From Prosthecobacter debontii (GTDB lineage: Bacteria; Verrucomicrobiota; Verrucomicrobiia; Verrucomicrobiales; Akkermansiaceae), in contig CAMCXJ010000001.1 of assembly GCA_945883455.1 (NCBI GenBank), positions 1-55,238 of the forward strand: a stretch of 55,238 nucleotides of DNA. The letters run 5' to 3'. The notes under the pieces were generated by a model. That model did not search any database. It had not been told where the DNA came from and was given only the letters and a program-made list of their open reading frames with translations. The position numbers were made by a program, and so were the translations under genes. Shown piece after piece: positions 1-55,238 of the stretch. Position 1 is the stretch's first letter. Every line of letters begins with the position of its first letter.

Positions 1-1018
1 CAACGTCGCCCTCCCTTACCAAGATCTCAATCTCATGGACGCCTGCCTCAAGGCCGGCATTCACTACATGGACACCGCGAACTACGAGCCGCTCGATGTC
101 GCGAAGTTCGAGTATTCTTGGCAGTGGGACTATCAGGAAAAATTCGAAATGGCCGGCCTTTCCGCGCTGCTTGGCTCCGGCTTCGATCCCGGCGTCACCA
201 ACGTTTTCACCGCGTGGGCGCTGAAACACCATTTCGATGAAATCCACACCCTCGACATCATCGAGGTGAACGGCGGCGACCATGGCCGTGCTTTCGCCAC
301 GAATTTCAATCCGGAAATCAACCTCCGCGAGGTCACCGCCGAGTGCCGCCACTGGGAGGATGGGAAATTCGTCGAGACCGCGCCGATGTCCCTCCACCAG
401 CCTTTCACATGCCCGGACGGCGTCGGCACCTACGAGATTTACCGTATGTACCACGAGGAGCTGGAATCGCTGGTGAAACACATCCCCACCATCCGCCGCG
501 CCCAGTTCTGGATGTCGTTTTCACAAAATTACATCAACCACCTCCAGGTGCTCCAGAACGTCGGCATGACCCGCATCGACGAAGTGGATTACCAAGGCGT
601 GAAAATCGTGCCGCTCCAGTTTCTCAAAGCCGTCCTGCCCAACCCCGGCGACCTCGGCGAGACCACCAAAGGCAGGACCTGCATCGGCAACGTAATCACC
701 GGCCTCAAAAACGGATCCCCCAAAGCAATCTACATCTACAACATCTGCGACCACGAGGCCTGCTTCGCGGAGGTCGGCTCCCAAGCCATTTCCTACACCA
801 CCGGCGTCCCCGCCATGATCGGCGCGAAGCAGATGCTCACCGGCGGCTGGGCCAAGCCCGGCGTCTGGAACATCGAGCAGCACGACCCCGACGCCTTCAT
901 GGCAGATCTCAACCAAAACGGCCTGCCTTGGAGGTTTGTCGAGCTTACACAAGAACAGGCTGCCCGTTTCGAAGTTGTTGCAAACCGCTCAATTCAAGCG
1001 CCTGGTGACTTCCCTTGA
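1..1018 (+). CDS. Carboxynorspermidine/carboxyspermidine dehydrogenase (saccharopine dehydrogenase family), 5'-truncated by the window edge
   Basis: The frame is open from base 2 (NVALPYQDLNLMDACL). It carries the family motifs YMDTANYE, GSGFDPGVTN, FATNFNPEINLRE, HEELESL and QAISYTTGVPAMIGA. Confidence 0.9.
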   Translation, partial: NVALPYQDLNLMDACLKAGIHYMDTANYEPLDVAKFEYSWQWDYQEKFEMAGLSALLGSGFDPGVTNVFTAWALKHHFDEIHTLDIIEVNGGDHGRAFATNFNPEINLREVTAECRHWEDGKFVETAPMSLHQPFTCPDGVGTYEIYRMYHEELESLVKHIPTIRRAQFWMSFSQNYINHLQVLQNVGMTRIDEVDYQGVKIVPLQFLKAVLPNPGDLGETTKGRTCIGNVITGLKNGSPKAIYIYNICDHEACFAEVGSQAISYTTGVPAMIGAKQMLTGGWAKPGVWNIEQHDPDAFMADLNQNGLPWRFVELTQEQAARFEVVANRSIQAPGDFP

Positions 1019-1121
1019 AATTCTAAAAAAATCACATCGTAGCGGTTCACAGCATTAAGAAAACTGAGCGAAAATCAGAATTTGCGCTTGTAACATAAAA
1101 TCTATCGGACAAATTCCTCGC

Positions 1122-2642
1122 GTGCACACCACGCAAAAAATCCTCTCTTTGACTGCTCCGCTGGTTCTCTCTGCCGGTATTGCCCTTTCTCAGACTTCCA
1201 GCACGACTTTTGCATTTATAGCCGATTCCACAGGCAATTACCGTCAGGCTCCAACAGGAACGGCGTTTGAGGGAGGCGTCTTCTCTTTCAACGTAAGGGA
1301 TGGGGTCATCATATTCGATGGCTGCGAGGCACCCTTTTTCTATCTACCAAGCCCTATCTGTCCCATCGGGGCCACGGGCTTTGTTTCGCGCGGAATTGAG
1401 GATGATCCCTTGCTTAACGGGCTTGGTCCCTACTTCAGTGTAACGGAGATTTCGCCGGCCATCTTTCTGAGGCCATTCGCCCCGCAAAATGCGCTTCTCG
1501 TCTCAGCCCCTCCTTCTAAATTGCAGCGCCCGCTCCTAGGCTTTGAGAACAGGTCTATCAGTTGCTTCTATAATTTGTTCACGAATTTCATCCGGCAGTA
1601 TGACGTGACCATTTATAACTTCGCCCGCGATTACGCGGCAGGAGAGCGTTCTCGCTTCGACGGCGAAGCGGTTCCCGGCACCTACCGTTTCAACTTTGCC
1701 GCTCTTGCCCATCCCTTCAATCCGGCGGTTCTAAGCGTCAATTTATTTCCCAAGCTGGACGGTTACCGCAAAATCAACAATCAGAACCAAGGCGTGAGAT
1801 TTCTCAATGTCGCCTACGATGACGGTTTTGCTGTGCTGGATCCCTTCGCGTTGAATACGGTCAAATGGGAGGGCAACGGAGTAAATTTCATTTCTCCTGC
1901 AAGTGATGTCGCCTATTTTTCCATCAAGCGGTTAGAAGATCCTTCCGACCCGCTCTCCGATCCTGACCTGGAGTCGGTTCCCCTGTTTCCCAACTTCTCC
2001 GGACCCAATATCAGCCGTGTCATTCTGCAGAGTCCGCTCGACACTTCCTTCATAATCCCTCCGAATTTCATGCAACCCGGAAACACCGGTGTCATTGATT
2101 TGGAGTTCGTCACCACACGGAGAACCACAGGGGTTATATTTGAACAGGCCACCAGGCGTTTCCGTTTACCTGTCAGGGTTACCAACCCATTCGCTAGCAT
2201 GATCGCCGCTACTTTGCCACCCGGCACTACCGCCCAACAACGCTCGGCTGATCATGATTTCGACCGCGATGGTGCCGATAATTTCAACGAGTGGGTATTC
2301 GGTTCCAATCCCGCATTGGCCTCTAGTTTGCCAACGGTATTGGGCATCCAAAAAGTAGCGCCGGCACCTGCCAGTAAATATGCCACCATGGCCGTTACTT
2401 CTGAAAACAGCCCTGCGGCCTTTGAATTTCGTGTCCCAAAACTTACGGAAACCACCCCCAAACTCCGGTATGCCATCGAGTTCAGCAAGGACATGATCAA
2501 TTGGAACGAAATCCAAGTCGGCGACCCTGCATGGACACTTGTAAATGGTTACAGCGAGATCAAAGTCACTAGCACAGGGGTTAATAATACGCCGGGCGGT
2601 TTTTTCCGTGCAAAGGTAGCAGTGGCTGCTGTGGCCAACTAA
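1122..2642 (+). CDS. Secreted hypothetical protein with a Verrucomicrobia-type C-terminal domain
   Basis: 506 aa with a GTG start and a signal-peptide-like N-terminus (LSLTAPLVLSAGIALS). The C-terminus has DFDRDGADNFNEWVFGSNP...SKDMINW...FFRAKV. The DNA is visibly AT-richer than its neighbours. Confidence 0.75.
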   Translation: MHTTQKILSLTAPLVLSAGIALSQTSSTTFAFIADSTGNYRQAPTGTAFEGGVFSFNVRDGVIIFDGCEAPFFYLPSPICPIGATGFVSRGIEDDPLLNGLGPYFSVTEISPAIFLRPFAPQNALLVSAPPSKLQRPLLGFENRSISCFYNLFTNFIRQYDVTIYNFARDYAAGERSRFDGEAVPGTYRFNFAALAHPFNPAVLSVNLFPKLDGYRKINNQNQGVRFLNVAYDDGFAVLDPFALNTVKWEGNGVNFISPASDVAYFSIKRLEDPSDPLSDPDLESVPLFPNFSGPNISRVILQSPLDTSFIIPPNFMQPGNTGVIDLEFVTTRRTTGVIFEQATRRFRLPVRVTNPFASMIAATLPPGTTAQQRSADHDFDRDGADNFNEWVFGSNPALASSLPTVLGIQKVAPAPASKYATMAVTSENSPAAFEFRVPKLTETTPKLRYAIEFSKDMINWNEIQVGDPAWTLVNGYSEIKVTSTGVNNTPGGFFRAKVAVAAVAN

Positions 2643-2728
2643 GCCTAGTGGTAAATCCAATGCCGCGCCTCTCCAACAGGCTGCGCGGCTTGTTCGGAAT
2701 ACAAAGCGTTTCCCTATCTTAGCGCATT

Positions 2729-3439
2729 CTAACCCAGATTGGTGTAAACCACTTGGACATCGTCGTCGTCCTCGATTTTGTCTAGCAAGGTTTCAACCTC
2801 CTCAATCTGCTCTTCGGTGAGTTCGATGGGCTGGGTGGGCAGGCGCTGGAGGCCGGATTTCGTGGGAGTGATTCCCGCGGTCTCGACGGCGGCGCAGAGG
2901 CTGGAGAAGGATGTGTAATCACCGACGACCGCAGCCACTCCTTCGTCAACGGAAAGCTCCTCGAGCCCGGCATCGATGAGTTCGAGCTCCAGTCCTTCGA
3001 GATCCATCCCCGGCGGCACCGGGAACTCGATCACAGTCTTGCGGGTGAACATGAAATTGAGCGCGCCGCTGGGGACGATCTCGCCGCCGTTCTTGCCGAG
3101 GATCACTTTAAGGTTACCGATGGAGCGGTTGGTGTTGTCCGTGGCGCACTCGATATAGAACTGGGAACCGTGCGGCCCCTTGGCCTCATAGACCACCTCG
3201 GTGATTTCAGAGGCATCCTTGCCAGCCGCGCGCTTCACCGCGTTCTCGATGTTTTCCTTGGAAAGATTCGCCGCCTTGGCGTTCTGAATCGCGACGCGGA
3301 GAGGCGCGTTGGACTCCGGATCTGGCCCGCCATTTTTTGCGGCGATGGTAATGGATTTCGCCAGCTTGGGGAAAATCTTGGACATCGTCGCCCAGCGCGA
3401 TTCCTTGGCCCTTCTCCTGCATTCGAAATGCCTGCCCAT
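2729..3439 (-). CDS. yebC: YebC/PmpR family protein
   Basis: GGPDPESNAPLR, YEAKGPHG, TDNTNRS and DDDDVQVVYTN are family motifs; 236 aa. Confidence 0.95.
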   Translation of the reverse strand: MGRHFECRRRAKESRWATMSKIFPKLAKSITIAAKNGGPDPESNAPLRVAIQNAKAANLSKENIENAVKRAAGKDASEITEVVYEAKGPHGSQFYIECATDNTNRSIGNLKVILGKNGGEIVPSGALNFMFTRKTVIEFPVPPGMDLEGLELELIDAGLEELSVDEGVAAVVGDYTSFSSLCAAVETAGITPTKSGLQRLPTQPIELTEEQIEEVETLLDKIEDDDDVQVVYTNLG

Positions 3440-3448
3440 AGCCGCGGA

Positions 3449-4546
3449 TTAGTTAGTCACGCGCATTGGCATGAGCACGTAAAGGAAAGATCCGTCGATG
3501 CGCAGCACCCCGGGGCTCATCTCATCGATGAGGTCGAGGTAGACGTTGTCCGTGTCGAGCGCGCGCAGCGGGGCTTGTAAGAACTCTGGATTGAAGGCGA
3601 TCTGCATATCCGGGCCGGTGTAACCGACCTCAAGAGTTTCCTGCGCCTCACCGACGTCCGGCGAGTTCGCGGTGACCTCGATCTGGTTTTCCGTGAAAAT
3701 GAGTTTCACCGAGTTCGACTTGTCGGAGGAAAGTAGCGAGACGCGGCGGACGGTCTCCAGCAGATGCTCACGGGCAATGACGACACGCTCGTTGCTATCG
3801 CCCGGAATCACTTGGCGATAGTTCGGGTAGTTGCCCTCGATGAGTTTGCTGGCGAGGAAGGTGTCGCCGACGGTAAAGGAAATTTGGCTGTCGCTGAGTT
3901 TCACCTCCACCTCGCCGGAATCCCCGAGCAGGCGCTGGATTTCCTGGATGGCCTTCGAGGGGATAATCACATCCGTCTCGTGGGAGGCGGGGAATTCCAG
4001 ATCCATATCCGCCATCGCTAGGCGGCGGCCGTCGGTGGCGACCAGCGCGAGCTTGCCTTCACGGAACGAGGCGAAGATGCCGTTGAGGACGTAGCGGGTC
4101 TCATCGGTGGAGATCGCGAACGCGGTTTTTTTCAGGCCGTTCTTCAGTTCCACCTGTGGAATCTTGAAGGTTTTGGCACCTTGAAAGTCAGGCAGGGGCG
4201 GGAATTCGGAATCGCTGAGGCCGATGATCTTGAACGTCGACGGGCCGCTTTTGATGGTGGCGTAATTTTTCGCGTCCACGCTGACCTGCACTTCGCTAGA
4301 GGGAAGCTCTTTGACGATGCTGACCAGGCGTTTCGCGGGAAGCGTGGTCGCGCCCTCTTTTTCAACCGATGCCTCCACAGAGCCGGTGATGCCGACATCG
4401 AGGTCAGTGGTCGTAAAAATGAGCCGCCCGCCTTTGGCTACGAGAAGCACGTTTGACAGGATGGGCAGCGTGGAGCGTGAACTCACCACGTGCTGCACTT
4501 TTTGCAAACCTTCCAGGAAAACGTCTTTCGAGATAGTGAACTTCAT
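3449..4546 (-). CDS. dnaN: DNA polymerase III subunit beta (sliding clamp)
   Basis: STLPILSNVL, STDETRYVLNG, ATDGRRLA, LIEGNYPNY and C-terminal YVLMPMR; 365 aa. Confidence 0.98.
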   Translation of the reverse strand: MKFTISKDVFLEGLQKVQHVVSSRSTLPILSNVLLVAKGGRLIFTTTDLDVGITGSVEASVEKEGATTLPAKRLVSIVKELPSSEVQVSVDAKNYATIKSGPSTFKIIGLSDSEFPPLPDFQGAKTFKIPQVELKNGLKKTAFAISTDETRYVLNGIFASFREGKLALVATDGRRLAMADMDLEFPASHETDVIIPSKAIQEIQRLLGDSGEVEVKLSDSQISFTVGDTFLASKLIEGNYPNYRQVIPGDSNERVVIAREHLLETVRRVSLLSSDKSNSVKLIFTENQIEVTANSPDVGEAQETLEVGYTGPDMQIAFNPEFLQAPLRALDTDNVYLDLIDEMSPGVLRIDGSFLYVLMPMRVTN

Positions 4547-4616
4547 AAGATAAGCACGAATGCTGGGGCGTAGTTTCAGCTTTCATCACCTCTTGGCAAG
4601 CACTCAGTCATGTCTG

Positions 4617-4654
4617 AAACAAGATATTTGAGCGGCAACCACAAGATGTGGGGG
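4617..4654. promoter_or_regulatory. Tandem NrdR-box-like sites upstream of dnaN
   Basis: aaaCaAgATaTttgag (4617-4632) and ccaCaAgATgTgGggg (4639-4654) are 22 bp apart and resemble the NrdR consensus acaCwAtATaTwGtgt. Confidence 0.45.
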
Positions 4655-4741
4655 TTGGCGGGAAATAAGGCACAATTTACGGATCATCATCGGAAAATTT
4701 TCGCCTCGCCGCGCGAGCATCGCAGCAGTTAGCTTCTCGCC

Positions 4742-5317
4742 ATGACTCGCCTGTTGCCTCTGGCTCTGATCCTCGTCCTGCTTGCCGTCTTCCGCCTGAT
4801 CGGAAGTATGTTTCCGGGAACCCTGCCGAACTTCCAGCCGCTCGCCGCGCTATTCTTCTGCGGCGCGATCATGGCAAAAGACTGGCGTGGTTGGGCGGTC
4901 CCGCTCGCTGCCTGGCTCGTGACCTATCCGGCTCCCGCCCTCTTTGCAGGGAATGCAGCATACCTTTCCCCCGGGGTCATCGCGGTTACTGCGCTTGCTT
5001 TCACGGCGACGTTTTTCATCGGGAAATTCCTCAGCGGAAAACACGCCGCCGTCCTGCTTGCAGGATCGGTCGCCGCCGCATTGGCTTTCCATGTCATCAC
5101 GAATGGCGCCGCCTGGATCGGCAGCCCGTTGTATCCGAAGTCGCCGCTCGGCCTTTGGCAATCGCTCTGGGCCGGCCCTCTCGGCAGCTCCATCCCGAGC
5201 TGGGTGTTCCTGCGCAACATGACCGCCGCGAACCTGCTTTTCACCGCAATATTCCTTTCCGCGCGATTCGCTCTCCCCCGGCTCTCAATCCAACCTCATC
5301 CCGCCGCCGTGAGATAA
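4742..5317 (+). CDS. Putative membrane transport protein (DUF6580/BtuM-like S-component type)
   Basis: Hydrophobic 191 aa protein with PNFQPLAALFFCG and FHVITN...W...Y motifs typical of this family. Confidence 0.65.
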   Translation: MTRLLPLALILVLLAVFRLIGSMFPGTLPNFQPLAALFFCGAIMAKDWRGWAVPLAAWLVTYPAPALFAGNAAYLSPGVIAVTALAFTATFFIGKFLSGKHAAVLLAGSVAAALAFHVITNGAAWIGSPLYPKSPLGLWQSLWAGPLGSSIPSWVFLRNMTAANLLFTAIFLSARFALPRLSIQPHPAAVR

Positions 5318-5379
5318 ATCTTGCCGTCACCGCCCTCTGCTCCTAACCAAGCCCCGGTTTCACCGCATCCCCGCATACC

Positions 5380-6441
5380 ATGTCCGCCCTCGATTTCACC
5401 TCCTCACCAATCAACCAATCGCTCACCGCCGAGAAAAAGATCGGGCTCTACACGCTGATGGTGCGCATCCGCGATTTCGAGATGGCCGCGCTGAAGAGCT
5501 ATAACGCCGGCAAACTCGGCGGTTTCCTCCACGTGTACATCGGTCAGGAATCGGTCGCTGCAGGAACGCTTTCGCTCTGCGGGGAGAACGACCACAACAT
5601 CACGGCCTACCGCTGCCACGCGCACGCGCTTGCTTCCGGTATGGCCATGGACGAGTGCATGGCCGAGCTTTACGGGAAAAGCACCGGCTGCTCGAAAGGC
5701 AAGGGCGGATCGATGCACTTCTTCGCTCCCGACAAGAATTTCTGGGGCGGCCACGGCATTGTTGCCGGACAAACGCCCCTCGGCCTCGGGCTCGGTTACG
5801 GTTTGAAATACCTCAACAAAGAAGGTTGCTGTCTCTGCTTCCTCGGTGACGGCGCGGTCAACCAAGGCGCGTTCCACGAGTCCCTCAACATCGCATCGCT
5901 CTTCGGCATTCCTGTCGTCTATGTGATCGAAAACAACGGCTACTCGATGGGCACCTCGCAGAAGCGCTCCTCCGCCTACACCGGCTGCCTCGCCCAGCGC
6001 GCGGAGGCTTATGATATCGAGTGGGACGTAATCGACGGCTCTGACATCTATGAGGTGCGCGCGAAAACCCACATCGCGATGGAGCGCGCCCGCAAGGAGC
6101 ACAAGCCCACCGTCCTTGAGATCGACACCTATCGCTACTACGGCCACTCCGTCGCCGACTCCAAGCACAAGGGCGGATACCGCACCCCCGAGGAGATCCA
6201 GGAATACAAGGACAACCACGATCCGATCAGCGTGTATCGCCGCAGGTTGGCAGCGGAGGGTGTGTTGAACGACGAACTCGTCGCAAGCATCTCCCGCGAT
6301 TCCAAGGCAGAGGCCGCCGCCGCCGTGAAATTTGCCGAGGATTCCCCTGCTCCGTCGATCTCAGACATCGCTGCGGACGTTTACTGGGAAACCGACAACA
6401 ACACCGACGCCTCGAAAATCGGCCACCACTTCTTCGCCTGA
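5380..6441 (+). CDS. pdhA: Pyruvate dehydrogenase E1 alpha subunit
   Basis: GGFLHVYIGQE, GKGGSMH, GGHGIV, ThDP motif GDGAVNQGAFHESLN, and TYRYYGHS. Confidence 0.95.
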   Translation: MSALDFTSSPINQSLTAEKKIGLYTLMVRIRDFEMAALKSYNAGKLGGFLHVYIGQESVAAGTLSLCGENDHNITAYRCHAHALASGMAMDECMAELYGKSTGCSKGKGGSMHFFAPDKNFWGGHGIVAGQTPLGLGLGYGLKYLNKEGCCLCFLGDGAVNQGAFHESLNIASLFGIPVVYVIENNGYSMGTSQKRSSAYTGCLAQRAEAYDIEWDVIDGSDIYEVRAKTHIAMERARKEHKPTVLEIDTYRYYGHSVADSKHKGGYRTPEEIQEYKDNHDPISVYRRRLAAEGVLNDELVASISRDSKAEAAAAVKFAEDSPAPSISDIAADVYWETDNNTDASKIGHHFFA

Positions 6442-6474
6442 CAAACGCAGATTTTCCAGCTACATTTTCCCGCC

Positions 6475-6729
6475 ATGGCTACGATCACTCAAGACATCCC
6501 GAACATCGAGGAAATCGAAGCCGCTGCCGCGAAACTCAGTCCCGGCCAGCGGGAAGTCCTCATCGAACGCATCCGTGAAATGAACGGGGAAGTCTCCGAT
6601 CCAGATGTCGAGGCCGCATGGGATACGGAGATCAAGCGGCGGATCGCCGAAATCGACAACGGCGAGGTGGAGTTACTGGACTTCGATGAGGTTATGGATG
6701 AGATACGCGAGAAGTACGGCTTGTCATGA
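6475..6729 (+). CDS. Addiction module antitoxin (TIGR02574-like)
   Basis: Acidic 84 aa protein with LSPGQREVL...VEAAWDTEIKRRIAEIDNGEV. Its stop overlaps the toxin start (ATGA). Confidence 0.85.
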   Translation: MATITQDIPNIEEIEAAAAKLSPGQREVLIERIREMNGEVSDPDVEAAWDTEIKRRIAEIDNGEVELLDFDEVMDEIREKYGLS

Positions 6730-7034
6730 ACCGTCGTCTTCACCATGCAGCTCAAGAAGAGCTCAGTAAGGAATTTGAGTTTTACGCATCCATTGATGCC
6801 GAACTGGGAAAGGACTTCGACCACCGAATTACAGCCGCAGTTCGCGAAATATGCGAATTCCCGCTTAGTTATCGCCTGAGAGACGGTGGATACCGACGGA
6901 TTAATATCACTAGATTTCCCTTCTACCTTCCTTACATCATCCGAAACGAAACCCTCATCATCATCGCCATCGCCCACAACGCCCGCCATCCCGATTACTG
7001 GAAAAAACGGATTTCGCAAAATCCTCCTTCGTAG
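6726..7034 (+). CDS. RelE/ParE family toxin
   Basis: HHAAQEEL...FY...LGKDF...YRR..ITRFPFYLPY...IIAIAHNARHPDYW pattern, coupled to the upstream antitoxin. Confidence 0.85.
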   Translation: MNRRLHHAAQEELSKEFEFYASIDAELGKDFDHRITAAVREICEFPLSYRLRDGGYRRINITRFPFYLPYIIRNETLIIIAIAHNARHPDYWKKRISQNPPS

Positions 7035-7070
7035 CATTGACCTCACCAACCCCGACATTAAAACCAAGAC

Positions 7071-8054
7071 ATGCGCACACTCACCTACCGTGAAGCCCTC
7101 CGCGAAGGCCTCGATGAAGAACTCGCCCGCGACCCCAACGTCGTCATCATGGGCGAGGAAGTGGCGCAGTACAACGGCGCCTATAAGGTGACAGAGGGTC
7201 TTTGGCAGAAATGGGGCGACAAGCGCATCGTCGATACTCCGATCTCCGAGGCCGGCTTCATCGGCATGGGCATCGGTGCCTCCATGCTTGGCGTGCGCCC
7301 GGTGATGGAGCTGATGTTCTGGTCCTTCCACTCCGTCGCCTTCGACCAGCTCGTCAACAACGCCGCTTGTGTCCGCTACATGTCCGGCGGCCTCTGCCAC
7401 TGCCCCATCGTCGTCCGTGGCCCAGCCAACGGCGGCACCAACGTCGGCGCGACCCACTCCCACATCCCTGAAGGCCTCTTCGCCGCCTTCCCCGGCCTCA
7501 AAGTCTGTGCGCCTGCCACTCCCGCCGACGCGAAAGGCCTCATCAAGGCCGCCATCCGCGACAACGACCCGGTCTATTTCATGGAGAACACGCTCCTCTA
7601 CGGTATGACCGGCGAAGTGCCGGATCCGGCGGACGGCGATTACGTCATCCCGCTCGGGAAGGCCGACCTGAAACGCGAGGGCACCGACATCTCCCTCATC
7701 GCCCACGGGCGCTCGGTGATCCATTGCCTCGAAGCCGCCGAAACTCTCAAAAACGAGCATGGCATCAGCGCCGAAGTCCTCGACCTCCGCTCGATCCGTC
7801 CGCTCGATGTGGACGCCATCCTCGCCTCCGTCGCCAAGACCCACCGCGTCGTCCTCGTCGATGAATCGAAACCCTTCGGCGGTGTTTCCGCCATGGTCTC
7901 TCACCTCATCCAGGAGCACGCCTTCGACGAGCTCGACGCCCCGATCAAGCGCGTCTGCACCATCGACGCCCCCGCGATCTATTCCCCCTTCGTCGAGAAC
8001 GACCAACTCCCGAACCCCAAGCGGATCGTGGAGAAGGTGCTTTCGATGAAATGA
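7071..8054 (+). CDS. pdhB: Pyruvate dehydrogenase E1 beta subunit
   Basis: MGEEVAQYNGAYKVT, DTPISEAGF, ATHSH and EVLDLRSIRPLD. Confidence 0.95.
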   Translation: MRTLTYREALREGLDEELARDPNVVIMGEEVAQYNGAYKVTEGLWQKWGDKRIVDTPISEAGFIGMGIGASMLGVRPVMELMFWSFHSVAFDQLVNNAACVRYMSGGLCHCPIVVRGPANGGTNVGATHSHIPEGLFAAFPGLKVCAPATPADAKGLIKAAIRDNDPVYFMENTLLYGMTGEVPDPADGDYVIPLGKADLKREGTDISLIAHGRSVIHCLEAAETLKNEHGISAEVLDLRSIRPLDVDAILASVAKTHRVVLVDESKPFGGVSAMVSHLIQEHAFDELDAPIKRVCTIDAPAIYSPFVENDQLPNPKRIVEKVLSMK

Positions 8055-8089
8055 GGAAAAGCGGTGCGGGAACTCCGCGAATTTCCCCG

Positions 8090-8117
8090 TTGCGCATGTT
8101 CTAACTCAGGTTAGAAT
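8090..8117 (+). promoter_or_regulatory. Sigma70 promoter with overlapping palindromic operator of the AbrB-Doc module
   Basis: TTGCGC (8090)-16 nt-TAGAAT (8112) lies 6 nt before the ATG at 8124. The inverted repeat TTCTAAC-tcag-GTTAGAA (8099-8116) overlaps the -10. Confidence 0.65.
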
Positions 8118-8123
8118 TAAAAC

Positions 8124-8351
8124 ATGACCACGACCGTAAAAATCACTTCCATCGGCAACTCGGCGGGCATCATTTTACCGAAGGAGATATTGGAGAAACT
8201 CCGCGTATCCAAGGGCGACACGCTGACCGTTGTGGAGACCCCGGATGGGATTGGACTGACGCCATTCGATGAAAAAGTCGCTCGCCAGATGGAGGTGGCC
8301 GAGCGGGTTATGCGGGAAAACCGTAACATGCTCCGGAAACTCGCACAGTGA
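8124..8351 (+). CDS. AbrB/MazE/SpoVT family antitoxin
   Basis: KITSIGNSAGIILPKEIL..L....GDTL swapped-hairpin signature; 75 aa. Confidence 0.92.
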   Translation: MTTTVKITSIGNSAGIILPKEILEKLRVSKGDTLTVVETPDGIGLTPFDEKVARQMEVAERVMRENRNMLRKLAQ

Positions 8352-8752
8352 CCCCCATGCCGGAAGAACCCGAGTGGCTGGAAGAGCGCACCGTCCGTTT
8401 GTTTCACCATAGACAGCTTGCGGAGCATGGCGGGATGGCCGGTACCCGCGATGAGAACATGCTGATGTCCGCTTTGGCAAAACCGATGCAGCTTTGGTGC
8501 TACGGCTCCCCGCCGCCGGATCTTTGCGCGCTTGGTGCCGCATACGCATACGGTCTTGCAAAAAATCATCCGTTTCTGGACGGCAACAAGCGCACCGCGG
8601 CTATCGCTTGCGAAACGTTTCTCATTTTGAACGGCCAGCATTTCACCGTAGGTGAGGAGGAGAAATATCCCATGTATCTCGCTCTCGCCGCCGGTGATCT
8701 TTCCGAAGCAGACTTCGCGGCATGGCTTCGCGATAACACCGCACCCGCGTGA
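8348..8752 (+). CDS. doc: Death-on-curing (Doc/Fic) family toxin
   Basis: Doc motif HPFLDGNKRTA; GTGA overlap with the antitoxin. Confidence 0.92.
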   Translation: MTPMPEEPEWLEERTVRLFHHRQLAEHGGMAGTRDENMLMSALAKPMQLWCYGSPPPDLCALGAAYAYGLAKNHPFLDGNKRTAAIACETFLILNGQHFTVGEEEKYPMYLALAAGDLSEADFAAWLRDNTAPA

Positions 8753-8785
8753 CGGTTCTCGCTTCACCATTTTTACATCCCCAAC

Positions 8786-9169
8786 ATGCCCACCCATTCC
8801 AAAACCATCGGCTACCTGCTCTGGATCTTCGGCTTCACCGGCGCGCACCGCTTCTATTTCGGTAAGCCCATCACGGGAGCGATCTGGCTTTTCACTCTCG
8901 GCCTGCTGGGCGTGGGGTGGATCATCGACCTTTTCCTGATCCCCTCCATGTCGCGCCACGCCGCCGCCCGCTACACCACCGGCCCGATCGACTACTCGGT
9001 CGCCTGGATTCTTCTTACCTTCCTCGGGCTCTTAGGAATCCATCGTTTCTACATGGGGAAAATCCTCACCGGCATCTTGTGGCTTGTGAGCGGCGGCCTG
9101 TTCGGCATCGGCTGGCTCTACGATTTCTGCACGCTCAACGGCCAGATCAACGAGCGCAACCGGGCCTGA
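8786..9169 (+). CDS. TM2/NINE domain membrane protein
   Basis: Two TM2 repeats: GFTGAHRFYFGK and GLLGIHRFYMGK. Confidence 0.9.
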   Translation: MPTHSKTIGYLLWIFGFTGAHRFYFGKPITGAIWLFTLGLLGVGWIIDLFLIPSMSRHAAARYTTGPIDYSVAWILLTFLGLLGIHRFYMGKILTGILWLVSGGLFGIGWLYDFCTLNGQINERNRA

Positions 9170-9248
9170 GCGATTTCCACTCATCCCCCTTTGACAATCT
9201 CCGCGCCGCGAACCACGCTCGTCGCGAACCACTTTTCCAAAAAATATC

Positions 9249-10631
9249 ATGTCCTACGATCTCATTGTCATCGGTGGCGGCCCCGCCGGATACGTCGCCG
9301 CCATCCGCGCCGCCCAGCACGGGAAAAAAGTAGCCTGCGTCGAGGCGGACCGCGCGGGCGGCACCTGCTTGAACTGGGGTTGCATCCCCACCAAGGCGCT
9401 CCTTAAAAACGCCGAGCTCTACCAGACGCTCATGCACAAGGCGGGCGAGTTCGGCTTCTCGATCCAAGGGCTTTCCTATGATTGGAGCACGGTGGTCGGG
9501 CGCTCGCGCAAGGTGTCCGATAAGCTCGCGGGCGGCATCGAGTTCCTTTTCAAGAAGAACAAGGTGGATTACGTCCGCGGCTTCGGCTCCATCGAGGGCG
9601 AGGGAAAAGTCGGCGTGAAAGCGGCCGACGGCTCCACGCAGACGCTTGAGGGCAAAACCATCATCATCGCCACGGGCTGCAAATCCCGCCCGCTGCCGCC
9701 GCTGCCATTTAACGGCACTTCCGTAATCGGTTCGAAAGAAGCCATGGTGCTCGCCGAGCAGCCGAAGGAAATGATCATCATCGGCGCGGGCGCGATCGGT
9801 GTTGAATTTGCCTACATCTACAACGCCTTCGGCACGAAGGTGACGCTTGTCGAAATGCTGCCCAACATCCTGCCCGTAGAGGATACCGAGGTCGGCGAGG
9901 CACTTGAGAAATCCCTCACCAAGCAAGGCATCCGCTGCCTAGTAAACACCAAGGTCACTGCCACCAAGGATCTCGGCGACCGCGTGGAAATCACCGTCGA
10001 GGGACCGAAGGAAAAGGGCGTGATCTCCGCCGATGTCTGCCTCGTCGCGATCGGCATCCAGCCAGTCCTTCCCGGCGGTGTGCCGCCCGAATTGACCGAC
10101 CGCGGCTACATCAAGATCGGTGACCGTTACGAAACAAACCTTCCCGGCGTCTATGCCATCGGTGATATCAACGGCCCGCCATGGCTCGCTCACGTCGCTT
10201 CCTTCGAGGCGATGCAGTGCGTCGATGGCCTTTACGTGGACGGCCACAAGCCGCGCATGGTCACGAATTTCCCCGGCTGCACCTACTGCCATCCGCAGGT
10301 CGCCTCGGTGGGAAAAACCGAGCGCGCGCTCAAGGAGGAGGGTGTGGAGTATATCGTCGGGAAAATCCCCTTCGTCGCCATCGGCAAGGCGGTCGCCGCC
10401 GGTGAGACGGACGGCTTCGCGAAACTGCTCTACGGCAAGAAGCACGGCGAGCTGTTAGGCGCGCACATCATCGGCGACAACGCCACAGAGCTCATCGCCG
10501 AAATGGGACTCGCGCTCGACCAAGAACTCACCATCGACGAGATCCACGCCACCATCCACGCCCACCCGACCATGTCAGAGGTGATCCACGAGGCCACCCT
10601 CGCCGCAGAAGGCCACGCGATTCACTTCTGA
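9249..10631 (+). CDS. lpdA: Dihydrolipoyl dehydrogenase (E3)
   Basis: GGGPAGY, redox motif GGTCLNWGCIP, GAGAIGVE and HAHPTMSE. An upstream TTGACA (9191)-17 nt-CACGCT promoter is present. Confidence 0.97.
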   Translation: MSYDLIVIGGGPAGYVAAIRAAQHGKKVACVEADRAGGTCLNWGCIPTKALLKNAELYQTLMHKAGEFGFSIQGLSYDWSTVVGRSRKVSDKLAGGIEFLFKKNKVDYVRGFGSIEGEGKVGVKAADGSTQTLEGKTIIIATGCKSRPLPPLPFNGTSVIGSKEAMVLAEQPKEMIIIGAGAIGVEFAYIYNAFGTKVTLVEMLPNILPVEDTEVGEALEKSLTKQGIRCLVNTKVTATKDLGDRVEITVEGPKEKGVISADVCLVAIGIQPVLPGGVPPELTDRGYIKIGDRYETNLPGVYAIGDINGPPWLAHVASFEAMQCVDGLYVDGHKPRMVTNFPGCTYCHPQVASVGKTERALKEEGVEYIVGKIPFVAIGKAVAAGETDGFAKLLYGKKHGELLGAHIIGDNATELIAEMGLALDQELTIDEIHATIHAHPTMSEVIHEATLAAEGHAIHF

Positions 10632-10635
10632 AGCG

Positions 10636-10831
10636 GTAGCCATGGACTGCTACAGCCTGCTGTAGCTTTCGGCCATGCAGCCCTGCTGCGAGCCGGACGG
10701 CATTCGAACGACTAGGCTTGTTTACTCCCAGTCCTCCGCCGTTGACAGCCCAGCCTTCGCTGAAGCTACGGCGGGCAGGCAGGCTGTCTCACGGAAAGCG
10801 GCAGAGCAGGCTGCCGCAGTCCATGGCCTAC
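10636..10831. repeat. REP/MITE-like composite palindromic element between the convergent lpdA and menH
   Basis: Imperfect terminal inverted arms GTAGCCATGGACTGCTACAGCCTGCTG (from 10636) and AGCAGGCTGCCGCAGTCCATGGCCTAC (to 10831). An internal GCCTTCGCTGAAGCTACGGCGGGCAG is flanked by GACAGCC/GGCTGTC. Confidence 0.75.
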
Positions 10832-10837
10832 GGCGGA

Positions 10838-11632
10838 TCACGCTACAACCCCCGCGATCTTCTCCGCCAGCCACTCCTCGTTTTCCCACGGGACGCGATG
10901 GCCCGCATCCGGTGCGATGGCGAGAGTGAACTGATCCGATAGCCCCGCCGCCGCCTCGGCGATCGCGCGGAATTTCGCATCGTTTTCCCCGGCGATCCAA
11001 AGTGTGGGGATCCTGATTTCCTGCAGCCTTTCCCACAGCGGCTTCTGGTTTCCCACCGACCAATCGACGAAGCTGCGCGCGATCTCGCGGCGGCGCTGCA
11101 TGAGCTTTCCATCCTCGCGGCTGTCGCGCATCGCTCTGCCGAGGAGGGGCTGGGCGTTCCATTTTTCGATGAAGTCCTGCCACGGCAGGGTCAGCGCTTG
11201 CGTAGCCCAAACGGTGTCCGCCACACGCCGCGCCGCCGCTTCGTTGGGATCGCGGCTGCCGGGGTTTGCGGAAATGATCACCGCCGCGTCCCACGGGCCG
11301 CCCTCTAACAGGGCGTGCAGCGCGAGCCGACCGCCCATCGAGTAGCCGATGAGGATGCGCCGCGCCGCTCTGGGGATCTCGCCTTCGGCATCCGCGTTGA
11401 GCCGCTTGCCGAATTCTGGCATGGTTACACTCTCGCATTCCAGGAAGCGCCAGAGATCCACGGCGCGGGTGGAAATGCCCTTCGTGGCAAGTGCCTGCGC
11501 CAGCCCGCGCCAATCCGCTACCGCGCCGACCGCTCCATGCAGACACCAGCACTCCACCGGGGCAAGACTCACATCCCTGACTTTCGCGGCGGCTTGGAGA
11601 CGCTCGTCGGTTTGCTTGGTGGTGTGTATCAC
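10838..11632 (-). CDS. menH: Alpha/beta hydrolase, MenH (SHCHC synthase)-like; the start may be the GTG at 11557
   Basis: LHG oxyanion region, GYSMGGRLAL nucleophile elbow, GENDAKF and AGHRVPWE; divergent from menB. Confidence 0.8.
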   Translation of the reverse strand: MIHTTKQTDERLQAAAKVRDVSLAPVECWCLHGAVGAVADWRGLAQALATKGISTRAVDLWRFLECESVTMPEFGKRLNADAEGEIPRAARRILIGYSMGGRLALHALLEGGPWDAAVIISANPGSRDPNEAAARRVADTVWATQALTLPWQDFIEKWNAQPLLGRAMRDSREDGKLMQRRREIARSFVDWSVGNQKPLWERLQEIRIPTLWIAGENDAKFRAIAEAAAGLSDQFTLAIAPDAGHRVPWENEEWLAEKIAGVVA

Positions 11633-11736
11633 CTTTTCTCCTGCGCCTCCTGGGGTTCGTCGGTGTTCTGGGTGTGCTCCTCAGTGGCGGTGCGCCTTAC
11701 GCCCGGACATTCTTTCCACGGCATTTTTTCCCCCAT
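11629..11736 (-). CDS. Candidate leaderless small ORF (35 aa, MGEKMPWKECPGVRRTATEEHTQNTDEPQEAQEKR)
   Basis: TTGACA (11771-11766)-17 nt-TAGCCA-6 nt-ATG (11736). Its TGA overlaps the GTG at 11632 in the menH frame. Confidence 0.4.
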   Translation of the reverse strand: MGEKMPWKECPGVRRTATEEHTQNTDEPQEAQEKR

Positions 11737-11860
11737 GGCGTTTGGCTATCAGAGGAAGCCGGAAGTGTCAACCGCCCGAGGAGCGAGGGAGGTGGCGGGC
11801 GGCTTTCTTTCCCGGATTCGCGGTTGAACCGGGGCGGGGTAGGGTTCAGATTGCGCGGCG

Positions 11861-12676
11861 ATGTGGATTTCCAAACATGACTTCGAAGACATCCGTTACG
11901 AGACGACGGAGGATGGCGCGATCGCCAAGATCACGATCAACCGCCCCGAGGTGCGCAACGCCTTCCGGCCGCTGACGGTGACAGAAATGCTGCGCGCCTT
12001 CGACATGGCGCACGAGGATCCGCAGGTGGGGGTGATCATTTTAACCGGCGAGGGCGATCTCGCGTTCTGCTCCGGCGGCGACCAGAAAGTCCGCGGCCAT
12101 GCCGGATACGTCGGCGGCGACGGCATACCGCGTCTCAACGTTCTCGATCTCCAGAAGAAAATCCGCTCCCTGCCGAAGCCGGTTGTTGCGATGGTTGCGG
12201 GCTACGCGATCGGCGGCGGGCACGTGCTCCACGTCGTCTGCGATCTTACCATCGCGGCGGACAACGCGCGCTTTGGCCAGACCGGCCCGAAAGTCGGCAG
12301 CTTCGATGGCGGCCTTGGCTCCAGTTACCTTGCCCGCATCGTCGGCCAGAAAAAGGCGCGGGAAATCTGGTATCTCTGCCGCCAGTATGATGCGCAGCAG
12401 GCGCTCGATATGGGCTTGGTGAATACCGTCGTGCCCCTTGCCGAACTGGAAACGGAGACGATCAAGTGGTGCCGGGAAATGCTCGCCCACTCCCCGCTCG
12501 CCCTGCGCTGCCTCAAGTCCGCCCTCAACGCGGATTGCGACGGACAGATGGGGCTGCTCGATCTCGCGGGCAACGCCACCCTGCTCTACTACATGTCCGA
12601 GGAGGGTCGCGAAGGCAAAGAGGCGTTTCTCGAAAAACGCGCGCCGGATTTCTCGAAGTTTCCGAGGGTGCCGTGA
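11861..12676 (+). CDS. menB: 1,4-dihydroxy-2-naphthoyl-CoA synthase
   Basis: [34 protein letters not shown] and [10 protein letters not shown]. Confidence 0.98.
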
Positions 12677-12765
12677 TTGGTTAATAAGGAGTTTTCTTTC
12701 AACGCATTCAGAGGAGGTGAGAAAATTTCCTTTCATCATAGCGACGTGGTGCTTCCCTGCGTCGC

Positions 12766-13470
12766 ATGCATGGGGCGCTGATTTTTGATCTGGATGGCAC
12801 GCTGGTGGAGTCGCTGCCAGGCATCGCCGCCTCGCTGAACCGTGCGCTTGCGCGGCACGGCTTGCCAGGACACGGAGATGCGACGGTGCGGGGTTTCATC
12901 GGCGATGGAGCCCGCCTGCTCGTTACCCGCGCGATGGCTCCCAACGTGGCGGAGCCGCAGCTTGAAAGCGTGTTGCGGAGTTTTGGAGAGGATTATGCCG
13001 CCTCATGGCAAAACGGCACAGCGCCTTACCCCGGCATCACCTCCCTGCTTGCCGACCTCCGGGCACGCGGCGTGGCTCTCGCCGTGCTTTCTAACAAACC
13101 CGACGCATTTACTACGGAGATAGTCGCGAAACTTTTTCCCGAAGGCACCTTCACCGCCGTGCTTGGACACCGCGAAGGCATGCCTCACAAGCCCGCTCCG
13201 GCTGGCGCCTTGGCAACCGCCGCCGTCCTCGGGTTCGCCCCGGCAAACTGTATCCTGATCGGCGACTCCACCATGGATCTCGATACCGCCCGCAATGCCG
13301 GCATGGCATCCATCGCCGTTACGTGGGGCTACCATGACCGCGAACGCCTGCTCGGCGCGGATAGGCTGGTGGAAAACGTGGAGGAGCTCGAAATGCTGCT
13401 CGCCGCTTTTTTCCCAAGCCAGCGAACGCGCGGCGGGAAATCCTCACCCGCAGGCTTTCCAAACGGCTAG
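12766..13470 (+). CDS. HAD family hydrolase (phosphoglycolate phosphatase-like)
   Basis: FDLDGTL (second Asp-region residue reads VES), LSNK, HKPAP, IGDS..D and VTWGY. Confidence 0.85.
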   Translation: MHGALIFDLDGTLVESLPGIAASLNRALARHGLPGHGDATVRGFIGDGARLLVTRAMAPNVAEPQLESVLRSFGEDYAASWQNGTAPYPGITSLLADLRARGVALAVLSNKPDAFTTEIVAKLFPEGTFTAVLGHREGMPHKPAPAGALATAAVLGFAPANCILIGDSTMDLDTARNAGMASIAVTWGYHDRERLLGADRLVENVEELEMLLAAFFPSQRTRGGKSSPAGFPNG

Positions 13471-13554
13471 GCCTTTGCCAAAAGTCCGTACTTTATTTGG
13501 AAGGTGGGGGTAAGATTTGCCCACAACGGCCTGGGGCTGGAATCCCAAGCCACG
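13435..13554 (-). repeat. Dispersed ~120-bp repeat, copy A (starts with a REP-like hairpin)
   Basis: The reverse complement CGTGGCTTGGGATTCCAGCCCCAGGCCGTTGTGGGCAAATCTTACCCCCACCTTCCAAATAAAG... aligns with 23159-23280. Confidence 0.8.
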
Positions 13555-13708
13555 ATTCAAAACGAAAGAACTTTTGGCAGACGGTCTAAGCTGAAATTTA
13601 CGCGATATCAGACAGCTACCGCCACACGGTGTGTGCCGTGAATTTATCATTCTTTATCGGGTAAGATACGCGGACAGTTACGGCGCATCCGGCCAAGTTG
13701 GAAGTTCC

Positions 13709-15070
13709 TTAAAGCTCCAGTAGCAACCGGTGCGGGGCTTCGAGAGCGTCCTTGATGCGGATGAGGAAAGTGACGGCTTCCTTGCCATCGACGAGGCGGT
13801 GATCGTAGCTGAGGGCGAGGTACATCATCGGGCGGATGACGACTTGGCCGTTGAGGGCGACGGGGCGCTGCTGGATGGTGTGCATGCCGAGGATGCCGCT
13901 TTGAGGCGGGTTAAGGATGGGCGTGCTGAGGAGCGAGCCGTAGGTGCCGCCGTTGGAAATGGTGAACACGCCGCCTTGCAAATCCTCGATGGCGATCTTG
14001 CCTTCCTTACCTTTTTTCGCGTAGTCGAGGATGTCCTGCTCGATGCGGGCGAAGGATTTCCCGTCGCAGTCACGGAGCACGGGGACGATGAGGCCTTTTT
14101 CGGTGCCGATGGCGACGCCGATGTCATAGTAATGGTTCTCGATGATGTCGGTGCCATCGATGCGGCCGTTGATAGATGGCACGTCTTTGAGCGCTTGGGT
14201 AACGGCTTTGACGAAAAAGGACATAAAGCCGAGCTTCACACCGTATTTTTTCAGGAAATCCTCCTGCACGCTTTTCCGGAGCTCCATGACGGCGGTCATA
14301 TCGACCTCGTTGAAGGTGGTGAGGATCGCGGCGGTCTGCTGGGCATTGACAAGATGGGTCGCGATCTTGCGGCGCAGCATCGACATTTTTTTCCGCGTCG
14401 TACGTCCTTCGGTGACGGGCGCGACGGGTTTTTCCGGCGCGGCGGGGGCAGAAATGACAGCGAGCTCGGGCTTGGGTCGGGGGGCGGGTGCTGCCGCCGG
14501 TGCGGGAGCGGCGACTTGCGTTGCGGCACCTCCGGGGGTGATTTTGGCGATCACATTACCAATGGGAACTTCCTCGCCTTCGGGGACAAGAATGTGGAGC
14601 GTGCCGGAAACTGGGGCTTCGAGGTCGTTGGAGACCTTATCGGTTTCGAGGGAAACGAGGATTTCGCCTTTCTCGACGCGGTCGCCATCCTTCTTGCGCC
14701 AGGCGGCGATGTTCGCGGAGGTGATGGATTCGCCGGCGGCGGGCACTTTGATCTCGACAGTTGCGCCGGATGTTACTGGCGGAGCGGGAGGTGTGGGAGG
14801 TGTGGCGATCGCGGGCGCTGCGGCGAGTTGCCCAGCACTGGTTTCGAGTTTCCCGATCACCGTGCCGATAGAGACTTCCTCGCCCTCGCCGACGGTGATG
14901 GTGAGGACGCCGTCGGCCTCGGCTTCGAGTTCGTTGGAAACCTTGTCGGTCTCGAGGCTTACGAGCGGCTCGCCTTTTTTGACGGAGTCGCCGTTGCTTT
15001 TATACCATTTCGCAATGTTTGCGGAGGTGATGGATTCGCCGGCGGCGGGCACTTTGATGTCGATGGCCAT
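13709..15070 (-). CDS. sucB: 2-oxoglutarate dehydrogenase E2 (dihydrolipoyl succinyltransferase) with two lipoyl domains
   Basis: Two LETDKV lipoyl motifs; [25 protein letters not shown] and [10 protein letters not shown]; directly downstream of sucA. Confidence 0.95.
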
Positions 15071-15094
15071 GATGGGAGGGGAGTTGTTGTGGAA

Positions 15095-17863
15095 TCAGAT
15101 TTCGAAAGCTTTGGTGAGCAGGGCTTTTTGCTCGCGGTAATGCATGGCCTTTGAGCCGGCGGCGGGGCTGGAGCCGGGCTTGCGGCCAGCGTAGAGCGGG
15201 CGGGCGCCGAGGGCTTCCTCGATGCGCGGCTCGATGTAGGACCATGCGCCCATGTTGCGCGGCTCCTCTTGGCACCAGACGAAGCGAGTGACCTGCGGGA
15301 ATTGCACGGAAAGAGCAGCGACCATTTCCCCATGAAAAGGATAGAGCTGCTCGATGCGGATGAGCGCGGTATCGGTGATGCCGGCGGCATCGCGATGCGC
15401 GGCGAGATCGTAGAAAACCTTGCCAGTACAGAAAATGATGCGTTTTACATCCGCCGGGTTCGCGAACGGCATGGGATCCGGCAGGACTTCTTGAAAGCAG
15501 GAGCCTTCGAGGAAATCGGCCTCCGAGGAGACCGCTTCCGGGCGGCCGAGCAGGCTTTTCGGGGTCATCAGGATGAGTGGTTTGCGGAAACCGCAGCGCT
15601 TCTGGCGGCGCAAGGCGTGGAAGTATTGGGCGGGTGTGGTGAAATTTCCGACGATCAGGTTATCCTCCGCGCAGAGCTGGAGGAAGCGCTCGAGGCGGGC
15701 GCTGGAGTGCTCGGGGCCCATGCCTTCGTAGCCGTGCGGCAGCAGCATCACAAGGTCGGACGGCGTCTGCCATTTCGACTCCGCCGAGGAAATGAACTGG
15801 TCGATGATGACCTGTGCCCCGTTCGAGAAATCACCGAACTGCGCTTCCCAGAGGATCAGCATTTCCGGGTAGCTCAGCGAGTAGCCGTAGTCGAAACCGA
15901 GGACTGCAAATTCCGAGAGCAGTGAATTGTAAACGCAGAATTTCGCCTGCTGCGCGGAAAGGTGTTGCAGCGGGATGTGGCGGGCGCGGGTTTCGTAATC
16001 GTAGAACACCGCGTGTCGCTGCGAGAAAGTACCGCGGCGGCAATCCTGGCCGGAAAGGCGAACGGGCGAGCCTTCCAGCAGCAACGCGCCGAAAGCGAGG
16101 GATTCCGCGAACGCCCAATCGAAGGGGCCGCCGTTGGTCATGGCCTCAGTGCGGCGCGGCAGGAAACGTTTCTCCAGCGTGGGGTTCAGTGTAAAACCGT
16201 CCGGTACCGAAGTAAGAGCTTTCCCGATGCTCTGCAGCATCTCGCGGGAAATGCCGGTGGGCACCGGAGCGTGAGAGTAGGGCGGTTGGATGATCGCGGT
16301 GGAGCCGCTAAACACCGTGCGGTCACCCGCCTCTGACATCGCGATCATTTTCTGATGACCCGCCTCCAGCCGATCCCAGATCGCCTGCTCGAGCGCGTCG
16401 GCATCGGCTTGGGAAAGCACTCCGTCGGTGATGAGCTGGCGTTTGTAAACTTGGCCGAACGTTTCGCGCGCGGCGATCTGCTTGGATACGAGCGGTTGGG
16501 TGAAAGCCGCCTGATCCGCCTCGTTGTGGCCTTGGCGGCGGTAGCAATACATGTCGATCACGATGTCGCGACCGAATTTCTGGCGGAACTCAAGGGCGAA
16601 TGTCGCCGCCCAATTAAGCTCCCTCGGATCCTCGCCGTTGACGTGGAGGATGGGTGCCTCGATCATTTTTGCGACGTCCGTGGCATAGGCCGAAGAGCGG
16701 GCATCAGCGGGCATGGTGGTGAAGCCGATCTGGTTGTTGATGATGAGGTGGATCGTGCCGCCGGTGCGGTAGCCGGGGAGTTGGGAAAGATTCAGCACCT
16801 CCGCGACGGAGCCCTGGCCCGCGAAGGCGGCATCGCCATGGAGAAGGATGGGCAGCACGCGCTTGCGGTCGGTGGCAACGCCGTCGTCGCCGATCACGCG
16901 TTGGCGCGCGCGGGCCTTGCCCTCGACGATGGAATTTACCGCTTCAAGGTGACTTGGGTTTGCTGCAAGGCTGACGCGGACATTTCCATCCGCTAATTCG
17001 CGAACGCTCTCGTAGCCGAGGTGGTATTTCACATCGCCATCGCCGGCGACGAGGCCGGGCTCGTATTCGGGCGTGAACTCGTAAAGCAGGGTGGTGAGGG
17101 ATTTGCGGACGAAATTCGCCAAGATGTTGAGGCGGCCGCGGTGGGCCATACCCATCTCGATTTCCAGCACGCCCTGCTTAGGGCAGCTTTCCAAAAGTGC
17201 GTTAAGGACAACCATCGCACCCTCCCCGCCTTCGAGTGAAAAGCGTTTTTCGCCGAGGAATTTTTTTGCTAGGAAATTTTCGAAGGTCTCCGCTTCGAGG
17301 AGCCAGCGCAGGGATTTTACCTGCATCTCTGCGGTTTCCCCGACACCGTGCGAGCCATGCTGCTCGATCCGCTCGCGCACCCAGTGGCGCACAGTGGTAT
17401 TGTGGATGTGCATGAACTCGAAGCCGATTTTGCCGGAGTAGGTCATCTTCAGCGCCGCCACCATATTGCGCAGCTTCATCTTCGCGCCGCGTAGGAAAAA
17501 CGGGTTCGAGGCCTCGCGCTCCATCTCCGCTTCAGTGAAGTTGTATTCGCTCAGGCTCAGGCGCGGGTTGATCTCCGGATTCTCATCGAGCGGATTGATC
17601 TGCGCCTGGGTGTGGCCGAGCGTGCGGTAGTTGTAAATCAGGCCGACGACCTTGCCGTTGAACTCGAGATCTGCGGCGGGAACAGTCTCCACGTCGGCTT
17701 CCGCAGTTTGTCCGCCTTTCGCTTTCGCCTGGGAAACGCCCAGTTCAAAGCCCTCGAAGAAAGCCGACCATGTGCCCTCCACCGAGCGCGGATCCTCGCA
17801 CCACTGTGCATATTTTTCTTCTAATAGATCCGAATTGAGGCGCGCCGAAACCGTAGAGTTCAT
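15095..17863 (-). CDS. sucA: 2-oxoglutarate dehydrogenase E1
   Basis: KRFSLEGGE, GMAHRGRLN, GDVKYHLG, HGDAAFAGQG, WEAQFGDF and GPEHSSARLERFLQ. The start is placed at ATG 17863 (MNSTVSARLN). Confidence 0.97.
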   Translation of the reverse strand: MNSTVSARLNSDLLEEKYAQWCEDPRSVEGTWSAFFEGFELGVSQAKAKGGQTAEADVETVPAADLEFNGKVVGLIYNYRTLGHTQAQINPLDENPEINPRLSLSEYNFTEAEMEREASNPFFLRGAKMKLRNMVAALKMTYSGKIGFEFMHIHNTTVRHWVRERIEQHGSHGVGETAEMQVKSLRWLLEAETFENFLAKKFLGEKRFSLEGGEGAMVVLNALLESCPKQGVLEIEMGMAHRGRLNILANFVRKSLTTLLYEFTPEYEPGLVAGDGDVKYHLGYESVRELADGNVRVSLAANPSHLEAVNSIVEGKARARQRVIGDDGVATDRKRVLPILLHGDAAFAGQGSVAEVLNLSQLPGYRTGGTIHLIINNQIGFTTMPADARSSAYATDVAKMIEAPILHVNGEDPRELNWAATFALEFRQKFGRDIVIDMYCYRRQGHNEADQAAFTQPLVSKQIAARETFGQVYKRQLITDGVLSQADADALEQAIWDRLEAGHQKMIAMSEAGDRTVFSGSTAIIQPPYSHAPVPTGISREMLQSIGKALTSVPDGFTLNPTLEKRFLPRRTEAMTNGGPFDWAFAESLAFGALLLEGSPVRLSGQDCRRGTFSQRHAVFYDYETRARHIPLQHLSAQQAKFCVYNSLLSEFAVLGFDYGYSLSYPEMLILWEAQFGDFSNGAQVIIDQFISSAESKWQTPSDLVMLLPHGYEGMGPEHSSARLERFLQLCAEDNLIVGNFTTPAQYFHALRRQKRCGFRKPLILMTPKSLLGRPEAVSSEADFLEGSCFQEVLPDPMPFANPADVKRIIFCTGKVFYDLAAHRDAAGITDTALIRIEQLYPFHGEMVAALSVQFPQVTRFVWCQEEPRNMGAWSYIEPRIEEALGARPLYAGRKPGSSPAAGSKAMHYREQKALLTKAFEI

Positions 17864-17997
17864 GGGGATACTAGTGTGGCGGGCTGTTTGGAGAGGGGGA
17901 AAAAGTCCTTTCCGGCAACGCGCGGAGAGTTTGTTAAAGGGCGAGAGGGCTTGCGTCAACCTTCGCCGCCTGAAAATATCCCCCCGCCCCGGCACCG

Positions 17998-18930
17998 ATG
18001 ATCGAAGTCAACAACCTCTCCAAACGCTACGGACGCCATCTGGCCGTCCGCGATGTCTCCTTTTCTGTAGCGAAAGGGGAGATCATCGGTTTCCTCGGAC
18101 CGAACGGCGCGGGCAAAACCACCACCCTGCGCATGCTCACCGGCTACCTGCCGCCCTCGTCCGGCTCGGCCACCGTCGCCGGATTCGATATCTTCCGGCA
18201 ATCCATCGAGGCACGGAAACGCATCGGCTACATGCCGGAAAACGTCCCGCTCGACGACGACATGCGGGTCCGCGAATATCTGTCCTTCCGCGCCCGCATC
18301 AAGGGACTATCCAACAGCGACGCCCGCCGCCGCGTCTCCCACGTGATCGACACCTGCGGCCTAGAGGCAGTGAAGCGGAAAATGATCAAGACCCTTTCCA
18401 AAGGATACCGCCAGCGCGTAGGCCTCGCGGATGCCCTCGTCCACCAACCAGACTTGCTCATTCTCGACGAGCCGACGAACGGACTCGACCCCGTCCAGAT
18501 CCGCCAGATTCGGGAGCTCATCAGGCACCTCGCACTGAACCACACCGTATTGATCTCCACCCATATCTTGAGTGAAGTGGAAATGATCGCCAGCCGCGTG
18601 ATCATCATCGACGGCGGGAGAATCAAGGCCGCCGACACCCCGCAGAACCTGATTTTCGAAATGCGTGCTGCCAGTCGTATCCAGTTGGAACTACAAGCCC
18701 CGGCGGATGTGATCACCCCTCCCCTCACCGAGCTGCCTTTTGTGAAAAAGGTTACCTCAGAGGAACTGGAGGAAGGCTGGGTGCGCTTCATGGTGTGGGT
18801 CGATTCCGGCACCGACACCCGCGAATCCCTCTATGCCGTCGCATCCCACAACAACTGGCCGCTGCGCTCTCTCTTCCGCCAAGAAGCCACGCTCGAGGAC
18901 GTGTTCGTGGAACTCACTCGGAAGGACTAA
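17998..18930 (+). CDS. ABC transporter ATP-binding protein (GldA-like)
   Basis: GPNGAGKTT, LSKGYRQRVGLA, LILDEPT and STHILSEV. Confidence 0.92.
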   Translation: MIEVNNLSKRYGRHLAVRDVSFSVAKGEIIGFLGPNGAGKTTTLRMLTGYLPPSSGSATVAGFDIFRQSIEARKRIGYMPENVPLDDDMRVREYLSFRARIKGLSNSDARRRVSHVIDTCGLEAVKRKMIKTLSKGYRQRVGLADALVHQPDLLILDEPTNGLDPVQIRQIRELIRHLALNHTVLISTHILSEVEMIASRVIIIDGGRIKAADTPQNLIFEMRAASRIQLELQAPADVITPPLTELPFVKKVTSEELEEGWVRFMVWVDSGTDTRESLYAVASHNNWPLRSLFRQEATLEDVFVELTRKD

Positions 18931-19011
18931 TGGTTTAAAGATAGACGTCCTGCGTTGCGGGAAAAGCCGCTTGTGCCCTCCCCTAGGGGTGGTATGAGCA
19001 TATCCACAACT

Positions 19012-19737
19012 ATGAAAAACCAAGCCTTCGCCATCACCACACTCGCCGCCATCCTCTCCCTCCCCTCCGCCCTCCGCGCCGAGGAGACGGCCCAACCATT
19101 AAAAAAAGACGACCGCATCGTTTTCTTTGGAGACTCGATCACTCAGGCGGGCGTGAAACCGCAGGGCTACGTCACGGTGCTCACCGCAGCCATCAAGGCC
19201 GCCCACCCAGATCTCGGCATCGAGACCTTCGGCGCGGGGGTCAGCGGCAACAAGGTGCCGAACCTTCAGGCGCGTTTGGAAAAGGACGTGCTCGCGAAAA
19301 AGCCGACCCTCGTCTTCATCTACATCGGTATCAACGATGTCTGGCATTGGAAGATGGATAAAGAAGGCAAGCTCCTCGGCGGCGGCACCACCAAGGAAAT
19401 TTTCGAATCCGGCCTCAAGGATATCATCGCGAAAATCAACACCGCCGGCGCGCGCGTGATCCTCTGCACTCCTTCCGTCATCGGCGAGAAAAACGACGGC
19501 AGCAACGAGCGCGATGCGATGCTTGAGGAATACAGTGTGATCAGCCGCAAGGTCGCCGCCGACACCAACAGCCAGCTCGTCGATCTCCGCAAGGCTTTCC
19601 TGAACCACCTAAAAGCCAACAACCCCGACAACCTCCCCAAGAGCATCCTCACCGGCGACGGCGTCCACCTGAACCCCGCCGGCAACGCATTCGTCGCCAC
19701 GGAAATGGGCAAAGCCATCGGCGTCAAGGTGGAGTGA
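19012..19737 (+). CDS. Secreted SGNH/GDSL hydrolase
   Basis: Signal peptide (MKNQAFAITTLAAILSLPSALRA); GDSIT, GVSG, GINDVW and DGVH blocks. Confidence 0.92.
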   Translation: MKNQAFAITTLAAILSLPSALRAEETAQPLKKDDRIVFFGDSITQAGVKPQGYVTVLTAAIKAAHPDLGIETFGAGVSGNKVPNLQARLEKDVLAKKPTLVFIYIGINDVWHWKMDKEGKLLGGGTTKEIFESGLKDIIAKINTAGARVILCTPSVIGEKNDGSNERDAMLEEYSVISRKVAADTNSQLVDLRKAFLNHLKANNPDNLPKSILTGDGVHLNPAGNAFVATEMGKAIGVKVE

Positions 19738-19752
19738 CCGGCGCACGGAATT

Positions 19753-19887
19753 AAGATTCAACCGCGAATGGACGCGAATTTCCGCGAATGATGAGGGTTC
19801 TTTCCATTCAGGCACCGCGGAGCGTTCTCCCTTTTGTAATTTTTATCTTCATTCGTGGCCATTCGCGTCCATTCGCGGTTGAATCTT
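19753..19887. repeat. Perfect 27-bp inverted repeat built of 10-bp-periodic CGCGAAT units (MITE-like)
   Basis: AAGATTCAACCGCGAATGGACGCGAAT (19753-19779) is the exact reverse complement of 19861-19887. Additional units occur at 19783 and 19851. Confidence 0.85.
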
Positions 19888-19953
19888 CCAAAATGAAATA
19901 GCGCCGGTTCGAGCGGGCTTGCTTTTCCGGGATTCCCGCATGAACTCAAATTC

Positions 19954-22900
19954 ATGCGCGCGACTTTCTTGATTTCAGCGTTCCAGCTTCTCAGCATTTC
20001 AGCTTTTTCCGCCGAGACCTTCCCCGCTGCCAACGGACTGGAGCGCTCGCTTGTCGCCGAGCAGCCCCTGCTGAAAAACCCGGTCTCCGTCTCGATGGAT
20101 GTGGACGGCACAATCTATGTGACAGAGACCGCACGCCGCAAGGAAGCCGACCTAGACATCCGGGAGTTCGTGAAATTCGGCTGGGTGCCGCGCGATGTCG
20201 CGCTGACTTCCGTGGCGGAGAAACGCGCGTTTTTTGAGGAACAGCTCGACGGGAAGAATGCATTCAAAGGCACGTCCCTCAAGGATCAGAACAAGGACGG
20301 CAAGATCGATGTGAAGGATCTCACCGCGATTTCTGAAAAGATCATCCGCGTTACCGATAAGGACGGCGACGGGGTTTACGACACGTCGAACGTGTTTGCG
20401 GAAGGCTTCAATACCGAGGTCACCGGCATTGCGGCGGGCACGCTGGCATGGCGCGGTGATGTTTACGCGGCCATCGCCCCGGATGTCTGGAAACTCCGCG
20501 ACACGAATGGCGACGGCAAAGCCGATAAGCGCGAGTCCATCGCTCACGGCTTCGGAGTCCACATCGCTTACGCAGGCCACGACATGCACGGCCTGATCCC
20601 CGGCCCCGACGGACGGCTCTACTGGTCGATCGGCGACAAAGGTGTCAACGTAACCGATAAGGACGGGAAAAAACATTTCGCGCCTCACGAAGGTGCCGTG
20701 CTGCGTTGTTACCCAGACGGCTCCGGTTTCGAAATTTTCGCCCGCGGCCTGCGCAACCCCCAGGAGATTGCCTTCGACAGATATGGCAACTTGTTCTCCG
20801 TGGACAACGACGCCGACTTCAAGGGCGAGCGCGAGCGTTTCCTCCACATCACCGAAGGCTCGGACACCGGCTGGCGGAACTACTACCAATACCGTGGATC
20901 CACCTACAATCCGTGGATGGCGGAGAGCATCTGGGAACCCTCCGGCGAGCACCAGCCTGCTTACATCACTCCCACTAACGGGAACTTTTCCGACGGCCCA
21001 GCTGGCTTCGCCTACAACCCCGGCACCGCCCTCAACGCGAAATACGAAGACGCGTTTTTCGTCACCGAGTTCCCGAAAGGAAACCTGCTCTCCTTCACGG
21101 TAAAGCCCAAGGGCGCGAGCTTCGTGATCGCCCAAAGCCACACCGTCCTCTCCGGCCCCATGAACGTCGGCATCGACTTCGGCCCCGACGGTGCACTCTA
21201 CTCGGCCGACTGGGCGGGCGGCTACCCTCTCAACGAAAAAGGTGCCGTCTGGAGACTCGATGATCCGGAAGAGGCTGCTTCGGATCTCCGGAAAAAAGTC
21301 GCCACGATGCTTAAGGCGGGCACCAAAAATATTTCTACTACAGATCTAGTAAATCGCCTCTCCCATCCCGACATGCGCATCCGCCTCGACGCGCAGTGGG
21401 CGCTAGCGGAGAAAAAAGCCATCGCCGAACTCCACGAGGTCATCACCTCCGAGAAATCCGCCCAACTTGCCCGCATTCACGCGGTCTGGGCGCTCAGCCA
21501 AGAAGGCAGGTTTTTTGAGAAAGCCTTCCACAGCCTCGCCACCTCCGAAGATCCCGAACTCCGCGCCCAGGCCGCCAAGCACGCCGGAGAAACCGTGAAA
21601 GGCCCCAATCCCATTCTCACCAAAATGCTCGCCGACGAAAGCCCCCGCGTGCGTTTCCACGCCGCCACCGCGATGGGGAAAACCGGCGACCACACCGCCA
21701 TCGACGCAGTGATCACGATGCTCGCCGACAACAACAACAAGGACGCCTACCTCCGCCACGCCGGAGTCCTCGCCCTGACCGCCTCGCCCGCCGAGGCGAT
21801 CGCCGCCAAAACCCACACCCACAAAAGCCCCGCCGTCCGCCTCGCCGCTGCCGTCGTCTTCCGCCGCCTTTCTTCTCCCCTCGTCGCGAAACTGCTCACC
21901 GACCCCGACCCGCAGGTCGTCGCCGAAGCCGCACGTACGATCTTTGACGACCCGCCGATCACCGCCGCCTACCCAGCGCTCGCGGAACTCATCCGCAAAA
22001 ATCCCGAAGCCACCGTCCCCGCCGCCCGCCGCTCCATCGCCGCGAACCGCTACCTCGCCGATGCGGAATCCGCCGCCCGACTCGCCGACTATGCAGCCGT
22101 TGACTCTGTGGAAACCTCCCTCCGCATCGCCGCACTCGAAGCCCTCGCTTCCTGGACAGAGACCTCCGAACCCAATCCCGTCGATGGCCGCCACGATCCG
22201 TTGAAACCCGCCGATAGGGCCCTCGCGCAAGCCGCTTACCAAACCCACGCCGCCGTCCTCTGGAAACACCGTGACAAGGCCATTTCGAAAGCCGCCGCCG
22301 CCGTTTCGAAAAGCCTCGGCATCTCCTCCGATCCCGAGGCGATGGAGAAAGACATCCTCAATCCCAAGGCCGATCTCGCCACCCGTCTCCAAGGATTCGA
22401 ATCCCTCGGGGCTTCCCGCGAAAAGGCCGACATGGCCGCTTTCGCGAAAATCCTTCCCCAACTCCTCAACGACAAATCCGCCCCCCTCCGCACCCGCGCC
22501 GCCGCCTTGCTCGCGGAGGATGACCCAGCCGCCGTCATCGCCTATGCAGAAGCCGCACTGTCGAAGTCCAATGACATCCCCGAAAAACAGGAGGCCGTGC
22601 GCCTTCTCGGGAAATTCAAACCCGCTGCTCTTGAAAAGATCCTGATGAAGCCCGCCCCCTATCTTCTCATTGAACTCAGCGAGGCTCTCCCGGAAAAAAA
22701 TATCAAACTCGATCCACTTGTCGCCTCCCTCAGCGGCGGCAACCCGGAGCTGGGCGAGATCGTTTTCAACGAGCACCTTGCCGCGCAATGCGTCGCTTGC
22801 CATCGGGTTGAGAAAGAGGGCAGCGAGGTCGGTCCGCCGCTTACAGAAGTCGGAAAAAAAGGTCGTGGATACATTCTCGAATCGCTCCTCAATCCCCAAG

Positions 22901-23148
22901 CAAAGATCACTCCCGGCTATGGTATTGTATCTCTAATCAACAAGGATGGTAGCGTTGTATCTGGCGCACTCATCGAGCGGGGGGAAAATCATATCATTCT
23001 GAAAGCTCCGGATGGCAAAGTGCAGCGCCACTCGCTGGGACAGATGGCGAATCTTAAGCCACCCATATCCACCATGCCGCCGATGGGAGAAATCCTCACC
23101 CCACGCCAGCTCCGCGATCTCGTCGGATACCTTTCCGAGCTAAAGTGA
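19954..23148 (+). CDS. PVC-type heme-binding CxxCH protein (dehydrogenase-like beta-propeller, HEAT repeats, cytochrome c)
   Basis: Signal peptide; propeller motifs GHDMHGL..GPDGRLY and GLRNPQE; HEAT-like repeats; C-terminal QCVACH...VGPPLT...ESLLNP...MP. Confidence 0.9.
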   Translation: MRATFLISAFQLLSISAFSAETFPAANGLERSLVAEQPLLKNPVSVSMDVDGTIYVTETARRKEADLDIREFVKFGWVPRDVALTSVAEKRAFFEEQLDGKNAFKGTSLKDQNKDGKIDVKDLTAISEKIIRVTDKDGDGVYDTSNVFAEGFNTEVTGIAAGTLAWRGDVYAAIAPDVWKLRDTNGDGKADKRESIAHGFGVHIAYAGHDMHGLIPGPDGRLYWSIGDKGVNVTDKDGKKHFAPHEGAVLRCYPDGSGFEIFARGLRNPQEIAFDRYGNLFSVDNDADFKGERERFLHITEGSDTGWRNYYQYRGSTYNPWMAESIWEPSGEHQPAYITPTNGNFSDGPAGFAYNPGTALNAKYEDAFFVTEFPKGNLLSFTVKPKGASFVIAQSHTVLSGPMNVGIDFGPDGALYSADWAGGYPLNEKGAVWRLDDPEEAASDLRKKVATMLKAGTKNISTTDLVNRLSHPDMRIRLDAQWALAEKKAIAELHEVITSEKSAQLARIHAVWALSQEGRFFEKAFHSLATSEDPELRAQAAKHAGETVKGPNPILTKMLADESPRVRFHAATAMGKTGDHTAIDAVITMLADNNNKDAYLRHAGVLALTASPAEAIAAKTHTHKSPAVRLAAAVVFRRLSSPLVAKLLTDPDPQVVAEAARTIFDDPPITAAYPALAELIRKNPEATVPAARRSIAANRYLADAESAARLADYAAVDSVETSLRIAALEALASWTETSEPNPVDGRHDPLKPADRALAQAAYQTHAAVLWKHRDKAISKAAAAVSKSLGISSDPEAMEKDILNPKADLATRLQGFESLGASREKADMAAFAKILPQLLNDKSAPLRTRAAALLAEDDPAAVIAYAEAALSKSNDIPEKQEAVRLLGKFKPAALEKILMKPAPYLLIELSEALPEKNIKLDPLVASLSGGNPELGEIVFNEHLAAQCVACHRVEKEGSEVGPPLTEVGKKGRGYILESLLNPQAKITPGYGIVSLINKDGSVVSGALIERGENHIILKAPDGKVQRHSLGQMANLKPPISTMPPMGEILTPRQLRDLVGYLSELK

Positions 23149-23158
23149 GCGATTAAAA

Positions 23159-23280
23159 CGTGGCTGGGGGTTCCAGCCCCAGGCCGTTGTTGGGGAATCT
23201 TGCCCCAACCTTTCAAATAAAAGCACCATCTTTTGGTAAATGGTCCAACGGCAGGCTTGCCAAGCGAATGGGGATATCCC
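23159..23280 (+). repeat. Dispersed ~120-bp repeat, copy B
   Basis: CGTGGCTGGGGGTTCCAGCCCCAGGCCGTTGTTGGGGAATCTTGCCCCAACCTTTCAAATAAAAG... is homologous to the reverse complement of 13435-13554. Confidence 0.8.
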
Positions 23281-23294
23281 CACTGTCTCCACGT

Positions 23295-23894
23295 ATGCCG
23301 AAACGCTTCGCGCAACTGGAATTTCGATTCCCCGCATGGTTGCGGTCGACGAGTGTTGTCTCGCAAAAGCCCGTCCCGAGCGCGCCGGATGCCCTCCATG
23401 ATTCCGGCATGACCGCCTGGTGCCAGGAGCAGGCGCTCTCATTCGGTTTGCCCGAGTTGGCGAGAAAAGTCCGCGTTACGTGGAACCCGCGCATGCGCAC
23501 CACCGCCGGCCGCGCTTGGTGGCCTTCGCGTGGCATCGAGATGAATCCGAAGCTCAAGGATTTTTCCGATGCGGATGTTTGGCGGACGCTGAAGCACGAG
23601 TTCGCCCATCTCCTCGCCTACGAGCGCTGCGGGCGGCGCCACATCGAGCCGCATGGCCCGGAGTGGCGCGCCGCGTGCGCGGAACTTGGCATCCCCGACG
23701 AGCAGCCCTACCACTCGCTCCCCCTCAAATCCCGGAAGATGAAACGCAATTACGCGTATGCATGTCCTTCCTGCCTAGCTGTCATCGCACGCGTCCGTCC
23801 GTTTCGCCGTGCTGTCGCCTGTTACACCTGTTGCCGGAAATTCAACGGTGGCCTTTACCATGACCGTTTCCGCCTGATTCGGAACGATATCTGA
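23295..23894 (+). CDS. SprT-like zinc metalloprotease
   Basis: WNPRMRTTAGRA, HEFAH, PHGPEW and a zinc ribbon (CPSC...CYTC). The start is placed at ATG 23295. Confidence 0.88.
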   Translation: MPKRFAQLEFRFPAWLRSTSVVSQKPVPSAPDALHDSGMTAWCQEQALSFGLPELARKVRVTWNPRMRTTAGRAWWPSRGIEMNPKLKDFSDADVWRTLKHEFAHLLAYERCGRRHIEPHGPEWRAACAELGIPDEQPYHSLPLKSRKMKRNYAYACPSCLAVIARVRPFRRAVACYTCCRKFNGGLYHDRFRLIRNDI

Positions 23895-23977
23895 AAGGTA
23901 ACGCCGTTTCCGTAGATAAATGCGCTATCGGTGTCGCTATCGTTTGCGACAACTCAAAATCCATCTATCCTATTGCC

Positions 23978-24703
23978 ATGACAGAGATACTCACTACCGC
24001 CCCGCCTCTTGCCTTCGTTTTTTCGCCGACCTTGATAGTCATCATGGTGGCCACGGCACTCGCCAGCTGGATCGTCTCTAGCACCCTGAAACGCCGTTTT
24101 AACGAATACTCGCAGATTCCGATACGCTTCACCGGTGCGGAGATCGCCGAGACAATGCTGCGCGAAAACGGCATCACCGATGTGAAGGTGATTCACACGC
24201 CGGGTAAGCTCACCGATCACTACGACCCAACGAACAAGACGGTAAATCTCAGCGAAGAGGTTTATGCGATGAACAGCATCGCCGCGGCCGCCGTTGCCGC
24301 CCACGAGTGCGGCCACGCCATTCAGCATGCGAAGTCTTATGCATGGCTCACGATGCGCTCAAAAATGGTTCCCGCCGTGCAGTTCGCCGGGAGCACGCTG
24401 AACGTTTTCCTGATGATCAGCATTGTAGGTGCGGGGATTTTCAACACGCCCGCCCTGCTTTATGTCTGGGTAGCGCTGTTTGCCATCACCACGCTTTTCG
24501 CTTTCGTGACGCTGCCCGTAGAGTTCGATGCCAGCCGCCGCGCCCTTGTCTGGCTGGAAGGCTCGCGGGTTTCCTCGTCCATGGATCATGACAAAGCGAA
24601 AAACGCGCTCTTCTGGGCCGCCATGACTTACGTAGTAGCTGCCATCGGCTCGCTCGCTACCTTGCTCTACTACGTGTCCATGCTTTTCGGACGCAGGGAT
24701 TAG
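23978..24703 (+). CDS. Membrane zinc metallopeptidase (YugP/Zn_peptidase_2)
   Basis: LTDHYDP, AVAAHECGHAIQH, TLPVEFDASRRA and AAMTYV. Confidence 0.93.
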   Translation: MTEILTTAPPLAFVFSPTLIVIMVATALASWIVSSTLKRRFNEYSQIPIRFTGAEIAETMLRENGITDVKVIHTPGKLTDHYDPTNKTVNLSEEVYAMNSIAAAAVAAHECGHAIQHAKSYAWLTMRSKMVPAVQFAGSTLNVFLMISIVGAGIFNTPALLYVWVALFAITTLFAFVTLPVEFDASRRALVWLEGSRVSSSMDHDKAKNALFWAAMTYVVAAIGSLATLLYYVSMLFGRRD

Positions 24704-25240
24704 GGTTTACCCGAGGGCGTGCTCGGCTCCCTGCAGGCGCTGGAGGCGATCAAGCTCCTCCTCGGCATCGGCGATCCGCCGCTGGGGAAAATCCTGATCT
24801 ACGATGCCCTTCGTACTTCCTTCCGATCCCTGAAACTGCCGCACGATCCCGCTTGCCGCCTCTGCGGGAAAAATCCCACGATCACTTCCGTTTCCAATCC
24901 AGAAACCCACGCCAATCACTCCTGCGTAATCCTCGACCCCGCCATGCAAACCATCACCCCCGCCGAACTCAAAGCCCGCCTCGACTCTGGGAGCCTCAAC
25001 GCCCTTCTCATCGATGTCCGCGAAAAGGAGGAATGGGAGATCGACCACATCCCGCAAGCCAAGCTGATCCCGCTCCAGACCATCCCCGCCCATGCGGACG
25101 CCTTGCCGAAGGATTCCGAGATCATCATTCACTGCAAGGCCGGCATGCGCTCCGCCCGCGCCTGCGGATACCTCATGTCCCTCGGCTTCGAGAACGTAAC
25201 CAACGCCACCGGCGGCATGGATGCGTTCCGGAAGCTTTGA
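24704..25240 (+). pseudogene. moeB: 5'-truncated MoeB/MoeZ (ThiF-family C-terminus plus an intact rhodanese domain)
   Basis: GVLGSLQALEAIKLLLGIG...DPACRLCG is the MoeB C-terminus. It is followed by the rhodanese motifs LIDVRE..EW...HIP and HCKAGMRS. The adenylation domain is absent, and the previous gene ends at 24703. Confidence 0.75.
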
Positions 25241-25251
25241 TAGCCCCGAGT

Positions 25252-26046
25252 TCATGGAAAAAACGCCCGCAGCGCCTCGACCACGCCGTATCCGCGGGAG
25301 GCGCGGGTGATCAGCCCGCCCCGGGCGGCGACGGTTTCCCGGATCGCACCCACGGCGTTGGCGGGGCAGGCAGCATAGCCCGAATGGGCGTCGGAAAGCA
25401 TCTCGATGTCGTTGTGGCTGTCGCCGGCGGCGAAGGTCTGCGCGGTTCCGAGGCCGTGCAGCCGCGCGACCTCCGTCAAAGTACTGCCTTTCTGGTAGTT
25501 CCGGTGGCCAAAGCGCAGGTAGATCGAGTTCCGTTGCCAACCGAGCTCTGGCACCTCCGCCATCATGGGCGCGATGTGAGCGACGATCCATTCCATCTCC
25601 TCCTCGGTGCGCGAGATCAACCCGGCGGGCTCGCCATCCATCTCGATGTATTGCGCGCCGGTGTGTTCCTCGACCTCATGGCGGATTTTTTTCAGCACCT
25701 TGCGGCAGTTTTTGAAGAGTTTGTGGATATCCTTCTCGCAACGCTTGTTCCAATCCGTATGCGGCAGGAAGCGTCCGAAGTCGTTCGGGAAATGGATCTC
25801 GCGCTCGCGGGCGACCACCCAATCCGGCAGGAAAGGAAACCGGCTTTCGATCAGACCTTCCACGACATGCGGCATCGAGCGGCCAGTATTGATGCCCCAC
25901 ACCGCGCCCCGCGTTTCGCGCAGGCGGCGGATCTCCTCGAAAAACTCGCCCGGCACCGGCGGAGTCCCGGCGGGATCATGCAGTGTCCCGTCGAAATCGA
26001 AGGAAAGGATCAGGTTCGGCTGCGGGCAGGCGTCGAGGGTTCTCAC
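25252..26046 (-). CDS. HAD-IIB family hydrolase
   Basis: DFDGTL, NTGR, KG and GDSHNDIEML. Confidence 0.88.
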   Translation of the reverse strand: MRTLDACPQPNLILSFDFDGTLHDPAGTPPVPGEFFEEIRRLRETRGAVWGINTGRSMPHVVEGLIESRFPFLPDWVVAREREIHFPNDFGRFLPHTDWNKRCEKDIHKLFKNCRKVLKKIRHEVEEHTGAQYIEMDGEPAGLISRTEEEMEWIVAHIAPMMAEVPELGWQRNSIYLRFGHRNYQKGSTLTEVARLHGLGTAQTFAAGDSHNDIEMLSDAHSGYAACPANAVGAIRETVAARGGLITRASRGYGVVEALRAFFP

Positions 26047-26108
26047 GTAGCGAGGCTAGCGCATCTAGGACGATGGGCAAGGATCGTGGCGGCGCGCCAT
26101 TGCCAAAG

Positions 26109-26906
<798 letters not shown>

Positions 26907-26911
26907 GGGCG

Positions 26912-26941
26912 AAACTTCAAATTTTAAACCCCAAACTTCAA
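26912..26941. repeat. Short 7-bp-period tandem repeat in the hisF/uma2 divergent region
   Basis: AAACTTC AAATTTT AAACCCC AAACTTC AA. Confidence 0.5.
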
Positions 26942-26996
26942 TGAAGAAACGGATTCCGGGGTTGTTTCCGGTGGCGGTCGGGGATACCTGTTCCGC

Positions 26997-27581
26997 ATGT
27001 CAGCTGGTGAAAAACGATTTCCAACCGGTGAGCAATACCTCGCATGGGAGCGGGAGGCCGATTTCAAAAGCGAGTATCTGCGCGGTGAAATTTATGCGAT
27101 GTCGGGTGCTTCGCTGGAGCATAACACCATCGCCTCAAATCTGAACGGTGCGCTTTGGAACCAGTTTAAAGACCGGCCCTGCCGGGTTCTCGGTTCGGAC
27201 ATGAGGGTTCAGGTTGAGGAAGCGGATGCTTATTTTTACCCGGATCTATCAGGGTTGTGCGGCGGGTTTGATTTCCACGACGAGCGCAAGGACACCTATA
27301 AGAACCCCCAGTTTGTGATCGAGATCCTCTCCGCCAGCACGGAATCTTATGACCGCGGGAAAAAGTTCTTTCATTACCAGACCTTGCCTAGTTTGCGGGA
27401 GTATGTGTTGGTTTCGCAAGGAGAGGCGGCGGTGGAGATTTACCGGAAGGAGGGGGATCGCTGGATCTATCAGCTCCTCACTGGCGCCGGCGCGGAACTC
27501 AGGCTGGAGTCGGTGGACTGCACGGTGCCGCTATCCGAAATTTACCGCAATGTGACTTTTACCGCCGAAATGCCGGCGTAG
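26997..27581 (+). CDS. Uma2 family (PD-(D/E)xK) endonuclease-like protein
   Basis: [39 protein letters not shown] and LREYVLVSQ. Confidence 0.92.
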
Positions 27582-27596
27582 ATTACGGCTTGATAC

Positions 27597-27632
27597 AAAA
27601 AAACGGCGACCCATTGCGGGACGCCGTTTTTT
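27597..27632. terminator. Bidirectional rho-independent terminator between uma2 and rpmE2
   Basis: A7-CGGCG-ACCC-ATTGC-GGGA-CGCCG-T6 hairpin. A second hairpin, GAACGGAA/TTCCGTTC, lies at 27638-27656. Confidence 0.85.
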
Positions 27633-27662
27633 GAGAGGAACGGAACATTTCCGTTCGGTGGC

Positions 27663-27932
27663 TTAGCCGACCTTGGGCTTGCCGACGCGGCGGACCGCTC
27701 CGAAACGCTTTTGGAACTTGTCGATGCGGCCTTCGGTATCGACGAACTGTTTCTGTCCGGTGAAGAACGGGTGAGAATCCGACGTGATGCCGGCGGAGAT
27801 GATGGAATGCTCGACGCCGTCGATGACTTCCTTCTTCTCAGAGGACTTGGTCGATTTCGTGACGAAGCGCGCGCCCGTGGTCATGTCAACGAAGACGACG
27901 GGATTGTATTGGGGATGAAGTTCCTTTTTCAT
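27663..27932 (-). CDS. rpmE2: 50S ribosomal protein L31 type B (no zinc-binding cysteines)
   Basis: MKKELHPQY..VVF.D, SDSHPFFTG and DTEGRIDKF; no CxxC. Confidence 0.95.
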   Translation of the reverse strand: MKKELHPQYNPVVFVDMTTGARFVTKSTKSSEKKEVIDGVEHSIISAGITSDSHPFFTGQKQFVDTEGRIDKFQKRFGAVRRVGKPKVG

Positions 27933-28023
27933 GGGAGTTTGGTAGTTGCCACACGTTCCAACGCGCGGGGCGGGGAAATTGGCGGAAATCGGTGGTGTGT
28001 CAAGTTTTTAGGATGTTTACTTG

Positions 28024-29463
28024 CTAGCGCCGTAACTGCTGCTCGATCCGCTCGATCCTTTCCCGCAGGCCGGGTTGCTTTTCCAACTCCGAGACGACCT
28101 TCTTGCAGGCGTGGATCACCGTGCCGTGGTCGCGCCCGCCGAAGGACTCGCCGATCTCGACGAGGGAGTTGTGGGTGAGGCTGCGGCTCAGATACATGGC
28201 GATCTGGCGGGGAAAGGCGATGCTGGCCGGGCGGCGGCGCGAGATCATGTCGGCGAGGCGCAAGTCAAAGGTTTCCGCCACGGCGCGCTGGATGCCATCG
28301 ATGGTCACCTGGCGGCTGGCCTCTTCCTGGATGAAATCCCGCAGCAGGTGCTCGACCTTTTGCACGGACACGCTCTCACCGGCGAGCGAGGCGAAGGTGG
28401 CCACGCGGACAAGCGCGCCCTCGAGACGGCGAACATTCGAGCGGATTTTTTCAGCGAGAAATAATAACACAGATTCGTCGACGGAGACTTTCCACTCCGC
28501 CGTTTTTTTCCGGAGGATGGCGATGCGGGTCTCGATCTGCGGCGGCTGCAGCTCGACGGCGAGCCCGCACTCAAAGCGGGAGATGAGGCGCGGCTCAATG
28601 CTCTTGATCTCGCAAGCGGGGCGGTCGCTGGTGAGGACGACCTGGTTGCGGCCGTCGAGGAGGGTGTTGAAGGTGTGGAAAAACTCCTCCTGCGAGCGCT
28701 CCTTGCCAGCGAGGAACTGGACGTCGTCTATGAGCAGCACATCGGAGCTGCGGTAGCGGCGGCGGAATTTCTCGATATCACCCTTGCGGATTGCCTCGAT
28801 AAACTCGTTGGTGAATTTCTCGCAGGTGAGGTAGATCACGCGGCAGTCGGGACGGCGGCGCAAAATCTCGCGGCCGATGGCGTGCATGAGGTGGGTTTTC
28901 CCGAGGCCGGAACCGCCGTGGATGAAAAGCGGATTATAGCCGACGCTGCGTTTCGTCGCCACCGCCTCGCACGCAGCGTGGGCGAACTGGCTGTTGCCAC
29001 CAACTACGAAATTTTCGAACGTGTAACCGGGATTGAGTCCAGCCGCGGCGGCGCGCTTGTCGAGCATCTCGCCCGGCATCTCCTTGCGGACTTGCGGTGC
29101 AGCGGCGGAAAAATCGTCGATAGATGCTTCGCCCGTCCCGGAGTTTTCGGCGACCAAGATGTTGATCTTGTGCAGCCCCTCGGTGGCCTGGCTGGCTGCG
29201 TAGAGAAGCTCGGGCAGGTAGTTCGTCTCGATCCAGACCTGGTGGATTTCGCCGGGAACGATCACTGCTCCCTGGCCATTGGAGGCTCCGCCCCAGGTAG
29301 CGGCTCCGAACCATCTTTGGAACGCATCACTACCGATGGACTTGCGCAGGGTCTCCGCGATTTTCCCCCAATCACCCTCATCATGGATCGAGCCGTGCGC
29401 TGGGTCTTGCGGCTCTTCTGCGACGGGGACGCTCTCCCCGAATTCCATCGATGGTTGTTTCAT
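28024..29463 (-). CDS. dnaA: Chromosomal replication initiator DnaA
   Basis: YTFENFVVG, YNPLFIHGGSGLGKTHL, LLIDDVQF, QEEFFHTFN, NVRRLEGAL, RQIAMYL and GGRDHGTV. Confidence 0.98.
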   Translation of the reverse strand: MKQPSMEFGESVPVAEEPQDPAHGSIHDEGDWGKIAETLRKSIGSDAFQRWFGAATWGGASNGQGAVIVPGEIHQVWIETNYLPELLYAASQATEGLHKINILVAENSGTGEASIDDFSAAAPQVRKEMPGEMLDKRAAAAGLNPGYTFENFVVGGNSQFAHAACEAVATKRSVGYNPLFIHGGSGLGKTHLMHAIGREILRRRPDCRVIYLTCEKFTNEFIEAIRKGDIEKFRRRYRSSDVLLIDDVQFLAGKERSQEEFFHTFNTLLDGRNQVVLTSDRPACEIKSIEPRLISRFECGLAVELQPPQIETRIAILRKKTAEWKVSVDESVLLFLAEKIRSNVRRLEGALVRVATFASLAGESVSVQKVEHLLRDFIQEEASRQVTIDGIQRAVAETFDLRLADMISRRRPASIAFPRQIAMYLSRSLTHNSLVEIGESFGGRDHGTVIHACKKVVSELEKQPGLRERIERIEQQLRR

Positions 29464-29862
29464 GGCTTTTAAAAAAAATCCGTTTCGGCTCCCCCCATGG
29501 GCGCATCACGCGGAACGGTTCGTGAAGATGGACGCTGATTTCACACGCCGGAATACTTTTTAGAGCGCGTCTAACAGTTGTGACTTTTCCGCCGCATTCC
29601 ACAAGCGTTCCACGGAATCTTTTTTTTAAAACTTGACCCAGATTTTGATTCGCTTTTCCGAAACAGTTCCACCGTCTATCAGGCATTAACCGCATAAGCC
29701 TTTGAACATAAGCGGGTAGGAATGTGGCGTTCCCGTCACTTCGCCGTAGTGGTCAGTTTCCCACCGAAAGGCAGACATGCCCCGAGGAAAGTCACCGCAC
29801 CTTTGAACGTATAAACCAAGGGAAAGCAATCTCAGCGCCCGTAAACATTAGACCCGAGTCTC
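29464..29862. promoter_or_regulatory. dnaA upstream region with clustered degenerate DnaA-box-like motifs (autoregulatory region or possible oriC)
   Basis: 399-bp non-coding, AT-richer stretch with co-oriented CATTCCACA (29595), CGTTCCACG (29606), AGTTCCACC (29665) and TTTCCCACC (29757), plus a T/A run near 29620. Confidence 0.4.
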
Positions 29863-31506
29863 TTAAGCGGCCATCCGAGGTTTGCTCTTAAAACAAAGCG
29901 CCACGGCCACGGTCGCCAGTGTGCCCGCCATGATGCGCCACGTGAACTTGATGACCGGCATCCATTCGAAATTTTTGTAGAGTTCTTCGCCGGTGAGCAT
30001 TTTCCAGACATCGTTGGGCAGGTTGCTGAGGAAGGCTACCACGAGGATGCCGACGATCATCGCGATGATGTTCCCGCGCTCGCTGCCGCGGTTTTTCGTG
30101 AACAGCGCGACGATGAAAATGCCCAGCAGCGAGCCGTAGGTGTAGCCGAAGCTGCCGAGAATGATGGGGATGATGGTGAGCCCCGGGTTGTGTGCCTTCA
30201 CGAATGCGGTGGCGAGGCCGACAAGGATCAGGATGAGCGCGAAGGCGACTGTGCTGAGCCGGATGATGCGCACCCGCGCGTGTTCGTCTTCGGGGGTTTT
30301 GAACCAACGGTAGTGGAAATCGCGCGAATAGCTTGTCGCCAGCGAGTTCATCGCCGTGCCGAGCGAACCCATTGTGGTGGCTAACACCCCGGCTATGACG
30401 AGTCCGCGCAGACCTCCGGGCATCACGTCCACTACGAAGTAGGGGAAGATCGTGGTGGCGTCCGGCTTGCCGTTGATCATCGGCAGGTTGGGGTCGCTGA
30501 CGATGTGGCCGTAGTAAACGGACAGAAGGATGCCAATCATTAGCACCGCGTAGGTCACCGGGATGTCGGCGATGCCGGAAAGGATCGTCGCCACCGCGCT
30601 CTGGCGGGTGTTCTTGGCGGTGAGCATGCGCTGCACCATGTCCTGGTCCGTGCCGTGCGTGGCGAGCGTCACAAAGAGCGATCCAAGGAACGCCGCCCAA
30701 ATGTTGTAGGAACTTTCCAGAACGCTTTTCACCTCACCCCAGAAGCCGCCGTATTTCGCCACGAAATCGGCGGTGGGCGGCACGTCGCCGCGCCATTTCC
30801 AGAGCAGCAGGTCGTTCGGCCGGTCGAGATAAGCCTTCGCGCCTTCCCAGCCGCCGGGAATGTGGCTCAGCAGATACCAAACGGAGAAACCGAGCGCTCC
30901 GAAGAGCACCGCAATTTGAAGCACGTCCGTCCAGATCACCGCCTTGATGCCGCCGATCGCCGTGTAGACGGCGGTGAGCAGGGTGATGAGCAGCAGCGCA
31001 CCGCCGGTCAGCCAGAACTGCTGCCACCGGTCCAGCGGTTCGCCGGGATTCATCTGGTTCCAGATGACGATGAGCAGCAGCGTAGGCACCCACAGCCGCG
31101 CGCCGCTGGCCAGCGAACGGGTGATGAGGAAAACCACGCTCGCGAACCGGCGGGTGCGCGGGCCGAAGCGGATTTCAAGGAACTCGTAGATGCTCACCAC
31201 GTTGTGCTTGTAGAAGGCCGGCACGAACACCCAGCTGACCACGAGGCGCGCCAGCAGGTAGCCGACCATCAGCTGTGCGTAGAGGAAATTCCGCTGCTCG
31301 AAGCCTTCCCCCGGAGCTCCGAAAAAAGTCCCGGCACTGATTTCCGCCGCCAGAATCGAAGCAAGCACCGCCCACCAAGGGATCGTCCGGCCGCCAAGGG
31401 CGAAATCCGACGTATCCTGTTTCCTGCGGCCGAAGTACACGCCGATCCCGATGATGATCGCGAAATACAGCCCAATGATGATCAGATCGAATACCAGCGC
31501 GTACAT
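29863..31506 (-). CDS. Sodium:solute symporter family transporter
   Basis: Polytopic protein with DFALGGR.IPWW, SIYEFLE.RFG, GGIKAVIWTD, HGTDQDMVQRML and GLRGLVIAG. Confidence 0.93.
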   Translation of the reverse strand: MYALVFDLIIIGLYFAIIIGIGVYFGRRKQDTSDFALGGRTIPWWAVLASILAAEISAGTFFGAPGEGFEQRNFLYAQLMVGYLLARLVVSWVFVPAFYKHNVVSIYEFLEIRFGPRTRRFASVVFLITRSLASGARLWVPTLLLIVIWNQMNPGEPLDRWQQFWLTGGALLLITLLTAVYTAIGGIKAVIWTDVLQIAVLFGALGFSVWYLLSHIPGGWEGAKAYLDRPNDLLLWKWRGDVPPTADFVAKYGGFWGEVKSVLESSYNIWAAFLGSLFVTLATHGTDQDMVQRMLTAKNTRQSAVATILSGIADIPVTYAVLMIGILLSVYYGHIVSDPNLPMINGKPDATTIFPYFVVDVMPGGLRGLVIAGVLATTMGSLGTAMNSLATSYSRDFHYRWFKTPEDEHARVRIIRLSTVAFALILILVGLATAFVKAHNPGLTIIPIILGSFGYTYGSLLGIFIVALFTKNRGSERGNIIAMIVGILVVAFLSNLPNDVWKMLTGEELYKNFEWMPVIKFTWRIMAGTLATVAVALCFKSKPRMAA

Positions 31507-31561
31507 GCCAAAACGCTAAGGAACATGCGAGTCGATCCAAGCCTTAAGTTTTCGGGGGCGC

Positions 31562-33049
31562 TCACCTGCCTGAAACCCGCGATTTCGATTTCAGGTAATC
31601 GTGGACTTTCACCTGATCCTCATCGCGGTTGAAGCGGTAGGCCTCCTCCCAGGTTGCTCGGCCCTCGCTGTTCCGCGCGTCCACATCGGCTCCGTGGCGG
31701 ACAAGTAACTTCGCAATTTCCAGATTGCCCATCCAGGCGGCGTCGTGGAGGGGCGTATTGCCGCCGTAGCCGCGGGCATGCACATCCGCGCCCTTGCGCA
31801 GCAGTTTCTTCATGATGTCCACATTGCCCGGGGAGCTTGCGCCGTAAAGCGCCGTGTCGCCCCGATTGCTCCGCGCGTTGACGTCCGCGCCTTTTTTCAG
31901 CAGGAAATCCACAAGCTCAGGATAATTATGATACGACGTCGCCTCCATCAACGGAGTGTACCCCGAGCCGGTCCGGGCGTTCACATCGGCGCCCCGCTCG
32001 ACGAGAAGCATCGAGAACTCATAACGGCCTTTGTCGCAGGCAAGGTGCAGGGGGGTGACGCCGGCGCTGCCTGTCACACCGGCCTTTACGCCGTGGTCGA
32101 GCAGGAAGCGGGCAAGGTCATGGTTTCCATGGATAGCGGCCTCATGCAATGCGGTGCGCCCGTATTTGTCGGCAGCGTTGGGATCGGCACCATGTTCCAG
32201 CAACAAGGCCGCAGCGTCAGCACCGCCCCGGTAGCCGAGTTCCATGAGCGGGGTTGTTCCCTCCTTATCGCGTGCGCTTGCATTCGCCCCGCGTTCGATT
32301 AGGACGCGCACCGCATCGGTGTGTCCGCTGAAGCAGGCTAGTTGGAGCGGCGTGCGGGTGTTCATATCAGCTCCATGATCCAGCAGGAAAGCGATGACAC
32401 CCGCGCTGCCCGCCTCGCAGGCATCGAATAGGAGTTGGTTTGCGTAGGATTTTCGGCCTCGCAGGAGGGTGCCGTTGCCTAGCAAAATTTTGACCGCGTC
32501 GGTGCGTCGCTCGCTGACCGCCAGATCAACGGGTAATTCCCCGTCTGAATTGAGCGCGTTGCGGTTTGCGCCGTGCTTCAGCAGCCATTCGACCGCCTCC
32601 GCGTGGCCATGTTCCGCCGCGCCATGCAGCGGCGTCGTTTTCAAATCCGACACCACATTGATGTCCACGCCTTTCCCGACGAGATATAGGATCATTTCCA
32701 CATGGCCATTCTCGGCCGCTTCGTGAAGCGGGGATTCGCCGATCTCATTCTTGATTCGCACATCCGCGCCATGGGCGACGAGAAATTCGGCGGCCTTCAG
32801 ATGCCCGGCATTCGCCGCTTGGTGGAGCGGGCGGTCGCCCATCCTGCCGTCCTCGTTCACATCGCCGCCTTTTTTGAGCAAATCCTCCATCATCGCGATG
32901 TCTCCCCGAGAGGCGGCACCGTGGAGCGATTTGTGCTCGGGGTAAGGGATGCATCCCCCGCAGGGAGACAACAGAGAACAGGATGAGTGGGTGAGGAGTA
33001 TTGCGACGCCCATGATCCAGCGCATCGGCACCCGTTCAAATACACCCAT
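31562..33049 (-). CDS. Ankyrin-repeat protein, probable lipoprotein
   Basis: More than ten G.(T/S)(P/A)LH.A...G....V..LL..GADVN repeats; hydrophobic N-terminus ending in SSC. Confidence 0.9.
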   Translation of the reverse strand: MGVFERVPMRWIMGVAILLTHSSCSLLSPCGGCIPYPEHKSLHGAASRGDIAMMEDLLKKGGDVNEDGRMGDRPLHQAANAGHLKAAEFLVAHGADVRIKNEIGESPLHEAAENGHVEMILYLVGKGVDINVVSDLKTTPLHGAAEHGHAEAVEWLLKHGANRNALNSDGELPVDLAVSERRTDAVKILLGNGTLLRGRKSYANQLLFDACEAGSAGVIAFLLDHGADMNTRTPLQLACFSGHTDAVRVLIERGANASARDKEGTTPLMELGYRGGADAAALLLEHGADPNAADKYGRTALHEAAIHGNHDLARFLLDHGVKAGVTGSAGVTPLHLACDKGRYEFSMLLVERGADVNARTGSGYTPLMEATSYHNYPELVDFLLKKGADVNARSNRGDTALYGASSPGNVDIMKKLLRKGADVHARGYGGNTPLHDAAWMGNLEIAKLLVRHGADVDARNSEGRATWEEAYRFNRDEDQVKVHDYLKSKSRVSGR

Positions 33050-33099
33050 GCCATGAGTCTAGCGTCCCCAAGCGGGTGACCAAGTTTCAAATTGGGACA

Positions 33100-36000
33100 T
33101 CATTCATTCGGTTGCGTATCCCCGATCCGCAAGAAGGCACTGTGTCTGCCGGTAGTATCGACGCTGGCCTCGATGGTTTCCACGCCATCGCTGGAAGCCA
33201 CCACGCGCTCGTCCACGGGAACCAACCAGTCGTTCAGGTCAAATGACGCGCTGCTGCGAACGCTGTGTCCCGCGGGCATATTTTCCAAGCGGGTATAGAT
33301 CATGGTTATGCGGTTTCCTTCGAGCCGCATCGCCCCTTGGCCGTGTTCGGCGCGGTTCTTTGGATGGCTGCCGCGCAACCACTCGCGCCAGTTTTCGACG
33401 CCGTCGCCGTCGGCATCGGCCTGCGGGCCGGAGATGGTGGCGTCGGCCCGATCCGTTTCGCTGAAAACATGGTTCCGCCATGCGTCGAAGCCCATCGAGA
33501 ACCGCGCGGTGACCACCTTGCTGGTGTTCATCTCAAGCGATTTCGCCGGCTCATTCCCTGTCAGGGCGCCGCTCCAACCGCTGAAAGTCCAACCGGGCAG
33601 GGGCGCCGCTGTCAGCTCGGCCATGGTGCCGGCGGTGTAGATTCCGTCGTCCGAAGGCTGCAGCACGCTGCCGCCGCCGCGGGTGAAAACCGTCAGCGCG
33701 GCGGTGGCGATGAAGTTGGCCGCCACGGTCTTGTCCGAATCCATGACGACCAGCGTCGCGCCCAGCGAGCCGACCGCATCCCCGCCCCAACCGGTGAAGC
33801 GCGCGCCCTTGCCGGCGTTGGCCACCATCGCGACACGCGCGCCGTGCGGGTAATACTCCGCGTTCTGATCCGCGCTCACGGAGCCGTTTCCGATGGCCAG
33901 AAGCTCCAGCCTGTGCTGGGGGATGATGGCCGCCGCTCCGGACGAAATGGACATGTTGTTGGCGCGGTTCTTGTCCTGGAACCTGTCTTCCGGATCCAGC
34001 AGGACGATCAGCCGGGAATCGCCGGGGCGGACGTTTCCGGGGAGTTCGAAGCTCAGGTTCACGGCTCTTTGCCCACCGGATGCCGTGGGCGGCACATCGA
34101 CCTGGATGCGGCCCAGATAGACATCGTTGCCATCGCCGAAAAAGCCGTCCGACGAGAGCCAGCCGTCGATGTCCATCAAGCCGCCCACCTCACCGCCGCC
34201 GAGGTTGCGGATCATGGCCGGGGACTGCACGACATCGCCGACGCCGAGGGTTGCCGCCACCGGCGGCGCGAGTTCAAGCTCAAGATCCGTTCCCGTCCAT
34301 TCCACCACCCGGCCGGGTGCGAAGAGGAACAGGCGGTCGTTGAACATGGTGGCCCAGATGGTGTCGGTCTGCAGTTTGGAAATTTCAGACCACGTCTGAC
34401 CATCGGGTGCGCCGCTGAACATCTGCACCGGCGCCTGCGCGGAAATGAACGGCGTGGCCAGCAGGAAACCGGTAGAGCGCGGGGTAACCCAATAAAGCGA
34501 GTTGCCCACCCAAGTCTGATAGCCGGTGAATGGCTGCCATGTGATACCGTCGCTGGTGATGACGGGTTTGTCCGTGCGGTTCCAAACGACCAAGCGGCCG
34601 TGGCCTTCGGTGCGGAAAAAATCGTTTCCGGGATATTGCAGCCCGTTCGCGCCGCGATCCGTCCATGTGGTTCCATCCGGCGAAGTCCAGCATCGGGAGG
34701 GCGCGCTGCTGCTGCTGCTTGTCGCTCCGAAGAGCAGCCACTGGTTGTTGAACCACACCACGGCGCGAGCCGAGAACATGCTCGGCCCGGTCACCTCTTG
34801 CCAGGTGAGGCCGCCATCCGTGGAACTCCGGATCGCGGCTCCGGTGCCGACCGCGAGCCATTTGCCCGCGCCGTCGCTTGCGACATCCGCGATGCGGAGC
34901 GTGTCGAGGGCGGAAGCCCGTTGCCATTCCGTGCCGTTCACGCTGCGCAGCATGAGCCTTTCCGCCGTGTTTCCGATCACGGCGGTGGCCAGCGCGACCC
35001 CGTTTGAAACCTGCACCCGGTTGAAATTCCAGTTCGCCGGGATGGCCTGGCCATCGCTCGTGGCGGGCAGCCAGGTGCCGCCATTGTCCGCGCTGGTGAG
35101 AAGCATGCCGTTGGTTCCTACCAGGATGATGTTGGAGCCGAGCGACGCCATCTGCTGGCCCACCTGCTGCGCGGTGATGGCGGAGCCGGATATGCCCGCG
35201 AAATCCTGGCGCCAGACCAGCCCGTCGGCCGACGACCATGCCGCGCCGTTGGAATCGATCACCAGCGCCCGCTCGCCATTGGCCGCAAACCGGGTGCCTA
35301 TCGCCATTGTGGGGCCGCCGGTGGCGTCCCTCCATGTGATTCCGTCCTCGCTCCATGCCATGCCGCTTTGGCCGCGCGCGATGAAACGTCCCAGCGCATG
35401 GATCACGGAATCCGATTTTACCGCTGGAGCGAGCGCCTGCCATGCGCTGCCGATGGCGGCGCTGGAAGAGTAGAGGAGATCGGCGGTTGAGCCTACGAAG
35501 AAGCGACCGTTCGCATAACGCACCGTCACGCCCGGTGCGGTCGCGGTGGGCAGGTTTTCGGCGGCGGCCCATGATTTGCCATCGGCAGAACGCCAGACAC
35601 GCCCATCGCTGGCCGCGATCAGGAACACGCCGCCGCCGTAAGCCATGGCGAAGCTGTGGTTTTGGCTCCCGGCGCGCTCGATGCCGGGAATGGCCGTCCA
35701 ATTGTTGCCGCCATCCGCCGACCATACCGCTTTGTCGCCGGTCCATGCATTTTCATGAACCGAGACAATGATGCCATTATCCCCAATGGTTGCCTGCCTT
35801 CCGGATGTGTAAATAACTGCGCTCGTCCAGTCGATGCCGTTGAACGACGTTTGGTAATTGATCGCCTGCTGTCCTGCTATCTGTTGGATGATGAGGAAAC
35901 GTCCGCCGCTGAAAATGACGGGTTGGTTGATCCAGTATCCGGCATAGATCTCCGGCCCCACCTGCGACCAGTTCACTCCGTCACGTGTGCTGTAGAGGAT

Positions 36001-39000
36001 GCCCCATTCGGTCTGGGCGACCAGGCTGCCGTTGCCTGCAGCCAGGCCTTTGAGTTTGGAGGAAAGGGCGGGCAGCAACACCGGTTTCCAATTCAAGCCG
36101 TCCGTCGAACGCAGGATGCCCGCTTCCCCCGCCGCGTAAAATGCGCCGCTGAACTCGACCATGGCGACGCGCGGCAGGTAATCGCGGCCTTCCGCCGGAT
36201 TGATCAGGTTTTCCGTCTGCGGGGGCACGGCGGAAATCCTCAGTTCGTCGCTGCCGACCAGCCCGGTGGGATCGGTGGCGCGCAACATGACCGTGTGGCC
36301 CGTCGGATTCTGTGCGCGGAAACGGAAGCGGAAATCGCCCGCTCCGGAAGTGCCGATCAATTGGCCGTCCACGTGGCATTCCAGGGTGATCGCGGCGCCT
36401 TCCGGATCAAAGGCCTTGCCTATGACATCCACGAAAGACCCGGCGATCACCGAACTGTCGTGCACGGGATAATCGGCCCGAACCACCGGCGCGGATCCAC
36501 CGGAAGGGGGCGCTCCCGCCTGCACGATCGCCCCGGTGCTGGTGTAAGCGACGAACTGGCCGAGTCCGGTGGCGAAACCTTGGATTCCCGGCGGCGTGTT
36601 GCCGGGGAACCAGGAAATCCCGTCATTGGAGAACCAGACCGAGCGGACGTTGCTGCTGTTCCTGACCAAGGCCACCAATGAGTTGTTGAACACGCTGAGC
36701 TGGAGAACCTCCCGGTTGGCGAGGTTGTTGGTCGCGTGCAGCGGAACCGCCGTCCAGGTGGCTCCGTTGTTGGTTGATTTCCAGCCCGTGACGTTTCCGC
36801 TGGAGAGGTTTTCGAGGCCGTAGAGGTCGTTGTTGAACTTCGTGATGAAACCCGGCTTCGCATTGCCGGCGGCCTTGGTCCAGGTGGTGCCGTTGTCGGA
36901 ATAATGAACGAAACCGGTTTGACCCGCAAATGCCGGTGCGGCGTTCGTGAGCAGCCAACGCGTGCCGAACCGGCTAACGGATGCGAGGGGATTGGCGGAA
37001 TTTGCTATGACCGGGACACCTGTTACCTCGGCCCATGACTGACCTCCATTGGTGCTGCGATGGAGTTTGTTGGCGGCGATGGCCAGCATATTCTGTCCAT
37101 CGGCGTCCAGCGAGGTCAGCGTCGGTGCCAGCCCGTTGGCGACGGAAGCCTCCGGCATCACATGCGGCAGGAAACCCCTGGCCGGGCCTGCCGCGCCGGA
37201 AGAGCGCTCGCCCCAGAACTGTCCGCCGCCGAAGCCTCTGAGCAAGTAGGCGGACACGGGGTTCGTCCTGTTGTCCCACACCCACGGCCGCATCTTCCGC
37301 CAATTGCTGCCGTCGCCTGAAACCATGGGCCTGAGGCTGCGCGTGCCGTTGCCGGAACTCCCGCTGTTGAGGACGAAGAAACGGTTGTCCTGGAACACGA
37401 TCTGGGTCGGCACCGCCACCGAGCCGCCGAAGGGCTTGAGGTCGGACGGTTCCGTGAGGCTGCCGATGAAACCGCGCTGCGTCCCGTAGAACACGCGGTT
37501 ATTGAAGACGGCGTAGGCGGAAATGACATCCCCGGTGGCGGGCTTGATGGAGGTCTGGGTGGCCGTCCACGGGCTCGCGCCCCATGTGACGGTAAGTCCG
37601 TCGAACTGCGCCCCGCCGAGCGAGACGAAGTTGCCGTTGTAATCGATGCCGCTGCCCCATGTGCTGCCGGTCTGCAAAGTCCAGTTGATCCCATCGTCCG
37701 AAACCCAGCCGTAACTGCCGAAGCCGCTGAACAGGACGAATTGCCCGTTCCAGCGCGTGGCTCCGCGCGTGCTGACGGCCGTTGTTCCGTTAGGTGGAAG
37801 ATTGATCTGTGTCCAGTCCGTGCCGTCCACGCTGCGCAAGGCGCGCGGGGGATTGTTGGTGGTGTTCACACCCGTCAGGATCATTCCGGAATCCATAACG
37901 AACGGCCCGTTGGCGGTCACCAACGCTGTCGCTCCGTTAAGGGTCGCCGGGGTCCATGCGATTCCATTCGTGGACGTGTAGATATCGCCGAAATTGGAAG
38001 TGCGACTGGCCCGCTGGCCGATGAAGCGGCCGTTGAAGACCTCGATGCGGGTGACGTGCTGTAGCGGCGTTACGTTGGGAAGACCGGTGAGCGCCTGCGG
38101 TACCGACCATGTGACGCCGTTGGTCGAAGTCACGGCGCGACCGTTGCCCGAAGAATCCATGCCGATACACAGCCACGTAGTGCCCAGTTTGTTGAGGGAC
38201 AACGCTTCGAATCCGCCGGGAAGCTTCCAGGTGCTCCACTCGAGACCGTCGGTGCTAACAAGAATCTTGTCACCGGCAACCGCATGGAGCTTGCCGTCGA
38301 TCACCTTCATGTCCGTGACCGCGAGGCCGGGAATTTCATCCAGGCGCCATTGCCATGAGTCGAACGGGGAGGTCACCAACGACACCCGGATGGTGGCGGT
38401 CGCGGTGCCCGCCGGGTTTGTCACCCGGCACTCGTAGGTGCCAGCGCTGGCGTTCGTGAGGTTGGAGAACGAGAGCTTCGGCGTGCTCGCGTTTTCGATC
38501 AGTACGCCGCTGCGCCGCCATTGATAGGTGAGCGGCAGCGAGCCGCTGGCTTCGGCGATCAGTTCCACACTTGAGCCTGTAACCGCCGAGAGATCGGGGG
38601 ATTTCCAGACGATGGCGGGAGCGATGAGCTTTTCAGTCAGCTTCGCGGTGCGGCTGGTCACGCTGCCGAAGCTGTTGGAAACCTCGACGTGGTAGTCATC
38701 GAACGAGCCGAGGGTGAGCGGGTCGAGCACCAGGGTGCTTTCCCATGCGCCGGGCAGGGCTTCGCCTTCCTTGAACCACTGGTAGCGCAGCGGCGGCGTG
38801 CCTGCGGCGCCCACGCTGAAGACGGCGCGTCCGCCAAGCGGGATTTCCAGATCGGCCGGCTCGCTGGTGATCACCGGAGGCCCAGGGCGCGTGCCGCGCA
38901 GGACGAACGCGCCGGGCAGGCCGCCCATGGCGGTGTCCACCGCAATGTGGTAGGTGACGCCCTCGACCGCGTCGAAGTCCACCCGGCTCCAGCGCAGGAG

Positions 39001-41337
39001 CGCGTTGACGTCGTCGTTGGCGCCGATGGTGGTGAAGCCCGCCGGATTGAGCGGATCCCCGGTATAGACGGCGACCACCGTATCGGTCTCGCTGCCCTCC
39101 GTGTTCAGGCTGATGTTTCCGGAAAACGGGGCCGTCCAGCGGTACCAGACGCTGTGTCCTGCGCCTACGCCGGCATGCGGGGCGGCGATCTCAAACGGCT
39201 GCGCGGTCGCGCCCCGGTTCGATCCGGCGGTTTCGAACGATTCGCCGGTGAGAACGAGGGGGCTGCTCACGAGGTCGTTTCCGGAAACGAGCTCAAGTTG
39301 CAGGGTGAAAGGTTCTCCGAACTGGCTGCTGCTCGCCGTGACGATACGGTAGTGTTGTCCCGCCTTCGCCAGGAAGCGGCAGACGGTCTGCTTCACCCCC
39401 GGGTTCTGCGGGGAATCGTAGACCACGCTGAGCGAGTTTCGGGATTGGCCGCTGTAAACGACGACACGTTGTCCCCAGTAGGCCGAGCTTGCCGTAAAGG
39501 TGGCGAAGCCGTCGTAGGGAGCTTGCCATGCGAACCACAGCGTGCGTTTCTCCGCCGCCAAAGAGAAGCGGTTCTCGTCAGGCTCCCGGGTGGCGTCCCG
39601 GTTGTGGCCGCTCCATGTCACGAAATTTCCCGCAAGCGTGAACGGCTGGTCGAACATGTCATTGTATGGCTGCGTGACCACGCCGGAGAGAAGGCCATGG
39701 AGGTTGAGCCGCCCGCCGGTGGAGACCTTGCCGTTGAGCGAGGTCAGCCTGTCCGCAGAGCTGTAGAGCCTTCCGATCAGGCGGTCCGCGCCTTCCCCGG
39801 GAAACTGGGCGCGGGCGAGCGCGAGGGCGCCGCTTACGTGGGGAGCCGCCATCGAGGTGCCTTGCAGGAAACGGTAGTCCGCATCCCCGCCGCGGTAGCT
39901 CGACCAGATCTGCCAGCCGGGTGCGGCGATGTCCACCGAGTTGCGGCCATAGCAGGAGAAGCCTGTCAGGACATCGCTGGCATTGCTGGCGGCCACCGCC
40001 ACGATGTTGGGCACATCGTAGCTCGACGGGTAATGTGGCCGCGAATCGTTGTTTGTCCCGGAGTTTCCGGCCGCCGCGACAAACGGAATGTCGGCATTTG
40101 CACAGGCGGCGATCGCGTTCCGCAAGGCCTGGCTGTATCCGCCGCCGCCCCAGCTCGCGCTGATGATGTGCGCGCCGTTCAAGCGCGAGTAATCGATCAC
40201 CTTGATGCCGTCGGAAGTGGTGCCGCCGTTCGGCCCGAGGAAACGGCCGGCCATCAGCTGCACGTTCCAGGCCACGCCGGTCATGCCGATATTGTTGTTG
40301 CCCCTCGCCCCGATGGTGCCCGCGCAATGGGTGCCGTGGCCTTGGTCGTCGTCCGGGTTGCCGTTGTTCTCGACGGCATTGTAGCCGAAAACATCATCGA
40401 CCACCCCGTTGCCGTCGTTGTCGATGCCGTCGCCGGCTGTTTCCCCGGAGTTCCGCCACATGTTCGGCGCGAGATCCCGGTGGGTGAAGCGGATCCCCGT
40501 ATCGGTCACCGACACCACCACCTCGCCCGCATCGGTACGGATGTCCCATGCGGCCGGCGCGTCGATGTCGGCTCCGGCCTTGTATCCGCTCACGCCGCCG
40601 CGGTTGAGAAGCCCCCAAAGCTTGTTGCCGGTGTAATCCGGATCGTTTGGCTCCAGGCTCGGCCAGACGAGGTAATCCGGCTCCGCAAACTCAACAAGCC
40701 CCTCCAGCGCTGCGATCCGCAGCGGGAGTTCGTCGGTCTGGTCGATGCGCGCGGCGAAGGAAAGCAGCATGCCGTTTTCGCCCACCGCATCACGCGGCTT
40801 GAAACCTTCCGCCCGGATCCGCTTTTCGAGTTCCTCCGGATCGACGCCGGGCCGCGGCTCCACCAGCAGGTGATCGGCCACCATCACCAGGCGCGAATCC
40901 ATGGTTCCGGTTTTGCCGGACCATGTTTCCACCACCCGCAGCCATGGGTATTTGAAAATTTCCGTCCGATAGATCGCGACCCTTTCACGGTTGCCCACCG
41001 CATCCGGGTCGGTCCACCTCTCGCGGACAAGTCGTGAGCCTGCGATCAGCGGATCGGACGGATGTTGTGGCAGGTCTGCCATCGGCTCCGCGGCCGCCGG
41101 TGCAGGGCTTTCGGATGACGGTGGCGTGGCTATCACCGGATCGGTGCCAGCGGATTGCGCCAGCCGGATGTCCGCCGCATCGCCGTCGCGCGTGGCGCGG
41201 GTTTGCCAAGTGACCTCATCCGGGTTCGGTTTGCCGGCGGATGTTCCGGAAAACTCCAGGCAAACCCACAGTCCCAACAAACCGCAGAGCAGAAGGAGGA
41301 AAACTGCAAACCGGTTGAAATTTGGAAATCTCAGCAT
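33100..41337 (-). CDS. Giant multidomain S8 (subtilisin) serine peptidase
   Basis: Catalytic triad motifs VTDTG, HGTHCAG and GTSMAAPHV. Then two PPC-like 'ND.F...N..AT..P.E' domains, two Ig domains (YQW), many Asp-box S.DG..W repeats, a CARDB-like domain, two InlB-B-like repeats (F.GW.G) and a C-terminal DADGDG domain. The start is placed at ATG 41337. Confidence 0.9.
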   Translation of the reverse strand: MLRFPNFNRFAVFLLLLCGLLGLWVCLEFSGTSAGKPNPDEVTWQTRATRDGDAADIRLAQSAGTDPVIATPPSSESPAPAAAEPMADLPQHPSDPLIAGSRLVRERWTDPDAVGNRERVAIYRTEIFKYPWLRVVETWSGKTGTMDSRLVMVADHLLVEPRPGVDPEELEKRIRAEGFKPRDAVGENGMLLSFAARIDQTDELPLRIAALEGLVEFAEPDYLVWPSLEPNDPDYTGNKLWGLLNRGGVSGYKAGADIDAPAAWDIRTDAGEVVVSVTDTGIRFTHRDLAPNMWRNSGETAGDGIDNDGNGVVDDVFGYNAVENNGNPDDDQGHGTHCAGTIGARGNNNIGMTGVAWNVQLMAGRFLGPNGGTTSDGIKVIDYSRLNGAHIISASWGGGGYSQALRNAIAACANADIPFVAAAGNSGTNNDSRPHYPSSYDVPNIVAVAASNASDVLTGFSCYGRNSVDIAAPGWQIWSSYRGGDADYRFLQGTSMAAPHVSGALALARAQFPGEGADRLIGRLYSSADRLTSLNGKVSTGGRLNLHGLLSGVVTQPYNDMFDQPFTLAGNFVTWSGHNRDATREPDENRFSLAAEKRTLWFAWQAPYDGFATFTASSAYWGQRVVVYSGQSRNSLSVVYDSPQNPGVKQTVCRFLAKAGQHYRIVTASSSQFGEPFTLQLELVSGNDLVSSPLVLTGESFETAGSNRGATAQPFEIAAPHAGVGAGHSVWYRWTAPFSGNISLNTEGSETDTVVAVYTGDPLNPAGFTTIGANDDVNALLRWSRVDFDAVEGVTYHIAVDTAMGGLPGAFVLRGTRPGPPVITSEPADLEIPLGGRAVFSVGAAGTPPLRYQWFKEGEALPGAWESTLVLDPLTLGSFDDYHVEVSNSFGSVTSRTAKLTEKLIAPAIVWKSPDLSAVTGSSVELIAEASGSLPLTYQWRRSGVLIENASTPKLSFSNLTNASAGTYECRVTNPAGTATATIRVSLVTSPFDSWQWRLDEIPGLAVTDMKVIDGKLHAVAGDKILVSTDGLEWSTWKLPGGFEALSLNKLGTTWLCIGMDSSGNGRAVTSTNGVTWSVPQALTGLPNVTPLQHVTRIEVFNGRFIGQRASRTSNFGDIYTSTNGIAWTPATLNGATALVTANGPFVMDSGMILTGVNTTNNPPRALRSVDGTDWTQINLPPNGTTAVSTRGATRWNGQFVLFSGFGSYGWVSDDGINWTLQTGSTWGSGIDYNGNFVSLGGAQFDGLTVTWGASPWTATQTSIKPATGDVISAYAVFNNRVFYGTQRGFIGSLTEPSDLKPFGGSVAVPTQIVFQDNRFFVLNSGSSGNGTRSLRPMVSGDGSNWRKMRPWVWDNRTNPVSAYLLRGFGGGQFWGERSSGAAGPARGFLPHVMPEASVANGLAPTLTSLDADGQNMLAIAANKLHRSTNGGQSWAEVTGVPVIANSANPLASVSRFGTRWLLTNAAPAFAGQTGFVHYSDNGTTWTKAAGNAKPGFITKFNNDLYGLENLSSGNVTGWKSTNNGATWTAVPLHATNNLANREVLQLSVFNNSLVALVRNSSNVRSVWFSNDGISWFPGNTPPGIQGFATGLGQFVAYTSTGAIVQAGAPPSGGSAPVVRADYPVHDSSVIAGSFVDVIGKAFDPEGAAITLECHVDGQLIGTSGAGDFRFRFRAQNPTGHTVMLRATDPTGLVGSDELRISAVPPQTENLINPAEGRDYLPRVAMVEFSGAFYAAGEAGILRSTDGLNWKPVLLPALSSKLKGLAAGNGSLVAQTEWGILYSTRDGVNWSQVGPEIYAGYWINQPVIFSGGRFLIIQQIAGQQAINYQTSFNGIDWTSAVIYTSGRQATIGDNGIIVSVHENAWTGDKAVWSADGGNNWTAIPGIERAGSQNHSFAMAYGGGVFLIAASDGRVWRSADGKSWAAAENLPTATAPGVTVRYANGRFFVGSTADLLYSSSAAIGSAWQALAPAVKSDSVIHALGRFIARGQSGMAWSEDGITWRDATGGPTMAIGTRFAANGERALVIDSNGAAWSSADGLVWRQDFAGISGSAITAQQVGQQMASLGSNIILVGTNGMLLTSADNGGTWLPATSDGQAIPANWNFNRVQVSNGVALATAVIGNTAERLMLRSVNGTEWQRASALDTLRIADVASDGAGKWLAVGTGAAIRSSTDGGLTWQEVTGPSMFSARAVVWFNNQWLLFGATSSSSSAPSRCWTSPDGTTWTDRGANGLQYPGNDFFRTEGHGRLVVWNRTDKPVITSDGITWQPFTGYQTWVGNSLYWVTPRSTGFLLATPFISAQAPVQMFSGAPDGQTWSEISKLQTDTIWATMFNDRLFLFAPGRVVEWTGTDLELELAPPVAATLGVGDVVQSPAMIRNLGGGEVGGLMDIDGWLSSDGFFGDGNDVYLGRIQVDVPPTASGGQRAVNLSFELPGNVRPGDSRLIVLLDPEDRFQDKNRANNMSISSGAAAIIPQHRLELLAIGNGSVSADQNAEYYPHGARVAMVANAGKGARFTGWGGDAVGSLGATLVVMDSDKTVAANFIATAALTVFTRGGGSVLQPSDDGIYTAGTMAELTAAPLPGWTFSGWSGALTGNEPAKSLEMNTSKVVTARFSMGFDAWRNHVFSETDRADATISGPQADADGDGVENWREWLRGSHPKNRAEHGQGAMRLEGNRITMIYTRLENMPAGHSVRSSASFDLNDWLVPVDERVVASSDGVETIEASVDTTGRHSAFLRIGDTQPNE

Positions 41338-41563
41338 GAGCCAATCCTGCCAGCATGAGGGCAAGCGGCAAGGCGATTCATGTCCGACTACCCGTACGAT
41401 AGTCCCTTAGGGTTTCTTGATTTTCCTCACACATGTCGTTCCCGGCGGCCACATGCCATCTATGTCATGGCCGCCTGGCGCGTAGCCAATTCGATCGGGA
41501 TCATCTGCGCCGGTTTCTCCCTTTTCGTTTCCCATGAAGCGCCGGGCGGTGTTTCATCGAGGC

Positions 41564-43549
41564 ATGGAAGAAGAGATCCCGATCCTCGTGAAAAACGATC
41601 CCTGGCTCGCCCCGCAGACCGAGGCGATCAACCGCCGCACGCGGAAATTCGAGGAGGCGCTCGCCGCGATCCGCGCGAAGTCCGGCTCGCTCGCCGCCTA
41701 CGCCCGCGGCCACAAATACAGCGGCATCCATTTCAACGCCGCCGCTAACGAGTGGACCGTCCGCGAATGGGCGCCCGAGGCGCAGGCCGTCGCACTTATC
41801 GGCGATTTCAACGGCTGGAACCGCGAGTCCCATGCGCTGTCGAAAAAGGACGGCGGCGTGTGGGAGCTGAAACTCCCGCCCGGCACCCTCGCTCATGGAC
41901 AGAAGGTAAAACTCCAAATCCATGGCGCCGATGGCTCACGTCGCGACAGGCTCCCCGCCACCATCACCCGCGCCGTGCAGGATCCCGTTTCGCATGATTA
42001 CTCCGGCCAGATCTGGAGCCCGCCGGAACCTTACGTTTGGAAACACATGTTCGACCCCTCGGTGGTCACCGCCCCTTTCATCTACGAGAGCCACACCGGT
42101 ATGGCGGGCGAGGAACCGTGCGTGCATACCTACCGTGAGTTCGCCGACGAAGTCCTGCCGCGCGTCGCGAAAGCTGGCTACAACACCGTCCAGCTCATGG
42201 CCGTGCAGGAGCATCCCTACTACGGCTCCTTCGGTTACCACGTGTCTTCCTTTTTCGCCGCCTGCTCGCGTTTCGGCACGCCGGAGGATCTGAAATACCT
42301 CGTGGACACCGCGCATGGCATGGGCATCGCCGTGATACTCGACATCGTTCACTCCCACGCCGTGAAAAATATGGCGGAGGGGCTCAACGACTTCGATGGC
42401 TCCGGTCACCAATACTTCCACGCGGGCGGAAAAGGCGACCATCCGCAGTGGGACTCGAAATGCTTCGACTACGGCCGCCCGGAGGTGAAGCAATTCCTCC
42501 TCTCCAACGTCCGCTACTGGCTCGAGGAATTCCGCTTCGACGGCTTCCGCTTCGATGGCATCACCTCGATGCTCTACCACTCCCACGGCAACCGCGCCTT
42601 CGGCTCCTACGACGATTACTTCGGCCCCGATGCAGACGAGGACGCCATCCTTTACCTGAAACTTGCCAACGAGCTCATTTCGGAAATCAAGCCCGGCGCG
42701 ATCGTTGTCGCCGAGGACATGTCCGGCATGCCCGGCCTGTGCCGCCCGAACGCGGAGGGCGGCGTTGGTTTCACCCACCGCCTCGCCATGGGCATCCCGG
42801 ATCATTGGATCAAGCTCCTCAAGCACAAGCGCGACGAGGACTGGAACCTCGATGAACTCTGGGGCGTGCTCACCAACCGCCGCCACGGCGAGGCTACCAT
42901 CGCCTACGCGGAAAGCCACGATCAGGCACTCGTCGGCGACAAGACCCTCGCCTTCTGGCTCATGGACAAAGAGATGTACTGGCACATGGCCGCCGAGGAC
43001 AAGCACCCGATCATCGAGCGCGGCATCGCCCTCCACAAGGTTATCCGCCTCCTGACATTGGCTTTCGGCGGCGAGGGCTGGCTCAGCTTCATGGGCAATG
43101 AGTTCGGCCACCCCGAGTGGCTCGATTTCCCCCGCGAGGGCAACGGCTGGTCCTATCATTACTGCCGCCGCCAGTGGTCGCTGTTAGATAATCCGAACCT
43201 GAAATACCAATGGCTCGCCGAGTGGGACCGCGATCTCGTGAACCTCGCCAAGGAGCGCAAACTCCTCCAATCCCCGCCCGCCCAGCTCCTCCACGTGGAT
43301 CACGAAAACCAGATCCTCATCGCCGAGCGTGCGAACCTGATTTTCGTCATCAACCTCTCGCCGACAAAATCCCACTTCGGATACGCCGCGCATCCTTTCC
43401 GCAAGGAAACCCACCAGCTCCTGCTCGATTCCGACGCCGCGAAATACGGCGGCCACGCCCGCATCGATCACTCATTCAGCTACCCCATCGACGAAAACGG
43501 GCAGATGAAAATCTACACGACCTCTAGGACTAGCTTGGTGTTTGGGTAG
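41564..43549 (+). CDS. glgB: 1,4-alpha-glucan branching enzyme (GH13, eukaryote/Bacteroidetes-like subtype)
   Basis: REWAP, QLMAVQEHPYYGSFGYHV, LDIVHSH, FDGFRFDGITSM, AEDMSG and YAESHDQA. Confidence 0.95.
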   Translation: MEEEIPILVKNDPWLAPQTEAINRRTRKFEEALAAIRAKSGSLAAYARGHKYSGIHFNAAANEWTVREWAPEAQAVALIGDFNGWNRESHALSKKDGGVWELKLPPGTLAHGQKVKLQIHGADGSRRDRLPATITRAVQDPVSHDYSGQIWSPPEPYVWKHMFDPSVVTAPFIYESHTGMAGEEPCVHTYREFADEVLPRVAKAGYNTVQLMAVQEHPYYGSFGYHVSSFFAACSRFGTPEDLKYLVDTAHGMGIAVILDIVHSHAVKNMAEGLNDFDGSGHQYFHAGGKGDHPQWDSKCFDYGRPEVKQFLLSNVRYWLEEFRFDGFRFDGITSMLYHSHGNRAFGSYDDYFGPDADEDAILYLKLANELISEIKPGAIVVAEDMSGMPGLCRPNAEGGVGFTHRLAMGIPDHWIKLLKHKRDEDWNLDELWGVLTNRRHGEATIAYAESHDQALVGDKTLAFWLMDKEMYWHMAAEDKHPIIERGIALHKVIRLLTLAFGGEGWLSFMGNEFGHPEWLDFPREGNGWSYHYCRRQWSLLDNPNLKYQWLAEWDRDLVNLAKERKLLQSPPAQLLHVDHENQILIAERANLIFVINLSPTKSHFGYAAHPFRKETHQLLLDSDAAKYGGHARIDHSFSYPIDENGQMKIYTTSRTSLVFG

Positions 43550-43605
43550 TGAGCAATAATCACAAGTAGCTTGATGGGATCTAAAAAGCTGGTAAACTGT
43601 AAAGC

Positions 43606-43926
43606 ATGAAAGCCACTTTTGATATTCCCGATGATCTTTACCGACAGGTAAAGACTCGGAGCGCGATGGAAGGGCGTCCGCTGCGTTCGGTGGCCGTGGA
43701 GCTTTTCCAAAATTGGCTTTCGGGCAGCCATCACGAGAATATGCCCATTACAAATCACGTGCCTGCTGACCACGCGCCGACACGCTTCGATAGCGCCCCT
43801 TGGAGGGGGATCATCCGCCCTTACGTCAAGCCCGGCATGAGCCATGATCTCGATGAAATGAAAGAGTCCATCTCTCTTGGCTGGAGCAAGGAAGCCGCAG
43901 CCAAACTCAAACCCTCGGGAGTCTGA
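43606..43926 (+). CDS. Ribbon-helix-helix antitoxin (VapB-like)
   Basis: MKATFDIPDDLYRQVKTRSAMEGRPLR is an RHH signature; it sits 2 nt upstream of a PIN gene. Confidence 0.75.
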   Translation: MKATFDIPDDLYRQVKTRSAMEGRPLRSVAVELFQNWLSGSHHENMPITNHVPADHAPTRFDSAPWRGIIRPYVKPGMSHDLDEMKESISLGWSKEAAAKLKPSGV

Positions 43927-43928
43927 CG

Positions 43929-44333
43929 ATGGAATCATACCATCTGGACACTTCCGTGGTCATGCGCCTGTTGGTGCAGGAGCCAGCGAATCAATACACC
44001 CGTGCCGCAGGCTTTCTGGAGGAAAAGCTCGTGGCGGGAGCCAGCGCCTTTGTCTGCGATTTGACTCTGGCTGAAGCCTATTTCGCCTTGCAGTCCTTCT
44101 ATGGAGTTCCCAAGGCAAAAGCCCTCGAATTGCTGGCTGGATTCATCAACACCCCCGGGATTATCCCATCGAGCCATGCCCGCTCGATTCTTGCGCTGCC
44201 CAATCTCGCGTCAGCCAAACCCGGTTTTGCGGATCGTTTGATCCATGGCTCCGCCGTCACCGCTGGTCAGCGCTTGGTTACTTTTGAGAAAGCTGCCAGG
44301 AACCTGGCTGGGACGATTGTCCTTGGGGTTTGA
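43929..44333 (+). CDS. PIN-domain (VapC-like) toxin
   Basis: LDTSVVMR, LAEAY, FADRLI and LVTFE acidic PIN pattern. Confidence 0.85.
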   Translation: MESYHLDTSVVMRLLVQEPANQYTRAAGFLEEKLVAGASAFVCDLTLAEAYFALQSFYGVPKAKALELLAGFINTPGIIPSSHARSILALPNLASAKPGFADRLIHGSAVTAGQRLVTFEKAARNLAGTIVLGV

Positions 44334-44418
44334 GGAACCACCTCAAGAAAATAAATAAGCTTGTCCAAGGTGATGCGGTGATCGGTGTGCTCAATTTGGT
44401 TCCACACGAAAACCCACC

Positions 44419-45261
44419 CTACCAAGCCACAAAAGCCCCCCATTCCAGCACGGATCCTTCCCGCCATGCGAGGCGTTGGCCGAGTGAGGTGGCGAAGCTT
44501 TCCAATAGCGCGGCGGGGACTCCCTGAGCCAAGAGTTGGTCATGGTTCGACTCGATCTGTGAGCGCATGCGGCGGAAGTTTTCGTGGAGATGCGGTGTCC
44601 GGTTGATGTGTTCGGTTTTCGTGAAACCGGCTGCTGTTAGATCGCGGAGATGATCTTGGGCGGTGCTTAGCCTGGTGATGGTGTTCACGTTGCTGAAGAC
44701 CTTGGCCTCGTGGGTCGGTGCGGTTTCGGAAAGCAGGATGTCGGAGAAAACCAAGACGCCGCCGGGGCGGAGGACGCGCCGGATTTCGCGGAGCGCGGCG
44801 GGCTTGTCGGTGGCGTGGCACAGCGCCTCTTGGCTCCATGCGAGATCGAATTTTCCGCTCCAATCTTCCGGGAGTTTCTCGAACGATCCCGTCCATGTCC
44901 GGATCTGATCGTGTATGCCGAGTTCGGTGGCGAGGGTTTCGTTCTCGCGGTGGTGGTGTGCGCAGAGATCGACGCAGGTGACGGTGGCGGCGGTTTGTTG
45001 CGCGAGAAAATGCGCCGAGCCTCCGGGACCCGAACCGAGGTCGATGATTTGCTTTGGCGGAAATGTTCCGGATTTTCGCAGCGCGATTTCCAGAAGTCGG
45101 CGCGTGGCGTTTTCCGTGGCCTGCCGCATCGATGTACTAGAATCTTCGTAGATGCCGTAGTGGATGACAGGTGCGCCATCGCCCATGACAGTGCGGTAGA
45201 AGGCGGTGCCGACCCCGGCGGAGTATTGTGTGAGGATGCCGCGGTGGTGGTCGGTGGTCAT
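44419..45261 (-). CDS. SAM-dependent methyltransferase, sarcosine/dimethylglycine N-methyltransferase-like
   Basis: FY..VMG....IHYGIY, motif I IIDLGSGPGG, FDLAWSQEALCH, RVLRPGGVLVFSD and C-terminal LEWGAF. Confidence 0.8.
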   Translation of the reverse strand: MTTDHHRGILTQYSAGVGTAFYRTVMGDGAPVIHYGIYEDSSTSMRQATENATRRLLEIALRKSGTFPPKQIIDLGSGPGGSAHFLAQQTAATVTCVDLCAHHHRENETLATELGIHDQIRTWTGSFEKLPEDWSGKFDLAWSQEALCHATDKPAALREIRRVLRPGGVLVFSDILLSETAPTHEAKVFSNVNTITRLSTAQDHLRDLTAAGFTKTEHINRTPHLHENFRRMRSQIESNHDQLLAQGVPAALLESFATSLGQRLAWREGSVLEWGAFVAW

Positions 45262-46922
45262 GTGGGGATTTTCTTGAGCGGGATGCGGCCGAGAACGCTG
45301 TTTTCCAAGAGGATCATTTCGTCGCGGTGGAGGAAGGTTTTCGTGCGGCGAACGGTGACGGCGGCGATGGGTTCGTCAAAGCGGAAAAGCGGCAGGGCGG
45401 GTTCGACGAGCGGGCAGATGTCGGGTGCGAGGTCTTCGCCGGGGAAATGCGGCCAGCGGAGGATGGGGCGGAGACGATGGTCAGCGATCATGCGGTTCAT
45501 GCCTTGGAATACATCATGAAAGGGAGCGGCGGCGGCTGGCATTTCCTCCCACACGGGAGGTGGTGCGGGGAGTGCGATTTTTTCCGCATCATTCATCAGG
45601 CCGAATAGGAAATCGCGATCCTCGCGGTGGATGGTCAGCCCCCAGACGCCGGTGCGTGCGAAGGCGCGGTCTTGCGGGATCGCGGGGTCGAGGCCGGGGT
45701 GCGCGCCGAGGATCATGAGATGGGTGTGGATGTCGGTAAGCGCGGTGTCGTGGGGGGAAAGCTTGGGCACGGGGAACGCGAAGGTTTTTCCGGAAACCGT
45801 TTCCACGGTGTAGGAATACATCCGCATCAGCGGCGTGTCCCACCATGCCATGAGGTGATCCGCCGCGTCGGCGAGCTTGCTTTTCGCGCCGGAGTTCCCT
45901 TCCGCGAGGATCCCGCGCCGCAGCCATGCGATCCAGCACGCCGCTGCCGGAATCGCGATCACACAGGCGGCTACGAGCTCTATTTGAAAAACTTCCGAAG
46001 TGTCGTGGCAAAGGATGAAACCGAGCACGGCGAGGTGGTTCACGACATATTGGTAGGAGCAAAGGCCGGTGAGCGCGAAGACCGCGAGATGAAACAGGAT
46101 CGTCGCGCCAAGCAACAAGGCGGCGAACCGCGCATCGGCCAGAAAAAACAGCCACGCCATTTCCAAAACCCACGCGCCGCCGCAGATCGAGACGCGATGC
46201 ATTGCCATCCAGTGCGCCTGTTTCATCACGACCTCCCGGCTCCTGCCGAACTTCCAGCCGCGCAACCAAGCGTTCGCTGTGAGGCACTCGACACGGTTTT
46301 CCGAAATCCACGACCACCAGCGAGAGCCGAGCGCGGATTTCGCCAACGCGTGGTTCACGTAGGTGGATGCTTGGAATCCTAGCAGCGCTGCGAGCGCGAT
46401 TTCGCCGAAGTTTTCCCAATCCTCTCCCGCGATGCACAGCCCTCCGAACAGCGCGAGCGCGGCGGCGACGAGGCTGAGCGAGGCGCGGACGAATTCGAAG
46501 CCGAGGAGGTTCGAGTAGCCCGGCCCGAGCAGGAACGAGGCCACGGTGTATTGCAGGCAACCGCACGCGACGAGGCACGGATAGACGAAGGCCGGTGAGA
46601 AATAAACGCCCACGACCAGCGCGAAAACGACCAGCCGATCCATGATGAACATGGCGCAGCCGAAGCGCCCGATGGCACCCAGCGCGAGCAAAGCGGCGAG
46701 CATCGCGGACATGACTTGTAGTGCTGGAAATTTATCCCACGACAATCCCACCACTGGGAAAACGAAAGCGAGATGCGCGATCCACAGCAGCGGACGGCTC
46801 AGCAGGGTGAGGATGGCGCTGCTTGCGAGAAATTTTCCGGAAGTCCCGTTCGTCCAGCACATCCGGTAGAGACCCAGCGATGCCGCACGACCCAAGAAGA
46901 ACAGCAGGAGAAAGGCGGTCAT
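45258..46922 (-). CDS. Polytopic membrane protein (HTTM-like N-terminal domain, soluble C-terminal domain)
   Basis: Multiple hydrophobic segments over the first ~330 aa, with YVNHALAK and LFHLAVFALTG motifs. ATGA overlaps occur at both ends (46919-46922 and 45258-45261). Confidence 0.65.
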   Translation of the reverse strand: MTAFLLLFFLGRAASLGLYRMCWTNGTSGKFLASSAILTLLSRPLLWIAHLAFVFPVVGLSWDKFPALQVMSAMLAALLALGAIGRFGCAMFIMDRLVVFALVVGVYFSPAFVYPCLVACGCLQYTVASFLLGPGYSNLLGFEFVRASLSLVAAALALFGGLCIAGEDWENFGEIALAALLGFQASTYVNHALAKSALGSRWWSWISENRVECLTANAWLRGWKFGRSREVVMKQAHWMAMHRVSICGGAWVLEMAWLFFLADARFAALLLGATILFHLAVFALTGLCSYQYVVNHLAVLGFILCHDTSEVFQIELVAACVIAIPAAACWIAWLRRGILAEGNSGAKSKLADAADHLMAWWDTPLMRMYSYTVETVSGKTFAFPVPKLSPHDTALTDIHTHLMILGAHPGLDPAIPQDRAFARTGVWGLTIHREDRDFLFGLMNDAEKIALPAPPPVWEEMPAAAAPFHDVFQGMNRMIADHRLRPILRWPHFPGEDLAPDICPLVEPALPLFRFDEPIAAVTVRRTKTFLHRDEMILLENSVLGRIPLKKIPT

Positions 46923-48076
46923 GATTTCGCTCCCCGGCACCAAGGCGATGGTTCAAGGCCCGCCTCGTTGCATTTTTCCAACAGCACATCGCCCAAGCAA
47001 TCCGGCAGGCAGGTCTCAATGAGGAAGCGCGAGGTGTCCGGTGTGAGCGAGATGCGCAGGCCGGAGGAGTTCCGCGAAAGCAGGATCGCGTATCCCGGCA
47101 GGCCAGTGCCGAAGTCCGTTCCGGTCACGGCATGGGGCACAAGGTTGAGCTGGAGCGCGTGGCTCTTCCAGACCAGAGGTCGCCCGCGCGATTCGGCGAG
47201 CTTGATGCGTCGGTGGGTGTCTGCGATGCGTTGAAAGCCCGCTCGTGTGGCCGTGGCTTTGAGTTGCTTGGTGAGTTCGTCGGCGCGGTTCGCGAAATGG
47301 AGATAACAGCCGACATTGCCGGTGTAGGTCGCGGGGATGCCGTTCAGTCCTCGCGGATCGCACCACAGCGCGACTTCCGGGAAATGCGATTCCAGCGCCG
47401 CGCAAAGCCATGCCGCCAGTCTCAGCCGTGAGTCGAGCAGTGTTGTGGCTTGGAAATGCCCGCGCACGTTTTCCAAAGGGATCGCAAAGAGGGTGGGGGA
47501 GGAACGCGCCAGAGAATCCTCTTGTGTCGCGCCCTCCGCCTCACGGTATCCGTGCGGAGCTTTGTCCTCGCCATCGAGTTTCGTGCCGAAAGCATGGCAC
47601 CGCTCGTGGAAAAGCGCCGGAGTTGCGACGCCTCGCCTCGCCGCCGTGCACTCGTTGATGAAAAGCGCCAGTCCGGTGCCATCCACCGCCGCGTGCGAAA
47701 CACGGATGCCCAGCACGCTGAGATCCGTTTCCTGGAAACGCGTCCAACGCGCCGCAAAAAGCGTATCGGCGCGGCCTTCCGGGATGAATGTGGCGGACTG
47801 GCTGGCGAGCGCCATTTCCTCCAGATTGCGAATCCCCATCGCTCCCGGTAACTCCACTGTTTCCAAAGCGAACACGCCCACCGATGGCACGATGCGCATC
47901 CCCTCCAGCTTTCCGATCAGGTGGGGAAACGCGCCCAGCCCTCTCTCCAGCGCCGCCGCACAATGCTCTGCCGCGAGCTCACCCCGGTATCCCATCACCA
48001 GCTCGATGTCTGTGGGCAACAGGTCGTCCACTGACAAATCCAGCGGTTCGAAGTCCGTTGTCGCGCTGCGGGGCAT
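46919..48076 (-). CDS. BAHD-type (CoA-dependent Transferase family) acyltransferase
   Basis: N-terminal LSVDD and LERGLGAFPHLIGKL, catalytic SHAAVDG (HxxxD), DPRGL..IPATYTGN and DFGTG (cf. DFGWG). Confidence 0.75.
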   Translation of the reverse strand: MPRSATTDFEPLDLSVDDLLPTDIELVMGYRGELAAEHCAAALERGLGAFPHLIGKLEGMRIVPSVGVFALETVELPGAMGIRNLEEMALASQSATFIPEGRADTLFAARWTRFQETDLSVLGIRVSHAAVDGTGLALFINECTAARRGVATPALFHERCHAFGTKLDGEDKAPHGYREAEGATQEDSLARSSPTLFAIPLENVRGHFQATTLLDSRLRLAAWLCAALESHFPEVALWCDPRGLNGIPATYTGNVGCYLHFANRADELTKQLKATATRAGFQRIADTHRRIKLAESRGRPLVWKSHALQLNLVPHAVTGTDFGTGLPGYAILLSRNSSGLRISLTPDTSRFLIETCLPDCLGDVLLEKCNEAGLEPSPWCRGAKS

Positions 48077-48135
48077 GACAATGATTTATCCACCGACGCT
48101 TGTGGTGTCGATAGGCAAGCAGGTTCCAGCTAACC

Positions 48136-49800
48136 TCACACATACATCTTCTCATAATACTCCGCCGCCATGCGGTCGGAGTCGAAGAAGGGGACGACGT
48201 CATTCATGGAGTTGAAGACGATGCGCGCCCAGTCGTCGGGCTTGCCGTAGTAGAGGGGCAGGATTTCCCCGCGGAGCTTGGCGTAAAATCCGAGCATGTC
48301 CTGCCTGTCGCGCTCTTCGGGATCGAGGATCGGATCGGGCGTGGGGATGATGAAGCTGTTCTCACTATCTTTCGCGAACTCGCAGATCCAGCCGTCGTAG
48401 GTGGAGAGGTTGACCGACCCGTTCATCGCGGCGGTCATGCCGGAGGTGCCGGAGGCCTCGCGGGTGACGACCGGGTTGTTCAGCCACACATCGGAGCCGT
48501 TCTTCAGGAAACGGGATAGCTCCAGTTCATATCCGGTGAGGACGGTGGCGTTCGGGTAATCCTTGGTGAGGCGGATGAGGGAGTCAAAGGTTTCGATCGC
48601 GGAGTAATCGAAGGGATAGGGTTTCCCGGCCCAGATGATTTGCACGGGATGCTTGTTGTCGTTGAGCATTTCCCGGAACAGGCGGATGTCGCGGGTAATG
48701 AGATTCGGGCGCTTGTAACCGGCGAAGCGCCGCGCCCAGACGATGGTGAGGACGTGGGGATCGAACAGCTTGCCCGTCTGGTCGGCGACGACGCGGAACA
48801 GCCTTTCCTTGAGTTCGCGCTTGCGGTGGCGGAGTGTGCTGATGTCGTTTTCCGTGCGTGCGTTTTCCAACCCGTGATCCGCCCAGTATTTCTTGTTCTG
48901 GGCGTTGGTGATGTGGGTGATCTCGCAGATGTCCGGCTCGTGGCTCCACATCCTGCGGGAAACTTCGCCGTGGAGCTTCGAGACACCGTTCGCCCTTTTA
49001 GCAAGCCTCAGCGCCGCAAGGGAGTGGTTGAACTCCTCGCCCTGGATGCCGGTGATGTCGCGCACCTCCTCCTCCGGCACATCGCTGAAAAACGTGAAGT
49101 TCCGGAGCAGGCTGAAATCGGTCTTCTCGTTTCCCGCCTCCTCCGGGGTGTGGGTGGTGAAGACCAGCCGTTTCCTCACCTCCTCCGCGCTGCCATGCTT
49201 CTTATAAAGATGGAACGCCGCCGAGAGGCCATGCGCTTCGTTGAGGTGCCAGATCTCGGGATCGACGCCGAGTTCATCGAGCAGCTTCGCCCCACCCGAG
49301 CCGAGGATGATGTATTGGGCGATGCGGCGCAACGGGTCGTTGTCGTAGAGGCGGTGCGTGATCGCACGGGAGAGGGCGTCGTTTTCCTCGATGTCGGTGG
49401 TCAGGAAAAACATCGGCACGGTCCCGAAGATATCGCCGGGGAGGAAAACGGCTTTCACCCAAACCGGGTGGCCGTGGACGGGTACTGTAAAACGGATGCC
49501 CGTGTCCTGGAGGAAGGAATAGGTATTTTTCCGGAACTGCACCGCGAGCTCGCCGTCCTCGCCGCGCACCTGGTTGTAGTATCCGTATGTCCAGAGAATG
49601 CCGATGCCGGTGAGGTTCTGGCGGAGGTCGGAGGCGGAGCGCATGTGGGAACCCGCCAGAAAACCGAGGCCGCCCGAATAGATCTTGAAGCTCTGGTCGA
49701 TGGCGAACTCGCAGGAGAAATAGGCCGCGCTCGTCGAGAACTTCGGATCGATCTCGTAGCGAGGGGCGAATGGGGCGGGAAGAAACGATTTTATGGACAT
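48136..49800 (-). CDS. glgP: Alpha-glucan phosphorylase (GT35, short form)
   Basis: AYFSCEF, YSGGLGFLAG, HLNEAH, FTTHTP, ITN, ARRFAGYKR, DVWLNNP and EASGTSGMTAAMNG. The start is placed at ATG 49800. Confidence 0.88.
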   Translation of the reverse strand: MSIKSFLPAPFAPRYEIDPKFSTSAAYFSCEFAIDQSFKIYSGGLGFLAGSHMRSASDLRQNLTGIGILWTYGYYNQVRGEDGELAVQFRKNTYSFLQDTGIRFTVPVHGHPVWVKAVFLPGDIFGTVPMFFLTTDIEENDALSRAITHRLYDNDPLRRIAQYIILGSGGAKLLDELGVDPEIWHLNEAHGLSAAFHLYKKHGSAEEVRKRLVFTTHTPEEAGNEKTDFSLLRNFTFFSDVPEEEVRDITGIQGEEFNHSLAALRLAKRANGVSKLHGEVSRRMWSHEPDICEITHITNAQNKKYWADHGLENARTENDISTLRHRKRELKERLFRVVADQTGKLFDPHVLTIVWARRFAGYKRPNLITRDIRLFREMLNDNKHPVQIIWAGKPYPFDYSAIETFDSLIRLTKDYPNATVLTGYELELSRFLKNGSDVWLNNPVVTREASGTSGMTAAMNGSVNLSTYDGWICEFAKDSENSFIIPTPDPILDPEERDRQDMLGFYAKLRGEILPLYYGKPDDWARIVFNSMNDVVPFFDSDRMAAEYYEKMYV

Positions 49801-49875
49801 GGGGGGAGTCTTTGGAAAAGCGGAGACCACGGAGTCTTCAGTCCTTGCTCCGCAATGCGTATTCCATACCAACTT

Positions 49876-51066
49876 TCAGGAAAGCGAAGGAACCCCGACG
49901 GCGATATCGCTCTCGGCGGAGTAATCGACCCCATCCAGCCCGAAGCCGAACAGTTTCAGGAAACCTTTCTGGTATCCCTCATAATCGGCGAGTTCGGAAA
50001 GATTCCCGGTGGCGACCTCTTCCCAGCGTTTACCGACGATGCTTTGGATCTCAGGGGACATTTCCCAATCGTCGATACGGATGCGCCCGGCCTCATCGGG
50101 TTGCGCGAGGCCGTTGCAAAGCCTTTCGCGCAGCATGCGATCCATCTGCTCGATCGTGTCCTCGTGGTTGCCCGCGTCCTTCATCGCCTTGTAGAGGAGT
50201 GAAATGTAGAGCGGCACCACCGGGATCGCGGAGCTGGCCTGCGTGACCAGCGCCTTGTTCACGGAAACCCACGCCTTGCCGGAAATGGCGGCCAGTTTCC
50301 CGTCGAGAGCTTTCTGCGCCCTTTCCAGATCTTCTTTCGCCTTGCCGATGGTCCCGTTCTTGTAAATCGGCCACGTGACCTCAGGGCCGATGTAGGAATA
50401 CGCTACGGTCTTCACCTCCTCGGCCAGCACGCCGGCTTTCAGCAGGGCGTCGATCCACAGTTCCCAGTCCTCGCCGCCCATCACCTTCACCGTCTGGTCG
50501 ATGTCGTCGCCCTCGGCGGGCGGGATGGTGACTTCCTCCACCGCGCCGGTGCCGGTGTTGAGGGTCTTGTTGGTGTAAACTTCGCCGATGGGTTTCAGGC
50601 AGGATTTGTAAACCTCGCCGGTTTTTGGATCCGTGCGGCGCGGGGAGGCGAGGCTGTAGATCACCAGATCCACTTGGCCGAGGTCTTCCTTTATGGCCGC
50701 GATCACCTCGGCCTTCACTTCGTCCGAAAAGGCATCGCCGTTGAAGGACCGCGCATAAAGCCCTGCGGCCTTCGCCTCGCGCTCGAAGGCGACCGTGTTA
50801 TACCAGCCGGCCGTTGCCGTCTTGTCCTCCGTGCCCGGCCTTTCGAAAAACACGCCCACCGTGGCCGCGTTGCATCCGAAAGCGGCTGCGATCCGTGAGG
50901 ACAGGCCGTAGCCGGTCGAGGAGCCGATCACGAGAACCTTCTTCGGCCCGCCGTGGATCGGTCCGCGCCCTTTCACGACCGCGATCTGCTCTGCGACGTG
51001 CTTCGCGCACCCTTCCGGATGGGCTGTGGTGCAAATGAATCCGCGGATTTTTGGTGAAACAATCAT
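49876..51066 (-). CDS. fabV: Enoyl-ACP reductase FabV / trans-2-enoyl-CoA reductase
   Basis: MIVSPKIRGFICTTAHPEGC, GSSTGYGL, YSLASPRR, VMGGEDW, Y..GTIGKAK and VTQASSAIP. Confidence 0.96.
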   Translation of the reverse strand: MIVSPKIRGFICTTAHPEGCAKHVAEQIAVVKGRGPIHGGPKKVLVIGSSTGYGLSSRIAAAFGCNAATVGVFFERPGTEDKTATAGWYNTVAFEREAKAAGLYARSFNGDAFSDEVKAEVIAAIKEDLGQVDLVIYSLASPRRTDPKTGEVYKSCLKPIGEVYTNKTLNTGTGAVEEVTIPPAEGDDIDQTVKVMGGEDWELWIDALLKAGVLAEEVKTVAYSYIGPEVTWPIYKNGTIGKAKEDLERAQKALDGKLAAISGKAWVSVNKALVTQASSAIPVVPLYISLLYKAMKDAGNHEDTIEQMDRMLRERLCNGLAQPDEAGRIRIDDWEMSPEIQSIVGKRWEEVATGNLSELADYEGYQKGFLKLFGFGLDGVDYSAESDIAVGVPSLS

Positions 51067-51195
51067 GATGCATCTGAAGCTATCTTCCACCACCCGCCGC
51101 GCAACCCTCAAAATCGCCGCGTTATGGAGTCCCATGTCGGGTTCCTACACTAGGGACGAGAAGAATTCGAACCACGGATGAACAAGACTCTAACC

Positions 51196-51489
51196 ATGAA
51201 CATTGTCGAGACGGATATCGAAATCTCCGCCGATGGAAGCGTGAAGCTGCTTTCACCCCTGCCTGCTTGGCTCAGGCCGGGGCGCGCCCATGCGGTGATG
51301 ACCTTTACAGCATTGGAGGACAGCAGTGCCAGAACCAAACGGCAGATGCCGGTCGCGACGCCCGAAATGCTCGCTAAACGTGTGGCTGCGTTTGAAGGAC
51401 TGCGCGAGCTGGGAGGGCTGGGCGACATGATTCCCGACCCGCTGGCGTGGCAGCGCGAAATGAGAGAGGAAAGCCCGCTTCATCACTGA
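51196..51489 (+). CDS. Small hypothetical protein, antitoxin-like
   Basis: N-terminal beta-strand DNA-binding-like segment. The C-terminal IPDPLAWQREMREE is typical of antitoxins preceding PIN toxins. An alternative start is at 51178. Confidence 0.55.
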   Translation: MNIVETDIEISADGSVKLLSPLPAWLRPGRAHAVMTFTALEDSSARTKRQMPVATPEMLAKRVAAFEGLRELGGLGDMIPDPLAWQREMREESPLHH

Positions 51490-51953
51490 AGCAATGCCAT
51501 TAACTCATCGGAAATCCAGAAGCCTGCGATGTCGCGAAGGTCTTGTGCGATGCCCGCCGGATCGCTGACAACGCCGCGTCTGCGGGCTTCGAGAAGAATG
51601 CCCACCAAGCCTGTGCAGGTAAGGCCGAGGCGCTTCGCGGCTTCACGACCCCGGCGTTCATCCATCAAAAGCACATCGGCAGAGCATTCGCGTGCGAGCA
51701 CGATGGCTTCGGATTCACCTGCGCCGAGGTCTTGGCGTAGCAGATGCACCAGCGGCCTGTCTTTGACCGTCTGCTGTTCAATCCAGGTTGCCGCCAAGAC
51801 TTCGGTCACACCTGCTTTCCCGGGATGGCTTGTCACGACCTCCTGCCAAACGGCATCGGGGATGATGAGTTTTCCAAACAGGTCGTGCAACAAATCCAGC
51901 CTGCCAATCCTGCACAACGCGATCAATGGTGATGAGTCAGCGACGACGATCAT
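51483..51953 (-). CDS. DUF3368-family PIN-domain protein (toxin)
   Basis: VVADSSPLIAL, IPDAVWQE, LGAGESEAI, LLMDERRGR and GLVGIL. Confidence 0.9.
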   Translation of the reverse strand: MIVVADSSPLIALCRIGRLDLLHDLFGKLIIPDAVWQEVVTSHPGKAGVTEVLAATWIEQQTVKDRPLVHLLRQDLGAGESEAIVLARECSADVLLMDERRGREAAKRLGLTCTGLVGILLEARRRGVVSDPAGIAQDLRDIAGFWISDELMALLQ

Positions 51954-51959
51954 GATGTG

Positions 51960-52214
51960 TTAGCGTGGCAAGGAGGCAAGAACGGCAGCGTCTTCGAGAG
52001 CATCAGCCACATCGTAATGGGGGCCCATTTTACGGCTCGCGAGGTGGAATTGAAAAACGCCCACCGGCATGAGAGCGAATTCCGCCGCCTTGCCCAGCGA
52101 AAGCCGATCCAGCCGGAACAGCGAAATGGCCAGCTCAAGCCGGACGTCGTCCAATGTCATTCGCGCGCTTGCCAGCGCTTCGGCAGGAATGTCGAGACTG
52201 AGTGTCGCGTTCAT
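51960..52214 (-). CDS. UPF0175 family antitoxin-like protein
   Basis: RLELAISLF...LSLGKAAEFA. The start is ATG 52214, 6 nt after TTGAAT-17-GATATT. Confidence 0.88.
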   Translation of the reverse strand: MNATLSLDIPAEALASARMTLDDVRLELAISLFRLDRLSLGKAAEFALMPVGVFQFHLASRKMGPHYDVADALEDAAVLASLPR

Positions 52215-52368
52215 GGCGGTAATATCGCGTCCGGGTGATTTCAATTCAATCACATTCTCTGGAAGGAAAACCTGCAAGTCGCTCTACGATCAGATGAAAA
52301 TCCGGCAGCGCAAAGACTCGTTCGTAAAAGCCCCAAACATAGCAAAAGCACGCCTGGGCAACATGAAC

Positions 52369-54333
52369 TCAGCTTTCGAAATACGTGTATCCGCCGAGAC
52401 CGTCGCGGTAGAGATCCATGATTTCCTTGCGCTCCTTGGGCGAGATGCGGCCGTCGTTGACGGCTTTTTCCGCGAAGTTCCGGAACTTGGAGACGAGTTC
52501 CTTGGGGTCGAACTCCACGTAGGTGAGTACGTCGGCCACGGTGTCGCCTTCCACCTCGTGGGTGTAGACGGGCTTGCCCTTTTCAAGGTGGACGCCGACG
52601 ACGTTGGTGTCGCCGAGGAGGTTGTGGAGGTCGCCGAGGGTTTCCTGGTAGGCGCCGACGAGGAAGACGCCGAGGTAATAGGGTTCGTCCGGCTTGAAAT
52701 CGTGGAGATGGAGGACTTTCGCAACATCTTCCTTATCGATGAAGCGGTCGATCTTGCCATCGCAATCGCAGGTGATGTCGGCGATGACGGCGCGGTGCTT
52801 GGGACGTTCGTCAAGGCGGTGGATGGGCATGACGGGGAAAAGCTGGTCGATGGCCCAGGAGTCGGGGAGGGATTGGAACAGCGAGAAGTTTCCGTAGTAG
52901 AAATCGGCGAGGCCGAGGGAGAGTTCGACGAGATCCTCGGGCACGTCGTCCATGTCGGAGATCATGTTCGAGATGCGGGTGAGGATGTGCCAATACCATG
53001 CCTCGGCGAGGCCGCGCTCGCGGAGGGTGGCGGCGCCGTAAATGAACATGGCGCGCACCTGGTCGCGGTAATAGACGGCGTCGTTGAGGGATTCCTGGAG
53101 GTTCTTGCGGCTCAGGGTCTTGTTGACGTGAAATAGGTTGGTGAGGTTCTGCGGGGCTTTTTCCGGCATCACTGGCTCCTTGTCGGTGGTCTGCGCGGAG
53201 GTTACGTCGAGGATGTTGAAAACGAGGACAGAGTAGTAGGAAACCACGGCGCGGCCGGACTCGGAGATGAGGTTCGGGTGTTTTACTCCGACCTTGTCGC
53301 ACTGCTGGGCGATGACCTCGACGATGTCCGTGCAGTATTCCTGGATGGAGTAGTTGCAGGAGGAGGCGAAGTTCGTGTGCGAGCCGTCGTAGTCCACGGC
53401 CATGCCGCCGCCGATGTCGAGCACGCCCATCGGCGCGCCTTCCTTGACGAGATCGCAATACATGCGGACGGCCTCCGTCGCGCCCTCACGGATCGCGGCG
53501 ATGTTCGGGATCTGGCTGCCTTGGTGGTAGTGCAGCATTTTCAGGCAGGGCAGATGGCCGCTAGCCTTGAGGGAATCGACCACGTTGATGACCTGCGCGG
53601 CGTTCAGGCCGAACACGGATTTATCGCCCGCGGATTCCTGCCAGTGGCCGGAGCCTTTGGTGGAAAGGCGGATGCGGATGCCGAGGTTCGGTAGCACGCC
53701 GATGCGGCGGGAGCGCTCTAGGATGAGATCGAGCTCGCTGGGCATTTCCAAAACAAGCATGACCTTGAGCCCCATTTTCTGGGAATGCAGGGCGAGGTCG
53801 ATGAACTCCTCGTCCTTGTAGCCGTTGCAGACGATGTAGGCCTCGGTGTCGTGCATGTGCGCAAGCGCGGCGATCAGCTCGGGCTTCGATCCTGCCTCCA
53901 GACCGTAGTGATATTTTTTCCCGAACTCGGCGATCTCCTCGATGACCTGGCGCTGCTGGTTCACCTTGATCGGATACACGCCGCGGTATTGGCCGGTGTA
54001 TTTCGTGACCTTGATCGCCTCGCTGAAAGCCTCGTTGATCTCGGTGATGCGGGAGTGCAGCAGGTCGCGGAAACGCAGCAGCACGGGCAGGTGCGTGCCG
54101 CGATCGCGCAGGCCATCGATCACATCGTGGAGGGAAACATGCGCGTCGCCGTGCTTGTCAGCGAGCTTCACGGTCACGTGGCCGTCATCGTTCACTCCGA
54201 AAAATCCGTGCCCCCAAGTGTCCACGCCGTAGAGCTCCGAGGATTTCTCGGGAGTCCAAGATGGGCGGGGCTTGGGCTTCGTAAGCTTGGCGGGAAGAGC
54301 TGCGGTAGGCGGAATCACGCGCGAAACTTGCAC
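52369..54333 (-). CDS. speA: Biosynthetic arginine decarboxylase; the start may be the GTG at 54318
   Basis: PLP Lys in YPIKVNQ; LEAGSKPEL, HQGSQI, DIGGG, SESGRA, DITCDCDG and GAYQETLGDLHNL. Confidence 0.96.
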   Translation of the reverse strand: MQVSRVIPPTAALPAKLTKPKPRPSWTPEKSSELYGVDTWGHGFFGVNDDGHVTVKLADKHGDAHVSLHDVIDGLRDRGTHLPVLLRFRDLLHSRITEINEAFSEAIKVTKYTGQYRGVYPIKVNQQRQVIEEIAEFGKKYHYGLEAGSKPELIAALAHMHDTEAYIVCNGYKDEEFIDLALHSQKMGLKVMLVLEMPSELDLILERSRRIGVLPNLGIRIRLSTKGSGHWQESAGDKSVFGLNAAQVINVVDSLKASGHLPCLKMLHYHQGSQIPNIAAIREGATEAVRMYCDLVKEGAPMGVLDIGGGMAVDYDGSHTNFASSCNYSIQEYCTDIVEVIAQQCDKVGVKHPNLISESGRAVVSYYSVLVFNILDVTSAQTTDKEPVMPEKAPQNLTNLFHVNKTLSRKNLQESLNDAVYYRDQVRAMFIYGAATLRERGLAEAWYWHILTRISNMISDMDDVPEDLVELSLGLADFYYGNFSLFQSLPDSWAIDQLFPVMPIHRLDERPKHRAVIADITCDCDGKIDRFIDKEDVAKVLHLHDFKPDEPYYLGVFLVGAYQETLGDLHNLLGDTNVVGVHLEKGKPVYTHEVEGDTVADVLTYVEFDPKELVSKFRNFAEKAVNDGRISPKERKEIMDLYRDGLGGYTYFES

Positions 54334-54645
54334 GCCGCGGCGGAAGTTTCAATGGGATTCAAGCACGTGATCAGGTGATAACGCTCGTGGAGGACGCAAG
54401 AAACCGAACCATAACCCAGCGCAGCTAGATAAAGGAGCATTCAAATTTCAATCCATAGGATGCTAGGCTGATTCGATAGGTAGGGACGATCCCGCCGTGG
54501 TCGTCCCTAATTCTCAGCCGATGGCGGCGCGAAACCAAAGAGAAAGAATTAGCCACCGGCGGAAGAAGATGAAGTGGGCAGAGGCCACTGAGGAGAGAAT
54601 GCCTGCCACGGCATTTTCCCACGTGGTTCATCGGAAAATGTTTAG

Positions 54646-55140
54646 ATGCGACACCCGACCCCTAAAACATGCAGCCCCTACGCGCTCACCAAGCTCCATG
54701 GCGAGCAATGGTGCCGCCTCTACGCCCGTCAGCACGGCATCCAGGTGTGCGCCCTGCGGTTCTTCTCCGTCTGGGGGCCGGGGCAACGCCGCGATCTGGC
54801 GCTCGAATCATTTCAACGAGCCATCGAGCAAGACCGCCCCGTCACGGTGCTGGGGGACGGCAGCCACCGCCGCGATCTCACCCACGTATCCGACGTGGTT
54901 CGCGCCATCGAACTCGCCATCGGATTCCAGGGAGCCGGATTCGAGACGTTCAACGTGGGAACGGGGCAAAACCATTCCGTGATGGACATGGTCGCCCACG
55001 CCGCCGCGAAGGCAGGCAAAGAACCAACCATCGTCCACCACCCCGCCCATCCAGCCGACGTCCAGCAGACCCTAGCCGATCCGCGCAAATCCCAAAACCT
55101 GCTCGGCTTCACCGCTCTTCACCCGTTCATTGGTGGATGA
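54646..55140 (+). pseudogene. 5'-truncated NAD-dependent epimerase/dehydratase (C-terminal half)
   Basis: SPYALTK (YxxxK), LRFFSVWGPGQR, GDGSHRRDLTHVSD and FNVGTG are present. There is no GxxGxxG Rossmann half, and an in-frame stop lies upstream. Confidence 0.7.
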
Positions 55141-55238
55141 CCCAATTTTACAAAACCGCTACAAAAACCACCGCCATTTTACAGAATTGCCACCTCTGAA
55201 AACCCACTAAAAAACCCAGCCACAACACAAAAAACCTA

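What the first reader, a model, noticed from the sequence alone, without database searches (positions are those of the whole stretch)
44419..48076. Translationally coupled operon of a plant-type BAHD acyltransferase, an HTTM-like membrane protein and an SDMT-like methyltransferase: candidate undescribed pathway
Seen: three minus-strand genes joined by ATGA start/stop overlaps at 46919-46922 and 45258-45261, with a promoter-like TCGACA-17-TAAATC just upstream of 48076. Gene 1 has the BAHD hallmarks in order: LSVDD, L..F PHLIGKL, catalytic HAAVDG, P.TYTGN and DFGTG. Gene 3 resembles sarcosine/dimethylglycine N-methyltransferases (IHYGIY, DLGSGPGG, WSQEALCH, WG.F end). Gene 2 is a multi-TM protein with 'Y..HALAK' and 'FHL....LTG' motifs recalling HTTM/vitamin-K-carboxylase-like domains. 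Established: BAHD enzymes (HxxxD plus DFGWG) are mainly plant and fungal acyl-CoA transferases for esters and amides of specialised metabolites. SDMT-type enzymes make N- or S-methylated onium compounds such as glycine betaine. Inference: a compact cassette making an acylated, N/S-methylated metabolite or lipid head group (betaine-lipid-like, or a surface modification), with the membrane protein as the transferring or exporting step. I know of no described system with this gene trio.
Basis: partly seen in the sequence, partly recalled or inferred. Interest (0 to 1): 0.85.

Follow-up and report, generated by a model that had tools for sequence, protein, structure and literature searches.

The report
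Vitamin-K-carboxylase-like lipid-making gene trio
A rare three-gene cassette shared by scattered bacteria encodes a plant-style acyltransferase, a distant relative of the human vitamin K-dependent carboxylase and a betaine-type methyltransferase, which together likely make an undescribed phosphorus-free membrane lipid.

Summary
The three coupled genes are real and travel as a unit: 18 of 18 genome loci found through the membrane gene have the acyltransferase directly upstream and the methyltransferase downstream, with differing flanks and congruent trees. Gene 1 has the BAHD fold (Z 28, NRPS C domains about 20) and HxxxD but no DFGWG; one clade fuses it to ACP, once with a fatty acyl-AMP ligase. 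Gene 2 has no Pfam match, but resembles vitamin K-dependent carboxylase (GGCX): Z 8.2-9.8, and the quinol-site residues K218, D263, W223, H287, M401 map to K195, E254, W205, H278, M358. It lacks the CO2/Glu-site residues, and its catalytic face is predicted cytoplasmic, opposite to GGCX. So it is likely an enzyme, not an exporter. Gene 3 is closest to sarcosine/dimethylglycine methyltransferase but far below that family's cut-off. Best reading (0.4): acylation, membrane tailoring and N-methylation give a betaine-type amphiphile. No product is shown. VKOR is mostly missing (1 of 10 genomes), and one lake strain has deleted parts of all three genes. Ten literature searches found no description.

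The parts
48083..48111 (-). Promoter-like TCGACA-17 nt-TAAATC, 6 nt before the first ATG (leaderless transcript if real)
   Evidence: sequence; not scored by scan; boxes kept in L001 only of 3 relatives
46919..48076 (-). Gene 1: BAHD-fold acyltransferase, 385 aa (P0001); catalytic SH128xxxD132G; degenerate DFGTG
   Evidence: ACP and FAAL-ACP fusions in relatives
47678..47698 (-). SHAAVDG catalytic motif (HxxxD)
   Evidence: SHxxxDG in 48 of 48 aligned homologues
46919..46922 (-). ATGA stop/start overlap gene 1/gene 2
   Evidence: similar overlaps in several relatives
45258..46922 (-). Gene 2: GGCX/HTTM-fold membrane enzyme, 554 aa (P0002), about 11 predicted TM helices plus a soluble C-terminal domain; no Pfam family
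46338..46340 (-). Lys195 codon: only residue invariant in 119 family and superfamily members; aligns with GGCX catalytic K218
46161..46163 (-). Glu254 codon: aligns with GGCX D263
   Evidence: 76 of 76
45849..45851 (-). Met358 codon: in register with GGCX M401 (quinone cap)
   Evidence: end registers 359/402, 361/404, 362/405 of structural alignments; 76 of 76
45258..45261 (-). ATGA stop/start overlap gene 2/gene 3
   Evidence: gene 2-gene 3 fusions P0025 and P0193
44419..45261 (-). Gene 3: class I SAM methyltransferase of the SDMT-like clade, 280 aa (P0003)

Best explanation
The three genes form a conserved, co-inherited cassette that likely builds a phosphorus-free, N-methylated (betaine-type) fatty-acyl amphiphile on the cytoplasmic face of the inner membrane. 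Step 1 (fold and catalytic motif shown, donor and acceptor inferred): the BAHD-fold enzyme moves a fatty acyl chain from acyl-ACP (or acyl-CoA) onto a small amine- or hydroxyl-bearing acceptor. Step 2 (homology and conserved residues shown, chemistry inferred): the GGCX-fold membrane protein, with its active site predicted to face the cytoplasm, binds menaquinone/menaquinol at the Lys195-Glu254 site and uses Lys195 as base to drive a C-H modification (oxygenation or desaturation, not carboxylation) of the membrane-bound intermediate; invariant acidic residues would hold a cationic head group. Step 3 (clade shown, substrate inferred): the SDMT-like enzyme methylates the head-group amine to a quaternary ammonium. 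The order of steps 2 and 3 is open. The product is accessory, not essential.
For: Gene order kept in 18 of 18 genome loci plus 2 of 5 metagenome loci, flanks differ; no conflicting supported splits among the three trees of 19 loci, distance correlations 0.86-0.91; gene 2-gene 3 fusions (P0025, P0193). Fatty donor: ACP-BAHD in L011, L015, P0191 and AMP-binding(FAAL-type)-ACP-BAHD in L017. BAHD fold: Foldseek E 7e-19, Z 28.5 versus PapA5 21.5 and C domains 20-21. GGCX likeness: the top 13 of 996 chains re-aligned are all GGCX, Z 8.2-9.8, 253-324 residues; HHalign to three HTTM proteins E 6.6e-5 puts Y188/K195/W205/E254/H278 on Y211/K218/W223/D263/H287. K218, D263, F286 and M401 contact vitamin K in GGCX (PMC12647623 passages); F277 64 of 76, M358 76 of 76. 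Viral GGCX-like epoxidases with D263E and N290I are proposed to act on lipids (PMC13486548 section 7); ours has E254 and V281. Positive-inside bias: about 21 K+R on the K195/C-domain side versus about 1.6 on the other. menD in 5 of 5 cassette genomes (4 over cut-off). E143, D397, E496, D497 76 of 76, D352 75 of 76. MT profile best hit SDMT 2o57 E 1.9e-34, full length, next 6.6e-25.
Against: No product, substrate or expression data. The four ACP fusions are one clade (support 0.99), so one event; no close FAAL match in 4 near-complete verrucomicrobial cassette genomes or in the own genome (66% complete). VKOR found in 1 of 10 cassette genomes searched (five of unknown completeness), awkward for a quinol-epoxide cycle. 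GGCX match is moderate: Z below 13 for a helical protein, rmsd 5-8 A, Foldseek E above 0.08; in the wide search GGCX ranked 4th (Z 6.4); the family-only profile gave HHalign E 0.11 and no PDB sequence hit. The acyltransferase stands without genes 2-3 in 3 of 5 metagenome loci (2 distinct). The SDMT-like clade also holds S-methyltransferases, and DsyG-like proteins from a planctomycete lacked the tested activity (PMC11306096 passages).
Confidence: 0.4

Rival explanations
1. Same acylated, methylated amphiphile, but gene 2 uses Lys195/Glu254/His278 as a plain general base with no quinol: a second acyl transfer, a dehydration or an epimerisation.
For: VKOR missing in 9 of 10 cassette genomes; HTTM-domain proteins also occur in linaridin clusters with unclear mechanism (PMC9927463 passages); N290 not kept.
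Against: The hydrophobic quinone-capping positions F277 and M358 are kept with the Lys-acid pair; hosts encode menD.
Confidence: 0.22
2. The product is a soluble small molecule (osmolyte, sulfonium or secondary metabolite) made with a short or aromatic acyl-CoA.
For: Most solved BAHDs matched use aromatic or short acyl-CoAs; SDMT/DsyG-type enzymes make betaine and DMSP precursors; most loci lack ACP and FAAL.
Against: A polytopic membrane enzyme is an obligate partner in 18 of 18 loci; FAAL-ACP fusion points to fatty acid; the window's organism is from lake water (12 runs hold half or more of the words, labelled lake water metagenome, 5 studies), so osmotic need is low (inference).
Confidence: 0.14
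3. Gene 2 is a true vitamin K-dependent carboxylase (MloH-like) that adds CO2 to the head group, giving a carboxylated betaine lipid.
For: Whole-length GGCX likeness including the soluble clamp region (64-549 on 60-490); bacterial MloH carboxylates a small-molecule intermediate (passages).
Against: No Phe at the F299 position (A/L/C/I and A/S/G/E at 288-289) and Asp at the position counted for Y395; the N159/H160 loop appears replaced by YSN (mapped by topology only); VKOR mostly absent.
Confidence: 0.1
4. Gene 2 is an exporter or flippase for the product.
For: About 11 TM helices; Foldseek's lowest E-values are MFS transporters (E 0.016-0.07).
Against: Those MFS rows have TM-score 0.10-0.14 and rmsd about 20 A and vanish from the top on re-alignment; invariant Lys in the GGCX catalytic position.
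Confidence: 0.05
5. The trio modifies a ribosomal peptide or protein (linaridin-like: HTTM protein plus N-methyltransferase plus acylation).
For: Linaridin clusters hold HTTM proteins; GGCX acts on peptides.
Against: Among 994 small ORFs within 2 kb of 21 cassettes, the eight most widely shared clusters cover only the four syntenic kin L004-L007; no fourth conserved gene.
Confidence: 0.04

Closest known systems
[quoted passage not shown]
   Same: Fold of TM domain plus clamp-like soluble domain; Lys/acid pair, Trp, Phe-His and Met of the vitamin K site
   Different: No PF05090 match; CO2/Glu-site residues not kept; catalytic face predicted cytoplasmic whereas GGCX's is lumenal; partnered with a BAHD enzyme and a methyltransferase, not a peptide or NRPS
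Giant-virus vitamin K epoxidase-desaturase modules (PMC13486548)
   Same: GGCX-like domain with Lys, D-to-E and hydrophobic residue at N290; proposed lipid role
   Different: Those are truncated, sit beside VKOR and a desaturase; ours keeps the soluble domain, has neither partner
Gut fatty-acid-amide clusters (OaaA/OaaACP/OaaC; PMC13310621)
   Same: Adenylation domain, ACP and CAT-fold transferase, as in locus L017
   Different: C domain with DHxxxDS there, BAHD-closer enzyme with SHxxxDG here; no membrane tailoring enzyme or methyltransferase described there in the part read
Trimethylornithine lipids of planctomycetes (OlsG; PMC7828035) and BtaAB betaine lipids (recalled)
   Same: Phosphorus-free amphiphile with triply methylated nitrogen is the predicted product type
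   Different: Enzymes are of other families; OlsB-type PF13444 and BtaA PF11899 each found in only 1 of 5 cassette genomes; homology to OlsG itself not tested
Plant and fungal BAHD acyltransferases (HCT, COSY, agmatine coumaroyltransferase, TRI101)
   Same: Fold and HxxxD
   Different: 12-20% identity, no DFGWG tryptophan, own LxRNSSGLR motif, ACP fusion in one clade
Sarcosine/dimethylglycine N-methyltransferase (2o57, NF041675), DsyG/DSYE
   Same: Best and full-length match for gene 3
   Different: 102 bits against a cut-off of 550; fused or coupled to a membrane enzyme

Membership tests
BAHD acyltransferase | Two-lobed CAT-like fold closer to BAHD than to NRPS C domains | tested here: met
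   Model pLDDT 92.6; Foldseek HCT E 6.8e-19; Z 28.5 versus 20-21.5
BAHD acyltransferase | HxxxD catalytic motif | tested here: met
   SHxxxDG in 48 of 48
BAHD acyltransferase | DFGWG motif | tested here: not met
   DFG in 32 of 48, NFG in 8, other in 8; Trp in none
BAHD acyltransferase | Pfam PF02458 above gathering score | tested here: inconclusive
   P0001 18.5 bits versus 22.7; 45 of 48 members match at E<=0.1; L011, L015, L017 score 40-49
BAHD acyltransferase | Acyl-CoA donor | not testable with these tools
   ACP fusions in one clade suggest acyl-ACP
NRPS condensation domain | HHxxxDG motif | tested here: not met
   Ser precedes the His in 48 of 48
HTTM / GGCX superfamily | Pfam PF05090 match | tested here: not met
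   No HTTM hit for P0002, for 76 of 76 family members or in the own genome
HTTM / GGCX superfamily | GGCX fold | tested here: inconclusive
   Top 13 rows all GGCX, Z 8.2-9.8, rmsd 5.3-8.4; Z 6.4 rank 4 in the wide search; below the helical-bundle caution level, so supportive only with the residue match
HTTM / GGCX superfamily | Catalytic Lys with Asp/Glu partner, Tyr-x6-Lys, Trp, Phe-His | tested here: met
   HHalign E 6.6e-5 read through the L031-GGCX alignment; K195 invariant in 119 of 119
Vitamin K-dependent carboxylase (GGCX/MloH) | CO2/Glu-site residues F299, Y395, N159/H160 | tested here: not met
   No Phe at 288-289; Asp352 at the counted Y395 position; H160 loop mapped by topology only
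Vitamin K-dependent carboxylase (GGCX/MloH) | Active site on lumenal/periplasmic face | tested here: not met
   Predicted cytoplasmic by K+R bias of about 21 to 1.6 and C-terminal SAM-methyltransferase fusions; prediction, not measurement
Vitamin K-dependent carboxylase (GGCX/MloH) | Quinol- and O2-dependent activity | not testable with these tools
   menD 5 of 5; VKOR 1 of 10
Sarcosine/dimethylglycine N-methyltransferase (NF041675) | Score above curated cut-off | tested here: not met
   101.9 bits versus 550; top family for 16 of 16 members, best E 7e-42
Sarcosine/dimethylglycine N-methyltransferase (NF041675) | Methylates sarcosine/dimethylglycine | not testable with these tools
   Needs assay
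Fatty-acid-amide clusters (Oaa type) | A domain plus ACP plus C domain with DHxxxDS | tested here: not met
   AMP-binding domain in 1 of 18 genome loci, ACP in 3 of 18; motif SHxxxDG
Linaridin RiPP cluster | Precursor peptide and further conserved Lin genes | tested here: not met
   No widely shared small ORF; no fourth conserved gene

The most novel reading that the evidence does not exclude
An undescribed, inverted (cytoplasm-facing) branch of the vitamin K-dependent carboxylase superfamily uses menaquinol chemistry to tailor a new class of phosphorus-free betaine lipid, assembled with a bacterial BAHD enzyme that takes acyl-ACP; the key membrane enzyme has also passed into diplonemid and choanoflagellate protists.
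Probability: 0.25. Interest if true: 0.9.

Novelty: new variant of a known kind. Interest (0 to 1): 0.7.

Why it matters
Few members of the GGCX/HTTM superfamily have a known reaction. This cassette gives one a fixed pair of partners whose chemistry is readable, so the reaction can be tested by expressing 3.7 kb and running lipidomics. If right it would add a new quinone-linked reaction, a new membrane lipid in aquatic Verrucomicrobiota and Planctomycetota, and a BAHD enzyme that uses acyl-ACP. It would also anchor a much larger unnamed family (865 clusters at E<=0.001) and its protist members.

Tried and rejected
Complex prediction of gene 2 with gene 3 gave no answer; not used either way. 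No RNA holder listed. Search for longer fused acyltransferases found none, weak evidence. No relatives in viral contigs; second-tier membrane protein P0207 had no plasmid match; plasmid matches to gene 3 were all under 60% identity with generic names. PDB sequence searches with P0001 alone and with the membrane profiles found nothing real. No earlier findings. Rejected: neighbours as pathway members (fabV and glycogen phosphorylase shared only with L001 and L008; hisB-hisH and pyrD-like only in L004-L007; arginine decarboxylase not seen among shared clusters), so the tempting agmatine link from the best PDB sequence hit has no genomic support. Rejected: replacement of BtaA or OlsB (each present in 1 of 5 cassette genomes; too few to test). 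Rejected: the 4-residue loop deletion in gene 2 as decay, since 10 of 115 homologues, the closest, share it. The careful IQ-TREE run finished only for gene 1; congruence rests on FastTree. A DGTA/DGCC link was considered (listing only) and has no support here. No tree with plant or fungal BAHD sequences was built, so origin is untested. Literature searches (open-access library only) listed no description of the trio. No supplements were read.
Full report
Observation. The window (contig C1 of a 2.03 Mb, 66% complete genome) carries three minus-strand ORFs of 385, 554 and 280 aa at 48076-46919, 46922-45258 and 45261-44419, coupled by ATGA overlaps. Third-position bias against two relatives shows coding constraint. 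Twelve runs from five studies, labelled lake water metagenome, hold half or more of the sampled words, and run X2 holds the stretch in one contig. The promoter-like string is present but unscored and kept in 1 of 3 relatives.

Conservation as a unit. A scan of GTDB species genomes with the membrane-protein alignment gave 18 loci: by record title 11 Verrucomicrobiota, 5 Planctomycetota, 1 Fibrobacterota and 1 Crocosphaera (a pattern-based lower bound). In 18 of 18 the acyltransferase lies directly upstream and the methyltransferase directly downstream on the same strand (in L010 the latter is cut by the contig end; L014 and L018 are near-identical). No fourth gene is shared beyond close kin. 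Trees of the three proteins from 19 loci show no conflicting split at support 0.9 or more, with distance correlations of 0.86-0.91 (L010 and L030 left out for truncation; shared descent alone would give this, so it shows co-inheritance, not function). Genes 2 and 3 are fused in P0025 and P0193. The cassette is rare: 7 of 301 family genomes, own included (all 7 with gene 2 adjacent; six are probably the genomes of L003-L008); 2 of 401 and 1 of 301 genomes around the planctomycete G746, counting G746 itself and one weak hit. Against strict linkage: scanning metagenomes with gene 1 gave 5 loci, 2 with the trio and 3 (2 distinct) with an intact gene 1 and no trace of genes 2-3 in the stored flank. 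In three runs of one study the dominant contig skips 279 nt across the gene 1/gene 2 junction and 217 nt covering the end of gene 3, so a natural strain has broken all three genes. The cassette is accessory.

Gene 1. Pfam PF02458 is below cut-off for P0001 but hits 45 of 48 homologues; the family profile finds 11 BAHD structures at E<=0.0032. SHxxxDG is in 48 of 48; DFG in 32 of 48, never followed by Trp. Atlas neighbours include Actinomycetota, Pseudomonadota, diatom, haptophyte and fungal clusters, so 'plant-type' describes the fold only. L011, L015 and P0191 carry an N-terminal ACP, and L017 an AMP-binding domain (FAAL-type by my reading of its motifs and the DIP2-like hit), ACP and transferase in one 1176-aa chain (the L015 ACP is in frame but has no standard start codon). 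These four form one clade: one fusion event. Four near-complete verrucomicrobial cassette genomes have only weak matches to the ligase, so their donor is inferred to be housekeeping acyl-ACP or acyl-CoA. The architecture recalls gut fatty-acid-amide clusters (PMC13310621, abstract and introduction read).

Gene 2. No Pfam family for P0002 or HTTM for any of 76 homologues. The profile search found 30 clusters at E<=1e-30 and 865 at E<=0.001. In a 119-sequence alignment spanning both tiers K195 is the only invariant residue, with Y188, W205, E254 and H278 near-invariant. The model (pLDDT 94.6) gave no significant Foldseek hit, but GGCX rows had probability up to 0.96; on re-alignment the top 13 of 996 chains were all GGCX (Z 8.2-9.8, rmsd 5.3-8.4, up to 324 residues including the soluble domain), while the wide search ranked GGCX 4th at Z 6.4. 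A bacterial HTTM protein (L031) aligns to human GGCX, and HHalign of the 119-sequence profile to three HTTM proteins (E 6.6e-5, probability 64) puts Y188, K195, W205, E254 and H278 on Y211, K218, W223, D263 and H287; weaker queries did not reach significance. End registers of four structural alignments place M358 on M401. In GGCX, K218, D263, F286 and M401 hold vitamin K, F299 holds CO2, and N159, H160 and Y395 hold the Glu (PMC12647623, passages). Gene 2 keeps the first set and not the second (Y395 and H160 positions by counting and topology, so inferred). Viral GGCX-like epoxidases show the same D-to-E and N-to-hydrophobic changes and are proposed to act on lipids (PMC13486548, passages and section 7). 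Lys+Arg counts over 76 sequences put the K195 loop, the invariant GYSNLLGxE loop and the C-terminal domain on one side with about 21 basic residues against about 1.6 (helix limits set by me from the model): a cytoplasmic face, in line with the methyltransferase fusions and opposite to lumenal GGCX. The second tier shows little bias. Hosts encode menD (5 of 5), but VKOR was found in 1 of 10.

Gene 3. Best match for 16 of 16 members is NF041675, far below cut-off; the profile aligns end to end with SDMT 2o57 (E 1.9e-34, next 6.6e-25). Related enzymes include S-methyltransferases, and homology mispredicted activity for a planctomycete DsyG-like protein (PMC11306096, passages). N-methylation is favoured, weakly, by the invariant acidic residues of gene 2.

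Mechanism. Shown: operon anatomy, co-inheritance, folds, conserved catalytic positions, fusions, dispensability. Inferred: fatty acyl transfer to a small acceptor, a Lys-driven and likely quinone-linked modification at the inner face of the membrane, and quaternising methylation, giving a phosphorus-free betaine-type amphiphile, analogous in product type to trimethylornithine lipids (PMC7828035, passages). I put this at 0.4; quinol-free base catalysis 0.22; soluble metabolite 0.14; carboxylase of the MloH type (passages) 0.1; exporter 0.05; peptide modification (PMC9927463, passages) 0.04.

Novelty. Each part belongs to a known superfamily, but gene 2 fails HTTM and carboxylase membership tests, gene 1 lacks DFGWG and gene 3 fails the SDMT cut-off. 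Ten searches of the open-access library (listings read) showed no description of the trio; subscription papers were not searchable. Homologues of gene 2 occur in three diplonemids and a choanoflagellate and form one clade nested among bacterial sequences; whether these protists have genes 1 and 3 was not tested. Verdict: a real, undescribed biosynthetic cassette; new variant of a known kind (aminolipid/fatty-amide cassette), interest 0.7.

Noticed in passing
window 44371-44589 and 46766-47046 (runs X8, X9, X11): A lake strain seen in three runs of one study carries two deletions (217 and 279 nt, with 9- and 12-nt repeats at the joints) that break all three genes: a natural knockout for comparison.
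   Followed up: partly
P0207-P0327; L041:8357-10153, L042:7715-9511: A large second tier of 520-570 aa GGCX-like membrane proteins with the same invariant Lys, no Pfam family and no acyltransferase or methyltransferase partner in the two loci read; there it lies divergent from a GT4 glycosyltransferase. Some are fused to PGA_cap or other C-terminal domains.
   Followed up: partly
P0197, P0200, P0202, P0328: Gene 2 homologues in Diplonema ambulator, Namystynia karyoxenos, Artemidia motanka and Acanthoeca spectabilis, one clade with P0198 of unknown source.
   Followed up: partly
L027, L028, L029: Intact gene 1 without genes 2-3; L028 and L029 keep the hisB-hisH-like upstream context of L004-L007, and in L027 it is followed by a zeta-toxin-like ORF.
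   Followed up: partly
L017:2812-15179: Crocosphaera sp. Alani8 cassette with FAAL-ACP fusion sits between a divergent 2-hydroxyacid dehydrogenase and a DUF3854 helicase, suggesting a mobile setting; GC 0.44 versus 0.41 in flanks.
   Followed up: partly
L043:6604-8075: A split HTTM-like pair (306 aa membrane protein plus 184 aa partner) with no Pfam hit at E<=0.0001.
   Followed up: no
window 33100-41364 (-): 2754-aa protein with subtilase S8, Ig-like and InlB-B-repeat-like domains.
   Followed up: no
window 43606-44333 (+) and 51178-52277: Small gene plus PIN-domain gene convergent on gene 3; further small toxin-antitoxin-like ORFs near 51178-52277, judged by eye only.
   Followed up: no
window 35-1018 and 52369-54333: Saccharopine-dehydrogenase-family gene and arginine decarboxylase (polyamine pathway, recalled) on the same contig; not shared neighbours of the cassette in other loci.
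   Followed up: partly
window 1122-2642, 6489-8006, 8117-8959, 24853-26112: ORFs of 280-506 aa with no Pfam hit at E<=0.0001; some may be shadows of genes on the other strand.
   Followed up: no
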